Origin: a virus
Lineage: Duplodnaviria; Caudoviricetes
Length of the DNA: 64,000 nucleotides
IMG/VR virus record: IMGVR_UViG_3300040801_003690
Coordinates: 1,038-65,037 of that record
Strand: one strand, 5' to 3'
Shown: one piece after another, positions 1 through 64,000 of the stretch
Position numbering within the stretch: position 1 is the first letter of the stretch
Layout of the letters: the number at the start of each line of letters is the position of its first letter
The notes under the pieces: generated by a model
What the model saw: the letters and a program-made list of their open reading frames with translations, nothing else
What the model was told of the DNA's origin: nothing
Databases searched by the model: none
Program-made: the position numbers and the translations under genes

Positions 1-12
1 TATCTTTTTTTG

Positions 13-2514
13 TTAACCCGTTAATCTGAATTCTATTACACAAGTAGCAGATCCTGTAGTGCCAGCAGTAGCCACGGTTGCGTTTGCAGTTACACCGGCA
101 CCGCCATTTGCAAGATATGTGTCTGTAATGTATGTGTCTGTTGCTTCCGGATCGTTTTCGATTGCCGCCATATATGCTGCCGCACCGTTCGTTGGATCTC
201 CTACGGTGACCGTTGTGGTAGTATCTGAGGCAGTATCAACATCAAGCAAGGTCCGTAAAATGACTGCATTGGCGGGAATAGTACCTATGGACTGGGCAGT
301 CGCTGAAGTCAGGTCAACCGTACCTGAAATACTATCGACATTACCTCCAGCTACCGTACTAATTTGGTCATCTACGTATTTTTTATTAGGTATATCATCG
401 TCTGCCGTTACATTATCTTCATAATTTCCAGTACCCGCAGTAACGGCAATAACGCCCGTGCCGTTTAATGTGAAGTTAATATCTACGTTGGTCTCGGACC
501 CTGTACCCAATCCTATGGTAGGTGCTACTCCAGTAGCACCTGCTATAATAGACAGGCCGTTTATTGCGCTTGCTGTGTCTTGTAACTCAAGAACTTCTTC
601 GCCACTGCCATTAGCTAATGTTATTTGTCCCGTTCCATTTGGCTGAATAATTAAATTGCCGTTGGTATCAGTAATAGACAATGTATTACCATTTAAATTA
701 ATATTATCTACGTCTAGGTCGCCGGTAACGTCTACCCCACCAGTTATTGCTAAAGCCGAACCACTCCAAGTAAAGTTGCCATCTCCTTCAATATTTGTCC
801 CAGAAGTAAAAACAGCTACCCTGTTATCTACACCATCAGACGAAGTTACAGTACCGGTAGTAGTGCTATAGTTATAACTAAGAATTCTATCATCGATTGC
901 TGCAGAGGTCATAATTGACGTATCGTTGTCAGCAAAACCTTCCCCACTGGTTTGAACTGCAGTTAGCGAAACACTATCCAGCCCCAAGGTAGTCAACCCA
1001 GTCATTGACCCAGCGTCAACTATTATAGTGCCGTCTAATACGAGCTGTTGCCCGGCCAATGGAGTTATATTAAGGTCTGTTCCTGCAGTACTCGAAATGG
1101 TGTTTCCATTGATGTTGATGTTGTCAACATCTAAATCACCGGTAATATCGAATGCCCCGGTTAGGGCCAAGGTTGTTCCATTGAAAGTAAACAGTCCGCC
1201 ACTATCTTCTACTAATCCGCCTGTCCCTGCTATGAGAACATCGTTATTAGTGAGATCTGCCACTGTTAATGTGTTTCCAGTGCTAACCGTTACATTATTA
1301 TTGAATGTTGAGCTAGCTGCTGTAATTACAACGTCGCCAGTGCCACCATCAAAATCAAATGATATTTCCCCCGTTCCCGCATCAGTGACTTGCAAGGTGG
1401 TGTCGCCGTCCGTAATGCTGCTTGACGAAGTTCCCGCAGTCATATACGACTTTAGTTTGGCAGCAGTTATTGCATAGTTGCCTATTCCCTCGGTACCGCC
1501 AGCAACAGAATGATAAATCAATAATTCATCTGCATCATCGACACTGTCCGTGGTCAGGTTAGACTGACCCACAATGTCTATTCCAATGGTAGGATTGCCC
1601 CCAGTACCATTTCCGTTAGTAACGCTGATTCCTTCATCTCCAGCAACCGATGATGCGGTAATGGTAACATTGGTCGGAGCAGAAGATCCGTTACCAACAA
1701 CAATGCCAGTACCCAAGTTGGAACCTGTTTCTGTAACAATTCCTAAGTCTGCGATAACTTCACTCAACGTTGCTTCATACGTGTTATTGGAATCACTTAC
1801 ATCTTTGACAACAATTGTATCAGTGGAAACCAAGGTATCGGAATAATTGGGCACTGAATCAATATCCAATGCTAGTGTATTGCCAGATTTAGTTAAACCA
1901 GCACCGGCAATGACGTCGCCGCTTGCACTGAACAACGCCCAGACCAAATTATCAGAATTTAGGGTTAGTATTCCGTCTCCCTGCAACACCCACCCAGTAT
2001 TAGCATTGTCAGTGCCTTGTTCAACGAACACATAGTTACCGCTAGATACTTCGCCTGCGGGGGAACCGTCATGATCTTCTGCACGTTCCCATACGCCATT
2101 TGCTCCGGTACCCACGGTTGTCACCACGTATATGCCATTTTGCGTTTGTGTTGTGTCGTCTTTAACTAGAATGCGGTCATTGAGAGCCAAGCTAACACCG
2201 TCTATCGTGTTTGCCATGGCTGTGAATTCGCCGGTACCTCCGGTCCCGCCGGAAGAGTTATAAGATCCGCCCGGATCGGCAGTGGTTGCTACTCTAACAG
2301 ATTCTTTGGGGTCTAAACCCGCAGATACACCATCGACATATGCTTTTGTAACGGCATCGTCATCGTTTACCGGAGTGGCGACTTGTAAGGTTTCCAAGGT
2401 AGAGCCATCGGATTCGGTTAACTTAAACAAACTCCCCGAATAAAGAAGCCTGCCACCGGCTTTTCCTAACTGAATATCTGGTCCAACACCAGAAATACCA
2501 TAATGTTTAGTCAT
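13..2514 (-). CDS. Tail fibre / virion structural protein (833 aa)
   Basis: Gly/Thr/Ser/Asp-rich; 'DDAVTKAYVD', 'DPKESVRVATT...RILVKD..QNGIYVV' phage fibre motifs; duplicated 'TGDLDVDNIN.NGNT.S'; late motif at 2540-2547. Confidence 0.8.
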   Translation of the reverse strand: MTKHYGISGVGPDIQLGKAGGRLLYSGSLFKLTESDGSTLETLQVATPVNDDDAVTKAYVDGVSAGLDPKESVRVATTADPGGSYNSSGGTGGTGEFTAMANTIDGVSLALNDRILVKDDTTQTQNGIYVVTTVGTGANGVWERAEDHDGSPAGEVSSGNYVFVEQGTDNANTGWVLQGDGILTLNSDNLVWALFSASGDVIAGAGLTKSGNTLALDIDSVPNYSDTLVSTDTIVVKDVSDSNNTYEATLSEVIADLGIVTETGSNLGTGIVVGNGSSAPTNVTITASSVAGDEGISVTNGNGTGGNPTIGIDIVGQSNLTTDSVDDADELLIYHSVAGGTEGIGNYAITAAKLKSYMTAGTSSSSITDGDTTLQVTDAGTGEISFDFDGGTGDVVITAASSTFNNNVTVSTGNTLTVADLTNNDVLIAGTGGLVEDSGGLFTFNGTTLALTGAFDITGDLDVDNININGNTISSTAGTDLNITPLAGQQLVLDGTIIVDAGSMTGLTTLGLDSVSLTAVQTSGEGFADNDTSIMTSAAIDDRILSYNYSTTTGTVTSSDGVDNRVAVFTSGTNIEGDGNFTWSGSALAITGGVDVTGDLDVDNINLNGNTLSITDTNGNLIIQPNGTGQITLANGSGEEVLELQDTASAINGLSIIAGATGVAPTIGLGTGSETNVDINFTLNGTGVIAVTAGTGNYEDNVTADDDIPNKKYVDDQISTVAGGNVDSISGTVDLTSATAQSIGTIPANAVILRTLLDVDTASDTTTTVTVGDPTNGAAAYMAAIENDPEATDTYITDTYLANGGAGVTANATVATAGTTGSATCVIEFRLTG

Positions 2515-2559
2515 ATTGAAAATCTCTCTTTGTTGTTATTATTTATCTAAATAACCAGA

Positions 2560-4542
2560 TCATTGATAACTCAGGATTATTTCTATATCTCCTTGACTTG
2601 AACCACCCGGATCAAAATACGCATTTATACTAACATCCGATCCAGTATCATAGAGGTGGTCGCTGTGTATAACATACGTGCCTGTAGCAGACAAATCGTG
2701 AATTTCATTATCCATTAATCTTTCATTATCTCCGACATCTCCTATTGTTAGTGTAGGGGATCCGTCAAAACTATTATTGACAACCACAGTTATTAACGTA
2801 ATTCGTGAATTATTACTGATTTTACCTATTTCGTAGGTATTACTACTATATGTATAATTCAATAACAGGTGTATAGTGTCTGCGTCTGTTTTAGCTGAAT
2901 CCTGCGTTGCTATGACAACCCACGAACTTCCATCCCACAAGTATTGTGCCCATTCTCCGTTACCACTATCAACCACAAATACCTGATCTCCTATAAGCGG
3001 AGATAATGCATCCCTGCCGGGGATATCGCCGACTACCAGTAGGCTAGCTTCTCGTAATGTTTGTTCGACGGTAAGGGCAGCAGCTTTTTGTCCATTTTCA
3101 CAGGAAAAAATTCCAAAATCTTCTAAAACAGTACCACTAATATTACGTAATTCTATGGAACGAGCGTCGTCTGCTTCTAATCTTAAATTGACTCCCGAAA
3201 CCGACGATACAGATAGGGGGAGTCCTGATCCGGAGTTCCCTCCCGCAAACCCAACTCCATTAGCATCCGTTGTGCCGTTGGTTATGGTGAGCGCGTTGCC
3301 ATTTAGACTTTGTATTCGAATAGCATTCGATGACACGACGTCGGCAACTATGTCGGTGTTACCAGCTCCCAACATATCTCGATTTATAGCTTCAACCATG
3401 TCTTCCTCAACCGCAATATTAAGACCAGTTTCTAGTAATCCTTGTGTGTTAATGTCAAACACAACAGTTATTCCATTTATAATAGCAGTCGGAGATGTGC
3501 TTGTATATAAACCGGGCTGGCCGTAGAATAGGGACGAAACTGCTGTTCTCATTTCGTTGGGTACCGGCTGGGATGAGGCACTAACTCCAGTAATACTTTG
3601 TATTGCATTGATATCATTGGTAATATCAGCGATTGTTCCAGTTCCAGACACTACTATCAGTTCGTTGTTTAGCTCAAATGTATATCCAGCAGTGGTGCTT
3701 GGGTTAATAACCGTACCGACATTATATGATAGAGTATTATTTCTTAGTTTTACATAAACTATTTTTTTGGAACTAGAGCTTAATGTGAGTTTTCCGGGTG
3801 ACGACCCATCGATATATAAATCATCACATTTGTCTCCAACCAAATAATCGAAATCATCTTTGACTTTCTGTGGTGGTAATACATAAAAATCATTTGGTGT
3901 TGGGCCTATCATAACGACTTCACCAACTACGCGACTGTTGGTCTGATCAGCCAAGACGAAGGAATTCGTACTGGAATCAGCCGCTACAATGTCTCCAATT
4001 TCAAAAGAATGTCCTTCTTCCGTGAGATTAAAGAAAAACTGATCGTTAAACGAAAGAAACCTGCTCGAAATATTGGCGTAAAATGTCTTCGATACTCCGC
4101 TAGGCACAATTGGGTCTAAACCCGGCATACCCTCCTCATTGAGGCCGAAGATAATAGCTTGTCCAACACCCAGCGCCCCGTCGCCGGATCCCCCCGGATC
4201 ACGGAAGGTGTTATATCGCATGATATCTTCTACAATAACGGTGGCGCTTGTTCGTGTTTTTCTTTCCACGGATATAATCTGCAGACTCAGGCCACTGTTG
4301 TTATTGGATATCCAATCCCCCACATTTATATCATACCCAGAGTATTCATAGGGCTGTCGTGTCAAATGGCTACTGTGAGTTTGGGGACTAATCGACAGCT
4401 CCAGTTGCCACGTATAATATTTGGGTGATATACCACCCTGCCACCATGGGTCGCCCGTGCCGTCTTCGTATGGCCAAGTATCCATGCCCGTCTGCGTCCG
4501 TATAGAGGTGGATATAACTTTGTTAGGACGATTCAAGGACAT
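2560..4542 (-). CDS. Virion structural protein, tail/baseplate associated (660 aa)
   Basis: Beta-rich composition; C-terminal ~110 aa resembles the C-terminus of 13..2514; lies in structural cluster. Confidence 0.65.
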   Translation of the reverse strand: MSLNRPNKVISTSIRTQTGMDTWPYEDGTGDPWWQGGISPKYYTWQLELSISPQTHSSHLTRQPYEYSGYDINVGDWISNNNSGLSLQIISVERKTRTSATVIVEDIMRYNTFRDPGGSGDGALGVGQAIIFGLNEEGMPGLDPIVPSGVSKTFYANISSRFLSFNDQFFFNLTEEGHSFEIGDIVAADSSTNSFVLADQTNSRVVGEVVMIGPTPNDFYVLPPQKVKDDFDYLVGDKCDDLYIDGSSPGKLTLSSSSKKIVYVKLRNNTLSYNVGTVINPSTTAGYTFELNNELIVVSGTGTIADITNDINAIQSITGVSASSQPVPNEMRTAVSSLFYGQPGLYTSTSPTAIINGITVVFDINTQGLLETGLNIAVEEDMVEAINRDMLGAGNTDIVADVVSSNAIRIQSLNGNALTITNGTTDANGVGFAGGNSGSGLPLSVSSVSGVNLRLEADDARSIELRNISGTVLEDFGIFSCENGQKAAALTVEQTLREASLLVVGDIPGRDALSPLIGDQVFVVDSGNGEWAQYLWDGSSWVVIATQDSAKTDADTIHLLLNYTYSSNTYEIGKISNNSRITLITVVVNNSFDGSPTLTIGDVGDNERLMDNEIHDLSATGTYVIHSDHLYDTGSDVSINAYFDPGGSSQGDIEIILSYQ

Positions 4543-4546
4543 TCTA

Positions 4547-6985
4547 TCAACCTGCCATCAGAAACCTCAGGAATAAATTAGCTCTACTTGAAAAAGCTGC
4601 TGATGCTCCTGTATCTGATTGACGTAACTGCAGTTCTATACTAGGCGTACCTGTAGCCGGATTAATCAAGTCAGGATTGTTTGCATCTCCGCTGGTATCA
4701 TCACTTATAGCCCTAGAACCTATAAAACTAGAAGCGTCTCGTATATTCCACTGGTTGTTTTCGTGATCTTGCCCATATGACATTATCGATACTGGTGGGA
4801 AAGCATATCCAGAAAAGGTAAATTCAACAACGCAATTCACTCCGTCAATCACGGTTGCCGTTATTCCGGCGGTTTCGGACACTACAGCATCGATGGCAGA
4901 CAGGTCTCCTCCAGCTCCGGCAGTATATTTTAAAACAACATCTTCTGAAGTTGGCTGGGGGGATGGGGTCCAATTGGCACCATCGTAAACTAAAGCGTCA
5001 TTGGTTACTGGCGCAGTAGTCGTCAGATCAACGTCCGTGAGGTCATCTAAGCTAACAGGAACATCCTGTGTACCAAAATATAAATTTCCGGACCCGTCTG
5101 TCAATAGGGCACTTCCATTGGCACCATCGGCAGCTGGCCACACAAACCCATCCAATACTAAGCTTCCGGTGCCATCAGGAGTCAATATTATATCTCTGTT
5201 TGTTGTGCTTACAATTGCATAATCAGAAACATCCAAATCACCACCTAATTCTGGTGTTAAATCACCGGCTAACTCTGTCAAACCAGTGCCAATGGATACT
5301 TCCGTCGTAAACCATTCGGTCCCATCAGTATATAACCTTACCGAGCCACCGTTGTCCGATATTTGTATAGAGCCAGCACCATTTATAAATTGGCCACCAA
5401 ACCCACTGATCGTTATTGGATTACCAGATGCGGCATCGGTTTCGTCTTTAATAACCAAATTTTTACCTTCACCAGACAGCCCGGCGTCGGGCAGCGTAAT
5501 TGTTCTCTCGGCAGTTGTGTCGGCAACTCCAACCACTGCGTCATCGCGCTCCACAGTGTAGTCATCGATGATCTTGACGTAATTGCCCCCATTAGCATCC
5601 GCAATAACAATGTCATCGTTAACGGTGGTGATTGTTATTCCGCTTCCTTCCTTGATGGTAAACAATTCAAAAGTATTGTTACTATATGCTGAACCCTTCT
5701 TAATAACACTTTCACCAGTACCACCCGATGCAGCCAGAATAGTTGTTGCGTATGAAGAGGCACCAACCCCACCTAGAAAATCCGCATCTCCATCAAATGC
5801 AATATCAATTGTTTCTGCATTTTCAGTCAGAGTAATGCCATCTCCAGCATTTAATGTCCGATAAGTTACCCCGGTAACAACGGGTTCTATGAGAACCTCT
5901 ACGCCACCGCCTAAATTAGAAAAAGAACTAACATCGCTTAGAGAAGCAATCGTTATGTCATTGTCAGTGGATGTTAAATTAATCCCAGTCCCGCCGATTA
6001 GAGTTTTGAAGTCTAGTGTAGTAATACCATCTGCTTCACTCGCAGAACTATAAATACCTTCGCCAATGATACTTAAGTTGTTGCCAATTACACCACATGT
6101 TTCGCACAAATCTGAGTCAAAACCAGTGTACCCAATAATTTCTATATTATCCGGATATGCGGGTGCAGTAACAAAAGATACAGTAGTTGATGCTTCTGTC
6201 AATGGAGTTACGGTATACAGATCTGAGTGTTGTTTCACGCCGTTTATTGTAATCAAAAGGCTCCCGCATGAAATGGCATACCAAGGAATAGTATAGTTCT
6301 TAGTTGCATTGTCTCCGGTGGCTACAAAAATTCGATACGTACTGGCCCCAAATCCCCGTATGCCTATAACTTCTACCTCTTGGTTAATTGATGGGAGGAC
6401 GTTGAAAGTCAGAACAGTAGCACCACTGGGGGTGTATGTTATAGTATATTCTGCGCTTCGCTTGATTACACCATCTATACTGACAACCAAACTATGTTTA
6501 CTAACAGCAGTCCAATTTAGAGTTATTGAACTACCGGAACCATCTGCAACCCATTCATATCGCTTGATGCGATCACTATCAGTTACTTGAAATCCTGTTA
6601 TTTCTATACTAACGTCTAGAGCGGGTGCTGACGCAAACGTAACTAATGTTGATTCAGTACCTACAGTAATGGCGTAATCATCATCGTATTGCTTAATTCC
6701 ATCTAATGTAACTATTAAAGATTGTTCATTTATGGCGCTCCATGGTATAACAAACCCGGCGGTGGTGCCGTCTCCAGTGGCGTTATAACAGTTTATCATG
6801 TCTGCCGAACAATCGGCAGAATCGGTACTGTTGGTCGTAGTAGAACAGCCGTCAGAACTAGATTCCGCTTCTACAAAACAATTGGAATCAGTGTCATACA
6901 CATATCCTTGTGTTTGATCTCCTGTTAAACAAATTTTTGGAATAGTCTGACCGTATAGAGTGGTCGAAGTTGCTATAATAGCCAT
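4547..6985 (-). CDS. Tail fibre-like repeat protein (812 aa)
   Basis: Three ~75-aa repeats (ATGDG...SL.V.IDG.KQ...Y...V.F..AP....IE..G), three 'TL..G.GI..T' repeats, 'LDDLTDVD' fibre motif; late motif at 7012-7019. Confidence 0.75.
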   Translation of the reverse strand: MAIIATSTTLYGQTIPKICLTGDQTQGYVYDTDSNCFVEAESSSDGCSTTTNSTDSADCSADMINCYNATGDGTTAGFVIPWSAINEQSLIVTLDGIKQYDDDYAITVGTESTLVTFASAPALDVSIEITGFQVTDSDRIKRYEWVADGSGSSITLNWTAVSKHSLVVSIDGVIKRSAEYTITYTPSGATVLTFNVLPSINQEVEVIGIRGFGASTYRIFVATGDNATKNYTIPWYAISCGSLLITINGVKQHSDLYTVTPLTEASTTVSFVTAPAYPDNIEIIGYTGFDSDLCETCGVIGNNLSIIGEGIYSSASEADGITTLDFKTLIGGTGINLTSTDNDITIASLSDVSSFSNLGGGVEVLIEPVVTGVTYRTLNAGDGITLTENAETIDIAFDGDADFLGGVGASSYATTILAASGGTGESVIKKGSAYSNNTFELFTIKEGSGITITTVNDDIVIADANGGNYVKIIDDYTVERDDAVVGVADTTAERTITLPDAGLSGEGKNLVIKDETDAASGNPITISGFGGQFINGAGSIQISDNGGSVRLYTDGTEWFTTEVSIGTGLTELAGDLTPELGGDLDVSDYAIVSTTNRDIILTPDGTGSLVLDGFVWPAADGANGSALLTDGSGNLYFGTQDVPVSLDDLTDVDLTTTAPVTNDALVYDGANWTPSPQPTSEDVVLKYTAGAGGDLSAIDAVVSETAGITATVIDGVNCVVEFTFSGYAFPPVSIMSYGQDHENNQWNIRDASSFIGSRAISDDTSGDANNPDLINPATGTPSIELQLRQSDTGASAAFSSRANLFLRFLMAG

Positions 6986-7047
6986 AGTAAATATCCTAGT
7001 TCATTTTTATATATTTATCTAAAAATATAAAGAACTAAGATATCTGG

Positions 7048-7485
7048 TTATATGCTGAGTAAAACCTTGTTAATTTTCCCAACATCTAGGCTCATGATAT
7101 CTTCGTTTGAAGCTGGGGCGCTTCCAAGATAATCACGAACCAAAACTGCCCGAAGAAAAGTAAAATTGCCTACAAAGGTAAAGGCATCTGATCCACTATC
7201 TCCCCCATTTGTTCCAGTGGGGTTTAGTGGGTCGACTGGATAACGAATTTCTGGGCCAACACTGTTGCTGCTTAATGAACCCAATCCTATATCAAACCAA
7301 TCGTCTTCGGATGGGTCTAGAGAAAGGGTTCCTTGAATTCTAAACCCGCCATAGAAATTGGTGTAATGAACGCTTACGGTGTGTATCCCATCGGTGTTAC
7401 CAAACCAACTATCAGCCCTAACTTTATCACCAGTTACTTCCCAATATTGGGAAGTATCCGATAACATGATCTGTGTCATTCTCAT
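7048..7485 (-). CDS. Probable virion protein, paralogous to C-terminal half of 52569..53417
   Basis: Shared 'IHT.SV..TNF.G.....GTL...P' and 'G..AFT...N' motifs; late motif at 7512-7519. Confidence 0.55.
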   Translation of the reverse strand: MRMTQIMLSDTSQYWEVTGDKVRADSWFGNTDGIHTVSVHYTNFYGGFRIQGTLSLDPSEDDWFDIGLGSLSSNSVGPEIRYPVDPLNPTGTNGGDSGSDAFTFVGNFTFLRAVLVRDYLGSAPASNEDIMSLDVGKINKVLLSI

Positions 7486-7524
7486 ATATAAAACCCTTAC
7501 ATGTTTCTATGTATTTATCAAATA

Positions 7525-9747
7525 TTACATATCAATTGCTGGTAAGGAAACATCATCATTGAGAAGGGTAATGACAAACTGGCCTTTCTGAAAATCTACT
7601 TTGGCCGTACCGCCATCGTTCAGTTCACCGAAGAGAATTTCACGGCTTAGCGGCTTTTTAATCTCATTTTGAAACAGTCGATTAAGCGGCCTTGCCCCCA
7701 TCTGGTCATCGTAGCCGCTGACCATGAGTTCTTCCCTAGCCGCAGGGGTAATCATGATATTGACATTTTTGTTCTTTAGCATCTGATTGGTTTCGTCTAC
7801 AATAGCAGATACTATGAGGTCCATTTCAACCATGGTCAATTTATTGAACTCAATCGTAGCATCTAAGCGATTACGAAATTCGGGTGTGAAAAATTGTTTA
7901 ATGGCTTTAGAAACTTCTCCTGCTCGTTCTTGAGATCCAAACCCGATACTAAGTTTTTCTGCTTCTGATGCCCCTAAGTTGGAAGTCATCAATAATACGA
8001 CATTGCTAAAATTGACTACTTTACCTTTGTTAGAAGTAAGATGCCCGTCGTCCATGATCTGCAAGAGAACTTGTAACACGCTGGGGTGGGCTTTTTCAAC
8101 TTCATCTAAAAGCAAAACTGCACTTGGATTTTCTTCTATTCTAGCAATCAACTGTCCTTGGCCCATCTGCCCCTCATCATGTCCAACGTAGCCGGGAGGA
8201 GCGCCTAACAACTTAGACACAGAATGTTGTTCGGAATATTCTGACATATCAAACCTAACTAACTCCACTGACATAAGTTCAGCGAGCTTTTTAGCCATCC
8301 AAGTTTTACCCGTACCGGTGGGACCAACCATTAGCGCGGAAATAATTGGCTTGTTAATGTCTCGTAGGCCAGATTTAGAAATCATAACGGCATCTGTTAC
8401 GACGTCGATTGCTTCGTCTTGTCCAAACACACGGTCTTTTAGACGAATATTGAGATTCTTGATCATGGTGTTCTCTTTCAAATCCACCATATCAATGGAA
8501 ATTTTAGCTAACTTTGCTAATCTATCCTGAATATCATCAATAGTGACTGTTTTGTCGTTTCTAAGCTTTACCTTCGCACCAGCGGCATCCATGATATCAA
8601 TCGCTTTGTCTGGGAGAAATTTATTGTGCATATATCGAACGCTCAAATCTACCGACATATCTAATGTTCCGTCAGCATACTCAACGCCATGGTACTCTTC
8701 GTAATATTTACGAAGTCCTTCGAGAATTTTCTTGGTATCTTCGGGTGAAGGAGGAAGAATATCTAATTTCTGAAAACGTCGCTGAAGTGCCTTGTCTTTT
8801 TCAAAATGCTGATGGTATTCATCATAAGTAGTAGCACCTATGCATGAAATATTGCCATTAGCTAACATGGGCTTAAGTAAATTTGCAGCATCCATGGTAC
8901 CATTAGACGTAGCGCCTGCTCCCATGAGCATATGCACTTCATCTATAAAAAGAATAACATCGTCTCGGTTTTCAATTTGTTTAAGAATAGCTTTCAGCCT
9001 TTCTTCAAAATCTCCCCGGAACCTAGTACCAGCTAGAAGAGAACCTAAATCCAGAGAATAAACCTGTTTGTTTTTTAGAAGATCTGGCACTTCGTTTTCG
9101 ACAATCATTCGGGCAAATCCCTCGGCAATGGCTGTTTTCCCAACACCTGCCTCTCCAACCATAATTACGTTATTTTTCTTCCTTAACGCTAAAATGTTTA
9201 TGAGGTCAATAATCTCGTTTTCGCGCCCAATAACCGGGTCAATTTTTCCTTCTTTGCAGGTTTCGTTAAGATTCTTGCAAAAGGTTTCAAGAGCATCACC
9301 ACCTTCGGTTCCGGTCTGACGCTGAGATTCCATTTCTTTGTTGATTTTATCCAGCGTAACGCCGTGCTTTTCAAAAATCTGCTTGGAAACGGAATTCTCC
9401 TCATGCAAAATACTCACCAAAATCATGACAGGACTGGGTTCTGGAGAATCAACAAAATGGGCCTTCACAACTGCGCGTCCCGATACCCTACGTACAGCGG
9501 TGGTGTCTTTGGGGTATCCACCAGCAGGATCATCCTGCGCGAGTTCAGGACGAGAAAGATATTGCTCTAATTTGTTTTTAATGTGATTGGGACTCCCCCC
9601 TACTGTCTCAATCATAGAAACTACTTCGGGATTTTCCATCAGCACTAACGCCAAATGTTCGGTCGTAACATATTTGTGATTTCTATGAGAGGCCAAAGTT
9701 GCGGCTTTTTTGATGATTTTTTCAAATTCCGGCATATCTGCTGACAT
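7525..9747 (-). CDS. clpA: ATP-dependent Clp protease ATP-binding subunit ClpA
   Basis: Clp N-domain (YVTTEHL), two Walker A motifs (GEAGVGKT, GPTGTGKT), RGDFEERL, GAPPGYVG pore loop, IGF ClpP-docking loop, no ClpB middle domain. Confidence 0.93.
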   Translation of the reverse strand: MSADMPEFEKIIKKAATLASHRNHKYVTTEHLALVLMENPEVVSMIETVGGSPNHIKNKLEQYLSRPELAQDDPAGGYPKDTTAVRRVSGRAVVKAHFVDSPEPSPVMILVSILHEENSVSKQIFEKHGVTLDKINKEMESQRQTGTEGGDALETFCKNLNETCKEGKIDPVIGRENEIIDLINILALRKKNNVIMVGEAGVGKTAIAEGFARMIVENEVPDLLKNKQVYSLDLGSLLAGTRFRGDFEERLKAILKQIENRDDVILFIDEVHMLMGAGATSNGTMDAANLLKPMLANGNISCIGATTYDEYHQHFEKDKALQRRFQKLDILPPSPEDTKKILEGLRKYYEEYHGVEYADGTLDMSVDLSVRYMHNKFLPDKAIDIMDAAGAKVKLRNDKTVTIDDIQDRLAKLAKISIDMVDLKENTMIKNLNIRLKDRVFGQDEAIDVVTDAVMISKSGLRDINKPIISALMVGPTGTGKTWMAKKLAELMSVELVRFDMSEYSEQHSVSKLLGAPPGYVGHDEGQMGQGQLIARIEENPSAVLLLDEVEKAHPSVLQVLLQIMDDGHLTSNKGKVVNFSNVVLLMTSNLGASEAEKLSIGFGSQERAGEVSKAIKQFFTPEFRNRLDATIEFNKLTMVEMDLIVSAIVDETNQMLKNKNVNIMITPAAREELMVSGYDDQMGARPLNRLFQNEIKKPLSREILFGELNDGGTAKVDFQKGQFVITLLNDDVSLPAIDM

Positions 9748-9760
9748 TAAATTTTCTCCA

Positions 9761-10546
9761 TTATACAGTGTATTGTTTGGGCGAATATATGTTGGTTATA
9801 ATAACTTGTTTTTGCTCTTCTGTCAAGTCTGCAGGAACATAAATTTTACAAACAACATACAAATCCCCCACAGCATTATTTATTTCTGGGTTAGGCATAC
9901 CCTTTCCTTTTATCCTGAGCATTTGTTCTGGTTGCGTTCCCTGAGGAACCTTTAAGGTGTATTTATCTCCATTCAAATGCCTGATGTCTGCGGTCGTCCC
10001 AAGCATAGCATCGAATACGTTGATGTGTAACTCAATATACAAATCATCATTTTGTCTATGAAAACGCTCATGTGGAACAACAGATACCTTAAATAACGTA
10101 TTGTTGGCTTGAAACAAAGTACCATGCCGCGTACCTGCGGGTATATTAACAAGCTTGCCGTTGACGTTTTTTTGTACGCCCCCATAGACATCTTCCAATG
10201 TACATTGAACGCTGAACACATTCTGTTGCTGTCGCCTCGGTCTACGAAAACCACCACCAAAAATGTCACCAAATATAGACCCCAAGTCATCGGTGTTGAA
10301 CGGTCCAAATCCAGAATCTTGATGCTCGAACACAGATCCAAAGCGACGTTGTGTGTCGTATTCCTGTCTTTTTTGGCTATTAGACAAGACGGCATTGGCT
10401 TCGTTTATTTCTTGAAATTTTTCTTTGGCTTGTGGATGATCAGAACGATCTGGATGCCACTCCTTCGCTAATGTTCTATAAGCCTTTTTTATTTCGGCTG
10501 TTGTAGCGTCTTCTGAGACGCCCAAAATCTCATAATAATTTTTCAC
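9761..10546 (-). CDS. dnaJ: DnaJ-class co-chaperone (CbpA-like, no zinc finger)
   Basis: NYYEILGV, HPD motif, G/F region, DnaJ_C (RIKGKGMP...GDLYV); GTG start. Confidence 0.92.
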   Translation of the reverse strand: MKNYYEILGVSEDATTAEIKKAYRTLAKEWHPDRSDHPQAKEKFQEINEANAVLSNSQKRQEYDTQRRFGSVFEHQDSGFGPFNTDDLGSIFGDIFGGGFRRPRRQQQNVFSVQCTLEDVYGGVQKNVNGKLVNIPAGTRHGTLFQANNTLFKVSVVPHERFHRQNDDLYIELHINVFDAMLGTTADIRHLNGDKYTLKVPQGTQPEQMLRIKGKGMPNPEINNAVGDLYVVCKIYVPADLTEEQKQVIITNIYSPKQYTV

Positions 10547-10564
10547 AATAAGGTATTTTACGTA

Positions 10565-10915
10565 TTATTTGTCTTCACCGTCGGGTTCGGGTGGGAAAAG
10601 CATCTTGTAGTACAACAACATTACGTTTTGTTGTTGGATATATCTTTTCATTTCTTCGTTGTTGAGTATATATTTTTCAAAATTTTCTATTGGAGTCGTA
10701 ATCACAACAAAATCATTATTCTCTGGATCAAGTTGTTGATAAACTTCCCTAAGTTTGGCGTAATCCCATATTTCCCACTCAATGTCATATAATTCCAATG
10801 GATCGGGTGCGGTGGGGTGCATAACTAGCGGATCACGAACTTTAGTTTTAGTTGCAGTCATGGAACATGCGCTTAAAAAAAGAACGGCCAGTGCTATAGA
10901 AAATATTTTAATCAT
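10565..10915 (-). CDS. Probable o-spanin (outer-membrane lipoprotein)
   Basis: Signal peptide with lipobox LSAC, Pro-rich linker, directly downstream of a TM + coiled-coil gene. Confidence 0.7.
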   Translation of the reverse strand: MIKIFSIALAVLFLSACSMTATKTKVRDPLVMHPTAPDPLELYDIEWEIWDYAKLREVYQQLDPENNDFVVITTPIENFEKYILNNEEMKRYIQQQNVMLLYYKMLFPPEPDGEDK

Positions 10916-10929
10916 ACTTAATTATACCG

Positions 10930-11355
10930 TTATTTCTCTTTCTTGTCAATGTTTTTGGGGTCCCAATCTTTCTGAGTAATAGATCGTAAATCTTGTAATT
11001 GTTTTTTAGCTATATTGTTGATAATATATTCGGTGTCGTTTGGATTTCTCCTTGCCGTCGTGGGTATATCCAATTCCGCAAGCATAGTTTTTAGCTGTAA
11101 AACCTGAGATTCTATTTCATCACTTCGTTCTTCTACTTTTGCTATTCCGCGTTGGCTTTTACCAAAAGATTCAGCCAATTTGTTCAATTCTTTTCGTTGT
11201 TCGTTGACCGCGTTGACTAGTAATTTTTTTTCTTCCGCATCTTTTTTCCAATTTTCCCAACTCTTAACAGCAACAATGCCCAATGCTCCTACCAAAAAAG
11301 GAATTGCAATCATAGATATTAAACTAATTTGTCCAAAGCCTTTATGTTTTTTCAT
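10930..11355 (-). CDS. Probable i-spanin
   Basis: Single N-terminal TM helix then coiled coil; upstream of lipoprotein gene. Confidence 0.68.
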   Translation of the reverse strand: MKKHKGFGQISLISMIAIPFLVGALGIVAVKSWENWKKDAEEKKLLVNAVNEQRKELNKLAESFGKSQRGIAKVEERSDEIESQVLQLKTMLAELDIPTTARRNPNDTEYIINNIAKKQLQDLRSITQKDWDPKNIDKKEK

Positions 11356-11582
11356 GATTTATGCCTATATACTATTCGTCCCTTGGTCAGATCATATACA
11401 CTGACTTCAACATCTACCGAATCGCCCAAAAGAACCCTAATATTATTTTTTCTAATCTTACCACTTATGGTGGCTATTAATTCATACTTTGGCTCTTCTA
11501 TTTCAACCACGAACATACCAGATGGTCGGCATTCCACAACTACTCCCCTCAAAGACAACAGACTGCCGCTGTCTTTAGACAT
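11352..11582 (-). CDS. infA: Translation initiation factor IF-1
   Basis: 'ISGKIRKNNIRVLLGDSVDVEVSVYDLTKGRIVYR' matches the IF-1 signature. Confidence 0.95.
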   Translation of the reverse strand: MSKDSGSLLSLRGVVVECRPSGMFVVEIEEPKYELIATISGKIRKNNIRVLLGDSVDVEVSVYDLTKGRIVYRHKS

Positions 11583-12348
11583 ATCTATCCAAGATAATCA
11601 TTTCCTTGTTGACGTCATTGCTAACGTATACGAGATTTCTTTCTACCATCACAGTATATGACTGGCCCAGCCACTTATCCAAAACTCGGGCCTCTCGTGG
11701 TACAAAATCTAAATCTACTCCAAGCAAATCTACTTTTTCCATCAAGGGGGCCTCTTTTCCATAGTCTATTACCTTGAAACACAGAGAACTACTGTGCCCC
11801 TCGAACGTTAAAATATTTCGGTATATATTATAATTATTGATCGTAGAATCTGCCAAAAATTCATTCAAATATTGCTCTATTGTTTTGGTGTCTTCTTTTA
11901 TATTTTTTTTGTTCATTCTTTGCAAGGCGTATCCAGATGGTTTCAGCGGTATAACATCCATTGCCTCTTCCATGGTTAATAGAGATTTTTGCTTATATGT
12001 CGATACCATCCAGTCTACGGAATGGCCTACCAGTCTTTCAATCTCGCTTGTTATATACTCCATTTTGGCCCAAAATTCATTATCTCTTAACAATTCCACA
12101 AATACCAACCACTTACCATCTGGGTTAGGATTGGGCGAAACTTCTATGTCTTGTAAAACTGCAGTACCTCTTTCCACGAAGGCGCGTATATCTTCTGCCG
12201 CCGATTCTTCCAATACATGGAACCCCACTACTATTATTTTAAATTCATGGCCAACTTTTGGCATATACTCGTCGATAGATATCATAGGATCTACCATGTC
12301 TCGAAGATCTCCTGACCTCGGCATACTTTCACACAAACGACGAATCAT
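11575..12348 (-). CDS. Phage hypothetical protein (257 aa)
   Basis: Long ORF coupled to neighbours by overlapping stop/start. Confidence 0.7.
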   Translation of the reverse strand: MIRRLCESMPRSGDLRDMVDPMISIDEYMPKVGHEFKIIVVGFHVLEESAAEDIRAFVERGTAVLQDIEVSPNPNPDGKWLVFVELLRDNEFWAKMEYITSEIERLVGHSVDWMVSTYKQKSLLTMEEAMDVIPLKPSGYALQRMNKKNIKEDTKTIEQYLNEFLADSTINNYNIYRNILTFEGHSSSLCFKVIDYGKEAPLMEKVDLLGVDLDFVPREARVLDKWLGQSYTVMVERNLVYVSNDVNKEMIILDRYV

Positions 12349-12923
12349 GTTCGATCTCCTTCATCACCGTTGAGCCAACTATCGTTAGAACCTTCCACGT
12401 CAAATTCGTCAGCTGACCCCATATCAATGTCATCGGTAGGAATATCATCGACGTATGCTGCATCTAAATCATTGGTATCGACGCCTATATCCAAATCAGA
12501 CAGCCCCATGTATTCTTCCATTTCTTGTTCTATAAGTCGTTTGGGAATTCTTATTTTTACTACCCAAACCTTATGTGGTATTAGCTTGGCTTTTTTGGTA
12601 TGTGGGTCCCTAATGTCTTCTGGGCCGTATACTCGCGTAGGCTCTTTGTATACGTCCTTCCCAAAAAACACCTTGCACCCTATCTTCACCAAACGCATGG
12701 CACCTTCAGGCTCGGGCATCTTCTTATATGGATACATCAGGGATACATCAACCCAGTGTCGTTCGATGACCGGACCGTCTATCACTTCGCCTAATTCCCA
12801 ATTGGGGTACACATATAGCCCAGATTTTTCTAATATATCTTCAAACTGAAGCAATATATCCAGTGCGCCAATGTCTTCATATACGTATTTTATTGTTTTT
12901 TTAATATCATCGTGTTTGGGCAT
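12345..12923 (-). CDS. Phage hypothetical protein with acidic tail (192 aa)
   Basis: AGGA SD; late motif at 12948-12955. Confidence 0.7.
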   Translation of the reverse strand: MPKHDDIKKTIKYVYEDIGALDILLQFEDILEKSGLYVYPNWELGEVIDGPVIERHWVDVSLMYPYKKMPEPEGAMRLVKIGCKVFFGKDVYKEPTRVYGPEDIRDPHTKKAKLIPHKVWVVKIRIPKRLIEQEMEEYMGLSDLDIGVDTNDLDAAYVDDIPTDDIDMGSADEFDVEGSNDSWLNGDEGDRT

Positions 12924-13122
12924 TTGTTAGATTCCTAAAGTTAATAGTATTTATCAATTATTAAACTATTACTCACATGTTAATGCTGTACTCAACTATG
13001 TTAAATATTAATGTATGGTAAATTTATTTATATTTCACTCCACCATATTATACAAGGCAACTGCCCTTTCGGTCAAGTTAGCCTACCTTTTTCTTTCACA
13101 ACCAATACAGGAGATTTGAAAA

Positions 13123-13824
13123 TTGTCTAAAAAGAAAAAACAGGCAAGAATTATACCTATGCCAGAAACTAATTATAAAAACAAACCTCATAAAGTAGAA
13201 ATAATTCCACGAAATACAACCCAAGAAGAATATCTTGGATATTTGTTGGATGAAAACAAAAAATTAGTTTTTGCATTAGGTCCAGCAGGTACTGGAAAAA
13301 CACTGTTGGCTACCTTGCACGCTATTCGTTTGTTTAAAATGGGTCACATAAATAAATTGTATATAACTCGTCCCGCTCTGGGTGTTTCGGGAGAGCAACA
13401 TGGTTTTCTTCCCGGAGGCATAAACGAAAAAATGGACCCATGGTTAAAACCTATTTTTGATATTTTTGAGGAATATTATTCTCCTACCGAAATAAAAAAA
13501 CTTTTAGAAGAAAATATAATTGAAATTGCACCCTTGGCTTATATGCGGGGTAGAAATTTCAAAAATTCAATCGTCTTATTTGATGAAGCCCAAAACACAA
13601 CAGAAGATCAGATGAAAATGATATTAACTCGTGTCGGTGAAAACTGCCGGATGTTCATAACCGGGGACATACAACAGCGAGATTATAATCGCAATGGACT
13701 CAATAATTTTATAGAAAAACTCAAAACACATCCCAAAACAACCATTGGTCTAGTTGAATTTAATTTGGCTCAAGTCGAAAGATCAGCGGTCGTTAAGGAT
13801 GTTCTGGACATATACGATTCATAA
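13123..13824 (+). CDS. phoH: PhoH-family ATPase
   Basis: GPAGTGKT, GFLPG, AYMRGR, DEAQN, GD..Q motifs; TTG start with AGGAG SD. Confidence 0.95.
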   Translation: MSKKKKQARIIPMPETNYKNKPHKVEIIPRNTTQEEYLGYLLDENKKLVFALGPAGTGKTLLATLHAIRLFKMGHINKLYITRPALGVSGEQHGFLPGGINEKMDPWLKPIFDIFEEYYSPTEIKKLLEENIIEIAPLAYMRGRNFKNSIVLFDEAQNTTEDQMKMILTRVGENCRMFITGDIQQRDYNRNGLNNFIEKLKTHPKTTIGLVEFNLAQVERSAVVKDVLDIYDS

Positions 13825-14477
13825 TTATCATTAACAATCATATCATAAATCTCTTCCCATGAATTGGCCCGTGGGAAGAGATCTGTCCTAAAGTGCTCAT
13901 TATGTGAGTGATTCATCAATATGGATCGCAATCCCAGCTCATAGCCGCTTTCTGCGTGTCGAAAGTGGTCGTCTACCCACCAAAAGTTTTTTCCTTGCCA
14001 TGTAGAAAGTGCATTGTGTTTCGAAGAACCAACCGACAAACATACCATGTGGTTGTGGTCAAAAACTCCCGGACCAAAAAGCGAATCTAAATTATATTTT
14101 CGGTGGTCTATGGCCGATTTATGTGAACTCATGGCTGTAATACAGACGAACTGGTAACCCAAACCGTTTAATTTTCGTACATATTCAACCGCATCCTTCC
14201 ATGGTGGAAGGTATCTTAAATAATCAGATTTGTTGAATTGATCAACCATGGTGTGAACCTCGGCATCATTTAGATCCGGATACCGTAAGCTTAATCTGTA
14301 ATGATGACTGGTGTCTGGCAATGGACGATGGCCTCGGCGTTTCATGAACCGCTCAAACTCAGTTGACCAATCCAACAACACACCATCGACATCAGTCAGA
14401 ATGGTGTTATGTGGCGTTTTGTCTATGAATTTTACACTAGTCTGTGTTTTCTTCTGTATCGTCTGTTGTATGTTCAT
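13770..14477 (-). CDS. HAD-family 5'(3')-deoxyribonucleotidase-like hydrolase
   Basis: DVDGVL motif I, WVDD motif IV. Confidence 0.8.
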   Translation of the reverse strand: MNIQQTIQKKTQTSVKFIDKTPHNTILTDVDGVLLDWSTEFERFMKRRGHRPLPDTSHHYRLSLRYPDLNDAEVHTMVDQFNKSDYLRYLPPWKDAVEYVRKLNGLGYQFVCITAMSSHKSAIDHRKYNLDSLFGPGVFDHNHMVCLSVGSSKHNALSTWQGKNFWWVDDHFRHAESGYELGLRSILMNHSHNEHFRTDLFPRANSWEEIYDMIVNDNYESYMSRTSLTTADLST

Positions 14478-14760
14478 TTACTGTGTCCAATGCTTGTTCT
14501 ACTATGACCATTAATTGTTTAAATTCATTGGGATAGGTGTCACGAAAGTGTTTTTCGCACGAGGCATATGTGGCCCTCCCAGTACGATCTTTTATTATTT
14601 TCTTGTGTAGAAAATCTATAATTATAGTTGATTCGCTCTGATGCCTACTCTTTATTCTATCAACCATTTCACACTGTTCTTGGACCTGTACCTTTCCATC
14701 TAAAGTGGGCCTATAGATATGTGTAAATAATACAAATATTCCTTTGTTTTTGTATGTCAT
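14437..14760 (-). CDS. Hypothetical protein (107 aa)
   Basis: ORF in operon order. Confidence 0.6.
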   Translation of the reverse strand: MTYKNKGIFVLFTHIYRPTLDGKVQVQEQCEMVDRIKSRHQSESTIIIDFLHKKIIKDRTGRATYASCEKHFRDTYPNEFKQLMVIVEQALDTVNEHTTDDTEENTD

Positions 14761-14767
14761 CTCTGTT

Positions 14768-15706
14768 TTATTGTCCTATGGTTTCTAACTCTACAAACAT
14801 GGCTGCTATATTAATTTCTATATCAGCACACAACGGGGCCTTCGCCATCGCATCCCTAATGTATACAATTGCTTGATTTTCTTGTTCCGGGGTACTTGCC
14901 CAAAAATCGAGGTTATTATAAGCAAATCTAAAGACATCGTCTTGTTCTTCAATCCTCATGTTTTCGCAAATAATTGTTCTTGCTTCTTTGTATTTCTTGT
15001 CTCTAAATAAAGATATGGCTCTAATCAAATAATCTTCGGTAGAACTCAAATCACTTTCATCCAACGGAACAAGTTTACCGTCTGTTATGGTTTGTTGTAA
15101 ATTGTTAATGCACTTCCTCATGTCCGGGTATGCTGCTTTGATATGTGACTCTACAAGATTTATATCTTTTTCTTCTATCGTTACGCCCTCTGACACTAGT
15201 ATATGTAAAATTCTTTCGGAGAAACTATTGCGATCCAGCTGACTAAAATTATAAACTTGACATCTTGATTTTATACCGGCAATGACTTTGTGTGGGTAAT
15301 TGCATGTGAAAATAAACCGGGTTACGTTACTGTATTTCTCAACTACATTACGCAACGCAGCCTGAGCGTTTATTGAAAGATAATCACACTCATCAATAAT
15401 AATATATCTAAAATCCCCAGATGGAGTGAGAGAAGCAAATTTTACAATAGTATTTCGTACATCATCTACTCCCGTACTAGTTGATCCGTTTATTTCAAGT
15501 ATATCAGATTTGTGCACATTTAGCTCATTTAGTATTAACTTGGCCAATGTTGTTTTTCCTAACCCAGCCTGACCACTCAGCAACAGATGTGGTATCCCCC
15601 CGTCTCTTATCCAAGACATCACTTGCTGTTTCTGATTATTATCACGAAATACATACCCATCCACTGTGGTGGGGCGGTATTTTTCTGTCCACAAAATCTT
15701 AGCCAT
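14768..15706 (-). CDS. Clamp loader large subunit (T4 gp44 / RFC-like)
   Basis: WTEKYRP, G.AGLGKTT, DECD, AQAALR, SRC motifs. Confidence 0.93.
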   Translation of the reverse strand: MAKILWTEKYRPTTVDGYVFRDNNQKQQVMSWIRDGGIPHLLLSGQAGLGKTTLAKLILNELNVHKSDILEINGSTSTGVDDVRNTIVKFASLTPSGDFRYIIIDECDYLSINAQAALRNVVEKYSNVTRFIFTCNYPHKVIAGIKSRCQVYNFSQLDRNSFSERILHILVSEGVTIEEKDINLVESHIKAAYPDMRKCINNLQQTITDGKLVPLDESDLSSTEDYLIRAISLFRDKKYKEARTIICENMRIEEQDDVFRFAYNNLDFWASTPEQENQAIVYIRDAMAKAPLCADIEINIAAMFVELETIGQ

Positions 15707-15708
15707 AA

Positions 15709-16029
15709 TTATTCGTTAAAATACTCGTCAGAGGGTTCTTCGTCTGATATAACTAAAATCCCATCTGGGTAATCTACCCCCCACAAAACAAGATTTTCTT
15801 CTTTAACATTCAGTTCTCTGGACCATCTTCCATGCTCAATTAAAATCCATTCGTCGGGGTTAACATCCACCACGCCATCACCAACCGCATATACTTTTCC
15901 CCACCGAGGACGAACACCAAACTCCTTCCCATCGTCTGATGGTACAACAATGCCGTTGATTACTCTTTCGTCTTTCTGTATGTCGGTCACTAATACTCTA
16001 TTTTTGAGGGGCTTAATCATTATCTTCAC
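15709..16029 (-). CDS. groES: GroES-like co-chaperonin
   Basis: IKPLKNRVLV, GIVVP mobile loop, GKVYAVGDG. Confidence 0.88.
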   Translation of the reverse strand: MKIMIKPLKNRVLVTDIQKDERVINGIVVPSDDGKEFGVRPRWGKVYAVGDGVVDVNPDEWILIEHGRWSRELNVKEENLVLWGVDYPDGILVISDEEPSDEYFNE

Positions 16030-16420
16030 CGTTGTCCTTGATTTTGGTGCCCACGTCGGGCTTTACAATTTCATCTGGAGCTTTCTTTTTGGTTTTCTTT
16101 TTATTTGAGGTTTTAGTTTTATTCGTTGATTTCGGAACTTCACGAAGTTCTTCTAATTTTGCTTTTTCTTCTGCTTCCTTGGTCGGTGTTTGGGTAGCAG
16201 AAATACCAACCTTCTTCACGGACTTAGGATTATCTTTGTAATAAGCCCGTGCCTTATCAGCTGCTTTTTTAATAATTTCACCACCACGCCCTATTAAATC
16301 TCCCTTGGCGTTGTAATTGGCGTTTCCGGCAGCTATTTCCTTTTGGTGTCTAGACAAAATCGAAGACACGTCGAGTGTTTTGCCTCGTTTTGTTACATAT
16401 GTACCTTTCTTTCTAGCCAT
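16013..16420 (-). CDS. Basic hypothetical protein (135 aa)
   Basis: Lys-rich ORF in operon order. Confidence 0.6.
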   Translation of the reverse strand: MARKKGTYVTKRGKTLDVSSILSRHQKEIAAGNANYNAKGDLIGRGGEIIKKAADKARAYYKDNPKSVKKVGISATQTPTKEAEEKAKLEELREVPKSTNKTKTSNKKKTKKKAPDEIVKPDVGTKIKDNGEDND

Positions 16421-16430
16421 GGTTGCGTTC

Positions 16431-16907
16431 CTATTTTAAAAATTCATGGATATCCAAATCATATTTTATAGAGTTAATTCGATGCACCCCAATCAAGTAG
16501 AGTACATAAGAAGCCACGCTTGAGCCTCTCCCCACGCCCCACAAAACATTGTGTTCACGCATTGTGTCAACTATATATACCATTAATTTCAATATCATGT
16601 ATAAGTTTTTTTCTTTAAACAGTTTTAATTCATATTCAACACGAGACCGCTCATCGTCTGAGGAACATTTATCAAACAAATATACTTCTATATCCATTGA
16701 TTGATATTTCTCTGGTATGAACCAAAATTCTGCCAGATCGTCGTGTGAATCCGTACTCGTTCCATTAAGCAAATATCCATTTTCTTTTAACACTCGCTCA
16801 GAACAAGCATTATATTTATTAAATTCGTTTTCTGGAATTTTAACCCCAGCCAAACGAAATCCCTTCAACAGAGATAATACCGCCTCGTCCGTGGTTATCT
16901 CAGTCAT
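16431..16907 (-). CDS. DnaE (Pol III alpha)-like fragment 1
   Basis: 'RVEYEL...GVGRGSSVASYVLYLIGVHRINSIKYDL..HEFLK' parallels DnaE 'GPGRGS.AGSLVAY.L.IT..DP...DLLFERFL'. Confidence 0.88.
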   Translation of the reverse strand: MTEITTDEAVLSLLKGFRLAGVKIPENEFNKYNACSERVLKENGYLLNGTSTDSHDDLAEFWFIPEKYQSMDIEVYLFDKCSSDDERSRVEYELKLFKEKNLYMILKLMVYIVDTMREHNVLWGVGRGSSVASYVLYLIGVHRINSIKYDLDIHEFLK

Positions 16908-17676
16908 TGTTGTCCTTGTCTGTGGTATCTTTAGGAGGCATCACGGTGACATTATCGGGGTCATCTATGCCGTCCTTTTCTGTATACCGCTTTATTATTG
17001 AATCCAAAACATCATTAGCTCCACCGCCAGCATACTGTGCTCTCAAAGATGACTCGTATTCATACAAGGGATCGTCTTCTTTGTTAACTTTCGTAAATAA
17101 CGTAGTAACGTTGTCGTCTTCGTCCTCGTCAACTAAATCGTAGCAATCTGCGCTCTTACGAAACCACCACGGAATACCATTCGTTGACTTATACGTTTCT
17201 TCGTCATGTAACACTGGCATTTCCTCCAAGCCAAGAGTTGTTTCTGCATCCATAAAATTATATTGCATACCACCTCCATCGTCGGATTTAATTTTCGTCT
17301 GCACGATACACAGTTTGTCCTTAACAATTGAATTCATTTTATAATGTAATAATTTAACCAATATATCGTCTGTAGGATAACCCGGTGTTGTCATGATAGG
17401 ATTTGAAAACGACCCAATGGCGTTACGAGAATCTACGTCCGATGGGTCCAGCAAAACTAAGTTATCCATGATATCGTTTAACCAAAAAGACAACACGTTG
17501 AACGCGATGGTCACGTCCATAGTACTGCTTTCTTCGGATTCTTCGTCCTCTGGGACCAAAGCAAAAAAGTCGATAGATACATCCCAATATGTTGGAATCA
17601 ACGTACCCTGTATAGTTCGTATTCCCGTTATTCGGCCATCATAACTAATTAACAATTTTCCACTTTTATTTGTCAT
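16900..17676 (-). CDS. Acidic hypothetical protein (258 aa)
   Basis: ORF coupled to DnaE fragment 1. Confidence 0.65.
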   Translation of the reverse strand: MTNKSGKLLISYDGRITGIRTIQGTLIPTYWDVSIDFFALVPEDEESEESSTMDVTIAFNVLSFWLNDIMDNLVLLDPSDVDSRNAIGSFSNPIMTTPGYPTDDILVKLLHYKMNSIVKDKLCIVQTKIKSDDGGGMQYNFMDAETTLGLEEMPVLHDEETYKSTNGIPWWFRKSADCYDLVDEDEDDNVTTLFTKVNKEDDPLYEYESSLRAQYAGGGANDVLDSIIKRYTEKDGIDDPDNVTVMPPKDTTDKDNND

Positions 17677-17968
17677 TGTTGTTGTTTTCTTCTCCTTCGA
17701 TTTCGCCCAAGTTTATGGGATCCAATGAATATCTCCTTTTTAAATTAGCATCCATCTCCATATCTTTTTGTTGCTTTTCAGACGACAATATAATCAACCG
17801 TCTATCATATTCGGCTATTAACGCATCCATATAGACATCCAGATCATGCGACATAGTTGTGTGGCCATACCGATCACTGTGATCTTTGTATTGCTGTACC
17901 TTGGTCAGTGTATCCTTGAGTTTATTATCTGACCAATTCTGTATGTCAAGCAACGGATAAAACATCAA
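17666..17968 (-). CDS. Hypothetical protein (100 aa)
   Basis: ORF in operon order. Confidence 0.6.
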   Translation of the reverse strand: MMFYPLLDIQNWSDNKLKDTLTKVQQYKDHSDRYGHTTMSHDLDVYMDALIAEYDRRLIILSSEKQQKDMEMDANLKRRYSLDPINLGEIEGEENNNNDK

Positions 17969-18222
17969 AGTATATCCTCAACGTGATCAACCTCATATCT
18001 AACCATGATATCTCTCACTCGGTTGATAAGTTCCACTTCAGTATCATACGATCCGGTCATATAATATGATGAAAACATATCTTCTTCAATGTCATCGGGG
18101 TGGGTGGCAGGTACAAAAGACAACAAAAATGATATGTCATCTTTTACTTGATCAATATTTAATTTTAGCATTGTTATACTCGTATTCGTGTAGTTCCTGT
18201 AACAACATGTCGTCGGCTTCAA
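17965..18222 (-). CDS. Hypothetical protein (true start probably downstream at MLKLNID)
   Basis: ORF in operon order. Confidence 0.5.
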   Translation of the reverse strand: MKPTTCCYRNYTNTSITMLKLNIDQVKDDISFLLSFVPATHPDDIEEDMFSSYYMTGSYDTEVELINRVRDIMVRYEVDHVEDIL

Positions 18223-18553
18223 ATCTAACTTCCTGTTTATATGTTAGATAATTTATTTCTGTCCCGTTATATATAGTAAGCGGCTGATTAACAACTATAG
18301 TTACTACCTTATTGGGAGCAATGTCTATTATATCAAAAATACCGCAATAAAGCAAATCTACGACAGTATAAATATCACTGAACATGGATCCATGATCAAG
18401 GCCCTTGTGGTTAAATTTTTCTACTAAAGATGCATTTTTTTTTGTTTCAAGTAACGCATCAACCTCAACCTGCGTGCCTAGCATAAGATATATTGGGTGG
18501 TCAATGTCTATTAAAAACATTAATTCTTCGTAACGGTCTTTATCAATACTCAT
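18152..18553 (-). CDS. Hypothetical protein (133 aa)
   Basis: ORF in operon order. Confidence 0.55.
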   Translation of the reverse strand: MSIDKDRYEELMFLIDIDHPIYLMLGTQVEVDALLETKKNASLVEKFNHKGLDHGSMFSDIYTVVDLLYCGIFDIIDIAPNKVVTIVVNQPLTIYNGTEINYLTYKQEVRFEADDMLLQELHEYEYNNAKIKY

Positions 18554-18992
18554 CGGTCTTATTTAGCTCCTGCGTCTGTCCACTTAGCTTTAAAAAAGTT
18601 AAAATACCATCTAATTTAGTGCGTACATCATTTACCCCTTCCTTTCCAATAGCAATGTATACCACAGGACCATGGGTTAGGTTTTTGCGTATTTGTTCTA
18701 TATTTTTCAAGTGCATGTGTATGTTGTTTTTTATAGATTTTTGTTTTTCTTGCCAACTGAACGGTGTCTGTATTCTTCTTTTAAATCGACAAAAATCTGC
18801 CATGGCTCTGGTATATCTATAACTACCCATGTGCCAATTTTTCTTACCATGGCCGAACTCACGGTTCATTTCCCTAATAAATGCATTATAAAACGCAATG
18901 TTCAGTCCAAGAGTCACCTTGGTTTTGTAAAACCGTATGGTTTCGTTTTTTACTGTTTTTTCAACAACTTCTAAATTCATATCATTTTTCAT
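18543..18992 (-). CDS. Hypothetical protein (149 aa)
   Basis: ORF abutting neighbours. Confidence 0.55.
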   Translation of the reverse strand: MKNDMNLEVVEKTVKNETIRFYKTKVTLGLNIAFYNAFIREMNREFGHGKKNWHMGSYRYTRAMADFCRFKRRIQTPFSWQEKQKSIKNNIHMHLKNIEQIRKNLTHGPVVYIAIGKEGVNDVRTKLDGILTFLKLSGQTQELNKTDEY

Positions 18993-19862
18993 CTAATCTG
19001 CTTGTTCGTTTTCGACATAATTGGTTACTAATTTTAATTGCCGTTTTTTCGCTTCACTTATTTTAGCCCCCCTCAGTCTATCCAAAACCATCGTTTGTTC
19101 CAAAAATGATGGAATGAATTTTGGAACATAAAACTGCTCTTTATTAATTCGATATTCTCTTATCATTTCCATTAGTATACCAGTAATAGTAGTAGATGAC
19201 AAGCCCAGTTTTATTAAATTGTTCTCAGTTAAAAACTTAATACTTCGGTTGCTACGTAATATAATTTGCCTTTGGGTAAAATATGGCATCTGCATAGCTT
19301 CGGCGTGGTTAGCAAAATTGTCCATGTTTTGTTGGCTTGGATACCGTTGTAATAATTGTACCCACGGAATCAATGGAAATTTTATGGTTGCCCATCTTTT
19401 GTTCCAATGATGATCGACGATGTCTCTGTCAATTAAATGTGATCCATAGCCTTTTAGAAAATATTTTAACTTTGTATTCGAAATTACTTTTACACGCGAG
19501 TCTGATTGAATTTCGACAAACAAAGAACATACTTCTTTGGGTGAGGGCAAAAAAGTAAAAGCTTCTGCTATATTCAATATATCAATTTCAGTGAAAATAT
19601 GATGTTTAAATGGCTGAAAAACAGGACCCCCAGCTTCTATATCATTCAGTGACTGATAAAAGATATATTCTGCATAAATCGTTGCTCGTTTCTGTTTTGA
19701 ATAAATGCCCCAATCGTCAATGTTTTTTTGAATGTCGGTGAAAGAAGAGGTAGACATAAAATGATCATACATTTTTCGCCCCTGTTGCAGGTGAATATCT
19801 AACAGAGACTGCCCCTCTTTGATCGAACTGCCCGTCACATCCACTTCACACCTCCCTACCAT
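18993..19862 (-). CDS. Hypothetical protein (289 aa)
   Basis: Long ORF abutting neighbours. Confidence 0.6.
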
Positions 19863-20907
19863 TTAGCGATGTATTAAGCTGTCGATTGACTCTTACGAAC
19901 GTGGTCGCCCTAGAGACTTGCTTCAATTCACGAGCACCAATGTACGTCATCATGCTGCGTATTCCTCCTAAAATTTCCTGAACCGTGTTGTCAACGGGAC
20001 CGCGATAGGGGACAACAACTGTTTTTCCTTCACTAGCCCTATACTCAGCCACGCCGCCGTTGTGGGCGTTCATTGCGGTGTCCGATGACATTCCGTAAAA
20101 TTTCATGCCCTGTGGAGTGCCACCAGAATATATTAACTCTCCACCGCATTCGTCGTGACCCGCAAGCATGCCCCCTAACATCACAAAGTCGGCACCACCA
20201 CCATATGCTTTGGCTACGTCACCGGAACTCACGCATCCTCCGTCAGCACACACTAGACCACCCATTCCATGTGCAGCATCAGAGCATTCAATAACCGCAG
20301 ATAACTGAGGGTAGCCCACTCCAGTGACTTTTCTGGTCGTACAAACGCTTCCGGGTCCAATTCCTACTTTAACTATGTCTGCCCCAGACAAAATAAGTTG
20401 TTCAGTCATTTCTCCAGTAACGACATTGCCAGCCATGAGTATGGAGTTGGGAAACATATTCCTAATTGTTGGGATATGATGATCGGAAAAGGCTTCAAAA
20501 TAGCCATTTGCAACATCGATGCATATCATGGGATTTGCATCAGAATCTAGTTTTGAACGAAATTCCCTTAGCCTTTCGTAGTCCCGTTCGCTGACACCGA
20601 AGGTATAGAATACGTTGTTCTGTAGTTCAGGATACGTCTCATAAAATTGAACCAAAACTTCAGCAGTATAATATTTATGCAAGGCGGTCACTGCGTTAAA
20701 CTTCGCTAGCACCACCGCCATGTCTATAGTGCCAACAGTATCCATATTGGCTGCAATTATTGGACTTCCCGTCCAAGAACCTTCGGCGTGTACAAATTTA
20801 TTAAAAGTGCGTTCGACTTTTACAATTTCCCGAGAGGGGAGGGTTGATCGCTTGGGACGAATAAGAACGTCGCTATAGTCTAGTTTGATGTCTTCTTCTA
20901 TACGCAT
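19846..20907 (-). CDS. guaC: GMP reductase (type 1)
   Basis: [54 protein letters not shown]. Confidence 0.96.
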
Positions 20908-20937
20908 GGTGGGTGTGCTCGGTTAATAACAAATGTT

Positions 20938-20966
20938 ATTATACCAAGCTGCGTAATATATGTCAA
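20938..20966 (-). promoter_or_regulatory. Sigma70-type promoter for guaC
   Basis: TTGACA-17 bp-TATAAT with extended -10 TG. Confidence 0.85.
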
Positions 20967-21301
20967 CTAGATTGATTGTTTTGTGCTTTTATGATTTCTA
21001 TAACGAGATCCCCCATTTTTTCTATTTTCTCGTCTATTTTGTTATGTACTTCTTGTACTATTCTAATATTTTCTTTGAATTCAATTTCCAAGTGATCACA
21101 TTTGTAATCTGCAGTATCTATCTTAGACACCAATAAATCCAATTTTCGATGGACTTCGGTCTGCAAATCTAGCAGAGATCTTCTCAGTTTTTCAATTTCG
21201 GGGTTTTTCATGCCATAGATCCTAATTAATCCAGCTATGCCACCTAAAATGGTTCCCAGAATAACGAATGCCTCTGGCCACCCCAACACTCCTGCAATCA
21301 T
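20963..21301 (-). CDS. Small membrane protein (N-terminal TM + coiled coil)
   Basis: Hydrophobic residues 2-29 then heptad-like region. Confidence 0.6.
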   Translation of the reverse strand: MIAGVLGWPEAFVILGTILGGIAGLIRIYGMKNPEIEKLRRSLLDLQTEVHRKLDLLVSKIDTADYKCDHLEIEFKENIRIVQEVHNKIDEKIEKMGDLVIEIIKAQNNQSS

Positions 21302-21771
21302 TACCGCATTCCTTGTATTTTTTGATTAGTTAAAGTGGTACTTCTGCTAAGTGTGTGTAATTCGTCGAGCAGTGTTTGAACTTTTTTCGATGTTCTGGTG
21401 TTTCTGTTTTTCAAACGACGCTCGTATTGCGCCCTCTGTAGCACCCAATATAAAAATTCTTCTAAATAAGCGGTCATAAACAGATCTTTAGGAATTTTAT
21501 TAAGTGTTCCTGTTTTCAAATCCAATCCTTCGCCGTTGATCAAAACAACCGTGTTTTTGCTTAAAAACTTATCAGAATATTCTTTTTTGTGATCGAAATC
21601 AACCAAAACGATAGACACGTCGCCTCTTTTCGTATCAATTTTCTCGACATCATCTACCACAATAATATTAAAAAAATCCGAGGATAGTTTTTTGACTCTA
21701 TCAATTATGTATTGGTCGGACTTGGAACAGTAGATATCGATCATGTCTGGGTATGTATATTTGAATGGCAT
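21301..21771 (-). CDS. Hypothetical protein, possibly degenerate receiver-like domain + coiled coil
   Basis: 'IIVVDD' and 'IVLVDFD' strands; late motif at 21815-21822; AGGA SD. Confidence 0.5.
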   Translation of the reverse strand: MPFKYTYPDMIDIYCSKSDQYIIDRVKKLSSDFFNIIVVDDVEKIDTKRGDVSIVLVDFDHKKEYSDKFLSKNTVVLINGEGLDLKTGTLNKIPKDLFMTAYLEEFLYWVLQRAQYERRLKNRNTRTSKKVQTLLDELHTLSRSTTLTNQKIQGMR

Positions 21772-21831
21772 AGGGTTATCCTGCTAATTTAGAAAAAGCT
21801 TAACTATTTGTATATATTTATCATGGAAACT

Positions 21832-21864
21832 AAAAAATGGCCTGTACGATCACAGGCCATTTTT
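21832..21864. terminator. Intrinsic terminator downstream of clpP (bidirectional form)
   Basis: AAAAATGGCCTGT-ACGATC-ACAGGCCATTTTT. Confidence 0.85.
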
Positions 21865-21882
21865 ATATACCCCCATCTGTTA

Positions 21883-22482
21883 TTAAGATTTACGTTCCGA
21901 CCATATCTCGTCTACTAAACCAAATTCAAGGGCTTTTGTCGCACCCATAAAATTGTCTCTGTCCATTGCAGCTTCAAGTTCTTGGTAGGTTTTGCCTGCA
22001 CTATTGTGCTTTATGTAAATCTGGATCAATCTTTCTTTTAATGCATTCATTTCTTCGACATGAATGAGGGCGTCGCTTACTTGACCATGAAATCCACCCA
22101 AGGGTTGATGGATCATCACACGGGCTTCTGGCAGAATAAAGCGTTTGCCAGCCGCACCGGCCTGTGCCAAAACCGAACCCATACTACACGCTTGTCCAAC
22201 TACATATGTAGCAACGTCGGGCTTGATAAACTGCATTGTATCATATATTGCCATTCCTGATGTAATTACGCCGCCGGGACTATTGATATATACATGAACA
22301 TCTGCGTCGGGGTTTTCTGATTCCAAAAACAGTAATTGGGCAACAACCAAATTAGCCATGTTGTCTTCAATTTCGCCATTTAAAAAAATAATGCGCTCTT
22401 TGAGTAGCCGAGAAAAAATATCATATGATCTTTCTCCACGACTAGACTGTTCTACAACAACGGGTACTAAAGTATTATTCAT
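21883..22482 (-). CDS. clpP: ATP-dependent Clp protease proteolytic subunit ClpP
   Basis: [49 protein letters not shown]; start moved to ATG 22482 behind GGAGA SD. Confidence 0.97.
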
Positions 22483-22507
22483 TAAATTCTCCATATTTGG
22501 GATAAAT

Positions 22508-22536
22508 AGTATATAACAAGAATTATCAATTGTCAA
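22508..22536 (-). promoter_or_regulatory. Sigma70-type promoter for clpP
   Basis: TTGACA-17 bp-TATACT. Confidence 0.8.
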
Positions 22537-22543
22537 GGTTATT

Positions 22544-22930
22544 ATGCGATTATTTGAATTTTACGGAAAAAATACCTACACGACAGCCGACGACTTTTTC
22601 AAAACACAAGAAGAGGTGGAGAAAACATTTAATTATGAGGCTTATCGCGCACAGGAAGACCAAGCAAGATATTATGTTCAAAACAATATGATTGGCAACG
22701 TTCCTGTGTTTGAAAAGCCGCACAAAAACCCTGACGAAGAAAACTGGTCAAACCAGCCGAACGAAAACAATGTAGAATCCGCAGGATATAGGGGACTACA
22801 AAATGTGTTACGCCGATCAGGACACGAATATGACAAATCTGTGGATCATGAGGATCCACATGCGAACCCAATCTTATCCAAGGAAGAACAGGACTTGATC
22901 AAGGATGCTCAGCGAAGGCTAACTAGATAA
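22544..22930 (+). CDS. Late-expressed hypothetical protein, possible internal head protein (128 aa)
   Basis: GATAAATA at 22501-22508 on + strand, AAGG SD, 'MRLFEF' N-terminus, terminator right after stop. Confidence 0.7.
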
Positions 22931-22955
22931 AAAAGGGGCATAAAGCCCCTTTTTT
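22929..22955. terminator. Bidirectional intrinsic terminator
   Basis: AAAAAAGGGGC-ATAAA-GCCCCTTTTTT between convergent genes. Confidence 0.9.
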
Positions 22956-24819
22956 ATTTTTCCTCAAATTCAGCATCAACAACATCGTCATCTACAGAAA
23001 CATCTCCCTCTATGTTCATATTTTTAAACAAAGGGGCAGCATGTTCTGACAAAGCGGCCATGTATTTGTTTATTGCCTCTTTGTCGTCGCCTTGCAGGGC
23101 CTTTTCTAGATCCTCAATGGATGTCTGAATGGCTTCTCTTTCTTCATCAGAAACAGCGTCCTTGGCCTCGTTAAGTTGCGTCTTGATGCTGTGCACTAAT
23201 CCATCTCCGGTGTTCCTAAGTTTAACCAACTCTTCGAATTTTTTATCTTCTTCGCTATACATTTCTGCCTCACGAATAATTTTCTCGATCTCTTCGTCGC
23301 TTAACCCAGACCCAGCTTTGATTTCAATTGCTTGTTCTTGGTTGGTTTGCTTGTCAGTTGCGCTGACTTTAATGATTCCGTTAGCATCGATATCAAATTT
23401 AACTTCTATCTGTGGAATTCCACGAGGGGCGGGTTGTATGCCTGTTAAATCAAACCTCCCCAGTGATTTGTTTTCCAAAGCCTGTGGCCTTTCCCCCTGC
23501 AAAACATGAACCGTAACTGCAGGTTGGTTATCTTCTGCCGTTGAAAATATTTGGGTGGCAGATGTCGGGATTGTAGTATTTTTTTCGATAAGCTTAGTCA
23601 TGACCCCGCCCAAAGTTTCTATCCCCAAAGACAGTGGGGTGACATCGAGCAGCAGAACATCCTTGACGCTCCCACTCAAAACACCGGCCTGTATACTAGC
23701 ACCTATTGCAACCGCCTCGTCCGGATTCACTCCTTTGTGTGGAGTTTTACCAAAAATTTTCTCCACTGTCTCTTGAACGAGAGGCATGCGAGTTTGTCCT
23801 CCAACTAACAACACATCGTCAATTTCGGGGGCGGTCAATCCAGCGTCCTGTAGTGCAATTTTACATGGCTCAACCGATCTATCCACGAACTTTTTAACTA
23901 GCGATTCTAGTTTTTTTCTAGTTATACGGACCAACAGATGTTTTGGACCAGTATCTGTTGCAGTTATATAAGGTAGATTAACCTCGGTTTGCATTGTCGA
24001 TGACAGTTCAATTTTGGCAATTTGTGCCGCTTCCTTGAGTCTTTGCAAGGCCAACGAATCCTTCGACAAATCGATGGCTTCTGCGTTTTTAAATTCAGAT
24101 ACCAAATAATCTACAATCGCATTATCAAAGTCTTCGCCTCCAAGAAAAGTATCACCATTGGTAGAAAGAACCTCGTATTGATAATCGCCATCTATTTCAC
24201 TAATTTCTATTATAGAAACATCGAATGTCCCGCCGCCCATATCATAAACTGCAACCTTACGTTCACCTTTTTGCTTATCCATGCCATATGCTAACGCCGC
24301 AGCAGTTGGCTCATTGATAATACGCAATACCTCCAAACCAGCAATTTTACCAGCATCTTTGGTTGCCTGTCGTTGCGAATCATTAAAATAAGCGGGTACA
24401 GTAATTACTGCTTTAGTAACTTCTTCGCCCAAATAATCTTCCGCCGTTTTTTTCATTTTTTTAAGTATAATGGCCGACACTTCTTCTGGAGAAAGTTTTT
24501 TATCATCCACCTTAACCCAGACATCACCATTCTGCGATTCAATCAACTCATAAGGAAACAATTCTTTCTCTTTTTGTGATTCGGCATCAGTAAACTTACG
24601 ACCAATAAGTCTTTTTATCGCGAACAGCGTATTTTTGGGGTTCGTTACTGCTTGCCTTGCTGCAGATTTCCCAACCAACGTATCATTTTCAGTAAATGCA
24701 ACTATAGAAGGAGTCGTCCGATCTCCTTCAGCATTTTCAATAACTTTGGGTTTATCACCATCGATGATGGCTATGCAAGAATTTGTAGTACCTAAATCTA
24801 TACCAATACATTTGCTCAT
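22954..24819 (-). CDS. dnaK: Chaperone DnaK (Hsp70)
   Basis: [39 protein letters not shown]-terminal DAEFEE. Confidence 0.98.
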
Positions 24820-24898
24820 AATTTTACTCCTTTATTCAAAGCAAGTTTTAAATGATTAACCCGCACCATGCAGCATTAACCGTGAGTTATTTATCTAC
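24820..24898 (-). promoter_or_regulatory. dnaK leader: late motif + 5' hairpin + ROSE-like SD-sequestering hairpin
   Basis: GATAAATA; GGUUAAU-G-CUGCA/UGCGG-GUUAAUC; ACUUGCUUU pairing with AAAGGAGU. Confidence 0.72.
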
Positions 24899-24902
24899 GA
24901 TA

Positions 24903-25688
24903 TTAAAATTTATCGCTTAAATAATTTAAGACCGTTTCAGAAAAATCCAAATCATATTCAATCGATTCTGGATCAAATCGGGTTATATTATTTATCGCCC
25001 ATTTCCAATATGACAACGGAACGTCTTCGATTTTTTCGCCCTTGTGTTTACCAAAAGGCATAATTTCAATTTTAACAGGGGCTTTCAGCCATTCCTTGAT
25101 CTGAGAATAATAATCTTTATTCGTGTCTATTATGCCTCTGGATTCCATTTCATCCAATAACACTTCTAATACCAATCCAGTCAAGTAAGAATCATACCCA
25201 GCTCGGTGTGGATTTAAATTAGCATCATATTCTAATTCTAACCGATAAAATAAATATTGTAAATTTAATTGTGTAAAACTGGGATCGTTGACAAATAATT
25301 TTTTAGCTACACGTAAAGTGCAAAACCATCTATCCTCTGTCCCCCGATACACATCGTCGGATACATAATTTTTCAACATACGCAAGTCAAACGGAGCGTT
25401 GTGTGAACACATAATATCACGCTTGCTTTGGGTAAACGGATACCATAGCTCCGCCACAAACATGGGATAATCCTTAATTTTTTTCTTAGTTAAATGATTA
25501 CATGCTGATGTTTCTGGATCTATTTTATCCAATGAACAATCATGCAATTCTTCTGATAAAATTACCCACTGGCCGTTTTCATAACCAACCGATGCTTGTT
25601 CTATAATTTCAGCGGATTCGGGGTCAAGGGCAGTTGTTTCAAAATCCAAACATATTAAGGAATTCAAAAATTCTTCTCGTTTTGTCAT
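24903..25688 (-). CDS. DEDDh 3'-5' exonuclease (ExoX/DnaQ-like) with C-terminal MPFGKHKG domain
   Basis: DFETT, HNAPFD, HRA.YD motifs. Confidence 0.9.
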   Translation of the reverse strand: MTKREEFLNSLICLDFETTALDPESAEIIEQASVGYENGQWVILSEELHDCSLDKIDPETSACNHLTKKKIKDYPMFVAELWYPFTQSKRDIMCSHNAPFDLRMLKNYVSDDVYRGTEDRWFCTLRVAKKLFVNDPSFTQLNLQYLFYRLELEYDANLNPHRAGYDSYLTGLVLEVLLDEMESRGIIDTNKDYYSQIKEWLKAPVKIEIMPFGKHKGEKIEDVPLSYWKWAINNITRFDPESIEYDLDFSETVLNYLSDKF

Positions 25689-25696
25689 AGTATAAT

Positions 25697-25725
25697 ATTA
25701 TACTACCAAAATCGATTTAAGTCAA
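25697..25725 (-). promoter_or_regulatory. Sigma70-type promoter, near-leaderless
   Basis: TTGACT-17 bp-TATAAT, 8 nt before ATG. Confidence 0.8.
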
Positions 25726-25733
25726 GTAAAGTA

Positions 25734-26510
25734 TTACTTTTGTTGAAGTTTTGCTAGCAACGCACCTTGTTCGTCACTGCTCATAGCTAAAAATGTTCCT
25801 CGACTGACCGGTCTCTTGCCCCCATTATACTTGTCACAAACGGCAATATATTTGTCGCATTTTTGAACATCTGATTCCCCGTCGCTGGGCGGCTCCTCAG
25901 TAAGAACTTCGTCATCGTCTACATTCGCGCTCAACCTAGCGTGTATTCTACGTATACCTTCATCTGAAATTTTATACAAAGATTCTCGACTATAGTTAGA
26001 CGAAATGATACCAGATTCTTGCCAATCCATTATATCTGCAATCATCAACGATATATCTTCTTCTCCAGAAACATCCAGATCATAATAATCATCTTCAGAA
26101 TTATTGTTAAGAAAATTTGGTACAATCAAATCGTCGGCTGTTTCAAAATCATCGCTCGGAAATTCCAGTTCATCTTCTTCCCGCAATAATTCAATATCTG
26201 AAACATGCAATAACAAAGAGGCTGCTCCATTCCGAACCACACTAACAAATTCTCCGGTTATGCTCTCTACTATTCCAGATCCTCCACCAGCAAACGAAGA
26301 TATTAAAACAGAATCACCAGCTTTGTATTTGTTATCATATATTTTAGTATTGGTGGTTGTCGTGCTAAAATTTTCCGGGAAACATTCGTCGCACGTATAA
26401 AGCTTACACCCACATGGCTTTTTCGTAGCTGGCTTGGCCTCATCAAGTTCTTTTATTGTTTTGGCGGCTTCGGGCGAAGCTACCAAATCCATCCATTTGC
26501 GAATATTCAT
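25734..26510 (-). CDS. Late acidic hypothetical protein, possible head protein (258 aa)
   Basis: Late motif at 26540-26547; AGGA SD; CxC...CxxC cluster. Confidence 0.65.
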   Translation of the reverse strand: MNIRKWMDLVASPEAAKTIKELDEAKPATKKPCGCKLYTCDECFPENFSTTTTNTKIYDNKYKAGDSVLISSFAGGGSGIVESITGEFVSVVRNGAASLLLHVSDIELLREEDELEFPSDDFETADDLIVPNFLNNNSEDDYYDLDVSGEEDISLMIADIMDWQESGIISSNYSRESLYKISDEGIRRIHARLSANVDDDEVLTEEPPSDGESDVQKCDKYIAVCDKYNGGKRPVSRGTFLAMSSDEQGALLAKLQQK

Positions 26511-26567
26511 ACGATAGTATCCTATAAACTAGTTTACTATATTTATCAATTACTATTAAAATAAGAA

Positions 26568-26903
26568 TCAATATGGTATAAGATCACCGGCCTTTATATC
26601 AAACATATCTGGATTATCGTAAGAGCCGTCTTCAAGTTTATACATGATGTTGGCTACATTATCAGCCAATTCGGCACGATTCATGGCTTCGTACGATGAT
26701 TCTAACGGAATGACCATTAAATTTACCTTTTGCCACTCACCTGTGGTTTTTTCCAACAGTTCCTTGAACATTTCAGCAGAAGATTCAGCGGAAGTGCTTT
26801 CCAACACTATGCAAGTGTAATCCCCATTTTTATCTACCCAGCCAATAATAGCTGGAAACGCTTTAGTCATCATATGGCTCATCCTCATCGTCTTCTTCTT
26901 CAT
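26568..26903 (-). CDS. Hypothetical protein
   Basis: ORF in operon order; start uncertain. Confidence 0.55.
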   Translation of the reverse strand: MKKKTMRMSHMMTKAFPAIIGWVDKNGDYTCIVLESTSAESSAEMFKELLEKTTGEWQKVNLMVIPLESSYEAMNRAELADNVANIMYKLEDGSYDNPDMFDIKAGDLIPY

Positions 26904-27117
26904 CAGAATGTATTACCGACAAGTCCATGTCTTCGAAAAAGTCTTCCAACCAATCGCAATCTTCATCTTCATCTTGTACAAAATCCGCATCAGTTGGTGT
27001 TTCAAACACAATCTTCCTGTGGTGGTCACACCACGGATGATCAATCTTTGTAGAGGCACCACACATGTGGCCATCGTTGTCTATCCACTGACACGTGGTA
27101 GGAATGAAATCTAACAT
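26863..27117 (-). CDS. Small Cys/His protein resembling the GcrA C-terminal domain, acidic tail
   Basis: TCQWI...CG......PWCDHHRKIVF; GGGAGAG SD before ATG 27117. Confidence 0.55.
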   Translation of the reverse strand: MLDFIPTTCQWIDNDGHMCGASTKIDHPWCDHHRKIVFETPTDADFVQDEDEDCDWLEDFFEDMDLSVIHSDEEEDDEDEPYDD

Positions 27118-27166
27118 ATATTGTTCTCTCCCAGTTATAGTTATCAAAAAATGTCACGAAATATGA

Positions 27167-27484
27167 CTATACGGCTTCCTCAAGAGTTACTTTTAATGGA
27201 AATCCATTTGCAGCTGCTGCGTTGATTACTTCTTCTGCCTTGAATTCCGCAATTTCGAAGGTATAACTACCAGCTACGCCCTTTCCGGAAGTATGAATAT
27301 ATAATGTTATTTCCAATGCATCATCGACTGTCTTTTCGAAAATTTCTAGCAAAACAGACACAACGAAATCAAAAGTAGTAACATCATCGTTGTGCAAGAT
27401 AACATTGTATATCTTTGGCACATCAATTCCGATTTCTTCGAAAATGTCTGTCGAAACGTCGGGGGTGGATATTGCACTGTTCAT
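27167..27484 (-). CDS. clpS: Clp protease adaptor ClpS
   Basis: YNVILHNDDVTTFDFVV, IHTSGKGVAG.Y..EIAE.K, FPL; start moved to ATG 27484. Confidence 0.95.
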   Translation of the reverse strand: MNSAISTPDVSTDIFEEIGIDVPKIYNVILHNDDVTTFDFVVSVLLEIFEKTVDDALEITLYIHTSGKGVAGSYTFEIAEFKAEEVINAAAANGFPLKVTLEEAV

Positions 27485-27488
27485 AATA

Positions 27489-27551
27489 AGAATACCGTGG
27501 GTTGTTTTAATCGTTATCGCTATTAAAACATAACCCACGGTATTCTGTCAA
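27489..27551 (-). promoter_or_regulatory. Inverted repeat overlapping putative clpS promoter
   Basis: AGAATACCGTGGGTT / AACCCACGGTATTCT perfect 15-bp arms plus 8-bp inner stem; TTGACA-18 bp-TTTAAT. Confidence 0.65.
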
Positions 27552-27554
27552 GTG

Positions 27555-27983
27555 TTATTTGACTTCAATTTGCCTTGGTTTTTCTTCTTCGGGGATAATC
27601 TTTGCAATTTCAACCAAAAGTAAGCCATCTTTCATCTCTGCGGACTGTACTTCTAGTTTATTTGCCAGTTTTAATCTCCTAGAGAAATTTCGTGAGGAAA
27701 TGCCCCTATGAAGATATGTGCTGTCTTCGTTCGTTTCTGTCGTTTTCGTGCCACTGACAATCAACGAAGCTCCCTCTTGAACTACACTGATGTTATCGGG
27801 CGACCATCCCGCTAAAGCAAATTCCACTATGTACGTGGAATCATCTATGACCCGCACGTTATGCGGAGGATAACCGTCTGGAATGCTCGTGTTCATCGCT
27901 TCATGAAGAAGCTTGTCCATACCTACCCATGCTGGGCCTATACTATTTAAGAGACGCGAAACCGTCATGCTGTTTTCATTCAT
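27555..27983 (-). CDS. Small heat shock protein Hsp20 (IbpA-like)
   Basis: YPPHNV, EFALAGW, YLHRGISSRNFSR, DGLL, PEEEKPRQIEV; start moved to ATG 27983. Confidence 0.95.
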   Translation of the reverse strand: MNENSMTVSRLLNSIGPAWVGMDKLLHEAMNTSIPDGYPPHNVRVIDDSTYIVEFALAGWSPDNISVVQEGASLIVSGTKTTETNEDSTYLHRGISSRNFSRRLKLANKLEVQSAEMKDGLLLVEIAKIIPEEEKPRQIEVK

Positions 27984-28064
27984 GATATTTACTCCTTTAA
28001 TATAAAAGCAAGTTATATAAACAAACCCCGCCCTATGCGGCAATTTGTATCTTTATTTATCTAC
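27984..28064 (-). promoter_or_regulatory. hsp20 leader: late motif + 5' hairpin + ROSE-like hairpin
   Basis: GATAAATA; ACAAAUU-G-CCGC/GCGG-GGUUUGU; ACUUGCUUU pairing with AAAGGAGU. Confidence 0.78.
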
Positions 28065-28078
28065 TTAATAAAAAAATA

Positions 28079-28333
28079 TTAAATAGATAAATTGGTATTG
28101 GCTTTTTTCTTAAGCCAACGTTTACGAGCCAACTGAGATTCTCGCTTACGCTTTGCTGTTGGCTTCTCGTAATGACTGGATTCCTTGACTAACCTAAGCC
28201 TCCCATCGTCTTGAACTTTTTTATTAAAAATTCGTAAGGCTTTGTTTAAATTATTGTCCCTAACTTCCACTGATATTCCCTTAACCCTGATTGGTGGAGT
28301 GTGTTTTTGTGTGTCAGATTTTCTAAAGTTCAT
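28079..28333 (-). CDS. rpsU: Ribosomal protein bS21
   Basis: VEVRDNNLNKALRIF.KKV...HYEKPTAKRKR. Confidence 0.88.
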   Translation of the reverse strand: MNFRKSDTQKHTPPIRVKGISVEVRDNNLNKALRIFNKKVQDDGRLRLVKESSHYEKPTAKRKRESQLARKRWLKKKANTNLSI

Positions 28334-28340
28334 ATGTTAT

Positions 28341-29561
28341 TCATTTCTCGCCGTTAATTTGTTTTTTCTGAACCACTTCCAACATGCCAGCGTCATCAAT
28401 ATAAATAGACTCTATGCCGTCTTTAGACATTTGTGGGAGTCGGTACTGTACTCCTAGCAAAGTTTCCTCTAACTTTGCTCTAAGCCCTCTGGCACCAATT
28501 TTTTGTTTAGCACATTCGGAAGCTATTTTATTTATATATTTTTCACTAAAGTTAATTATAACATCATCTAACTCAAAAAGCAACTTATATTGATCGATTA
28601 AGTTATTTTTTGGTTCTTTTAAAATCCTAATTAAATCTTTTTCAGAAAGTTCGCTCAGTGATGTAAATACAGGGAATCTTCCTACAAACTCCGGAATCAA
28701 CCCATAATCAATTAGATGTTGAGGTTTGGTTAGACTCAGTATGTCAGAAACCTCAGACGACACCAGCGAAGCAAAACCAATTTGACTGGCTCCTCCAATG
28801 TCGCGACTGATAATCTTGTCTAAGCCAACAAAGGCCCCTCCACAAATAAACAAAACGTTAGATGTGTCAAAATCCACTATTTCGGAGGATCCTCGTGACC
28901 CACTGCTTGAACGCAGGGGAACCTTAAGCACTGTTCCTTCTATCATTTTCAATAAACTTTGCTGTACGCCCTCTCCCGAGACATCACGGGAAGCGGAATT
29001 AGTAACAGATCGTGAAGCTTTTTTGTCTATTTCATCAATATAAATTATCCCTGTTTGTGCTTTTTCTATATCTCCTTCAGCACTATATATAAGCCGTTCA
29101 ATTATACTCTCGACGTCTTCACCTACATAACCAGCCTCAGTCAGACTGGTAGCATCAGCGATTGCCATGGGCATATCGAGATATTGGGCAATAATTTTTA
29201 CCATATATGTTTTGCCGACTCCGCTGGGTCCAACCATCAACACATTTGATTTATCTATTGTTCGATCTCCGACCCCCAACAACTTAATGGTTTTTATGTG
29301 GTTATACACGGCAACCGACAACACTTCCTTTGAATGGGACTGTGATATGACGTATTGGTCTAGGTATTCTTTTATTTTATTTGGGTATACTTTTGCTACT
29401 TCGGCCCTCGACTGTTCGGCGAATTCTTCTTCTACGATCTTAGAACATACCTCAATGCATTCGTTGCAGATATATGCAGGCTCATGTGTGGGGCTTTTGG
29501 GGCTAGAAATTAGTCTAGTAACATCTTTTTGTGATTTATGACAAAACGAACATATGATCAT
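28341..29561 (-). CDS. clpX: ATP-dependent Clp protease ATP-binding subunit ClpX
   Basis: CSFC...CNEC zinc finger, GPSGVGKT, EAGYVGEDVE, RDVSGEGVQQ, IGF loop, GARGLR. Confidence 0.96.
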   Translation of the reverse strand: MIICSFCHKSQKDVTRLISSPKSPTHEPAYICNECIEVCSKIVEEEFAEQSRAEVAKVYPNKIKEYLDQYVISQSHSKEVLSVAVYNHIKTIKLLGVGDRTIDKSNVLMVGPSGVGKTYMVKIIAQYLDMPMAIADATSLTEAGYVGEDVESIIERLIYSAEGDIEKAQTGIIYIDEIDKKASRSVTNSASRDVSGEGVQQSLLKMIEGTVLKVPLRSSSGSRGSSEIVDFDTSNVLFICGGAFVGLDKIISRDIGGASQIGFASLVSSEVSDILSLTKPQHLIDYGLIPEFVGRFPVFTSLSELSEKDLIRILKEPKNNLIDQYKLLFELDDVIINFSEKYINKIASECAKQKIGARGLRAKLEETLLGVQYRLPQMSKDGIESIYIDDAGMLEVVQKKQINGEK

Positions 29562-30608
29562 TTAATCCTCTCTTTTTATGGGCTTTACTCGCAAGCCCCG
29601 TAACTTGTGGTGTTCTTTTTTTACGGAAGCATTGCCAGTTAAATTTATACTGCCATTACTAACCACGCTAATATCAATCGCATCATCGTTGTTGGAACTA
29701 ATAGAATTTATATCATATGTCAAATTGCTACTATTCAAAGATGATCGATTTTCTTCATCGTTTGTTATATTTTTTTTTTCAAGGGATCCGTCATGATCCT
29801 TTTCATTTTCTATATTTAGATTTTTTGAGTGATCTGGTGTATCTTTTTTTTTAGAAGAGAGATCCATAAAACTTTGATTAGCAGCAATGAGCATCCACAC
29901 CGCCAGAGGATCAAAAACGAATATTAAAATCAAAATAAGAATTCTAACCGCTTTCTCTAAGTCTGTTGCCGTGGGGCTTTCTTCCAAAAGAGCAGCGATA
30001 TATTTTATGGGACCAACTTCGGTTTCATATGCCCTAACTTCCCCCTCTAATTTAAATTTTTGATCCAATAAATTATCTATGCTTTCCTCGGAAGAATCAA
30101 TAATAGAAGATAATTCCTCTCTCTGTGCCCGTTGCTGCTGTCTTACCGCTCTAGCACCATCTGGACCACTAATTTTATCGTAGTCTATTAATGTGTTGAT
30201 AGTTTCATCTAGTTGATCGATGAGAATTTGGGCGTCATTGATTTCTTTTTGTTCTCTTTCTATACGCTGTTCTATTCGAACAATTCGAGCAGAATTATCC
30301 GCAATGGGCGCACCCTGTTCAACGTGTGCCTTTGATAATAGTCCAAAAATGCCAATGCTTGTGATTAGCATTAAAAATGCTACTAAAAACACCCCAACTC
30401 CCTTGAACACAAGGGTAGATTCGGACCAAGATTGTTTTAGCCACGAAGCCGATACAAATTTACCTGCTTCAAGTACCGCTCCCATCGCCAATGCGTGGAC
30501 TTGTAACCCAGAAAAAATAGCCATTAAGCCTATGATAGAGAACCACGCTGCCGTGGTTCCTATCGCAAGTGCTGTCACTAATGTAAGAATAGCAAGTATC
30601 CATTTCAT
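29562..30608 (-). CDS. Membrane protein (several TMs - coiled coil - TM)
   Basis: Hydrophobic N-terminal helices, long heptad region, 'IFVFDPLAV'; late motif at 30614-30621 places start at ATG 30608. Confidence 0.75.
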   Translation of the reverse strand: MKWILAILTLVTALAIGTTAAWFSIIGLMAIFSGLQVHALAMGAVLEAGKFVSASWLKQSWSESTLVFKGVGVFLVAFLMLITSIGIFGLLSKAHVEQGAPIADNSARIVRIEQRIEREQKEINDAQILIDQLDETINTLIDYDKISGPDGARAVRQQQRAQREELSSIIDSSEESIDNLLDQKFKLEGEVRAYETEVGPIKYIAALLEESPTATDLEKAVRILILILIFVFDPLAVWMLIAANQSFMDLSSKKKDTPDHSKNLNIENEKDHDGSLEKKNITNDEENRSSLNSSNLTYDINSISSNNDDAIDISVVSNGSINLTGNASVKKEHHKLRGLRVKPIKRED

Positions 30609-30619
30609 TAATATATTTA

Positions 30620-30985
30620 TCAAATGGGGGGGCGCTTAGTGCCCCAATCTATGTACATGTCGTATGCAGTTCTATTTTTTTCATCCAAATGTTCGATCAT
30701 ATGTTTAAGGTACATCTTAAGATCAGCAAGCTCTGCTGTATAAGAACGAATTTCTATTTGCTGCGCTTCAATAATATCGGTCAGGCGTTCGATCAGTGCC
30801 AATATTGAAAACTCACTATTCGCTTGTTCATTCTGCCCACCAGAAGACATTTTTTCATAAACCGTGGCATCTTCGAGCAATTTACTCAACTTAGATGTTG
30901 GGTTATCCATCTCTGACAACAAAAATTCCAGTTGTCTGAATTTTAAAATCACTTCCTCGGTAACTAATTGGTTATACGTATTCAT
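30620..30985 (-). CDS. Coiled-coil hypothetical protein (121 aa)
   Basis: GAGG SD; operon order. Confidence 0.6.
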   Translation of the reverse strand: MNTYNQLVTEEVILKFRQLEFLLSEMDNPTSKLSKLLEDATVYEKMSSGGQNEQANSEFSILALIERLTDIIEAQQIEIRSYTAELADLKMYLKHMIEHLDEKNRTAYDMYIDWGTKRPPI

Positions 30986-30997
30986 GTTATCACTACC

Positions 30998-31900
30998 TCA
31001 TACAGCCATTGGTACTTTGGGTAATTGTGGATGGGGATTATAATCAATTATTTCAATATCATCCCATTCCAAATCTAAATAAGTGTCTTCTGTTACTTTC
31101 TTCTTAAACCTCAACGTTGGCAAAGCTCTAGGCTCGCGCTTAATCTGTAATTTAGCGTTTTCCAACTGGTTAGTATATAAGTGAACATCTCCTCCCATAT
31201 AAACTAATTCCCCAGACTTAACCCCCACTATTTCAGCAAACAGACGATTCAAGAACGCATATGATGCAATATTAAACGGCAAGCCTAAATAAACATCATT
31301 TGATCTCATATAAAACATGCTGTTCAACTTACCATCCATAATCTGATATTGATGCATTACGTGACAGGGTGGGAGAGCAGATTCACCAAGTTGCTGTGGA
31401 TTCCACGCTGTTATCAAGTGTCGCCTTGAGTCCGGATCATCACGTAACCCTCTTATTACTTGCTCTACCTGATCCACCCCACGCGAAGGATAATAACTGG
31501 TTAGTTGTCTGAAAGGGGATTCAAAATTCATTTTGAAAATTTCATCTTCTGTGTACCCTCCAAAATGCCTCCATTGCCAACCGTATCCTTTGCCCATGTC
31601 CCCCTCGGGTAAATAATCTAATCCACGATTATCTAAAAATTCTCGGGTAGTATTTCCGGTCCAAATTTTAATATTTTTTTCTTCTAATTTCTTAGTGTCG
31701 GTTTCGCCTCTAAGAAAAAACATAGTTTCTTCAAAAGCAATTCGAAAGGGTACTGGTCGTGTCGTGAGTAGAGGGAACGTATCCGAAAGATCAAAACGCA
31801 AGGTTCGGCCCCAGACAGCCTTGGTACCAACACCAGTCCTATCTTTCTTCTCATACCCATTTTCTAATATGTCGTTAAGTAAATCCGTGTAATTTTTCAT
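30998..31900 (-). CDS. thyA: Thymidylate synthase
   Basis: DRTGVGT, YGWQWR, ALPPCH, RSNDVYLGLPFNIASY, DVHLY; start at ATG 31900. Confidence 0.97.
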   Translation of the reverse strand: MKNYTDLLNDILENGYEKKDRTGVGTKAVWGRTLRFDLSDTFPLLTTRPVPFRIAFEETMFFLRGETDTKKLEEKNIKIWTGNTTREFLDNRGLDYLPEGDMGKGYGWQWRHFGGYTEDEIFKMNFESPFRQLTSYYPSRGVDQVEQVIRGLRDDPDSRRHLITAWNPQQLGESALPPCHVMHQYQIMDGKLNSMFYMRSNDVYLGLPFNIASYAFLNRLFAEIVGVKSGELVYMGGDVHLYTNQLENAKLQIKREPRALPTLRFKKKVTEDTYLDLEWDDIEIIDYNPHPQLPKVPMAV

Positions 31901-31906
31901 TGCTAT

Positions 31907-31935
31907 ATTATACCAATTTTTATAAAAAAAATCAA
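31907..31935 (-). promoter_or_regulatory. Sigma70-type promoter, leaderless thyA
   Basis: TTGATT-17 bp-TATAAT with extended TG, 6 nt before ATG. Confidence 0.75.
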
Positions 31936-31968
31936 CAAACTTCCGGCATATAAAAAATAAATACATTC

Positions 31969-32313
31969 ATGAATAAATTAACTTTAGATGTTGCAATTTC
32001 TCCTGTCTTTAAAAAGGCATTTCAATCATTACTAGATAAGGAAGTTCCGTTACAGACTGCCATTAATCTAATTAACATCAGTAACGCAGTTAACGAAGAA
32101 TATGCTAAGTTTGAAAAAGCTCAAGAAAAAATCTTAGAAAAGGCTTCAGATGAAGAAAACCAAGATAAGATTGAGGCTAAAATAAAGAAGTTGCTGGGAA
32201 CCACCATTGATGTTCCCGGCGTGACCTTAAACGAACTCAACGGTATAAAAATATCGGCTAATGATTTATCAGTCTTGGCGCAATGTATAATTTCACAACC
32301 TAAACAAAACTAG
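31969..32313 (+). CDS. Hypothetical protein (114 aa), helical
   Basis: Fills gap on + strand; AATAAATA just upstream. Confidence 0.65.
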   Translation: MNKLTLDVAISPVFKKAFQSLLDKEVPLQTAINLINISNAVNEEYAKFEKAQEKILEKASDEENQDKIEAKIKKLLGTTIDVPGVTLNELNGIKISANDLSVLAQCIISQPKQN

Positions 32314-32395
32314 ACATCGGCAATGCCCCACTACGATGTCGTGAAAAGCATGGCTATTTAACTTTTCTAATACCCACCAACACTGCCAAAAAATT

Positions 32396-33655
32396 TCATT
32401 CTATACCGGCTTCGGGCCAGCGTCCTTTTATGACGTCTCTGGCATACAAGTATGCCCATTCGGGATCTTTCGCAATAAAAGGCTCTGCTTCGGGGAAACG
32501 CCCTTTTATGTGGTATCTGGCATACACGTATGCCCATTCGGGATCTTTCGCAATAACAGGTTCTACTTCAGGCCAACGTCCTTCCATGACGTCTCTGGCA
32601 TACACGTATGCCCATTCGGGATCTTTCGCAATAAAAGGCTCTGCTTCAGGAAAACGCCCTTTTATGACGTCTTTGGCATACCAGTATGCCAACTGGGGAT
32701 CTCTCGCAATAGCAGATTCTGCTTCAGGAAAACGCCCTTTTATGGCGATTTTGGCATAATAGAATGCCCAGAGGGGATCTTTCGCAATAACAGGTTCTGC
32801 TTCGGGGAAACGTCTTTTTATGACGTATCTGGCATACCGGTATGCCCATTCGGGGGCTTTAGCAATAACAGGTTCTGCTTCAGGCCAGCGTCCTTTTATG
32901 ACGTCTCTGGCATACACGTATGCCCATTCGGGATCTTTCGCAATAAAAGGTTCTGCTATGGCTTCAAAATACCACCTAGCAGTAGGATAGTTCTTTTTCA
33001 GTGCAGGTACATCGGCTGGGTTGTTATTTTCGTTGCTAAATTCGAAGACATCTGCGTCATCTGAAACAAAAAATTGATATTTCCGTCCGTCTTTGGCCAA
33101 AAATATATATACCTCTCCTCTCGAATTATAGTCATTGAAATAATTTTTGGATTCAGTAGCAGCAGTACACCACTTGGTCCCTTTGCCATAATAACATGAT
33201 GCCGCCTCGGTTTTGACGTGTATCAAGATGCCATCGCTGCCTTTCTTAACTACATCGATTCCTTCATGCTTCGTTTGTATTTTCTGCTGTCGCTTGCTTG
33301 TTACGTCAACTGCGGTACCCACCGCAGTACTTAAATCAGCTAGAGATGGATATTGATTGATGTCTTTTTTATCAAGAGATCGCTGTTTCTCAACGAATTG
33401 ACTCAAGGTATTTTTGACATCAGGTGCATCTTCTACCTTAAAATCTCCTTTCAAGTACCGCTTGACTACCCATTGCAATAATTTGTTATTAGGTGTTGGG
33501 TCCATTTCAGATAAATCACGAACAACTGCTTCTGCCGTGTCGTCAGAGGGCGTGTAAAATTGGTCTTCTTTGGCTTTTTTCAGTAGCTTATCGCTGTATT
33601 GATTTGCCAAGTAATTAATCTTATCTTCTAATAGGATGTATTCTGTTAGTTTCAT
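32396..33655 (-). CDS. Late protein with 'YGKGTKWC' domain and C-terminal 26-aa tandem repeats (419 aa)
   Basis: Late motif at 33686-33693; MKLTEYILLE N-terminus; 7 repeats of IAKDPEWAYVYARDVIKGRWPEAEP. Confidence 0.8.
   Translation of the reverse strand: MKLTEYILLEDKINYLANQYSDKLLKKAKEDQFYTPSDDTAEAVVRDLSEMDPTPNNKLLQWVVKRYLKGDFKVEDAPDVKNTLSQFVEKQRSLDKKDINQYPSLADLSTAVGTAVDVTSKRQQKIQTKHEGIDVVKKGSDGILIHVKTEAASCYYGKGTKWCTAATESKNYFNDYNSRGEVYIFLAKDGRKYQFFVSDDADVFEFSNENNNPADVPALKKNYPTARWYFEAIAEPFIAKDPEWAYVYARDVIKGRWPEAEPVIAKAPEWAYRYARYVIKRRFPEAEPVIAKDPLWAFYYAKIAIKGRFPEAESAIARDPQLAYWYAKDVIKGRFPEAEPFIAKDPEWAYVYARDVMEGRWPEVEPVIAKDPEWAYVYARYHIKGRFPEAEPFIAKDPEWAYLYARDVIKGRWPEAGIE
32409..32954. repeat. 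Coding tandem repeat, 7 x 78 bp
   Basis: Unit gcttcgggccagcgtccttttatgacgtctctggcatac...tatgcccattcgggatctttcgcaataa recurs every 78 bp. Confidence 0.95.
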
Positions 33656-33703
33656 TTAACAACAACCTTGACTATCCATATGTGTTATTTATCTACATAT
33701 CTT

Positions 33704-34519
33704 CTAACAGTCTGGATAGATCTTTATGTCATTAACAGATAAAACCAAATTCTCTTGAAAGTTTGGGTTGATTTCGTTGGGGGCATACCCACGCGGATTA
33801 CACACGACTGTCTTGCCATATACGTCTTCTAGATATACCGAGTCATGCATGTGACCGTGTATCCAGACATCAAACTCATATTGTCTGAATAAATGTTCTA
33901 GATTGCTATGAAACGCGCAGTTAAGTGGGTGACCACGAAACTTCTCCGAGACACATGCTGGCAATGGTGCATGATGTGTGACAACGACGGTTTTTCCATC
34001 AAATGACTTTTTTAATACCATTTCTATAAAATTCACCGACACGGCATGTTCGTTTTTGGTATCAAGGGGAGTCAGGCGTCGGTAATTATCCTCGTCATCT
34101 TCAAACAAAATAATACTATAATCCGATATTCCGCTAGCCACTTTGAACCCCACGTAAGCGTCTGCCTCCATAAGATCAGTCCATAACGTGGCCCCAATAA
34201 ACCTTACATCACCAAGGATCACCGTATCGTTGTCCAATACATACCAATTATCTATCTTATCGGCTTCTTTTTTCCAAAACCTACGGATGAAATTTATTTC
34301 TCCGTGGTAAAATTCGTGATTACCCAGAACATACACGACGTTCATAAACCGTTCACAAAGACACTTAAACCAAGGCAATGATTCAGTGCCTACGGCAATG
34401 TCTCCAGCTAAAACGAGGGTTGTTCGTGAGTCTTCTGGTGTAACTGATACATCAAAAGGTTTAAACTCTGTGTGGAGATCACTAAGAATTCTGATATTCA
34501 TATATCTAGCTCTGTGCAT
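33704..34519 (-). CDS. Calcineurin-like metallophosphoesterase
   Basis: SDLH, AGD, GNHE, THHAP, HGHMH, NPRGY; start may be ATG 34501. Confidence 0.92.
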   Translation of the reverse strand: MHRARYMNIRILSDLHTEFKPFDVSVTPEDSRTTLVLAGDIAVGTESLPWFKCLCERFMNVVYVLGNHEFYHGEINFIRRFWKKEADKIDNWYVLDNDTVILGDVRFIGATLWTDLMEADAYVGFKVASGISDYSIILFEDDEDNYRRLTPLDTKNEHAVSVNFIEMVLKKSFDGKTVVVTHHAPLPACVSEKFRGHPLNCAFHSNLEHLFRQYEFDVWIHGHMHDSVYLEDVYGKTVVCNPRGYAPNEINPNFQENLVLSVNDIKIYPDC

Positions 34520-34524
34520 TAGTT

Positions 34525-34564
34525 GAGGCCAACGAGTATACCACGCGTTGGCCTCTCACGTCAA
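34525..34564 (-). promoter_or_regulatory. Sigma70-type promoter with -10 enclosed by an inverted repeat
   Basis: TTGACG-18 bp-TATACT; GAGGCCAACG/CGTTGGCCTC arms. Confidence 0.6.
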
Positions 34565-34578
34565 GACTAATGCTTTTT

Positions 34579-34758
34579 TTATTTCTTCTGCGAAATGTCC
34601 GGTGAAGTTGAAACAAATTCGTTTAACCGTTCAGCGACCTCGATGATTTCCTTGACATCGGGATTCCCCGGATCATTAACTTTACTGCGGTTTGTAGTAC
34701 AAATAGTGTATGCCAGAGATAACAAATCTGATCTGACTTCATATGCTGTTTTACCCAT
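34579..34758 (-). CDS. Small protein missed by the ORF track (59 aa, MGKTAYEVRSDLLSLAY...EVAERLNEFVS)
   Basis: Manual translation; AGGG SD; CTAAATA late-like motif upstream; fills intergenic gap. Confidence 0.7.
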   Translation of the reverse strand: MGKTAYEVRSDLLSLAYTICTTNRSKVNDPGNPDVKEIIEVAERLNEFVSTSPDISQKK

Positions 34759-34816
34759 TATTTAATACCCTAAAATATTTTATATTATTTAGTAAAATTA
34801 GACAAAAACATCTAAT

Positions 34817-35155
34817 TTACGATTTTTGTATTTTGTGGGGATTTCCAGATACTATCTCAATCCCCGTTGTCAATCTAGTATACTCTACCTTGGAGTCTTC
34901 ATTGCACCTGTAAGCAGAAATTATGTGTTTTTTGTCTATTGGAATATTAACCCTTACTGTAGTGTCTTGATCGATCACAAAAGAGAATGGGAACCAAGCT
35001 GGACCACGTTCCGTTAAATGAACCTTGAATGGGCGATTTAGAACAATTTCATTGTCGTATATTTCGACTATCTCCCCAACAATCTCATCCCCCGAATCTA
35101 AAGCAAATGCCATTACATCGCCAACATCATAGTTTGTTTGTTTATTTTTTAACAT
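34817..35155 (-). CDS. Small beta-barrel (Sm-like) phage protein
   Basis: 'L.SGDEIVGEI...IVL.RPF...Y...TTGI' pattern. Confidence 0.6.
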   Translation of the reverse strand: MLKNKQTNYDVGDVMAFALDSGDEIVGEIVEIYDNEIVLNRPFKVHLTERGPAWFPFSFVIDQDTTVRVNIPIDKKHIISAYRCNEDSKVEYTRLTTGIEIVSGNPHKIQKS

Positions 35156-35190
35156 TATGTATTTTCCTGTGTGTTTATTGTTTTATAAAA

Positions 35191-37434
35191 CTAAAAATTT
35201 ACTTCGCATGCTCCCCCAACACAAGATGCCGAGGCCAACGTATCCACCTCGATATAATTGGGACTCAGGTTGGTTTCGTTCCAATCAATCTTACGTAAGT
35301 GTCGCATAATATGAACCCATTTGTGATAGTTGTGAATATCCTTCAGGCAATGCGTCATTTGCCCAACATCGCCATCAAAATAATTGTCGGCAAATTTTAT
35401 TGATCGTCTTACCCAATCTTGTTGTTGGAAATTAACTTCTCCGTAATCATCGGGATCTGGTGGAAATAAAACCTTATCACAGGCTTCCCACAAGTTGTTG
35501 TTAAATGCATACATACCATCAACAATTAGACCCGATGCAAACAGAGCCGCATCTCCGTAAAACTCTAATAGCTGTTCTTTAGAAAACACCTCGGTAAATG
35601 GTGCTTGAGCATAGGCTTTGTCTCCCATTATACCCAAAAGACTAATGCCAGCAAAATATTTTCTGTTTTCATAGATATAATCCGCCACTTCATCCCAATC
35701 ACTGACTTGGATCGTATTAGATACGTTGTGGCGAGTGTCTGGGTGTACGCACAATTCTCTATTAGTACCATATTCCACCCAATTTTGCTGCGTCAATTTA
35801 ACTAATTCGAGCTGTTTAACTCCGACTAAATCACGCTTAAATAACGAATCATCTTTAGCTACCACTGGAATTGAAAATATCCAATCAGTTCCATTGGCGT
35901 TCCAAACACTTTCTTCAACCGCGCAGGGGTTGTGTTCAGCAAATATCTTGGCAATTTCATTATCTTTGTTCATCTGCATGTTCCTGAAATACATCGGAGC
36001 ATGTTCTCCGTGAATTCCAGACGCGGTTGATAACAACACCGATGCATTGCCACTGGGCTTAACACAAGTAGTACGAGCCGCCTGATTAATTCTAATCATG
36101 TCAGCAACACGCTTGTTGGTGGCCTTTACAATTTCGGCACCTTTGCGTTGAACTTCTGGATCAAAAAGAACATCAGGATTATTTGTCCATCCAGTAACAC
36201 TTACTCCAATTAAAGCTTCTCTTTCAAAAATCTTTTTGGATGCTTTGCTAACATATTTAAAATTGGTATACCCTGCCTGTAAAGTCCCCATAATAGATGC
36301 AGCTTCACATGCCGCATAGAATTTTTCCGGGGTAGTACAGAGGCTTCCGTTAATTTCAACTAAGTTGCAACCTTCAGCACCAGACTCCCCCTCTTCTGTT
36401 TGGGGGTACATGCCGATTTCCACACAAGGATTGTAAACTATGTCTTCTGATTCTGTAAACACAAAACCCGGCTCACCATATTCTCTTACACTTTCCATAA
36501 TATTGTCGAACTGTTCTTTGGTAACACGATCTCTAATGAGGACAGCAGAGTTATTGCTACGCGCTCTTTGGGGGTTAGTTGCTAACCAATTGCCGGTCTT
36601 GGCTGTAAGCATTTCCTGATCATAGTGGCTAAAGAGACATATAGTGGCTGAACGCCTAACACCACCGCTCAAAACGGCGTTAGACATGTGCATGACGATA
36701 TCGTAAGCAATGATACTTGAGAATTTGGCATTTTGCTTTCGTCCAACATGGGCATTCAAAAGCTCTTCAATCTTTCCGATTGAATTTCTTAGACCATCTG
36801 GACCGGGAGCTTTGAAACCTCCCGAAATCTTTGAACCTTTGGGACGAATCTTACTATAATCGAATGCTACGTGGTGTCCCTGATATTCCGGGAATGGCAC
36901 TTCTCCGGTGGCATAGCTGCTTATCAATACCCCAATTGCATCTGACCACCCCTCGATGCTATCCGGTATAACAAACGTCTTTGCTTTTTTCTCACGCGCC
37001 CTCAGTGGCGGCAATTTATTCACATGTTTTCTCTGGACCGAAAACCCTACGCCGCACCCACACAACAACCAGTACATGCATTCCTGAAAAAATTCCACTC
37101 GATCAACGTATGCCGAAACACAATTAAACATTTTAGCTTCATGTTTGAGCATAGGTGCCCCGCCAAATTGCAACGCTCTTTGCGATCCCAGTATTTCTTT
37201 ATTCAAATATGCCTTTTTCGCAATTTCAAACTCTTTATTTAATTCATCATTACCGTCGAGCACTTTTTTGTATTTCGTACGATGCATATTCATCACACGT
37301 TCAACACTGTCCTCCCAATTTTCTACTCTTTCTTCTTCCTCGATGTATCTTGCGTAATCTGTATAAAATTTTATTTCTGATGCTAGTTGGCTCCCATCGT
37401 AAAGGTGGGTAGTGGCGGGGTTTTTCTTGGACAC
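35191..37434 (-). CDS. nrdJ: Class II (adenosylcobalamin-dependent, monomeric RTPR-type) ribonucleotide reductase
   Basis: FNC, GCGVGFS, GGVRRSA, RARSNNS, NPCVEI, CNL.E, TCVKPSG, C-terminal CVGGAC; GTG start with AAGGAG. Confidence 0.85.
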   Translation of the reverse strand: MSKKNPATTHLYDGSQLASEIKFYTDYARYIEEEERVENWEDSVERVMNMHRTKYKKVLDGNDELNKEFEIAKKAYLNKEILGSQRALQFGGAPMLKHEAKMFNCVSAYVDRVEFFQECMYWLLCGCGVGFSVQRKHVNKLPPLRAREKKAKTFVIPDSIEGWSDAIGVLISSYATGEVPFPEYQGHHVAFDYSKIRPKGSKISGGFKAPGPDGLRNSIGKIEELLNAHVGRKQNAKFSSIIAYDIVMHMSNAVLSGGVRRSATICLFSHYDQEMLTAKTGNWLATNPQRARSNNSAVLIRDRVTKEQFDNIMESVREYGEPGFVFTESEDIVYNPCVEIGMYPQTEEGESGAEGCNLVEINGSLCTTPEKFYAACEAASIMGTLQAGYTNFKYVSKASKKIFEREALIGVSVTGWTNNPDVLFDPEVQRKGAEIVKATNKRVADMIRINQAARTTCVKPSGNASVLLSTASGIHGEHAPMYFRNMQMNKDNEIAKIFAEHNPCAVEESVWNANGTDWIFSIPVVAKDDSLFKRDLVGVKQLELVKLTQQNWVEYGTNRELCVHPDTRHNVSNTIQVSDWDEVADYIYENRKYFAGISLLGIMGDKAYAQAPFTEVFSKEQLLEFYGDAALFASGLIVDGMYAFNNNLWEACDKVLFPPDPDDYGEVNFQQQDWVRRSIKFADNYFDGDVGQMTHCLKDIHNYHKWVHIMRHLRKIDWNETNLSPNYIEVDTLASASCVGGACEVNF

Positions 37435-37449
37435 TTTCTTTTCTTCTCC

Positions 37450-37890
37450 TTAATTAATATTTTTTATCTGTTTTTTAGGGTATATGTTGACAATTTTTAG
37501 TTCATCGTCTATGCTTATGACGTCCCCATAAGCTACATTGAGTACATATTTATTTTCTACTACTGGAACAATATATTCACCTACAATGTCATCAATATGG
37601 TATATCTGTATTTCTTGATCAAATGAATCCAACAAATCTAGTGTGTAGAACATCATAAGACTTATTGTATTCTCACAAAATAAATTATAATTTAGAATCT
37701 CCCATGGGGTTGGCCACGTATCGGGGTTATAAAAATCTAAACTTCTAGCTCCGCGAGGAGCATTAGCCCAAAATTGAGCTACTTTACGCACAATATCTTT
37801 GTTACTCAGCTTATCACTGTCCAAAGTAAGTCGAAATTCGCGCCAACGCAAGATTCGGTCCTCAGGACGAAGACTGTTCCAATCTTGCAT
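37450..37890 (-). CDS. Phage hypothetical protein (146 aa)
   Basis: 'WPTPWEIL....FC' pattern; operon order. Confidence 0.65.
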   Translation of the reverse strand: MQDWNSLRPEDRILRWREFRLTLDSDKLSNKDIVRKVAQFWANAPRGARSLDFYNPDTWPTPWEILNYNLFCENTISLMMFYTLDLLDSFDQEIQIYHIDDIVGEYIVPVVENKYVLNVAYGDVISIDDELKIVNIYPKKQIKNIN

Positions 37891-37893
37891 TTA

Positions 37894-38907
37894 TTAAAAA
37901 CTAAGCCAACGTCTTGAAACCGCTTTGAACGTCACATCCATCGGAAAATCATGCTTATACTGAAGCTTCACTGTGTTCGAACTTATCGTTGGCATAAATT
38001 CTATGCTTCCTGCGACCGGTGCCGGATCTTCGCTGCGGGTAAACTCATTGACATGGGTAACCACCTGAGGTGCTTCTATTGCAGACATTTTAATTGTACC
38101 AGTCATATGTACATAATTGGTCGTATCATCCCCGTAAACACTGTATTCTAAATGAAACGTATCTGCATCAGACACGTTATATTCCAAACCTAAGCCAGTA
38201 AAGTCAACGTACCCAACACTGGCTGGCAATACATACTCTGCTGGCTCGTAAACCAAATCGGTTATTGCAACAGAATTGTCTGTAATAATTTCTATATTCA
38301 GATTAGTTGTTGCTATCCCTACTGGGTCATTTAGGTTGTTCAGAAGCGCAGACAAAATATTAGCTATGTCGTGGGTGGTTGTAGAAAACGTTCCATCCGA
38401 ATCTATAGTAACTGAAAGCTGTGAGGCCACAATACCGCTATATGCTGCGGCATCGTTGATATCAGTAATATATGCTTCGGCTCCAGTGGTTGGGGAAGAT
38501 CCAGACGAAGCCTGCAAGGCACTTAATCCAACATAAACTTTAGCATTATCTTCGTCGTAGAAAATATTACCTACTTCAACTGCCGATTCAGTGGGGGTTA
38601 TGATGGGATTTACTGTCGGGAAATTAGCGGAATCTGCCATGAAGATTGTAGAAAAATTGGTAAAATCAAAATCTACATCTCCGGCTACATTTATTTCCAG
38701 TATTTGTTCATCTAAAATCGTCTGTGCGGTGTTGATTAACCCGTTATATATTTTAACTCCGGAAGCAACACCCGTTCCTTCGTCGGAACCAATAAATAAT
38801 CTACCAACATCCATACACCATCCCAGTTCGCCCGGTCGCAGTGGTTGTGGTAAATCAACTAAATTTCCTCTTCTGTGTTGTATGCGTGAAACGATTAAGT
38901 CTGTCAT
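37894..38907 (-). CDS. Virion structural protein with tropism-determinant-type N-terminal module
   Basis: RIQHRRG...LRPGELGW..D..RLFIG; CATAAATA at 38934-38941. Confidence 0.7.
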   Translation of the reverse strand: MTDLIVSRIQHRRGNLVDLPQPLRPGELGWCMDVGRLFIGSDEGTGVASGVKIYNGLINTAQTILDEQILEINVAGDVDFDFTNFSTIFMADSANFPTVNPIITPTESAVEVGNIFYDEDNAKVYVGLSALQASSGSSPTTGAEAYITDINDAAAYSGIVASQLSVTIDSDGTFSTTTHDIANILSALLNNLNDPVGIATTNLNIEIITDNSVAITDLVYEPAEYVLPASVGYVDFTGLGLEYNVSDADTFHLEYSVYGDDTTNYVHMTGTIKMSAIEAPQVVTHVNEFTRSEDPAPVAGSIEFMPTISSNTVKLQYKHDFPMDVTFKAVSRRWLSF

Positions 38908-38988
38908 GGGATGAATTTTCCTTGTTTTAAACTTATTTATGTGTTCTCTATTTAGCGTTATACTGCGTGATAATGGAACAAAGTTTTC

Positions 38989-39651
38989 TTATTTGTAATA
39001 TTGGTCTAGTCTGGCAAGCCACATGTCGACTGATTCTTTAAACAACTCCCCATCAATTAAAAATTCAATGAATTCACACTCCCGAGTAACCATAAGAATC
39101 ACCCCAGATTTAATATCTGTACCAAACATTTCGTTGTGAGCCAGTGCATATGCTGCCAACTGACATCTATAATCTTTGATCCAATCTATTTTTTTCTTTT
39201 TTCTGGAATTTTTAAAATCTCCAATACAAGGAAGACGCTTGTATACGCCAACAAGATCAGCGGTTCCGGCATACAGCCCCTGTGTATACAAAGGACATTC
39301 TACACCCCACCACTCGTCCAAATTAGCAAGCCCTTTATTAATCATTATATTAGACATCAATTTAACCAACACCGATCCTTCTGGTTGAGTACCGTGTTTA
39401 ATATAATTTTCCATATTATGATGAAACTTGGAACCAATGTCGGTTGATTCTTTGATAACCCTATCGGCTTCCTCGTTCCCAACCTTGGCTCTCCATTTTG
39501 CCAGTGAAGCCCTATCCTGTGCCGACTTAGTTTGAGACAATATTGTAGTCACGGATGGTAACTTAACACCATCCACTTCATATACTCTGGATCCATCGGG
39601 AGAAGTAATGTCTTTGAGGGGTTTATACTCGAATTTTTGATTATATTTCAT
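38989..39651 (-). CDS. PD-(D/E)XK exonuclease
   Basis: PSVTTIL, YAGTADL, DFKNS, QLAAY. Confidence 0.9.
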   Translation of the reverse strand: MKYNQKFEYKPLKDITSPDGSRVYEVDGVKLPSVTTILSQTKSAQDRASLAKWRAKVGNEEADRVIKESTDIGSKFHHNMENYIKHGTQPEGSVLVKLMSNIMINKGLANLDEWWGVECPLYTQGLYAGTADLVGVYKRLPCIGDFKNSRKKKKIDWIKDYRCQLAAYALAHNEMFGTDIKSGVILMVTRECEFIEFLIDGELFKESVDMWLARLDQYYK

Positions 39652-39657
39652 TGACTT

Positions 39658-39686
39658 AGTATAACAAATATGCTACAAAAAGTCAA
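39658..39686 (-). promoter_or_regulatory. Sigma70-type promoter, leaderless exonuclease gene
   Basis: TTGACT-17 bp-TATACT, 6 nt before ATG. Confidence 0.8.
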
Positions 39687-39696
39687 TACAACCGTA

Positions 39697-40800
39697 CTAC
39701 CAATATATATGCCATTGCAACGTATTACCGGTATCCGGGTTAACTTCGACGTCGAAGGTATAACCCAAACAAGCAAAGTATTTTTGAATGTAATCAAGGT
39801 GGGCTGCAATGAGACGATCATCCTCCATACCAGCCCAAACCTGATAATATAGAAGGGTATCCACCGATCCAACAACTTCTGAAACATTTAATGAAATACT
39901 GGCTCCAGAACCATCGTCCCCGAGAGCAGGTATAATTGTTACGGAATCAGTGTTAATGTATCCACTCCCCCCATTAGTAACCGCGACGTCGCTAATGGCA
40001 CCAGTATCTAAAGTAACTGTAAATTCTGCACCAGACCCACTGACACTGTCAATCAATAACGTTGGATATAAGTCTTCGTATCCACTGCCCCCGTTGATTA
40101 TAGCAATGCCGGTTACAACTCCACTGTTGGTCGTTACCGTTCCACTAAAATAATTTCCGCTAGGGTGTGAAATAGCAATTTCTGCTTCAACCGGATCATA
40201 GCTTGAGCCGCCCGAATTTACCACTGTGGACAAAATCGACCCACTTCCGTTTACAGTCGCGACCGACACAGAAGCCCCTGATCCACTTGGATGAACTATG
40301 GTGATAGTATCCCCCGCCAAGTACCCAGAACCACCGGACAACACGAATACAGACGAAACTCCCCCCTCAGATACGACCACCTCAAACACAGCGTCTTCAT
40401 TACCAACACCAGTAGTATCGGCAGTGGCTCGTATTGGTTGATATCCAGATCCACCATTGGTAATGGTGAAACTTGTTATCGTGCCGTTAGTAATTACTGG
40501 TATTGCGGTAGCATTTGTTCCAATGGGGTGAGTTATAGAGGCAGTAGCACTGACCACATCATAGTTTGTGCCGCCACTGTCTATAGTTACGCTTTCAATG
40601 CTGTTGGATGCGGTTATTGGGGTTGAATCAGATATTGTTATTTCTAACTCACAATTTTTTACTGCCGCTAAAATTGCGGCTTGTATGGCATGGATTTCCG
40701 CAAAAATAGTTTCTGGACAAAGAGAAGCGTCACGGGCTTGATCCGCAGTAATAAAAGTACAGTTCCCCGATGAAGTCTGTGTTGAACCGCATGCCGCCAT
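39697..40800 (-). CDS. Virion structural protein with GGSGY repeats (baseplate-type)
   Basis: About six '(I/V)..GGS.Y' repeats. Confidence 0.75.
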   Translation of the reverse strand: MAACGSTQTSSGNCTFITADQARDASLCPETIFAEIHAIQAAILAAVKNCELEITISDSTPITASNSIESVTIDSGGTNYDVVSATASITHPIGTNATAIPVITNGTITSFTITNGGSGYQPIRATADTTGVGNEDAVFEVVVSEGGVSSVFVLSGGSGYLAGDTITIVHPSGSGASVSVATVNGSGSILSTVVNSGGSSYDPVEAEIAISHPSGNYFSGTVTTNSGVVTGIAIINGGSGYEDLYPTLLIDSVSGSGAEFTVTLDTGAISDVAVTNGGSGYINTDSVTIIPALGDDGSGASISLNVSEVVGSVDTLLYYQVWAGMEDDRLIAAHLDYIQKYFACLGYTFDVEVNPDTGNTLQWHIYW

Positions 40801-41145
40801 TTATTTCATCTCCTTGTCTGTTACCCGTTTTGCCATATCGCTGACTTTTTCTTCGCTGTCTTCGCCGTCACTGTATGTAGTTCCGTCATCATCGTCATAC
40901 TCCATGTTGCCGCCCGATACGTCTATTTTGTCGTCGTTAACGGCAGCAAAAGGAATGTCCTCTATGATATTTCGGGCCAATTCTTCCGTAATGGAAAACC
41001 CACATGACACCATGTGATCTAGAAACGACTCCATACTAAATGGTTTTAACCCGGCTGCTTTGGCTCGGGTTAAAATAATTAACGCTTCACGCTCAATGTC
41101 CTGAGCATAGCTGGAATCTTCAAGCAATAAATCTACAGCTCTCAT
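40801..41145 (-). CDS. Hypothetical protein, head cluster (114 aa)
   Basis: MRAVDLLLED N-terminus; acidic. Confidence 0.65.
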   Translation of the reverse strand: MRAVDLLLEDSSYAQDIEREALIILTRAKAAGLKPFSMESFLDHMVSCGFSITEELARNIIEDIPFAAVNDDKIDVSGGNMEYDDDDGTTYSDGEDSEEKVSDMAKRVTDKEMK

Positions 41146-41154
41146 TAGATTTGT

Positions 41155-41745
41155 TTATTGCTGCTTTGCTTTATTCAAAGCGTTCATGAGGCGTTTTGCT
41201 TCCGCAATTCTAGATTTCAAATGCTGAACACTTTCTTTTTTAGTTCTACCCAGAGGTTCGTCTTCTGGACCGGCAGCAGCAACGTCTCCTTCAAAATCAT
41301 CGCCCATGTCCAGTGCGCTATCGAGGTCGTCTAACCCGCCATCATCGGGCATACTCATTGGATCAGATTCGGGGCCTAAGTCGGGTTTCATACCCATGTC
41401 GTCGTCCATGTCCACGCCTACGTCACTAGGCAACTTTCCTTGAGCGATGTCATTAACGGCATTGTTCATAACTTGCTGGGTTTCTTTCATATTATCTAAT
41501 ATGCCTTGTAATGAAGTATCTAATTGATTGTTGAACGAATCTGCAATTTCATTGCCATAGGTTTCGCGCATCTGATCTACAACAGGACCCAAATCTTCGT
41601 TCTGAAGACGGCCAACCTTTTCTATCATGGATTGCATTTCCTGAGCGAATCCTTTGGCGGCAATCAATACTTCCGCTTGTTCTACTTCACTTTCCATAAT
41701 TTTTCGAACGTTTTTTATATATTTTTTATAAGTTTCTTTATTCAT
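41155..41745 (-). CDS. Acidic helical protein, possible prohead core/scaffold (196 aa)
   Basis: 'IMESEVEQAEV', Asp/Met-rich linker, 'PLGR.KKES'. Confidence 0.6.
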   Translation of the reverse strand: MNKETYKKYIKNVRKIMESEVEQAEVLIAAKGFAQEMQSMIEKVGRLQNEDLGPVVDQMRETYGNEIADSFNNQLDTSLQGILDNMKETQQVMNNAVNDIAQGKLPSDVGVDMDDDMGMKPDLGPESDPMSMPDDGGLDDLDSALDMGDDFEGDVAAAGPEDEPLGRTKKESVQHLKSRIAEAKRLMNALNKAKQQ

Positions 41746-42364
41746 GGGGGTTTCCTAAAATTTTATACATTTCGTTGACCATACTGCGTTCATATTGTTT
41801 CAACAATTTCGATGACTTCGATTGAAAAAAATCATTAACAAGGCTTTCGCCATACAGCGACGACGATGCGGATACGTGCGTTACATCAGACAACGTTTTG
41901 CCATAATTTTTTTCAAGTGTTGGGCTTACTGATTTCATAAAACCTTCAATTATTTTTTTCATCAACACGGTGTTGTATTTGTCATTACCAGTTGAAGTGT
42001 AAATTGAAACAACGTCCTCCACCAAAGGTAAATCTCCAGTCTCTTCGACTGTCTCGGCAATAAATCCAGCCAATGCCACCAATACCTCCTCAAACATGCC
42101 GTCGTAGTGAGATTTTTCTTTCTCATTAATGAGCGTTGATAATCCTTCTATAATCAAAATATTTTGAGAATAGACAGGATTCAGGTGTGTTAGTTGGGTA
42201 TCCTCCCGTATCACTTGGTTTCGTTTGATGACGCCAAAAAGAGCATCATACAAATCATTCAGACTAGCATTTTCAGAAATACTAACGCTATAATTGTTCT
42301 TCAAAAACCCATTGATATTGGCTAATTTATGTTTACCGGTTTGGTTTAGATCACACAAAAACAT
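41738..42364 (-). CDS. Late hypothetical protein (208 aa)
   Basis: Late motif at 42393-42400; AAGGA SD. Confidence 0.65.
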   Translation of the reverse strand: MFLCDLNQTGKHKLANINGFLKNNYSVSISENASLNDLYDALFGVIKRNQVIREDTQLTHLNPVYSQNILIIEGLSTLINEKEKSHYDGMFEEVLVALAGFIAETVEETGDLPLVEDVVSIYTSTGNDKYNTVLMKKIIEGFMKSVSPTLEKNYGKTLSDVTHVSASSSLYGESLVNDFFQSKSSKLLKQYERSMVNEMYKILGNPHE

Positions 42365-42423
42365 ATAACTATATCCTTTATTAATTTAATAGTATTTATC
42401 TTAAATGAATTATTTTTCAATAA

Positions 42424-42837
42424 TTAATCGTCGGCGTTGTCGAACGCAACTTTATATTTTATGTTCCAAAGGTGCTCTAGTGCATCTATTTTGGTTGATT
42501 CATATAAATCCCATTTGTTGGTGTTTTTATATACAACCATATCCATGTATTTCTTGGTAAAATGCTTCTCTTCCGACAAAATATAATCAATCTGGTCTTT
42601 CGTATTTTTCTCCAAACACGACGCTACCGCATACGCCACCCCGAAAAATAAAATAGAATCACATACCAAGTCATCATTCAAATAAATAGAATACAAGGAT
42701 CCTTCTTTTCTGATAACGTATTTTCCAACACAAAAATTATGTACAATTCTAGCTGCAACTTGATCAGTTATCTCATCAAATTTTTCTATAACATCTGCAC
42801 GTGATAACTTTTTCTTGGTTTTAAACAAACTAAACAT
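42424..42837 (-). CDS. Hypothetical protein (137 aa)
   Basis: ORF in operon order. Confidence 0.6.
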   Translation of the reverse strand: MFSLFKTKKKLSRADVIEKFDEITDQVAARIVHNFCVGKYVIRKEGSLYSIYLNDDLVCDSILFFGVAYAVASCLEKNTKDQIDYILSEEKHFTKKYMDMVVYKNTNKWDLYESTKIDALEHLWNIKYKVAFDNADD

Positions 42838-42842
42838 GTGAT

Positions 42843-43460
42843 TTATTTCCTACGCTTGTGTATTTTTCCGACCGGCTGGGGAGCAGATGCTACCGCCCCA
42901 GCGCCCGTACAACCACCAGAAGAAGTTTCATCAACTTCTTGTTCATCCTCTATCCCAGCCAATTTTTTCAAACGACCCATTTCTTCTTGAACATCATCTT
43001 CTTCAACTGATTCGTTTTTTGAATTTGTTGTCCCTAAAGCATTAACTAAATTTTTACCTTTCTGGTATGAAGAAGACCCAGTGATGGCGTCTAATTTCTT
43101 CTTCAATTCATCCCAAGGAGTTGGCGTTTTTTCATCATCTCCCTTGCTCGGTGTGTTGGACTGTTGTGGAAGGGGAGAACTCCCGGAAGGACCGTCTACT
43201 TTGGACGCACTGTATGCGTTATCTTTTGGTCCCTGCCCAGTGTTTGTGGCATCACGTGAATTATCGGCTTCTACTATAGATTTGAATAATCTACGCATGC
43301 GAAAATCATCTTTGTCGTTGTATGCTTCGTGCATAGCAATAAATTGAGTTAAGCTCATTTCAGAAATACGCCGATTAACTTCATTCTCTTTCATGGATGT
43401 CAGTTCGTTAATATACGTAATAAGTTCGCTATCAATTTCGTTTCGGTATGGTGCAGGCAT
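42843..43460 (-). CDS. Hypothetical protein, head cluster (205 aa)
   Basis: 'RLKKLAGI' and 'DETSSGG..AGAVA' segments. Confidence 0.65.
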   Translation of the reverse strand: MPAPYRNEIDSELITYINELTSMKENEVNRRISEMSLTQFIAMHEAYNDKDDFRMRRLFKSIVEADNSRDATNTGQGPKDNAYSASKVDGPSGSSPLPQQSNTPSKGDDEKTPTPWDELKKKLDAITGSSSYQKGKNLVNALGTTNSKNESVEEDDVQEEMGRLKKLAGIEDEQEVDETSSGGCTGAGAVASAPQPVGKIHKRRK

Positions 43461-43461
43461 A

Positions 43462-43941
43462 TTATAATAATTCCTTTCTGGTAAATTCTATATTTTTTGT
43501 TTGTCCGTTAGTTGACAGTATTGCTCCCGATGGAAGAATAACCCCATGCAATTCGTCAATTAAAAATCCTACTGGGCCAATTGATCCATTGGGTCCGTTG
43601 TTTTCAAATACATTTTCAAGTTCTACTGCAAATTTCCAAACGAATCCTTCCCCGGATAGTGTCGGTGCGGCCACATCTTCGTTACTCCGGACACTCAAAT
43701 CTGCAACAGCAATTGGGTTAGTCATGATAACTGGCATTGCTCTCAGCCCAATAGACTGCAATAACACTTCAAAATTCTTTTGGCTTACGTCCGAGTAATC
43801 ACCAGTAACCCGTATATTAATACATTCGGCATTGTCTGGGTCCGAATAAGCATAGGAAGAACACGCATACGCCGTATAGTATTGTAGGTTTCTAGACAAA
43901 TTTTCATGGGCAAATGCTGCTCCATTAATACGCTGCGGCAT
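43462..43941 (-). CDS. Probable virion protein (159 aa)
   Basis: Late motif at 43964-43971; RINGA N-terminus shared with 44041..44379. Confidence 0.65.
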   Translation of the reverse strand: MPQRINGAAFAHENLSRNLQYYTAYACSSYAYSDPDNAECINIRVTGDYSDVSQKNFEVLLQSIGLRAMPVIMTNPIAVADLSVRSNEDVAAPTLSGEGFVWKFAVELENVFENNGPNGSIGPVGFLIDELHGVILPSGAILSTNGQTKNIEFTRKELL

Positions 43942-43991
43942 AATAGTGTTCCTTTCTTTTTCATATTTATCACATATTAAAAATTAATCAT

Positions 43992-44023
43992 AAAAAAAAC
44001 CCGGCAAGAGCCGGGTTTTTTTT
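43992..44023. terminator. Intrinsic terminator
   Basis: AAAAAAAACCCGGC-AAGA-GCCGGGTTTTTTTT. Confidence 0.92.
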
Positions 44024-44040
44024 TGATTCAATGGTTTCTA

Positions 44041-44379
44041 TTAACCAGCAGTAAAATCAGTACCAACGTTAGAGAAGGTAGCACTAGACAAGCCAGCTAA
44101 TGCATCAATCAACGCTTCTACTTCGGTAACTACAGCAGAATCGTCATATGCCTGAGCATAGTCCATAATCAATTCAATAACAGTTGCAGAGGTCACGCGC
44201 AGGCCAATAACCGTGCAGCGTGTTTGAACTGCTTCGATGACCATTTCCAATCCACTGTTAACAACTTCGTTGTCAACGTCATTCTGAAAATCGCCGCCCG
44301 TAACTGTCAACGTTGCGAAACGTACGTCAGCCGAAAACCATACACCTTCTTGGGGTGCGCCATTAATTCTTGTTGCCAT
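44041..44379 (-). CDS. Probable abundant small virion protein (112 aa)
   Basis: Own late motif (44417-44424), GGAG SD and terminator. Confidence 0.7.
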   Translation of the reverse strand: MATRINGAPQEGVWFSADVRFATLTVTGGDFQNDVDNEVVNSGLEMVIEAVQTRCTVIGLRVTSATVIELIMDYAQAYDDSAVVTEVEALIDALAGLSSATFSNVGTDFTAG

Positions 44380-44460
44380 GTTTTAAATCTCCATGTATTT
44401 TAACATTGTTTGTATTTATTTATCTTTTTCTACCAAAAATATATCATTTTACCGTAAATA

Positions 44461-45738
44461 TCACTGACGAGGCATAACTGGGCGGTTATCCGGACGCCGA
44501 TGTTGTGGGCGCATTCCTTTTGCCCCATTAATCTTATCCATCACCCCATCTTCAATTACGCCCTCGTCGGGGCCATTCTCGATATTATACATAAATATTT
44601 CAGATTTATCTAAATCATATTTTTCCGCGATATCCGCCAATTTACCTTCATAGGTATCGCCTTTATAAAAATAAAAAGTACCTAGTGTTTTCCACTCGCT
44701 GGGCCTGATTCCTTCTTCCTTTTTCTTCGCTACCCATTGTCCAATCATGTGATCTGTACTTTCTTTCATATCCCTACGATAAGCACCCAATTTAGCCCTA
44801 AGATCTGTCATTATACCTTCGGTGACTTTTAAATCCATTAACCTATCACGACACAGTTGCCTTAGTTTCTTTTCTTCTTCTTTGGAATCCAACTGATTAA
44901 CAGTCCTCATATAAATAGAGCGAACTTCGTCTTTTGTCCGGGCATTAGTTAATTCGTACTCATAATTTCTTTTTGGCAAAAACCCGTCATCTTCTGTTTC
45001 GTTTGTTTGACCGCCGTTTTCATCGGAATCATCACTAAATTGATTAACAACCTCATCGCCCATATCAGTGGCTACGTCGGCAACCGCCCCCGCTCCAGCA
45101 GCAGCCGCAGATCCAGCTAAACTTGCGGCTCCCTTTAACCCGGATCCAACAGCGGATACGATTGCCGGTGCTGCCATAGCCGCACCGCGAACTAGCCAAG
45201 GCCACAATTCGTATAATTTTTCTTCTCTCTTATCCATTTCTATAATATCCTCATTATGTTCGTCTACTTTACCACGGACGGTAGTTACTCTTCCTTCCCG
45301 ATCCAAGCATAGTTTTGTCATATACAGTGCAATATCCGCCGCACTATGTTTCGACATAATTTCTCGCTCTTTTCTCATTTTTTCAATTTTAGAGTATCCT
45401 AGGCGTTGTAACAAATTCACAGCAGCTTTTTTGGCAACATCAGGGGCCATGTCTACCAGCTTAAACGCCATTTTCACAACGTCCCCTGCCTCGTTCAATA
45501 AATCGTCATCTTGGGCAAGAGATTCGCCCACTCCACCAGCACCACCAGCTCCACCATCGCCTCCTGCGGAAACACCTCCACCAGAAGGGCCAGCGTCACC
45601 CACTCCAACCCCACTATACGCCGGGTTAGTCATATATGGAACTGTTCCTTTGGCTTTGGATTTTTTGGTTTTATTGGACTTTTTCTTGCCCGATCTGGGC
45701 TTACCCGGATCTCCATACCAATCATATAACTCAGTCAT
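44461..45738 (-). CDS. Low-complexity protein, possible internal/ejected head protein (425 aa)
   Basis: Gly-rich tract, Ala/Gly hydrophobic helix, several L/V-x-E sites. Confidence 0.65.
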   Translation of the reverse strand: MTELYDWYGDPGKPRSGKKKSNKTKKSKAKGTVPYMTNPAYSGVGVGDAGPSGGGVSAGGDGGAGGAGGVGESLAQDDDLLNEAGDVVKMAFKLVDMAPDVAKKAAVNLLQRLGYSKIEKMRKEREIMSKHSAADIALYMTKLCLDREGRVTTVRGKVDEHNEDIIEMDKREEKLYELWPWLVRGAAMAAPAIVSAVGSGLKGAASLAGSAAAAGAGAVADVATDMGDEVVNQFSDDSDENGGQTNETEDDGFLPKRNYEYELTNARTKDEVRSIYMRTVNQLDSKEEEKKLRQLCRDRLMDLKVTEGIMTDLRAKLGAYRRDMKESTDHMIGQWVAKKKEEGIRPSEWKTLGTFYFYKGDTYEGKLADIAEKYDLDKSEIFMYNIENGPDEGVIEDGVMDKINGAKGMRPQHRRPDNRPVMPRQ

Positions 45739-46306
45739 ATTTCTTTTTTAGCTCGCTTATTTTGGTTAATACTTCTGATGAACTAGATATTCTTCGGATA
45801 TGAGATTCCAAGGATCTAATAGTGTCTTTTTTCTTCTGGTCAGATATATCATCCCAAAGGACACAATTTCTTCGTAACCCTCTATACCGACTGTCCCTCA
45901 TTCGAATATCTCGCTCAATATCATAAAAAAATTGTCTACTATATGTATCAGTATAAGTATGTGATCGTGATATTCTATCAATAAAAGTATTAAGCTTTCC
46001 TGTATTTATACGAATTCTTCTTTTTATCTCGTCGTTATAAGGATAAGATTCATGATTGCCTAACAACAAATAAATTAAAAGATACAAATCCGTTTGCGAA
46101 GACCTAAAATAATCGTAATTATTAAATACTCGCGTACGTCGCAAATATGTTCTGCTCCATTCAATATTTTCCAAATAATACAAATAATGGACCAACAACG
46201 AAAGATAAAACAGCGCAGTCGCATCATCGACACGAAATCGACGAAATGCCGTACCGGACGAAAAGGTTCTGCTTTCAGTCAATGTGTTTATGAGTTCATA
46301 TGTCAT
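45731..46306 (-). CDS. Hypothetical protein (191 aa)
   Basis: Coupled ORF; 'LTESR' N-terminus. Confidence 0.65.
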   Translation of the reverse strand: MTYELINTLTESRTFSSGTAFRRFRVDDATALFYLSLLVHYLYYLENIEWSRTYLRRTRVFNNYDYFRSSQTDLYLLIYLLLGNHESYPYNDEIKRRIRINTGKLNTFIDRISRSHTYTDTYSRQFFYDIERDIRMRDSRYRGLRRNCVLWDDISDQKKKDTIRSLESHIRRISSSSEVLTKISELKKKYD

Positions 46307-47184
46307 TTTATATAAGGCCTCAGTTCGGGTGGATAATCCTCCACTCGATAATACACTTTGTATTTGTCACTCAACGTTTTCATATTCCTAATCATCGCTT
46401 CATATATCCGTCTAGCTTTTACCGGATCATAGGTATCTCTAACTGAAGCTACCAAGGTTTCTACGCTATCTAGCGAATATGGTCCGGTGTTAGAAGAAAA
46501 TAAAGTTTGAGCTATTTGTGACGGATCTTTTATTCCTACGGATAAAATAGTAGTTTTCTGTCTTTGATTCCACTCGCCCGTTCGAACACTACGAACACTT
46601 TCTTTGCGAATTGGTACTAGACCGTCGGTAGAAGACCATCTCCAACATTCATGCCAAATTGGTCTACCTAGCGAATCCCTTTCATCGCTTTCTTTATAAT
46701 GTAAGTTAGATGCTATTGCGCGAATTGCTGCATTACGATACATTCCCTTGAAACGCGATTCCGACGAAGAATGGTAATAGACAGCTAACCACTGTGGTTC
46801 GCTTGATATCATTAGATCTACTTGAACAGACCCAGTTCTCCCATTACCTAACGAAGCATCATAACTTTGTATAGGCACCAATAGAGATATCATTTTTCCA
46901 TGTATTGAAATTTTACTGGCATCAAAAATTGCCTGAATTTTGTTCAAATAAAAATCAAAATCATCCATACCTCTTTCTGGTATTGCAAAATCTAAATCAC
47001 CAGAAAAGGTTACTTTTCCCGTAGATCCCAAAGGGTATCGACCCAAATCGGATATGCCCAATTTGGATTTCAAATACTCAACTGTGGGGGGTATTTCTGT
47101 GTAATGAATTTCACCGGCAAAATCAAATATATTGCCGCCTTCATTTATTGTTTTTTTTTTATTTTGGATGGCTTTGGATATTTT
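46303..47184 (-). CDS. Pol-beta-superfamily nucleotidyltransferase domain (frame open from 47184, no in-frame ATG before the catalytic motif)
   Basis: LGSTGK...SGDLDFAI and VQVDLM carboxylate motifs. Confidence 0.75.
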   Translation of the reverse strand, partial: KISKAIQNKKKTINEGGNIFDFAGEIHYTEIPPTVEYLKSKLGISDLGRYPLGSTGKVTFSGDLDFAIPERGMDDFDFYLNKIQAIFDASKISIHGKMISLLVPIQSYDASLGNGRTGSVQVDLMISSEPQWLAVYYHSSSESRFKGMYRNAAIRAIASNLHYKESDERDSLGRPIWHECWRWSSTDGLVPIRKESVRSVRTGEWNQRQKTTILSVGIKDPSQIAQTLFSSNTGPYSLDSVETLVASVRDTYDPVKARRIYEAMIRNMKTLSDKYKVYYRVEDYPPELRPYIK

Positions 47185-47603
47185 TCACACAAATGTGCTT
47201 GAGCAATTTTCCAATATGACCCCGAATCACCACTTTCTTGTATTATATCGCCGTGAGGCCAGTACACAGCCTCTAAAACCGCATCTTCGGGATATTTCCA
47301 CCATTCTTCTTGTTTTATTTGACGATCTACTTCATGGAGGGTTTCCTTCAACAAACCACCGTCCGTTTCCTTTAAGCCTTTCAGAATGCGTTCGCGATGG
47401 CTAACTCCCTTGTTTTTCCAAAACTTAACCAGTTCGTCTTTAACAATTTTTTTTCTTTTTTCGCCCTTGACAACCCGGCGCTTGATGTTGGTCATTAGAG
47501 AACGCAAATCATTACCAGATAACTTGGTATTACCCGAAATGTCCGATGGACGGCTCAAGCGGTATTCATTCAACTTCTTCGTAGATTTATCGTCTTTTTT
47601 CAT
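47145..47603 (-). CDS. Late basic protein; possible N-terminal part of the nucleotidyltransferase
   Basis: Late motif at 47624-47631; ends just after an A10 tract. Confidence 0.65.
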   Translation of the reverse strand: MKKDDKSTKKLNEYRLSRPSDISGNTKLSGNDLRSLMTNIKRRVVKGEKRKKIVKDELVKFWKNKGVSHRERILKGLKETDGGLLKETLHEVDRQIKQEEWWKYPEDAVLEAVYWPHGDIIQESGDSGSYWKIAQAHLCEKYPKPSKIKKKQ

Positions 47604-47636
47604 AATTAGCATTCCATATGGAGTATTTATCACATA

Positions 47637-49838
47637 TTATAGAGAACCCTTTATGTACATTAACACCGCGTATTCCCTTAAAATATTTTCTGATAAAAGG
47701 ACTTTTGAATTAATTTTTCTATCCAGTCTGACTTTATTTTTTGACACCACAGTTGGTAAAATTTCCAAATCATTCCACGAATAGTCATTTTCAACAAGAA
47801 GATGGGTAATATTAGTGTACGTTTCCATTGTTATCATTTTTCCAGATTGTATATTCTGAGTGGCTTTTTTTATAAACTCCGGATCAGTTTGTGCCTGACG
47901 AATAATTTCGTTAACTTTGGGAACAAGTTCTTTCCATGCCCCGTCGGTTTTATTATCCGCCATGATACTGGACATTTGTCTTATCAACGCCTTTCTATCT
48001 TCTTCCGACGGCAAAGTACTTATTTTTTCAGCCCAATCACCAATATAATCCATTAACCCGCGATTGTTTAGTTTAGAATTTTGGGTTTTCAATTGCTTGG
48101 AAACATTAAAAAATATTCTTCTTAAATCACCATCAGAAAGTGTCTCGTTTTCACCTTCAAGCATCAATGCACCAAAGTTATGTGAAGAATCCTGTAGATT
48201 CGTTTTGTTAGACAACCGACTGTAACGTTTTTTTAAAAAATTTATAACAATTTTTTCTAAACCAAACTGATATGTAATTTCTGCCAATCGAGAAATCTCA
48301 TCTTTACGTGTATGGCGCACTAAGTTCAAAATTCGTCGTATAAAAGAATCATCGCGTTGTCTAAGTGATACTCCAGCATCATTGAATATCTTTCTAATTT
48401 CCCAAGCATTAAATCCAACAGAATTCAAAAAAACAATTAATCTATCGGAGTCGGTGGGTTTACCAAATTCTTCCCAAGCCTGCCTAAATTCTTTAGAATT
48501 GGATGGTTTTGTTCCTCCCCTAAAAGTAACAAATTTTCCCATAGGGCTTATCTGCTGCATAATATTGCTTCTTCTACCAAGAACCTGCCGTGCATGTGCT
48601 TTGTTCTTGGCCTTGGCCGCACTAAATCCCTTGTCCAAATGTTTAAGATGTGCTGCCATATTGCCAACTGTACGCAAGGAAGGCATAGGCAACCATGCCT
48701 CCATCATCGGTTTTTTCAGTGATATTATGGAATCTGAAAGTTTATTTTGTTCGTTGACCAGCGCTGACATTGTGTTTACAATCCATGTCATTTTTAATAA
48801 CGAAGAAACCTCTTCAGAAAAAAGTTTGTACGTAGTCAAAACAAGCACTATTATAAATTTTTTATTCTGCACATCGGTATCGGCTGTTAGAATAGATTTA
48901 CACTTGGTTTTGAAATGCTCAACATATTGGCTACCTGATATCTCACCGAAATCAATATCACCAAGAGCCTTTATGGTAACGCCAACTATATCTCTTCCAT
49001 CATCTTCATCCATTTCAATTGAATCGCCTTCGGATTGCAACTTATCTAATATAGCCTGCATTTCCATATTTTCGGAATTTATGTTTTCGGAGCTACCTAC
49101 GTCATCTTCGTCTGTCTGGTCGTCGTCAGAAAAACCCAGATTCTTCTCTGCAGTCTGCAGGACATCTCTTACTTCCCCTCCGCTTAACCTTGCTTCTAAC
49201 AAAGCGCCAGCACAAAAAGTACTTATACTAAAAACTTCATTCATAAGTTTATGAGTTTTTTTTCTACGAGTAGTCAACAAAACCGCATCTTCAAACACCG
49301 AGTCATCTACCGGTATCCCCAGATCATATAAAAACGTTTTAACATCACCGGGCATGGGATCAGTTATGTTGTTATCTCTTCGATATTCCAGCCACTTGCG
49401 TATTAATTCTTTTGTTTTGTCATCTATTGCCCTAGGAACCGGAACTTCTGGGTCCGGAATTTGATCATCTGGCGAGGAAGTAGCCGCCGCTTGGTGTGGA
49501 TCAACATCATGCGAGGTCCGTTTCACTGTTCTTCCACGATGATAAGTTTTCCCCACAGTATATCTTTGTAATTCCTGCATAAATAACTTAACATCTCTGC
49601 GTTTCATATCTCCCAACAGAGATATAATTTCTTCGTATAGTTGACGAGTTTTTGGAGGCAATTCTTCGATATTATCAAACGTAGAGGCATGGCGTTTTAC
49701 TCCGTAATAGCCCCTATCGTTGTGTTTTGTCTCTCCATCTGCCGAGAGGTTTTCATTGCCTTCTTCGCTGAGATTTCGTATTTTATCAATCATTTTTTGC
49801 TGTTTTCGAAATGGCTCTAGAAAATTTCTGTGGATCAC
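47637..49838 (-). CDS. Large hypothetical protein, head cluster (733 aa)
   Basis: Long ORF; many L-x-E sites; 'W...GKPTDS' segment. Confidence 0.7.
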   Translation of the reverse strand: MIHRNFLEPFRKQQKMIDKIRNLSEEGNENLSADGETKHNDRGYYGVKRHASTFDNIEELPPKTRQLYEEIISLLGDMKRRDVKLFMQELQRYTVGKTYHRGRTVKRTSHDVDPHQAAATSSPDDQIPDPEVPVPRAIDDKTKELIRKWLEYRRDNNITDPMPGDVKTFLYDLGIPVDDSVFEDAVLLTTRRKKTHKLMNEVFSISTFCAGALLEARLSGGEVRDVLQTAEKNLGFSDDDQTDEDDVGSSENINSENMEMQAILDKLQSEGDSIEMDEDDGRDIVGVTIKALGDIDFGEISGSQYVEHFKTKCKSILTADTDVQNKKFIIVLVLTTYKLFSEEVSSLLKMTWIVNTMSALVNEQNKLSDSIISLKKPMMEAWLPMPSLRTVGNMAAHLKHLDKGFSAAKAKNKAHARQVLGRRSNIMQQISPMGKFVTFRGGTKPSNSKEFRQAWEEFGKPTDSDRLIVFLNSVGFNAWEIRKIFNDAGVSLRQRDDSFIRRILNLVRHTRKDEISRLAEITYQFGLEKIVINFLKKRYSRLSNKTNLQDSSHNFGALMLEGENETLSDGDLRRIFFNVSKQLKTQNSKLNNRGLMDYIGDWAEKISTLPSEEDRKALIRQMSSIMADNKTDGAWKELVPKVNEIIRQAQTDPEFIKKATQNIQSGKMITMETYTNITHLLVENDYSWNDLEILPTVVSKNKVRLDRKINSKVLLSENILREYAVLMYIKGSL

Positions 49839-50058
49839 CGGTTAGGATGCTGTTAAGAAATCTTCTTTTTAATTTTGTTGCTGTGTCAGGCTCATATGTT
49901 TCGTCAATTTTACGAAACACGTTAATGGCCGAGTGTATGATGTGATTTGCCCTTGAATCCAACGCATCCGTGTCGTTCTCAGTCAATGAAATTGTTTTTA
50001 TTTCTTCCAATATGGACTTCGGACGGCGGGGTTGCCCAACATCTGACATTTTCATCAT
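49786..50058 (-). CDS. Late small protein (90 aa)
   Basis: Late motif at 50081-50088; GGAG SD. Confidence 0.65.
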   Translation of the reverse strand: MMKMSDVGQPRRPKSILEEIKTISLTENDTDALDSRANHIIHSAINVFRKIDETYEPDTATKLKRRFLNSILTGDPQKFSRAISKTAKND

Positions 50059-50093
50059 AGTACTCCAAAAGATTTATATATATTTATCAAATA

Positions 50094-51494
50094 TCAGAGT
50101 TTCTTGAGCATTTCTCTAAGGTTGGATCCTCGCTCAACAATGTTTATTTCATTTTCGCGGGGTTCGGGGGGTTTCAGAACACTCTTCTTTTTCAGATTTT
50201 CAATGACTTTTTCTGTGTCGATATGATCTCCGGTTTCCTCGTTATCCCAATCTGTTATTCGCATGGTTTTGATATTATATTTCAAATCAAGTTTAGCCCC
50301 AGTACCAGAACTAGAGCGAGTTTTCAACAACTGAACTTGGTATCTTCCGCCTTCTTTCATTGTCATTGTAGTGAAAATAGCGATAACATTGTCTGCCGTG
50401 TTTATTTTTGAAATACCACCAGAAATATGACTATGGTCGTAATCTATTTCATCATGACTTTGTCTATTAAGCTGTGAAGCCGTTCCCAAAACAACGTCGC
50501 AGTCGGTAGCAAGCTTGCGTAGTTCTTCCGAAACGTATTTGTCTTTTACAAACAAATCACTAGGCGTTATTCTCCTGTCGTATGGGATCATAAGATCTAA
50601 ATAGTCTACCATTACTGCGTCAACCTTTAGACCAGTATTAATTTCGTATTCTTTGACATATGCCCTTATGTCTGTGGATGTGGTCGCGGCTGGAGGCATG
50701 TATTTGACCTGCATAGATCCCCCGTGCTCTTTAGAAAACTTATTGATACGCATTGCAGTATCATCGGGGTCTTTCACCAGTTCTTGCGTGCCATACCCGC
50801 TCAGCATAGCGAACAAACGCAAGTTTATAAGGGCCTCACTCAATTCCAACGTAATATATAGGACATTTAGCCCCTGTGCGACCAAATTTAAAGACCAGTT
50901 CTGTAAAAAAAGACTTTTACCAATGCCCGATTGTCCAGCAAATATATTGAGTGTTCCACGTTCGGTACCACCATATAATTTCCTGTCAATATCAGACCAT
51001 CCAGTAGATATCATGTCCCCTTTTTCCAGCATTCGTCTTATTTGGTGCTCTGGATGATCAAACACGTCCGTTCCCAAGTCTTTTACCAGACCAATCTGAA
51101 CCGCATTTTTGATATTGGCTTCAACCTCACCGTACCTCTTTTCCTGCAATAGGTCGGCTGACTTTAAGATTTCAATTTCTAACGCACGATGACGGCAAAA
51201 CTGTTCATATTCACCAAGAAACCAATCTCCATGTGTTGCACAGTCTTTTGCATCCAACTGTTCGTATGCCGTCCCACATTTAGTATTAATAATTTCAATT
51301 GACGGTGCCATCGAATGATCGTTGGCATAAGACATGATAAATTTTATTGCTCTTTGTGCGTGGGGTGATTCGAAATACTCTGACTTTGTAATACTCATGC
51401 ATCTGGTTAAAAGAGTACGATCTGTAATCAAGAACCGTATGAACAAATCTTCTAAGTCTGGGGTATAATCTTGTATTTCTTTACTTTTAGTCAT
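50094..51494 (-). CDS. Replicative helicase (T4 gp41 / DnaB-like)
   Basis: GQSGIGKS, YITLEL, VDYLDLM, TASQLNR, KTRSS. Confidence 0.94.
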   Translation of the reverse strand: MTKSKEIQDYTPDLEDLFIRFLITDRTLLTRCMSITKSEYFESPHAQRAIKFIMSYANDHSMAPSIEIINTKCGTAYEQLDAKDCATHGDWFLGEYEQFCRHRALEIEILKSADLLQEKRYGEVEANIKNAVQIGLVKDLGTDVFDHPEHQIRRMLEKGDMISTGWSDIDRKLYGGTERGTLNIFAGQSGIGKSLFLQNWSLNLVAQGLNVLYITLELSEALINLRLFAMLSGYGTQELVKDPDDTAMRINKFSKEHGGSMQVKYMPPAATTSTDIRAYVKEYEINTGLKVDAVMVDYLDLMIPYDRRITPSDLFVKDKYVSEELRKLATDCDVVLGTASQLNRQSHDEIDYDHSHISGGISKINTADNVIAIFTTMTMKEGGRYQVQLLKTRSSSGTGAKLDLKYNIKTMRITDWDNEETGDHIDTEKVIENLKKKSVLKPPEPRENEINIVERGSNLREMLKKL

Positions 51495-52515
51495 ATTTTA
51501 GTAAATTTCTTTTTAATTGTATTTTTAGTTTATTATACTCGGCATGCTCTATGATAGACTGTAATGTCGCGATACGACCGTATTTAGCCACCGCATCAGA
51601 CGCGTCTCCGATATCTCTGTCCCACGGGGGGAACGACACGGCCCATCCATATTTAACCGCGTCATCTACTAAATCCATACCGGCTTTGTCTCGGTGGGGG
51701 GTTAGTATAACCGTTTTGTCCATGGACAAAATCATTTTGGCTTGTTCCTCGTTAATACTATTATGCAACGGGGAGACTCCTTTTAAACTATACGCATCAA
51801 AAACCCCCTCACACAAAATAAGATATTCATTGTCCGGATTCTGTTCATCTAAATTATAAAGATAATTTGAAGGCATCACATTTATATATTTTGGCAAACT
51901 TTTTGGAAGTTTAGAAGAACAATATCGTGCAGTGTATCCAACTGTTTGACCACGATAGCTAAAAGGCAGCAACACTCTTCGATTATATTGTTTTTCTTTG
52001 ACCGGAGTCCAATATAATGAGTCCAGATCATCAAATTCTCGCTCTTCTACAACATATTGCAACACTTTCAAGAAGTTTTCATCGTTACAATTCTCCTTAG
52101 CCCAAAACGACAGGGGTTTGGTATATTGTGGCAACTCTGTTGGGGTCCATCGGACAGTAATATCACGTTCTATAGATATCAGCTGTACATCAATGTCGTT
52201 TCCTTTTTTCAATCGAAGCAGTTCGAATTGGATTTTTTTGATATCTTTGCTAGGAACGCCGATGGTGGTTAGAAATTCAATAAAATTTTTACTTAATGGT
52301 GTTTTTCCATCCCATCTGGTTTTGAAATTACAATTAAAGCAATTCATCCCGATGGTTGAACCATCAAATTTTATTCCAAAACGCTTCCGAGTATCTTTGT
52401 GTCCTCTGCCCGGACACATCATACAATTGCATCTCCGAAAACCCGACGGGGTATCTGTGAGAGGATCAATATATTGCAATATGACACTCGAAACTAAATC
52501 ATATGGAGTTTGCAT
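51487..52515 (-). CDS. DNA primase (T4 gp61-like)
   Basis: Zn ribbon CMMC...CFNC, GYTAR, PKY, TOPRIM EGVFD. Confidence 0.9.
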   Translation of the reverse strand: MQTPYDLVSSVILQYIDPLTDTPSGFRRCNCMMCPGRGHKDTRKRFGIKFDGSTIGMNCFNCNFKTRWDGKTPLSKNFIEFLTTIGVPSKDIKKIQFELLRLKKGNDIDVQLISIERDITVRWTPTELPQYTKPLSFWAKENCNDENFLKVLQYVVEEREFDDLDSLYWTPVKEKQYNRRVLLPFSYRGQTVGYTARYCSSKLPKSLPKYINVMPSNYLYNLDEQNPDNEYLILCEGVFDAYSLKGVSPLHNSINEEQAKMILSMDKTVILTPHRDKAGMDLVDDAVKYGWAVSFPPWDRDIGDASDAVAKYGRIATLQSIIEHAEYNKLKIQLKRNLLKYD

Positions 52516-52524
52516 AACAGCACA

Positions 52525-52554
52525 ATTATATCAGAAAAGTATCCCAAATGTCAA
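52525..52554 (-). promoter_or_regulatory. Sigma70-type promoter for primase-helicase
   Basis: TTGACA-18 bp-TATAAT, 9 nt before ATG. Confidence 0.8.
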
Positions 52555-52568
52555 TGACTTAGGCGCTG

Positions 52569-53417
52569 TTAAGATCTCCATTCTATCTTAGAAATCGATC
52601 CATTATCGTCAATGTCTAAATCAGGATCATATATTAGTTTAAATTTAACCCAGCATAAGTTTGTCTGTATAGTAAAGGCAGTTGTTCCGGTATAATCTTC
52701 CATCGTTATCGATGATATACCGGGACCCAAATCAACAACAAAATATTGCAAAATATCGGTCGGCGGAGTTGGATCTAGCGTACCCAAAACAACCAATTCT
52801 CCGCTAAAATTGGTAGCCGTTACTGAAAAGGTGTGGATGCTGTTCTTATGATTCCTTATGGCGTTGGCCGAAACAGCGGAACTATATAACGTATACGGCT
52901 CTTCTTGTGCGTTTAACGGAACCCATGTGTCCGGGTCCAAAACCACTGATTCCATTGGAACCGAGTATCCTTGGTTTGTTATTTCAACTTTATAAACAAT
53001 GTTATCGGCTAAATCAGTATAAAATGGAAGATATTTTGCAGTTTCCGGTGCTTCACCATATATTGGTTTCTCTTGCACTAAGACCATGTCGTAAAATCCC
53101 ACAGAAAGATTTACTAAATCTCCCTCCAACACATTTAAACACAATTCCCCAGTGCACGTGCCCGTCGCCAAGCGCTTTTCTAACACAACTTCTTGGTTTT
53201 CCAAATTTACAAACTTTGCTCCCACATTCATATGATCAACAGGTATTCTTTTGTAGTCTTTATCCTTAACGGTAAATTGTACAGAGTTATCAACACCCTT
53301 ATGTATTTTGATCATTCGTGTATCCATTGGTTTATTCTCTTTACTACAGCATTTTAGCCTGTCGCCCACATAAAGCAATTGATATGCGTCTTCATATAGG
53401 TATGCGTTAACAAACAT
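52569..53417 (-). CDS. Probable virion structural protein (282 aa)
   Basis: 'KGVDN...F...D.D' N-domain; C-domain paralogous to 7048..7485. Confidence 0.6.
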   Translation of the reverse strand: MFVNAYLYEDAYQLLYVGDRLKCCSKENKPMDTRMIKIHKGVDNSVQFTVKDKDYKRIPVDHMNVGAKFVNLENQEVVLEKRLATGTCTGELCLNVLEGDLVNLSVGFYDMVLVQEKPIYGEAPETAKYLPFYTDLADNIVYKVEITNQGYSVPMESVVLDPDTWVPLNAQEEPYTLYSSAVSANAIRNHKNSIHTFSVTATNFSGELVVLGTLDPTPPTDILQYFVVDLGPGISSITMEDYTGTTAFTIQTNLCWVKFKLIYDPDLDIDDNGSISKIEWRS

Positions 53418-53530
53418 TTGAGTTCCATTTAATAATTATGACTTAATCCTCTATTATTTATTAAAATTCATCATTTTGTTTTGGGTCAAAATACTAAATA
53501 GATTTAAATAACAAACAACATTTCAATACT

Positions 53531-53908
53531 ATGACTTTTGAACATTATGCGGATATACAAAAAAAATTTCCGTTTTTATCAGGCATTGTCTTTCGCCAAA
53601 TAGAATACATAGGAATTATACAAAACTCAGATGACAAAATATTGTCTTTCTACGATTACGAGGCCATTAGGGCAGAAGAAGATCGACTATCTTTTCTCTC
53701 CATGGGAGACACTTGGTGGTGGGAAAGCAATCGTCAAATTCCTATTAATATATTTTTACGAGGAGAAATGGAACAATTCCGGTATTGTCTCAAAACTGTC
53801 ATACAAAAGGACACCGAAGTTGTCTTCGGTCCCGAAACTTCTTTAAACAACATCTACAACAAACGAATAAAACGTCGCCAAATACAACTTATGCGTAAAA
53901 TGGATTAA
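53531..53908 (+). CDS. Phage hypothetical protein (125 aa)
   Basis: Fills gap; 'WWWESNRQIPINIFL'; CTAAATA upstream. Confidence 0.7.
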   Translation: MTFEHYADIQKKFPFLSGIVFRQIEYIGIIQNSDDKILSFYDYEAIRAEEDRLSFLSMGDTWWWESNRQIPINIFLRGEMEQFRYCLKTVIQKDTEVVFGPETSLNNIYNKRIKRRQIQLMRKMD

Positions 53909-54483
53909 ATTTCGTTTTTTAACATGTTCATTTGAACAACGACCGCCATTGCGTAAGCAAATGAGTGGGCCTTTTTGAAATAATACTCGTCTTTCTTTGG
54001 CGGAATCCAAACCTCCTTCATTATTTTGTCCCACGAGGCATTTTCTAAATATCGCTTAGCTGGTCGAATTATAGCCAACACTGCCGCTAACTGTTCTATT
54101 GATTTGGGCTTTAATTTGAAAACCAAATCATAATGTTTTCCTATATGGAATAATTTTTCTACAAATTCTCTGTCTTTCAACATTTCCCAAGGAGGCTCGG
54201 ACTCTACCAATTCTTTTAACTGCCCCTCGTCAGTTATTTTTTCATATAACGAAACATTCAAGAAATCGATTTTAAAATAACCTTGTTTTTCAGCTTCCTT
54301 GTGGTCTATTGAGGATATATTACTCCTTACATCGTGGGGTATCGCCTGAAAATATACTCCAGTATTATGTTTTTCTAAAGTACCGTCTCTATCTATAGAT
54401 GCCACTATATGTGGGAATACTCCCAATGCTAATTTTCTATCAGCAACATCAATATCAATGTCTGTGTTAATTTTATTACTCAT
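53905..54483 (-). CDS. DnaE (Pol III alpha)-like fragment 2 carrying the catalytic aspartates
   Basis: DIDID, HNTGVYF (cf. HAAGVVI), GYFKIDFL (cf. GLVKFDFL), AIIRP, FKKAHSFAYA (cf. FNKSHAAAYA). Confidence 0.9.
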   Translation of the reverse strand: MSNKINTDIDIDVADRKLALGVFPHIVASIDRDGTLEKHNTGVYFQAIPHDVRSNISSIDHKEAEKQGYFKIDFLNVSLYEKITDEGQLKELVESEPPWEMLKDREFVEKLFHIGKHYDLVFKLKPKSIEQLAAVLAIIRPAKRYLENASWDKIMKEVWIPPKKDEYYFKKAHSFAYAMAVVVQMNMLKNEI

Positions 54484-55163
54484 AATCCTGCCTCTAATAA
54501 TGTTTCTCTGACGCGTTCGGTATCTTCCCTTCTAGACATAAAAATAACCTGCCACTTAATGGGATCTATTATTTGCTCTATTATTTTTATGTTATCTTCG
54601 TTCAAATTAGACATTATTCTGTCTGCCGATGGTGCCAAATAAAACACCCATGGACTTATCTTTCCACTTCTTATGAAATACACGACCTCATTGATGTTGG
54701 CTTTTTTAAAAAAATTAGAATATATGTCTGAATTTTCTTTAGCCCAATTTTCCATGGTTGCTAAAGACCGCTCTACCGCTCGGTAAACGGGTTCTGATTT
54801 CATTTTTTCTTCTAAATAACATGCATAAACATAAGCTTCCTTCCAATCCCTTAGCTTCACACCATTCTCAATAAGATATGTTACAAAATCATCTGAATCT
54901 ATTGGATCTAATTCTACTAAATATCTTCCAAATTTAACAAAATCAATATAAAAGCGGTTGTCAATAAAATCTTCAAGTGTTTTATATTTTTTGGCCGAAG
55001 TTGTCCTATAATAGAATTCTTGAAACACTCTAAGCCCCAACCGAGAAGCAATGTTGTCCTTATCAGCCCATCTTTTTTTCTTCACACACATATGGGATGC
55101 CAACGTGCGTTCTGAACTAAAGGCTTTTTTACAAAATTTACAAATTTTATCTGTCTTATTCAT
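54480..55163 (-). CDS. Protein with N-terminal C2HC zinc finger (227 aa)
   Basis: CKFCKKAFSSERTLASHMC. Confidence 0.7.
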   Translation of the reverse strand: MNKTDKICKFCKKAFSSERTLASHMCVKKKRWADKDNIASRLGLRVFQEFYYRTTSAKKYKTLEDFIDNRFYIDFVKFGRYLVELDPIDSDDFVTYLIENGVKLRDWKEAYVYACYLEEKMKSEPVYRAVERSLATMENWAKENSDIYSNFFKKANINEVVYFIRSGKISPWVFYLAPSADRIMSNLNEDNIKIIEQIIDPIKWQVIFMSRREDTERVRETLLEAGL

Positions 55164-55622
55164 TCACTTGAATAATTTCTTTATTTCGTCGTCTGTAAAT
55201 CCTCGGTCTTCAAAATAACCAATTATCTCATCTTTGGAATTTATCAACAGAAATGTATTAACATCTTCCTGTTTCCAATGTCGGTTTAATTCTCTAAGTT
55301 TAGTAGACAACATATCATCTTTTTTTCCTTTAGGAGGAGCAACCCACGGATGGTAGGTTGATTCTCCGGCACCTCCCATAGAGAGCAACTTCCATAAAAA
55401 ATCTGGATGCTTCTTAAATACATTAAAGTTGACGTTTACGAAATCATTGGTCATTAACAAATAATATTCGGAATTTGTCTCTGAGGAACTCATGTATCTC
55501 ATCAAAACCCAAAGAGACATTTCTTTCTTCTCATCGTCGCTAAGATTCAAATAGAAATCTTTATTGTTTTTGTCCAATTCCCATAGAACCTTTTTTAAAT
55601 CTATCTGATACTTAGAACCCAT
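55164..55622 (-). CDS. Probable clamp loader small subunit (T4 gp62-like)
   Basis: Size and 'LMRYMS...VN...W' pattern; replication context. Confidence 0.6.
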   Translation of the reverse strand: MGSKYQIDLKKVLWELDKNNKDFYLNLSDDEKKEMSLWVLMRYMSSSETNSEYYLLMTNDFVNVNFNVFKKHPDFLWKLLSMGGAGESTYHPWVAPPKGKKDDMLSTKLRELNRHWKQEDVNTFLLINSKDEIIGYFEDRGFTDDEIKKLFK

Positions 55623-55631
55623 TATAATTCC

Positions 55632-56132
55632 TTAAAACAAGCTACCAATTTCTATTGTCTTTGGAAGTTTGTTGTAGTCTTTGACAAAAAAAGCGCATGG
55701 AGGTTTGTTTCGATCTACCAAGGGAGTAACCAACATACATCCGTTTTTGAGTTTTGGAAAAAACCACTTAACTTCAGAATATATATTAGTCATCTCTATA
55801 TCCACCGATCTCGGTGTGCTATCCGCGAACGGATTATAAACAAAAGCCCTGAAACCCCGATCATTCAGTCGTGTCAATGGCATGACCTCTACCTCATTCA
55901 TCTCGTCATCACACACCATTATAGACCAATCCAAAGGCATTTGCAACTCCATGTTGCCTATCCTCAATACAACTGCTGGGGCATAAAATGATTCTAGAAA
56001 AACCAAAGGTAAATAAAAATAATCAATGTGTTTGCTGTTGGTCATATCTAATACACAAAATCTAACATCCCCAATTTCTTCAGGAATACAGTCTATATTA
56101 TATGTTCTATTCTCGATTGTTAAAATGTTCAT
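55632..56132 (-). CDS. Beta-rich hypothetical protein, possibly degenerate Hint fold (166 aa)
   Basis: Strand pattern only. Confidence 0.55.
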   Translation of the reverse strand: MNILTIENRTYNIDCIPEEIGDVRFCVLDMTNSKHIDYFYLPLVFLESFYAPAVVLRIGNMELQMPLDWSIMVCDDEMNEVEVMPLTRLNDRGFRAFVYNPFADSTPRSVDIEMTNIYSEVKWFFPKLKNGCMLVTPLVDRNKPPCAFFVKDYNKLPKTIEIGSLF

Positions 56133-56782
56133 ATCATTTCCGTAAATTTTTTATTTTCAGCTATAGCAGCACTTATCTTCTCGTTAAATTCATCAATAGT
56201 GCCTTGTAATTTATGAAATACAAATGCATTCTCTATTTGTTCATAATCATTTTCAATTAAACGTAGTCTTATATAAAACCCACAATCCTTTCTATACAAT
56301 GGATTTAATACAAGAACCAAGTCCCCCCTGCCATCATAGTGTGTTTTAATATAATCATCCGCAGATTCCAATATCTCTGGTGCTAGACCTTTCGTCCCAT
56401 CACTTTTATAATTGTCATATTGGATTACACGTCGCAACGTATAATAATATTTTTCTCCAACTAGTAACGGAACACTTGTGTCGATTTTTTGAACATTCCC
56501 TAACCTACTGTCTTTGTGTACAAACACAGTCTCAGACGGTTCATCTAATTGGAGTAACAACTTAAATGCATCCCAATATACATCAAACGATCCATAATAC
56601 CTATCTATAAGATATTGGTAACTTTTCTTAAGTTCCATCGTTATGACAACCTGTTGATCGCCCACCGAATGGTCAACCATTATGTTTTTGCACATTTTAG
56701 ACAAATAAGACCCGGTGTTTGTTGTCCGGTTGTACCTAATGTAATCGTGTGCGTCAACCACGAGTCTTGTCTTCTTCATCAA
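56129..56782 (-). CDS. Hypothetical protein (217 aa)
   Basis: ATGA-coupled to both neighbours. Confidence 0.6.
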   Translation of the reverse strand: MMKKTRLVVDAHDYIRYNRTTNTGSYLSKMCKNIMVDHSVGDQQVVITMELKKSYQYLIDRYYGSFDVYWDAFKLLLQLDEPSETVFVHKDSRLGNVQKIDTSVPLLVGEKYYYTLRRVIQYDNYKSDGTKGLAPEILESADDYIKTHYDGRGDLVLVLNPLYRKDCGFYIRLRLIENDYEQIENAFVFHKLQGTIDEFNEKISAAIAENKKFTEMI

Positions 56783-58236
56783 TATTTTACCTTACGAACA
56801 GTGAATGGATATTTTTGTTCTTTATAAAACGCTTTTCGTTTGCTTAGATGCCGCTTGGAATATTTCGCATTTGAAGTTATATCATATACATTTAAATGGT
56901 CTTTGTCTTTTCCAACCCGGATTCCACGACCAATACTTTGTATAACTCTCACAAAACTTTTGCCCGGCTCAATCAACACAAGGTTAAATATTCTAACAAT
57001 ATTAATTCCAGTACTCGCAACTCCGTATGTTGCTATTATAACTTTGTTATCCGATGTTTTGATTTCATTGTATTCTTTGAATCTATCTGTACTTTTCAAT
57101 GTGCCATGAACGAAGACCGAACCGGGTATAAGATCTTTTAACATGTTGCCGGTTTTTATCTTGTCAACCAATATCAATGTATTACCAGTTTCAGCTATTG
57201 TACTAATTTCTTCTGCTAAAAACTCAATACGTCGTTTGTCGGTTGTAAGCCACGTGTGCTCTGCTTGATAGTTAGTAAAGATACTGGCATAATCCTGCAA
57301 CTGTAATACATTTATGTTCAAGGTAGCCAGAACACCTTTGTCCTGTAATTCTTTTGTTTCAATGGTCCCTATCAACGGACCAACGACCGCTTCGATGGCA
57401 ACTCCTTGATAATCTTCCTTTGGAATCGTGCCGGTTAGTCCCCACCGAATGGGGATACCACCAAAATTTCTCGACAGTAAATTACGCAAGACATCGGCCT
57501 TTGCTTTGTGAGATTCGTCCACTATTATCCCGGCAGTCCCATCAACCAACCATTCGAAACAAAATTCAGGATCATAATACTTGCTTTTTTTATTTAAAAC
57601 ATCCAGACTTTGCCAAGTACATATGGTATGTTGTCGTCCAAATTCTTTTCTATCACCATAATATACTCCAACATCTAGCCCGAAATTCACATAATCCTCT
57701 TCTGTTTGAACAACTAAGTCTTTTGTCGGCACAATCACGAGGGACTTGCCATACTTGCTAATTTTGTCCGACAATATAGCAGTCACAATCGTTTTTCCGC
57801 TCCCAGTGGGAGCTACTGAGACTCCCTGCGGAGATGCTAGAAAAGTATTAATATAGTCTACCTGATAATCCCTTAGTACAATGGGTTCTCCTTCCATCTG
57901 ATGCCCTTCTGGCCACGTAAGATGGGAATACGAATGCTTGTCTACCGTTTCAAATTCGAAATCATATTTTTCGCGTCGATCTTTAATATTGATATAATAT
58001 CCAGCATCTTGTACTATTGGTATCAAACGATCCAATAAATGAAAATATGATCTAGAACCAATGTCACAATACCTAACAGTTCCATCCCATCTTCCCAACT
58101 TATATGCTGGGGTATGGACTGCGTGGGGTATGAAAAATTTTAATTTATCGGATAATTTTCTTCTTGTGACAACATCCAGCCCTATAAAACGGATATTAAC
58201 CTCGTCAATTATTTCAAGAGTACATTCTTTGGACAT
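56779..58236 (-). CDS. uvsW: SF2 helicase UvsW-like
   Basis: LRDYQ, PTGSGKT, DESH, GLTGT, STGINI, QSIGRG.R. Confidence 0.92.
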   Translation of the reverse strand: MSKECTLEIIDEVNIRFIGLDVVTRRKLSDKLKFFIPHAVHTPAYKLGRWDGTVRYCDIGSRSYFHLLDRLIPIVQDAGYYINIKDRREKYDFEFETVDKHSYSHLTWPEGHQMEGEPIVLRDYQVDYINTFLASPQGVSVAPTGSGKTIVTAILSDKISKYGKSLVIVPTKDLVVQTEEDYVNFGLDVGVYYGDRKEFGRQHTICTWQSLDVLNKKSKYYDPEFCFEWLVDGTAGIIVDESHKAKADVLRNLLSRNFGGIPIRWGLTGTIPKEDYQGVAIEAVVGPLIGTIETKELQDKGVLATLNINVLQLQDYASIFTNYQAEHTWLTTDKRRIEFLAEEISTIAETGNTLILVDKIKTGNMLKDLIPGSVFVHGTLKSTDRFKEYNEIKTSDNKVIIATYGVASTGINIVRIFNLVLIEPGKSFVRVIQSIGRGIRVGKDKDHLNVYDITSNAKYSKRHLSKRKAFYKEQKYPFTVRKVKY

Positions 58237-58263
58237 ATATAAACCTTTGGCAATTGTGCAACA

Positions 58264-58292
58264 ATTATAACAAAATAAAGCAATTTTGTCAA
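58264..58292 (-). promoter_or_regulatory. Sigma70-type promoter for the uvsW operon
   Basis: TTGACA-17 bp-TATAAT. Confidence 0.88.
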
Positions 58293-58328
58293 TGAAATCA
58301 GAAAGGTATATTACTTATGGAATCATCA

Positions 58329-59453
58329 TCAAACACTGGGCGGAGGTATGAATGATGGTAATGAAACGTTAGGAAGGTCAAATGTTTCCAATACATCTGT
58401 AGGAGCAAAATTCTCCGGCAACTGGGTATTTGAATTGAGCTTGGTTACGGTGTTGTTAGCGAAGTCTTTGACGAAGTCTACGCCCGGAGTCAAAATATTG
58501 TCATTTAGATAAGTAAATGCGCTTTGCGTAACGGTAACTACGGCACCTACTGCCGCAACAACCGCAAGTTTAACGTTTTGAGTGATAGTAGAAACCACAT
58601 TACCTAATTCATCTATAAAGTCAAAGTCAGTCCCAACCTCTAGTGGAACACCATCCTTTACTATTTCTATGGCACTGGCAATAACCGAATCTGCATCAGC
58701 CCCCGCTTCTATTGCGGCGTTGGCCAACTCAGCAATTTCATCTACTTCCATGGGTAACTCCAGCTCTTCTGTGGCCTCCTCGATGACCGTGGTGACTGAT
58801 TTTGGCAAAACCTCTAACTCTGTCAACGGAGTGTCGCCAGCAAAACCGGTTATAGATTCAATAGGTGTTCCCACCGGAGGTGTAAGCTTTAGCGTTTGTC
58901 CAGAACCATGTATTTGTGGATTTGTCGGATACTTGGTATCCTGATATTCGCTTCCCTGATCGGTTGTGTAACTTCCAAAAACACTACCCCGTAAATCACC
59001 TTCTGTTACACTAACCTCACCTTGAATAATCACGTCCCCGAAAACCCATCCTTCCGTTTCCATCGTGCTGTAAATATCGGCGAGACTCGATACAGTGGGG
59101 GAGCCAAAGACTTTGGCTTTATTAAATATAGATACAGTATCAGATCCATTGCCAATTGTTCCTGCGCCAAAAACAACGGCATTCCCATATATATTGCAAT
59201 TACCCTCAATCACAACGTCTCCGAACACCTTGGCATTTCCAGATACTGAGGAACCGGCTTTCATGACCACCGTGTCAGCCACGAACGCCGTATTAGCGAC
59301 CCACCCACCAGACTCTCCTCCGCCGCTGTTGGGGTGAAGGTGGCCCAATGCGTTGCCTTCAGGAAAAGCAACTTCTATCGAATCGAACCAATTATGACGA
59401 GCGTCATTTTTGTTCAGTCCATATGTATAATTACCAAGAAAAGCTGGATGCAT
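58329..59453 (-). CDS. Late protein with hexapeptide (left-handed beta-helix-like) repeats (374 aa)
   Basis: GGWVANTAFV...VSGNAKVFGDVVIEGNCNIYGNAVVFG; late motif at 59459-59466. Confidence 0.7.
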   Translation of the reverse strand: MHPAFLGNYTYGLNKNDARHNWFDSIEVAFPEGNALGHLHPNSGGGESGGWVANTAFVADTVVMKAGSSVSGNAKVFGDVVIEGNCNIYGNAVVFGAGTIGNGSDTVSIFNKAKVFGSPTVSSLADIYSTMETEGWVFGDVIIQGEVSVTEGDLRGSVFGSYTTDQGSEYQDTKYPTNPQIHGSGQTLKLTPPVGTPIESITGFAGDTPLTELEVLPKSVTTVIEEATEELELPMEVDEIAELANAAIEAGADADSVIASAIEIVKDGVPLEVGTDFDFIDELGNVVSTITQNVKLAVVAAVGAVVTVTQSAFTYLNDNILTPGVDFVKDFANNTVTKLNSNTQLPENFAPTDVLETFDLPNVSLPSFIPPPSV

Positions 59454-59475
59454 ATTAATATTTATCTACTTTCTA

Positions 59476-59940
59476 TTAGATATTGATGTCTTCGAGACCA
59501 GCCGCTCGTAATTTCACGATATGAGACAACATCCACCCCTTCTGTTCCAATCCTTTATACAAACCTAGGTATTTGTTTCTCAGCAAGGCCACTTCGTTAA
59601 CTAAGTAGGTCAAAGCTACAACATCTTCGTCGCCATCTGTATATTTTTCACAATCTCTAGATGATAAAGAACGTGGATAATTTTCAAGATACTTCTTAAA
59701 TACTGATGATCTTAATTTCCTAAGGCGTATATTCAGATATTCGAGAATACCCTCTATTTCTTGCAACTGAAGGTAACGGTGCTCGACAATACCGGGCAAT
59801 TCAGAACCATGTTGTTCTATAGATTTCCCATTTTTCAAAGATAATTCCTTCTTTGCCTCCTGCAATTCCGATTCAAAATGTTCTACGCAATCGGGAATAT
59901 TGCCTAAATCAGAAGATACTTTATAATACCATTCACTCAT
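59476..59940 (-). CDS. uvsY: Recombination mediator UvsY-like
   Basis: Helical 154 aa, 'KY.D.DED.......V.....N....L.KGL..K.W.L..IVKLR'; near uvsX and uvsW. Confidence 0.7.
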   Translation of the reverse strand: MSEWYYKVSSDLGNIPDCVEHFESELQEAKKELSLKNGKSIEQHGSELPGIVEHRYLQLQEIEGILEYLNIRLRKLRSSVFKKYLENYPRSLSSRDCEKYTDGDEDVVALTYLVNEVALLRNKYLGLYKGLEQKGWMLSHIVKLRAAGLEDINI

Positions 59941-60283
59941 CTTTGGGCATTACCCTAGAAACACCATTTATCATAGCTTTAATGAAATAAACTGCTCTAC
60001 GATGGAAATTTGGTATTCTAACACGTAATTGCATCGTTTTTCTGGGAACCCCAAGATCGGATTCTAATTTCTCGTGCATGTTGGTAATATTAGCCGGGTT
60101 AATTAGCCATTTTGCTAATTCCTTGCTTGTCAAACACATCTCATGCATATCTTCTAACAATGCATGTGTTTGTTTAACGTCTTTATCTTCTATTGCACGA
60201 TATAGTGCAGTTAATTTTAAATCAACCGCATCATTACCACTCTGAATATCCATCATCCTCTTCGTCCTCTTCGTTAGTACCAA
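59933..60283 (-). CDS. Hypothetical protein
   Basis: ORF in operon order; start probably MMDIQ. Confidence 0.55.
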   Translation of the reverse strand: MVLTKRTKRMMDIQSGNDAVDLKLTALYRAIEDKDVKQTHALLEDMHEMCLTSKELAKWLINPANITNMHEKLESDLGVPRKTMQLRVRIPNFHRRAVYFIKAMINGVSRVMPKDE

Positions 60284-60461
60284 AATGAGAGAGCATAGCC
60301 GCGTCTATGAATTTATCCACGCCCACTGCCATGAGTTCACTGTCTATGTAACCATAATCGTCAAACACAGACACAAGGACATCAGCAGCATGCAATCTCT
60401 CTTTATTGGCAATGAAGGGTTTCAAACTTTCCCATATTTCAATCATTAAATCTGAAGACAT
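60234..60461 (-). CDS. Small acidic hypothetical protein (75 aa)
   Basis: GGAGG SD. Confidence 0.65.
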   Translation of the reverse strand: MSSDLMIEIWESLKPFIANKERLHAADVLVSVFDDYGYIDSELMAVGVDKFIDAAMLSHFGTNEEDEEDDGYSEW

Positions 60462-60542
60462 TTTACCTCCAAAAAATTATATGTAATAGCACATGTCATG
60501 GGGCTATTTATATAAAATATTATATAATTTTCTTCAAAAAAA

Positions 60543-61607
60543 TTATTCCTCATCGACTAATTCTGGGTCTTCGGGGACGAGGAGTGCTTTTTCATCATAT
60601 TCCATCATGATTTTTGTAAGCATCTCTCCGGTCCAATTTTTTCTGAAATCTATCAATGTCTCCCCATCCTTAGTGGTATATTCCAGTCTATTGCCTTTTT
60701 TCTCAACAATTCCCACCTTTTCAAACATTTCTAGCAATCCAGAATATGGATCCATTCCTGTCTCATACGGAATTTTAACCTGTACGCTCTCAAATGGCTT
60801 ACTATATCTGCTTTTCATAACTTTACATCCAGCCCGAATCCCCGTTACATCGGATATCTTATTTCCATCAGCATCTTCTTTCAACTTTAGCTTTTTCATA
60901 GCAACTACAATTGACGATGCGAAAATAAATCCACTTCCACCAGATATCTTGTCATCTGGATCAAACATGTCCTGTGACGCATAGGTGTGGTTTGTGCAAA
61001 CTACCGCAATTGGGTGTGGTGCAATTCGATTAACAACATTTCTAACCAGCGCAGTTAGCATCTTGGCCTTACGACCCATGTCGCCTTTCATGTCGCCTTT
61101 TTTGAATTGGTCTTCGTCGGTGGGCGTTAATAGCATGCCCAACGAATCTACCACAAATAATACTTTAGGTCGCTCATCATACTCCAAATCACCATAGTCG
61201 CTGTTATATTCTTCAACAAATTCATATATTGTTTTGGCTACGTCGTCAATCATGCTTACACCAATTCGAGTCAACCGTTCCGGAGACACATCAACATCCA
61301 ACGCTTCTAACCACGCCTTATCCAATGCATTTTCCGAGTCTAACAACACAACATATGCTCCCTCGTCCTGTGCATTTTTAGCTAAATTTCCAGAACACAC
61401 AAATGATTTACCAGACCCCGATTCCCCAGCAAAAACCGCTACTTTTCCGAATGGCACGCCCTTAAAAAAATCACCAGATATCCTGTAATTTAAGGTATAA
61501 TTGCCTGTCGAAATCCAGTATTTTGGGTCATTAAAACCCAACGACACTCCCTTGATATTTTTCGTAACTCCTTTACGAAATTTATTAAAATCTATTGCTC
61601 TTGACAT
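60543..61607 (-). CDS. uvsX: RecA/UvsX recombinase
   Basis: GESGSGKS, DSENAL, VDSLG, NHTY, SGG.G, KSR. Confidence 0.94.
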   Translation of the reverse strand: MSRAIDFNKFRKGVTKNIKGVSLGFNDPKYWISTGNYTLNYRISGDFFKGVPFGKVAVFAGESGSGKSFVCSGNLAKNAQDEGAYVVLLDSENALDKAWLEALDVDVSPERLTRIGVSMIDDVAKTIYEFVEEYNSDYGDLEYDERPKVLFVVDSLGMLLTPTDEDQFKKGDMKGDMGRKAKMLTALVRNVVNRIAPHPIAVVCTNHTYASQDMFDPDDKISGGSGFIFASSIVVAMKKLKLKEDADGNKISDVTGIRAGCKVMKSRYSKPFESVQVKIPYETGMDPYSGLLEMFEKVGIVEKKGNRLEYTTKDGETLIDFRKNWTGEMLTKIMMEYDEKALLVPEDPELVDEE

Positions 61608-61657
61608 CTATATTTTCCCTTCATTATGATTATATTTTTTGAACTTTATGTGAAAAC

Positions 61658-61686
61658 AAGCAAGCGGCCAAAAAAGCCGCCTGCTT
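61658..61686 (-). terminator. Probable terminator after the SSB gene
   Basis: AAGCAGGCGGC-TTTTTTG-GCCGCTTGCTT followed by GTTTT on the minus strand. Confidence 0.7.
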
Positions 61687-61697
61687 TAGTCATTATA

Positions 61698-62669
61698 TTA
61701 AGAACCCGTTCTAGCCTTCAATTTAGCCAAAATATCTTGGGAACTCATTGGAGGAGGATTCTCTGAAGGAACTTCGTCAGATTTTGCTTCCACTGTAGTT
61801 TCGGTGGATTCCATCTTTACTGTGGGTGCAGAATCATTGCTTGTTATTTTCGTGGAATCCGAGTCAGTTGTTGTATTTTCGGCATTATAACCATACGGCT
61901 TATAAAACTTAGACCACTTTGCTGGGTCATACATTTGTCCATTGACACTGGCCTCAAACATGGCCACGATAGCTTCCAGCGCTTCTTCGTCTGGCTTCTG
62001 GGGCAGGAAATCGGACAAGTTAAATAATCCATATTCCTCTATAGCCTGTAGCTGTTCCTGCGTCAGGGCCGATTCACGACGCGCCCACGCAGAGGTAGTA
62101 TACTCTGCATACTTGCCAGTTTTATTTTTAATAACTCTAAAATCGACCCCATTATCATAATCTGTGGGGATATCTTCCATTTCAGGGTCTAGCAGTGCTG
62201 CTTTAACTAACTTAAAAAGCTGAGGAGCTAACACAAATCTCCGGATTGGATTTTCTGGAGTTTCTTTCTCACCAAGGCCGTCTTTCTGGACAAACCCTTG
62301 AAAAAGATAGCTACGTTTTTTCCAATACCGCCTAGCCATTTCATCTAGTTCTGTACTAAACCAAGGACGAATTTCCGTTAAAATCGGGCACTGTTCCCCA
62401 TACATTTCCATACATGGCACCGAAATAGTAACCGGCTTAACTTCGTCTTCCCCCTTGATGCCTTCAAATGGAAGCTTAATCATTTGTTTCTCGACCCAGA
62501 AAAACACATTGTCACTGTCGCCATCGGGAAGAAAACGTAACGTAGATTCTCCGTTATTGTCGGGCAGATTCCAATGCGGGTAAACGGTGTTGTCAAATTG
62601 ACCGGCGTTTCCGAGTGCGGTGCGGTCTTGGGCCATAAGTTTCTTGCGAATTTCATCTAATCTGTTCAT
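61698..62669 (-). CDS. Single-stranded DNA-binding protein (T4 gp32-like)
   Basis: LRFLP, C..MYGEQCPI, YWKKRSY, DF...K....YA.Y.TS. Confidence 0.88.
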   Translation of the reverse strand: MNRLDEIRKKLMAQDRTALGNAGQFDNTVYPHWNLPDNNGESTLRFLPDGDSDNVFFWVEKQMIKLPFEGIKGEDEVKPVTISVPCMEMYGEQCPILTEIRPWFSTELDEMARRYWKKRSYLFQGFVQKDGLGEKETPENPIRRFVLAPQLFKLVKAALLDPEMEDIPTDYDNGVDFRVIKNKTGKYAEYTTSAWARRESALTQEQLQAIEEYGLFNLSDFLPQKPDEEALEAIVAMFEASVNGQMYDPAKWSKFYKPYGYNAENTTTDSDSTKITSNDSAPTVKMESTETTVEAKSDEVPSENPPPMSSQDILAKLKARTGS

Positions 62670-62762
62670 TTTTTGTATCCTTATCTGTATTAAAATTATG
62701 TACTAATAAACTCAAATATCATACATAAGTACAATATCCAATGTATTTATTAATATGAACAG

Positions 62763-62791
62763 ATTATACGCTATTTTATGTTATTTGTCAA
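62763..62791 (-). promoter_or_regulatory. Sigma70-type promoter for SSB
   Basis: TTGACA-17 bp-TATAAT. Confidence 0.88.
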
Positions 62792-62795
62792 GTAC

Positions 62796-63998
62796 TTATG
62801 ACTCTTCATTTAATTGAAACGCTTCTTCTTGGGCTTTATTGAAAATTTCTCGAACTACTTTTATTTCAAATTCATCCAACGACTGCTGCGATGCTATCTT
62901 TTCGCTTATTCTTCCCAAAAAGGCAGACAACGATTCGCTTTTCAGTGCATCGGCGGTTTCCCGTAGCTTATATGCTAGTTTATGCATTGTGTCATCAAAT
63001 TCTAAAACCCTATTATATGTGGGAAGTCTTTCAAACATTCCTCCAGCATCAATTTCGCTTAGTATAGATGTTTCATAAATTTCTTTTTCTTTTAGAAGAG
63101 AATTAATAAATGGGAACAAGTCTTCAATACTATCATCTAACTTTTTGACAGTAAACTGATCTTTGATATCGGAAACATCTCCATCGGTATTGATCGCCGA
63201 TTTTGCTGCTTCTTGAAATTTGCTATAATATGACGAATGCGTGGTTGGGGCAATAAATTTCTTTAAGTCGTATCTGGTTTGTGCTAGATTTTCTTTAACA
63301 AGGGCCACCGCGTCATCATTGCCTTCTATGAGACTTTTATTAGTGCGAGCATAGCGAAGAAACTCATTCATTTTCTTACAACGTTTGGAAACTTCAATAA
63401 TAAATTGACCAACTTCATCATCATATGAACCACCTTCGTTGAGATGTCTGGCCATGGCTCTAGCGCCTAATACAAAATTATTAGGGAACATATGTTTTTC
63501 TTCCCCGTGTTCCAACGCAATACTTTTAATATTTTTAACTCGGGTTATTGGTACATCTTCCTTAACTTCCTTATGATGTGTGTATTTTAGCCTAACTTCA
63601 CCGAGTCGTTGATATGAAGTTTTTCTAAACCCGTGTAATTTTCCTAATCTAGATTCTGATAATTCATTCATATCCTTGTCCTTCTGTGTCTTGGTAGTGA
63701 AAGAAAACATCTTAGGCTCTATTGTCTTTCCATATTCCTTCATTGTATAATTAAGTTGATATTCATCTGCGACCAGTCTGAGTGAATCAGTTATGGGCGC
63801 CAATGTGTCTTGGGGAGTTAGTGTAGATTTATTCACAACTATTTCGTCGTCGTCAATTTCGACCATATAATTGGGTTCGTCTACGAAGAACATGCGAGCC
63901 TGCTCTGGGTCAACAACTTCGTTGCCAGCTTCGTCATATGGCTTAATAAGGTGGCCGTTTCCTTTTAATATTCTAAAAATTCTTAGAGAAATAGTACT
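62796..63998 (-). CDS. Phage hypothetical protein, probably 5'-truncated by the window edge
   Basis: Frame stays open from 63893 to the edge (STISLRIFRILKGNG...); 'GARAMARH...GG'. Confidence 0.7.
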   Translation of the reverse strand, partial: STISLRIFRILKGNGHLIKPYDEAGNEVVDPEQARMFFVDEPNYMVEIDDDEIVVNKSTLTPQDTLAPITDSLRLVADEYQLNYTMKEYGKTIEPKMFSFTTKTQKDKDMNELSESRLGKLHGFRKTSYQRLGEVRLKYTHHKEVKEDVPITRVKNIKSIALEHGEEKHMFPNNFVLGARAMARHLNEGGSYDDEVGQFIIEVSKRCKKMNEFLRYARTNKSLIEGNDDAVALVKENLAQTRYDLKKFIAPTTHSSYYSKFQEAAKSAINTDGDVSDIKDQFTVKKLDDSIEDLFPFINSLLKEKEIYETSILSEIDAGGMFERLPTYNRVLEFDDTMHKLAYKLRETADALKSESLSAFLGRISEKIASQQSLDEFEIKVVREIFNKAQEEAFQLNEES

Positions 63999-64000
63999 TA

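Follow-up and report, generated by a model that had tools for sequence, protein, structure and literature searches.

Two-hairpin ROSE-like leaders on the hsp20 and dnaK genes of a large uncultured phage and their conservation across phages

How might a phage that carries its own chaperone genes control their translation? The question is raised by a 64-kb stretch of the genome of a large uncultured phage (hereafter the window), in which hsp20 (27555–27983, ATG at 27981–27983; 142 aa; Pfam HSP20, E 3.7e-16) and dnaK (22954–24819, ATG at 24817–24819; 621 aa; Pfam HSP70, E 2.4e-255) share a two-hairpin leader. Both genes lie on the minus strand, and their leaders, present letter for letter where the preliminary description had placed them, have the same order of parts: the promoter-like motif GTAGATAAATAA (24887–24898 before dnaK and 28053–28064 before hsp20, assigned from sequence and motif counts), a hairpin of 28 nt with a G bulged on its 5′ side, and the elements ACUUGCUUU and AAAGGAGU, which can pair around a second bulged G, followed by the AUG. 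The window also encodes clpP, clpX, clpS, a clpA-like gene, dnaJ and bS21.

Hairpin 1 of dnaK (24854–24881) consists of a 7-bp lower stem, a bulged G at 24874, a 5-bp upper stem and a 3-nt loop (GGUUAAU-G-CUGCA / UGCGG-GUUAAUC), and that of hsp20 (28021–28048) of a 7-bp lower stem, a bulged G at 28041, a 4-bp upper stem and a 5-nt loop (ACAAAUU-G-CCGC / GCGG-GGUUUGU). RNAfold returns a lower stem, a one-nucleotide 5′ bulge and an upper stem for both, and the dnaK copy aligns to hairpin 1 of the covariance model R1 described below and of Rfam ROSE_3. Hairpin 2 (24826–24846 in dnaK, with its Shine–Dalgarno (SD) sequence at 24827–24833 and bulged G at 24842; 27991–28013 in hsp20, with SD at 27992–27998 and bulged G at 28009) sets ACUU-G-CUUU against AAAG-GAGU, the two arms being separated by gaau in dnaK. 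Each leader carries the UUGCU form of the U(U/C)GCU anti-SD opposite the SD with its bulged G; by reading, a C-G pair lies below this core, and three U-A pairs follow above the C-G pair of the core itself.

Could two A/T-rich leaders have come to resemble each other by chance? We built a covariance model, R1, from three hsp20 leaders of other phages, using a gap-free three-sequence seed with a hand-written structure because the MAFFT seeds A4 and A5 were misaligned. A model of this kind, from related phage leaders, had been proposed in the preliminary description, and in the window R1 picks exactly the two leaders (30.9 bits, E 1.9e-6, and 22.8 bits, E 3.5e-4), with the next-best site at 11.1 bits and nothing else below E 0.68. 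The 12-mer GTAGATAAATAA occurs five times with at most one mismatch, always on the minus strand, against 0.60 expected, and 0 of 100 shuffles reach five. Exact AACTTGCTTT is confined to the two leaders; its lack of enrichment in the window at up to one mismatch (10 versus 7.09 expected) speaks for coincidence, as do the ordinary folding energies of the leaders (z −0.46 and −1.00). Against it stand the R1 search, which is independent, and the covariation counts given below, which refute it; together with the anti-SD conservation and the hsp20 and dnaK relatives they exclude a chance resemblance, to which we give a negligible probability.

Leaders of this kind are widespread on phage hsp20 and dnaK, and those of the window are one instance rather than a peculiarity of this phage. 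In viral contigs, 59 of the 72 ORFs downstream of exact-pattern matches encode Hsp20. We also picked 80 viral hsp20 loci by protein similarity alone; five (L255, L257, L271, L273 and L315) were left out for too little upstream DNA or want of a start codon, and the merging of identical leaders reduced 75 to 72 distinct ones. The GC of U(U/C)GCU is kept in all 72, none of 74 leaders departs from the bulged G of the anti-SD or its neighbouring C, and R1 matches 57 of the 80 loci at E ≤ 0.01. The leader is visible by eye in the cultured phages HTVC008M, S-SM2, P-TIM40 and Atu_ph07 and stands in front of four of five related viral dnaK genes. Among five larger phage records, four have one R1 match each; a match in a 437-kb record (20 bits, E 0.015) precedes a non-chaperone ORF, lacks the bulged-G core and was not counted. 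A pattern search of genome contigs gave at least 120 loci; among the matches listed, 30 downstream ORFs reach 40 aa, and only two of these encode Hsp20 (L218 and L230), both with phage-like upstream sequence. Megablast of 22900–28200 against cultured phages returned no match, and a related-locus search with the single Hsp20 found no relative.

Comparison across these phages establishes a conserved, covarying leader structure, predicted from sequence and linked to hsp20 and dnaK. In the family alignment, 91.8% of cells are paired, compared with 73.6% in shuffles and 51–58% in slid controls; the covariation score is 0.476 versus 0.141 in shuffles; and both sides change in 13 of 17 pairs, with 0 of 500 shuffles reaching the paired-cell, covariation or both-side measure. 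The covariation that had been read from hairpin 1 of the two window leaders extends to the family as a whole, helix 1 having both-side changes in eight of nine pairs and 94.5% of its cells paired. The bulged-G helix averages 6.97 bp, as against 4.50 bp once the tails are shuffled (200 shuffles, at most 5.01); the pair that flanks it covaries (UA 33, CG 11, AU 10), and the pair before the hairpin 2 bulge is U-G in 49 and C-G in 14 leaders. RNAalifold applied to a MAFFT alignment of 74 leaders found 0 pairs, because hairpin 1 was misaligned.

To what known RNA is this structure related? Judged from their sequences, the leaders are kin to the short ROSE-like thermometers, carried by a phage and in this case found on dnaK as well. 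In 106-nt scans, ROSE_3 (RF02523, the Pseudomonas ibpA thermometer) aligns full-length, over all 69 positions and with both hairpins and both bulges in register, to the dnaK (25.7 bits) and hsp20 (29.0 bits) leaders, scores that lie below its curated gathering cut-off of 43 bits; among relatives, L259 scores 34.9 and L250 27.1 bits (2 of 20 loci scanned). The ROSE signature claimed in the preliminary description holds in its two hairpins, the 5′ one stable and conserved, a 3′ hairpin in which the UUGCU anti-SD pairs imperfectly with the SD, its bulged G and the full-length alignment, and falls short in the sub-cut-off scores. In the Pseudomonas ibpA element, G-C pairs flank the SD/anti-SD core on both sides (PMC3669281); the upper G-C clamp is absent from both phage hairpin 2s.

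Other Rfam searches were negative. ROSE and ROSE_2, the models first suggested for these leaders, matched in none of the whole-window, 3.5-kb and 106-nt scans; the whole-window scan at gathering thresholds reported no family, and a scan of 24700–28200 at E ≤ 10 gave eight chance-level matches, none of them to a ROSE family. RF02523 had 0 matches at E ≤ 10 in the phage's own record, and all 14 control genomes gave hits to it below the cut-off. We set aside a ‘freshwater-2’ hit (12.8 and 18.0 bits, sub-threshold), which spans little beyond the SD region, and rejected, on comparison with the consensus sequences, two other readings of the anti-SD, a sigma-70 −35 box and a CIRCE/HAIR operator. The preliminary description knew of no ROSE-controlled dnaK, and a literature search found no paper on one; nor did it find a phage ROSE element, such hsp20/dnaK leaders in phages, or an account of how phage chaperone genes are controlled.

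The minus strand of the window has 18 copies of the motif GATAAATA and the plus strand one, and by reading 16 of the 18 minus-strand copies lie just upstream of ORF starts. It precedes virion genes and a ribosomal-protein-free non-structural set that includes clpP and a small gene that lies immediately before that for the replicative helicase. Of the late promoter originally proposed, what stands is the motif GTAGATAAATAA before both leaders; ‘late’ is unproven, GATAAATA being found before non-structural genes as well. The 64-kb window yielded no late sigma factor, and no sigma-70-like promoter matched directly upstream of either leader.

On balance, we think it probable that these are short two-hairpin ROSE-like 5′ UTRs, related to ROSE_3, that open on warming to translate Hsp20 and DnaK. 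Transcription would start from the phage-type GATAAATA promoter, at the foot of hairpin 1 (in the dnaK leader some 5–6 nt downstream of GTAGATAAATAA), whose stable stem and conserved bulged G would probably aid folding and shield the 5′ terminus. A short A/U-rich spacer leads to the anti-SD ACUUGCUUU, which would bind the SD AAAGGAGU around the bulged G, forming a weak helix that may exclude the 30S subunit in the cold or unstressed state and that warming would open, allowing both proteins to be made. Two chaperone genes would in this way come under post-transcriptional phage control, without the host heat-shock sigma factor. In the relatives L324, L326 and L327 the hsp20 leader lies inside an operon, with hairpin 1 within the 3′ end of dnaK, so acting at the 5′ end cannot fully account for what hairpin 1 does.

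Do energy models predict such a switch? In both isolated hairpin 2s the bulged-G register is the minimum-energy fold, with ΔG for dnaK of −5.7 kcal/mol at 10 °C, −4.1 at 20 °C and −1.4 at 37 °C, and for hsp20 of −6.9, −5.2 and −2.2 kcal/mol at the same temperatures. In the full mRNA context (ViennaRNA) other registers are preferred: in dnaK, GAGCAA at the start codon takes up the anti-SD, and hsp20 pairs without the bulge. Folding at a range of temperatures, proposed earlier as a check and run from 5 to 50 °C, predicts no masking of the dnaK SD in context (61–68% unpaired at every temperature), and the models do not single the leaders out: in predicted SD masking dnaK ranks 38th and hsp20 7th among 54 genes, and 72 leaders taken together have the same predicted SD accessibility as 5′-shuffled controls (0.28 versus 0.29 at 15 °C).

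The lack of a switch in these models is what one would expect of a constitutive leader, in which hairpin 1 only stabilises the mRNA or terminates upstream transcripts while the anti-SD sets a fixed low level of translation, with no sensing. It would also fit that hairpin 1 begins at the inferred 5′ end, given that stabilisation of mRNAs by 5′ stem-loops is discussed in PMC3669281, and that hairpin 1 of hsp20 resembles a terminator in its upper part together with the T-rich tail. A terminator scan, however, listed four sites against 2.2 expected, not above chance, and flagged the hsp20 copy and not the dnaK hairpin; we rejected hairpin 1 as a terminator on these grounds. A leader without a sensing function also sits poorly with its being tied to hsp20 and dnaK only—the other chaperone and Clp genes of the window (clpP, clpX, clpS, clpA-like, dnaJ) and bS21 are without a match—with the single R1 match in each of four larger phage records, and with the invariance of the bulged G and neighbouring C. 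We regard a purely constitutive leader as very improbable.

The signal sensed may instead be the Hsp20 protein itself. E. coli IbpA represses translation of ibpA and ibpB through binding to the 5′ UTR, with residues R93, R97 and K98 being important (PMC10474464). The window Hsp20 is an IbpA-type small heat-shock protein (34% identity to Salmonella IbpA) whose RNFSRR aligns with IbpA RNFERK, placing R, R and R at the positions of R93, R97 and K98; the R93 equivalent is kept in four other phage Hsp20s, and these residues are missing from IbpB. The leader could thus be mainly a putative binding site through which Hsp20 represses translation of hsp20 and dnaK until unfolded proteins titrate it away, an aggregation sensor rather than a thermometer, although thermosensing can coexist with it. 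In keeping with such an operator, a Y-G-C / G-G bulged-G module is conserved and common to both hairpins, and of the cells scored for the C-G pair adjoining the bulge, 58 of 59 in hairpin 1 and 64 of 64 in hairpin 2 retain it, a tighter constraint on sequence than the melting of a helix would require; masking by RNA alone is not predicted by the energy models, and temperature presumably changes little during phage infection. Two points tell against it: the RNA feature recognised by IbpA is left undefined in the portion of PMC10474464 consulted, and the same module is found in Pseudomonas elements that respond to temperature in E. coli and also in vitro, where only 30S subunits are present (PMC3669281). 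We hold a mainly protein-bound operator to be possible but doubtful. Unlikely, in our judgement, is the fuller scheme of a phage-autonomous proteostasis feedback loop, in which Hsp20 would hold its own and the dnaK mRNA silent via the twin bulged-G hairpins until misfolded (virion) proteins titrate it, making a sigma-32-independent chaperone regulon out of a captured ROSE element, with heat secondary.

If a ROSE-type leader is indeed conserved on phage hsp20, and on dnaK in large phages, then phages would have carried with the gene an entire switch that responds to heat or stress post-transcriptionally and is independent of the host heat-shock sigma factor. The Hsp20 gene is widespread in marine T4-like cyanophages and pelagiphages, and cyanobacteria are not, to our knowledge, known for ROSE elements; the switch would then also work in hosts such as these. 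A large, testable family would be added to the few RNA thermometers listed for phages, dnaK would be a new kind of ROSE-controlled gene through the leader it carries in large phages, and the weak sensing hairpins, rich in A and U, would exemplify natural tuning to cool waters.

How do these leaders compare with known systems? The T4-type late promoter is TATAAATA, a near-identical A/T-rich octamer likewise placed a few bases upstream of the (here inferred) start, whereas the phage motif is (T/A)GATAAATA and also precedes non-structural genes. The closest counterparts are the Pseudomonas ibpA thermometers (ROSE_3; Krajewski et al. 2013, PMC3669281), which share with the phage leaders exactly two hairpins, a hairpin 1 with an AUGCC...GGGU core and 5′ bulged G, and a hairpin 2 with U(U/C)GCU opposite the SD, a bulged G and the AUG a few nucleotides downstream, and which, like the phage hsp20 leader, precede an IbpA-type small heat-shock gene. 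They differ in lying behind a sigma-32 promoter rather than the phage-type GATAAATA motif; the phage hairpin 2, closed by U-A pairs above the core in place of the upper G-C clamp, is weaker, the upper stem of its hairpin 1 is longer, and the phage has a second copy on dnaK. Classical ROSE and ROSE_2 elements, of alpha-proteobacterial hsp genes and enterobacterial ibpA, have the same U(U/C)GCU anti-SD, bulged G and SD-masking 3′ hairpin (PMC3669281, PMC11182007) but are longer, with three to four hairpins rather than two. Self-repression by IbpA in gamma-proteobacteria (PMC10474464) resembles the phage arrangement in that a small heat-shock protein with the R93/R97/K98 cluster is encoded behind a ROSE-type leader, and differs in that phage dnaK mRNA would be a second, putative target. 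The phage RNA thermometers named in PMC11182007—lambda cIII, SPbeta blyA and a sigma-70 candidate—are likewise cis-acting structured 5′ regions proposed to sense temperature; their structures and genes are unrelated and none is of ROSE type, whereas the present leaders sit on chaperone genes and are conserved across many phages.

The dnaK and hsp20 genes had been described as sharing a leader architecture, and we find it on the minus strand exactly as described, at 24820-24898 (dnaK) and 27984-28064 (hsp20). Each leader opens with GTAGATAAATAA, followed by a hairpin of 28 nt whose 5' side carries one bulged G (hairpin 1; 24854-24881 in dnaK, 28021-28048 in hsp20), and continues through a short A/U-rich spacer to ACUUGCUUU, a loop of 4 or 6 nt, AAAGGAGU and the AUG; here the Shine-Dalgarno sequence (SD) and its anti-SD pair around a second bulged G (hairpin 2; 24826-24846 and 27991-28013). 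The 12-mer GTAGATAAATAA, with at most one mismatch, has five sites in the window (0.6 expected), each of them on the coding strand. Exact copies of the 10-mer AACTTGCTTT number two in the window, the leaders themselves, and with at most one mismatch this 10-mer is not enriched there (10 observed versus 7.09 expected). The decisive test that the leaders exceed chance is a search of the entire 64 kb, with filters off, using R1, a covariance model built independently of the window from the hsp20 leaders of three other viral contigs and a hand-written two-hairpin structure. Such a model had been proposed as a check, and it picks out both leaders, hsp20 at 30.9 bits (E 1.9e-6) and dnaK at 22.8 bits (E 3.5e-4), the best score in the rest of the 64 kb being 11.1 bits (E 0.68).

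A pattern scan of viral contigs (AACTTGCTTT, a gap of 2-12 nt, then AAAGGAG) returned at least 117 stretches; among the matches listed, 72 are followed by an ORF of 40 aa or more, of which 59 encode homologues of the window Hsp20 and none encodes DnaK. A similar scan of prokaryote genomes (at least 120 loci) gave two Hsp20 genes among 30 ORFs in the matches listed. Because a pattern-selected set is biased, we assembled a second set of viral hsp20 loci using only protein similarity, obtaining 80, of which 75 had enough upstream DNA and yielded 72 distinct leaders. At E <= 0.01, R1 matches 57 of these 80, and in a plain MAFFT alignment of the 72 leaders with the two from the window all 74 sequences keep the G and C of U(U/C)GCU. 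Relatives of Hsp20 occur in 501 phage records, the majority of them cyanophages, and the leader can be recognized by eye on hsp20 of four cultured phages, Pelagibacter phage HTVC008M, Synechococcus phage S-SM2, cyanophage P-TIM40 and Agrobacterium phage Atu_ph07, three of which R1 also matches. In S-SM2 (L241, record 120577-121608), regA, the gene for the T4-type translational repressor, lies directly 5' of hsp20 with its ROSE-like leader; in a related viral contig a tRNA gene (L293:1085-1154; 60.2 bits) lies just 3' of hsp20.

The window dnaK has five viral relatives (61-63% identity), four with the canonical leader and the fifth with a variant. In three of these (L324, L326 and L327) hsp20 stands directly 3' of dnaK and is preceded by a second leader copy, whose hairpin 1 sits within the terminal codons of dnaK (L324:2394-2443; L326:2409-2460; L327:2409-2460), so that the leader would also work within an operon, without a promoter of its own.

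The two-hairpin structure of these leaders is real. In A7, an alignment of 69 R1 matches (64 distinct rows) that is itself fitted to the model, pairing extends to 91.8% of cells (73.6% in shuffles), the covariation score reaches 0.476 (0.141 in shuffles), and both sides change in 13 of 17 pairs; none of these three values was reached in any of 500 shuffles, and a control in which partners were slid by 1-3 columns gave 51-58% pairing. Within A7, helix 1 covaries heavily, with two-sided changes in eight of nine pairs, and the outer pairs of helix 2 covary around a nearly invariant core, as expected of the SD and its partner. A model-independent, anchor-based comparison, its register picked for maximal pairing, gives the bulged-G helix a mean of 6.97 bp, whereas 200 shuffles of the tails average 4.50 and reach 5.01 at most, and by the same count the pair below the helix 2 core is U-A in 33 cases, C-G in 11 and A-U in 10. 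RNAfold places a one-nucleotide 5' bulge in hairpin 1 of both window leaders, and the exact stem-bulge-stem form in 50 of the 72 others. Both hairpins contain one common module, in which a pyrimidine, a bulged G and a C of the 5' strand face G-G of the 3' strand; this twin module is conserved throughout the phage family and also in the consensus of ROSE_3 (RF02523), the Rfam family of short Pseudomonas ibpA thermometers, and we found no discussion of it in the accessible portions of the ROSE literature.

The leader is a plausible thermometer, and the best-supported reading is probably translational control in which leader pairing would mask the SD and warming would free it for translation. The isolated hairpin 2 has predicted energies, for dnaK and hsp20 respectively, of -5.7 and -6.9 kcal/mol at 10 °C, -4.1 and -5.2 at 20 °C, and -1.4 and -2.2 at 37 °C, a weakness that would suit a cool habitat. 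Folding across temperatures had been proposed in the preliminary description. In mRNA context the hsp20 SD is predicted to be masked and to loosen with warmth (unpaired probability 0.01 at 20 °C, 0.23 at 50 °C), and the dnaK SD is predicted to be 61-68% open at every temperature, since there the anti-SD would rather pair with a GAGCAA that overlaps the start codon. Among 54 window genes hsp20 ranks 7th and dnaK 38th in predicted SD masking, the fold z-scores of the dnaK and hsp20 leaders are -0.46 and -1.00, and across the 72 leaders predicted SD accessibility is no lower than with a shuffled 5' part. The energy model thus carries the thermometer claim no further than the isolated hairpin 2. 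The models used ignore non-canonical pairs around the bulged G, on which ROSE hairpins are said to depend in the accessible part of one account (PMC11182007).

In the dnaK mRNA (24815-24845, minus strand) the anti-SD UUGCUU is fully complementary to GAGCAA, formed by the G of AUG and codons 2-3, and ViennaRNA favours this pairing. It is probably incidental, since among the related dnaK loci it is retained, with a G-U pair, in L324 and absent from L325-L327.

A serious and live alternative, as rival or partner of thermosensing, is that protein binds the leader in a feedback loop operated by Hsp20. In the accessible part of one report, the E. coli small heat-shock protein IbpA represses translation of ibpA and ibpB through the 5' UTR and needs R93, R97 and K98 to do so (PMC10474464); the window Hsp20 (27555-27983, minus strand) is IbpA-like and, unlike IbpB, retains a cationic residue at each of these positions.

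The leader lies behind a recurrent signal. The motif GATAAATA has 18 minus-strand sites in the window (among them 2543-2550, 7015-7022, 21818-21825 and 33689-33696) versus one on the plus strand, and on inspection all but two of the 18 stand immediately 5' of ORF starts; given this strand bias and placement, it is a real promoter-like signal, and a general one of this phage. The sites lie mostly 6-45 nt 5' of start codons, of structural and non-structural genes alike. The motif before the leaders resembles the T4 late promoter, TATAAATA. Of the earlier designation as a phage late promoter, the promoter-like signal stands and the late class is conjectural; the motif precedes clpP and other non-structural genes besides virion genes. 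Its spacing of 5-6 nt would have transcription begin at the base of hairpin 1.

The source is a 65,037-base IMG/VR virus record, which CheckV estimates to be 17% complete and which therefore derives from a large phage. Nearly all window genes are on the minus strand, including a proteostasis cluster around both leaders: ClpP (21883-22494), DnaK (22954-24819), an RNase T-type exonuclease, two genes of unknown function, ClpS, Hsp20, bS21 and ClpX, with a ClpA-like ATPase and DnaJ further along. The ClpA-like, DnaJ-like, ClpS, ClpX and bS21 genes lie within 7525-10564, 27167-27484 and 28079-29561, also minus. This set is unusually full for a phage fragment, and among its genes the leader is confined to dnaK and hsp20. 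The ClpA-like protein has two AAA ATPase modules and a Clp_N domain; the DnaJ-like protein has a J-domain and DnaJ_C, in an open frame (9761-10564) without an ATG at the N-terminus. Thymidylate synthase (30998-31966), ribonucleotide reductase (35191-37293), a DnaB-like helicase (50094-51494) and a second DNA helicase (56779-58236) make up the phage's nucleotide and replication module.

The proposed ROSE identity holds in part. Wide Rfam scans gave no ROSE family match on the leaders; in scans of ~106 nt both align to ROSE_3 across all 69 positions, and the two hairpins and their bulges fall in register, at scores (dnaK 25.7 bits, E 6.9e-4; hsp20 29.0 bits, E 9.9e-5) short of the 43-bit gathering score. 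Among 20 related loci, two score 34.9 and 27.1 bits. An RF02523 search found no match in the phage's own record and sub-threshold matches in 14 of 14 control genomes, so that a sub-threshold match alone is weak evidence. Common descent with ROSE_3 is the simplest reading, we infer, because the leaders share with it the hairpin 1 core AUGCC...GGGU and the U(U/C)GCU hairpin. The element is a relative of the short ROSE-like thermometers that scores below threshold and is borne by a phage, on hsp20 and, duplicated, on dnaK. In the full-text literature open without subscription we found no description of a phage ROSE-type element, or of one before dnaK; in its accessible part, Robo-Therm counts as phage thermometers only lambda cIII, SPbeta blyA and a sigma-70 candidate (PMC11182007). 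The short ROSE-like thermometers, as set out in the accessible part of Krajewski et al. 2013 (PMC3669281), have two hairpins, with G-C pairs on both sides of the core, and sit behind sigma-32 promoters; hairpin II alone melts, and they are induced 3- to 8-fold between 25 and 42 °C. The window leaders resemble them in having two hairpins and a bulged-G U(U/C)GCU/SD pairing; they have no upper G-C clamp and stand behind a phage motif.
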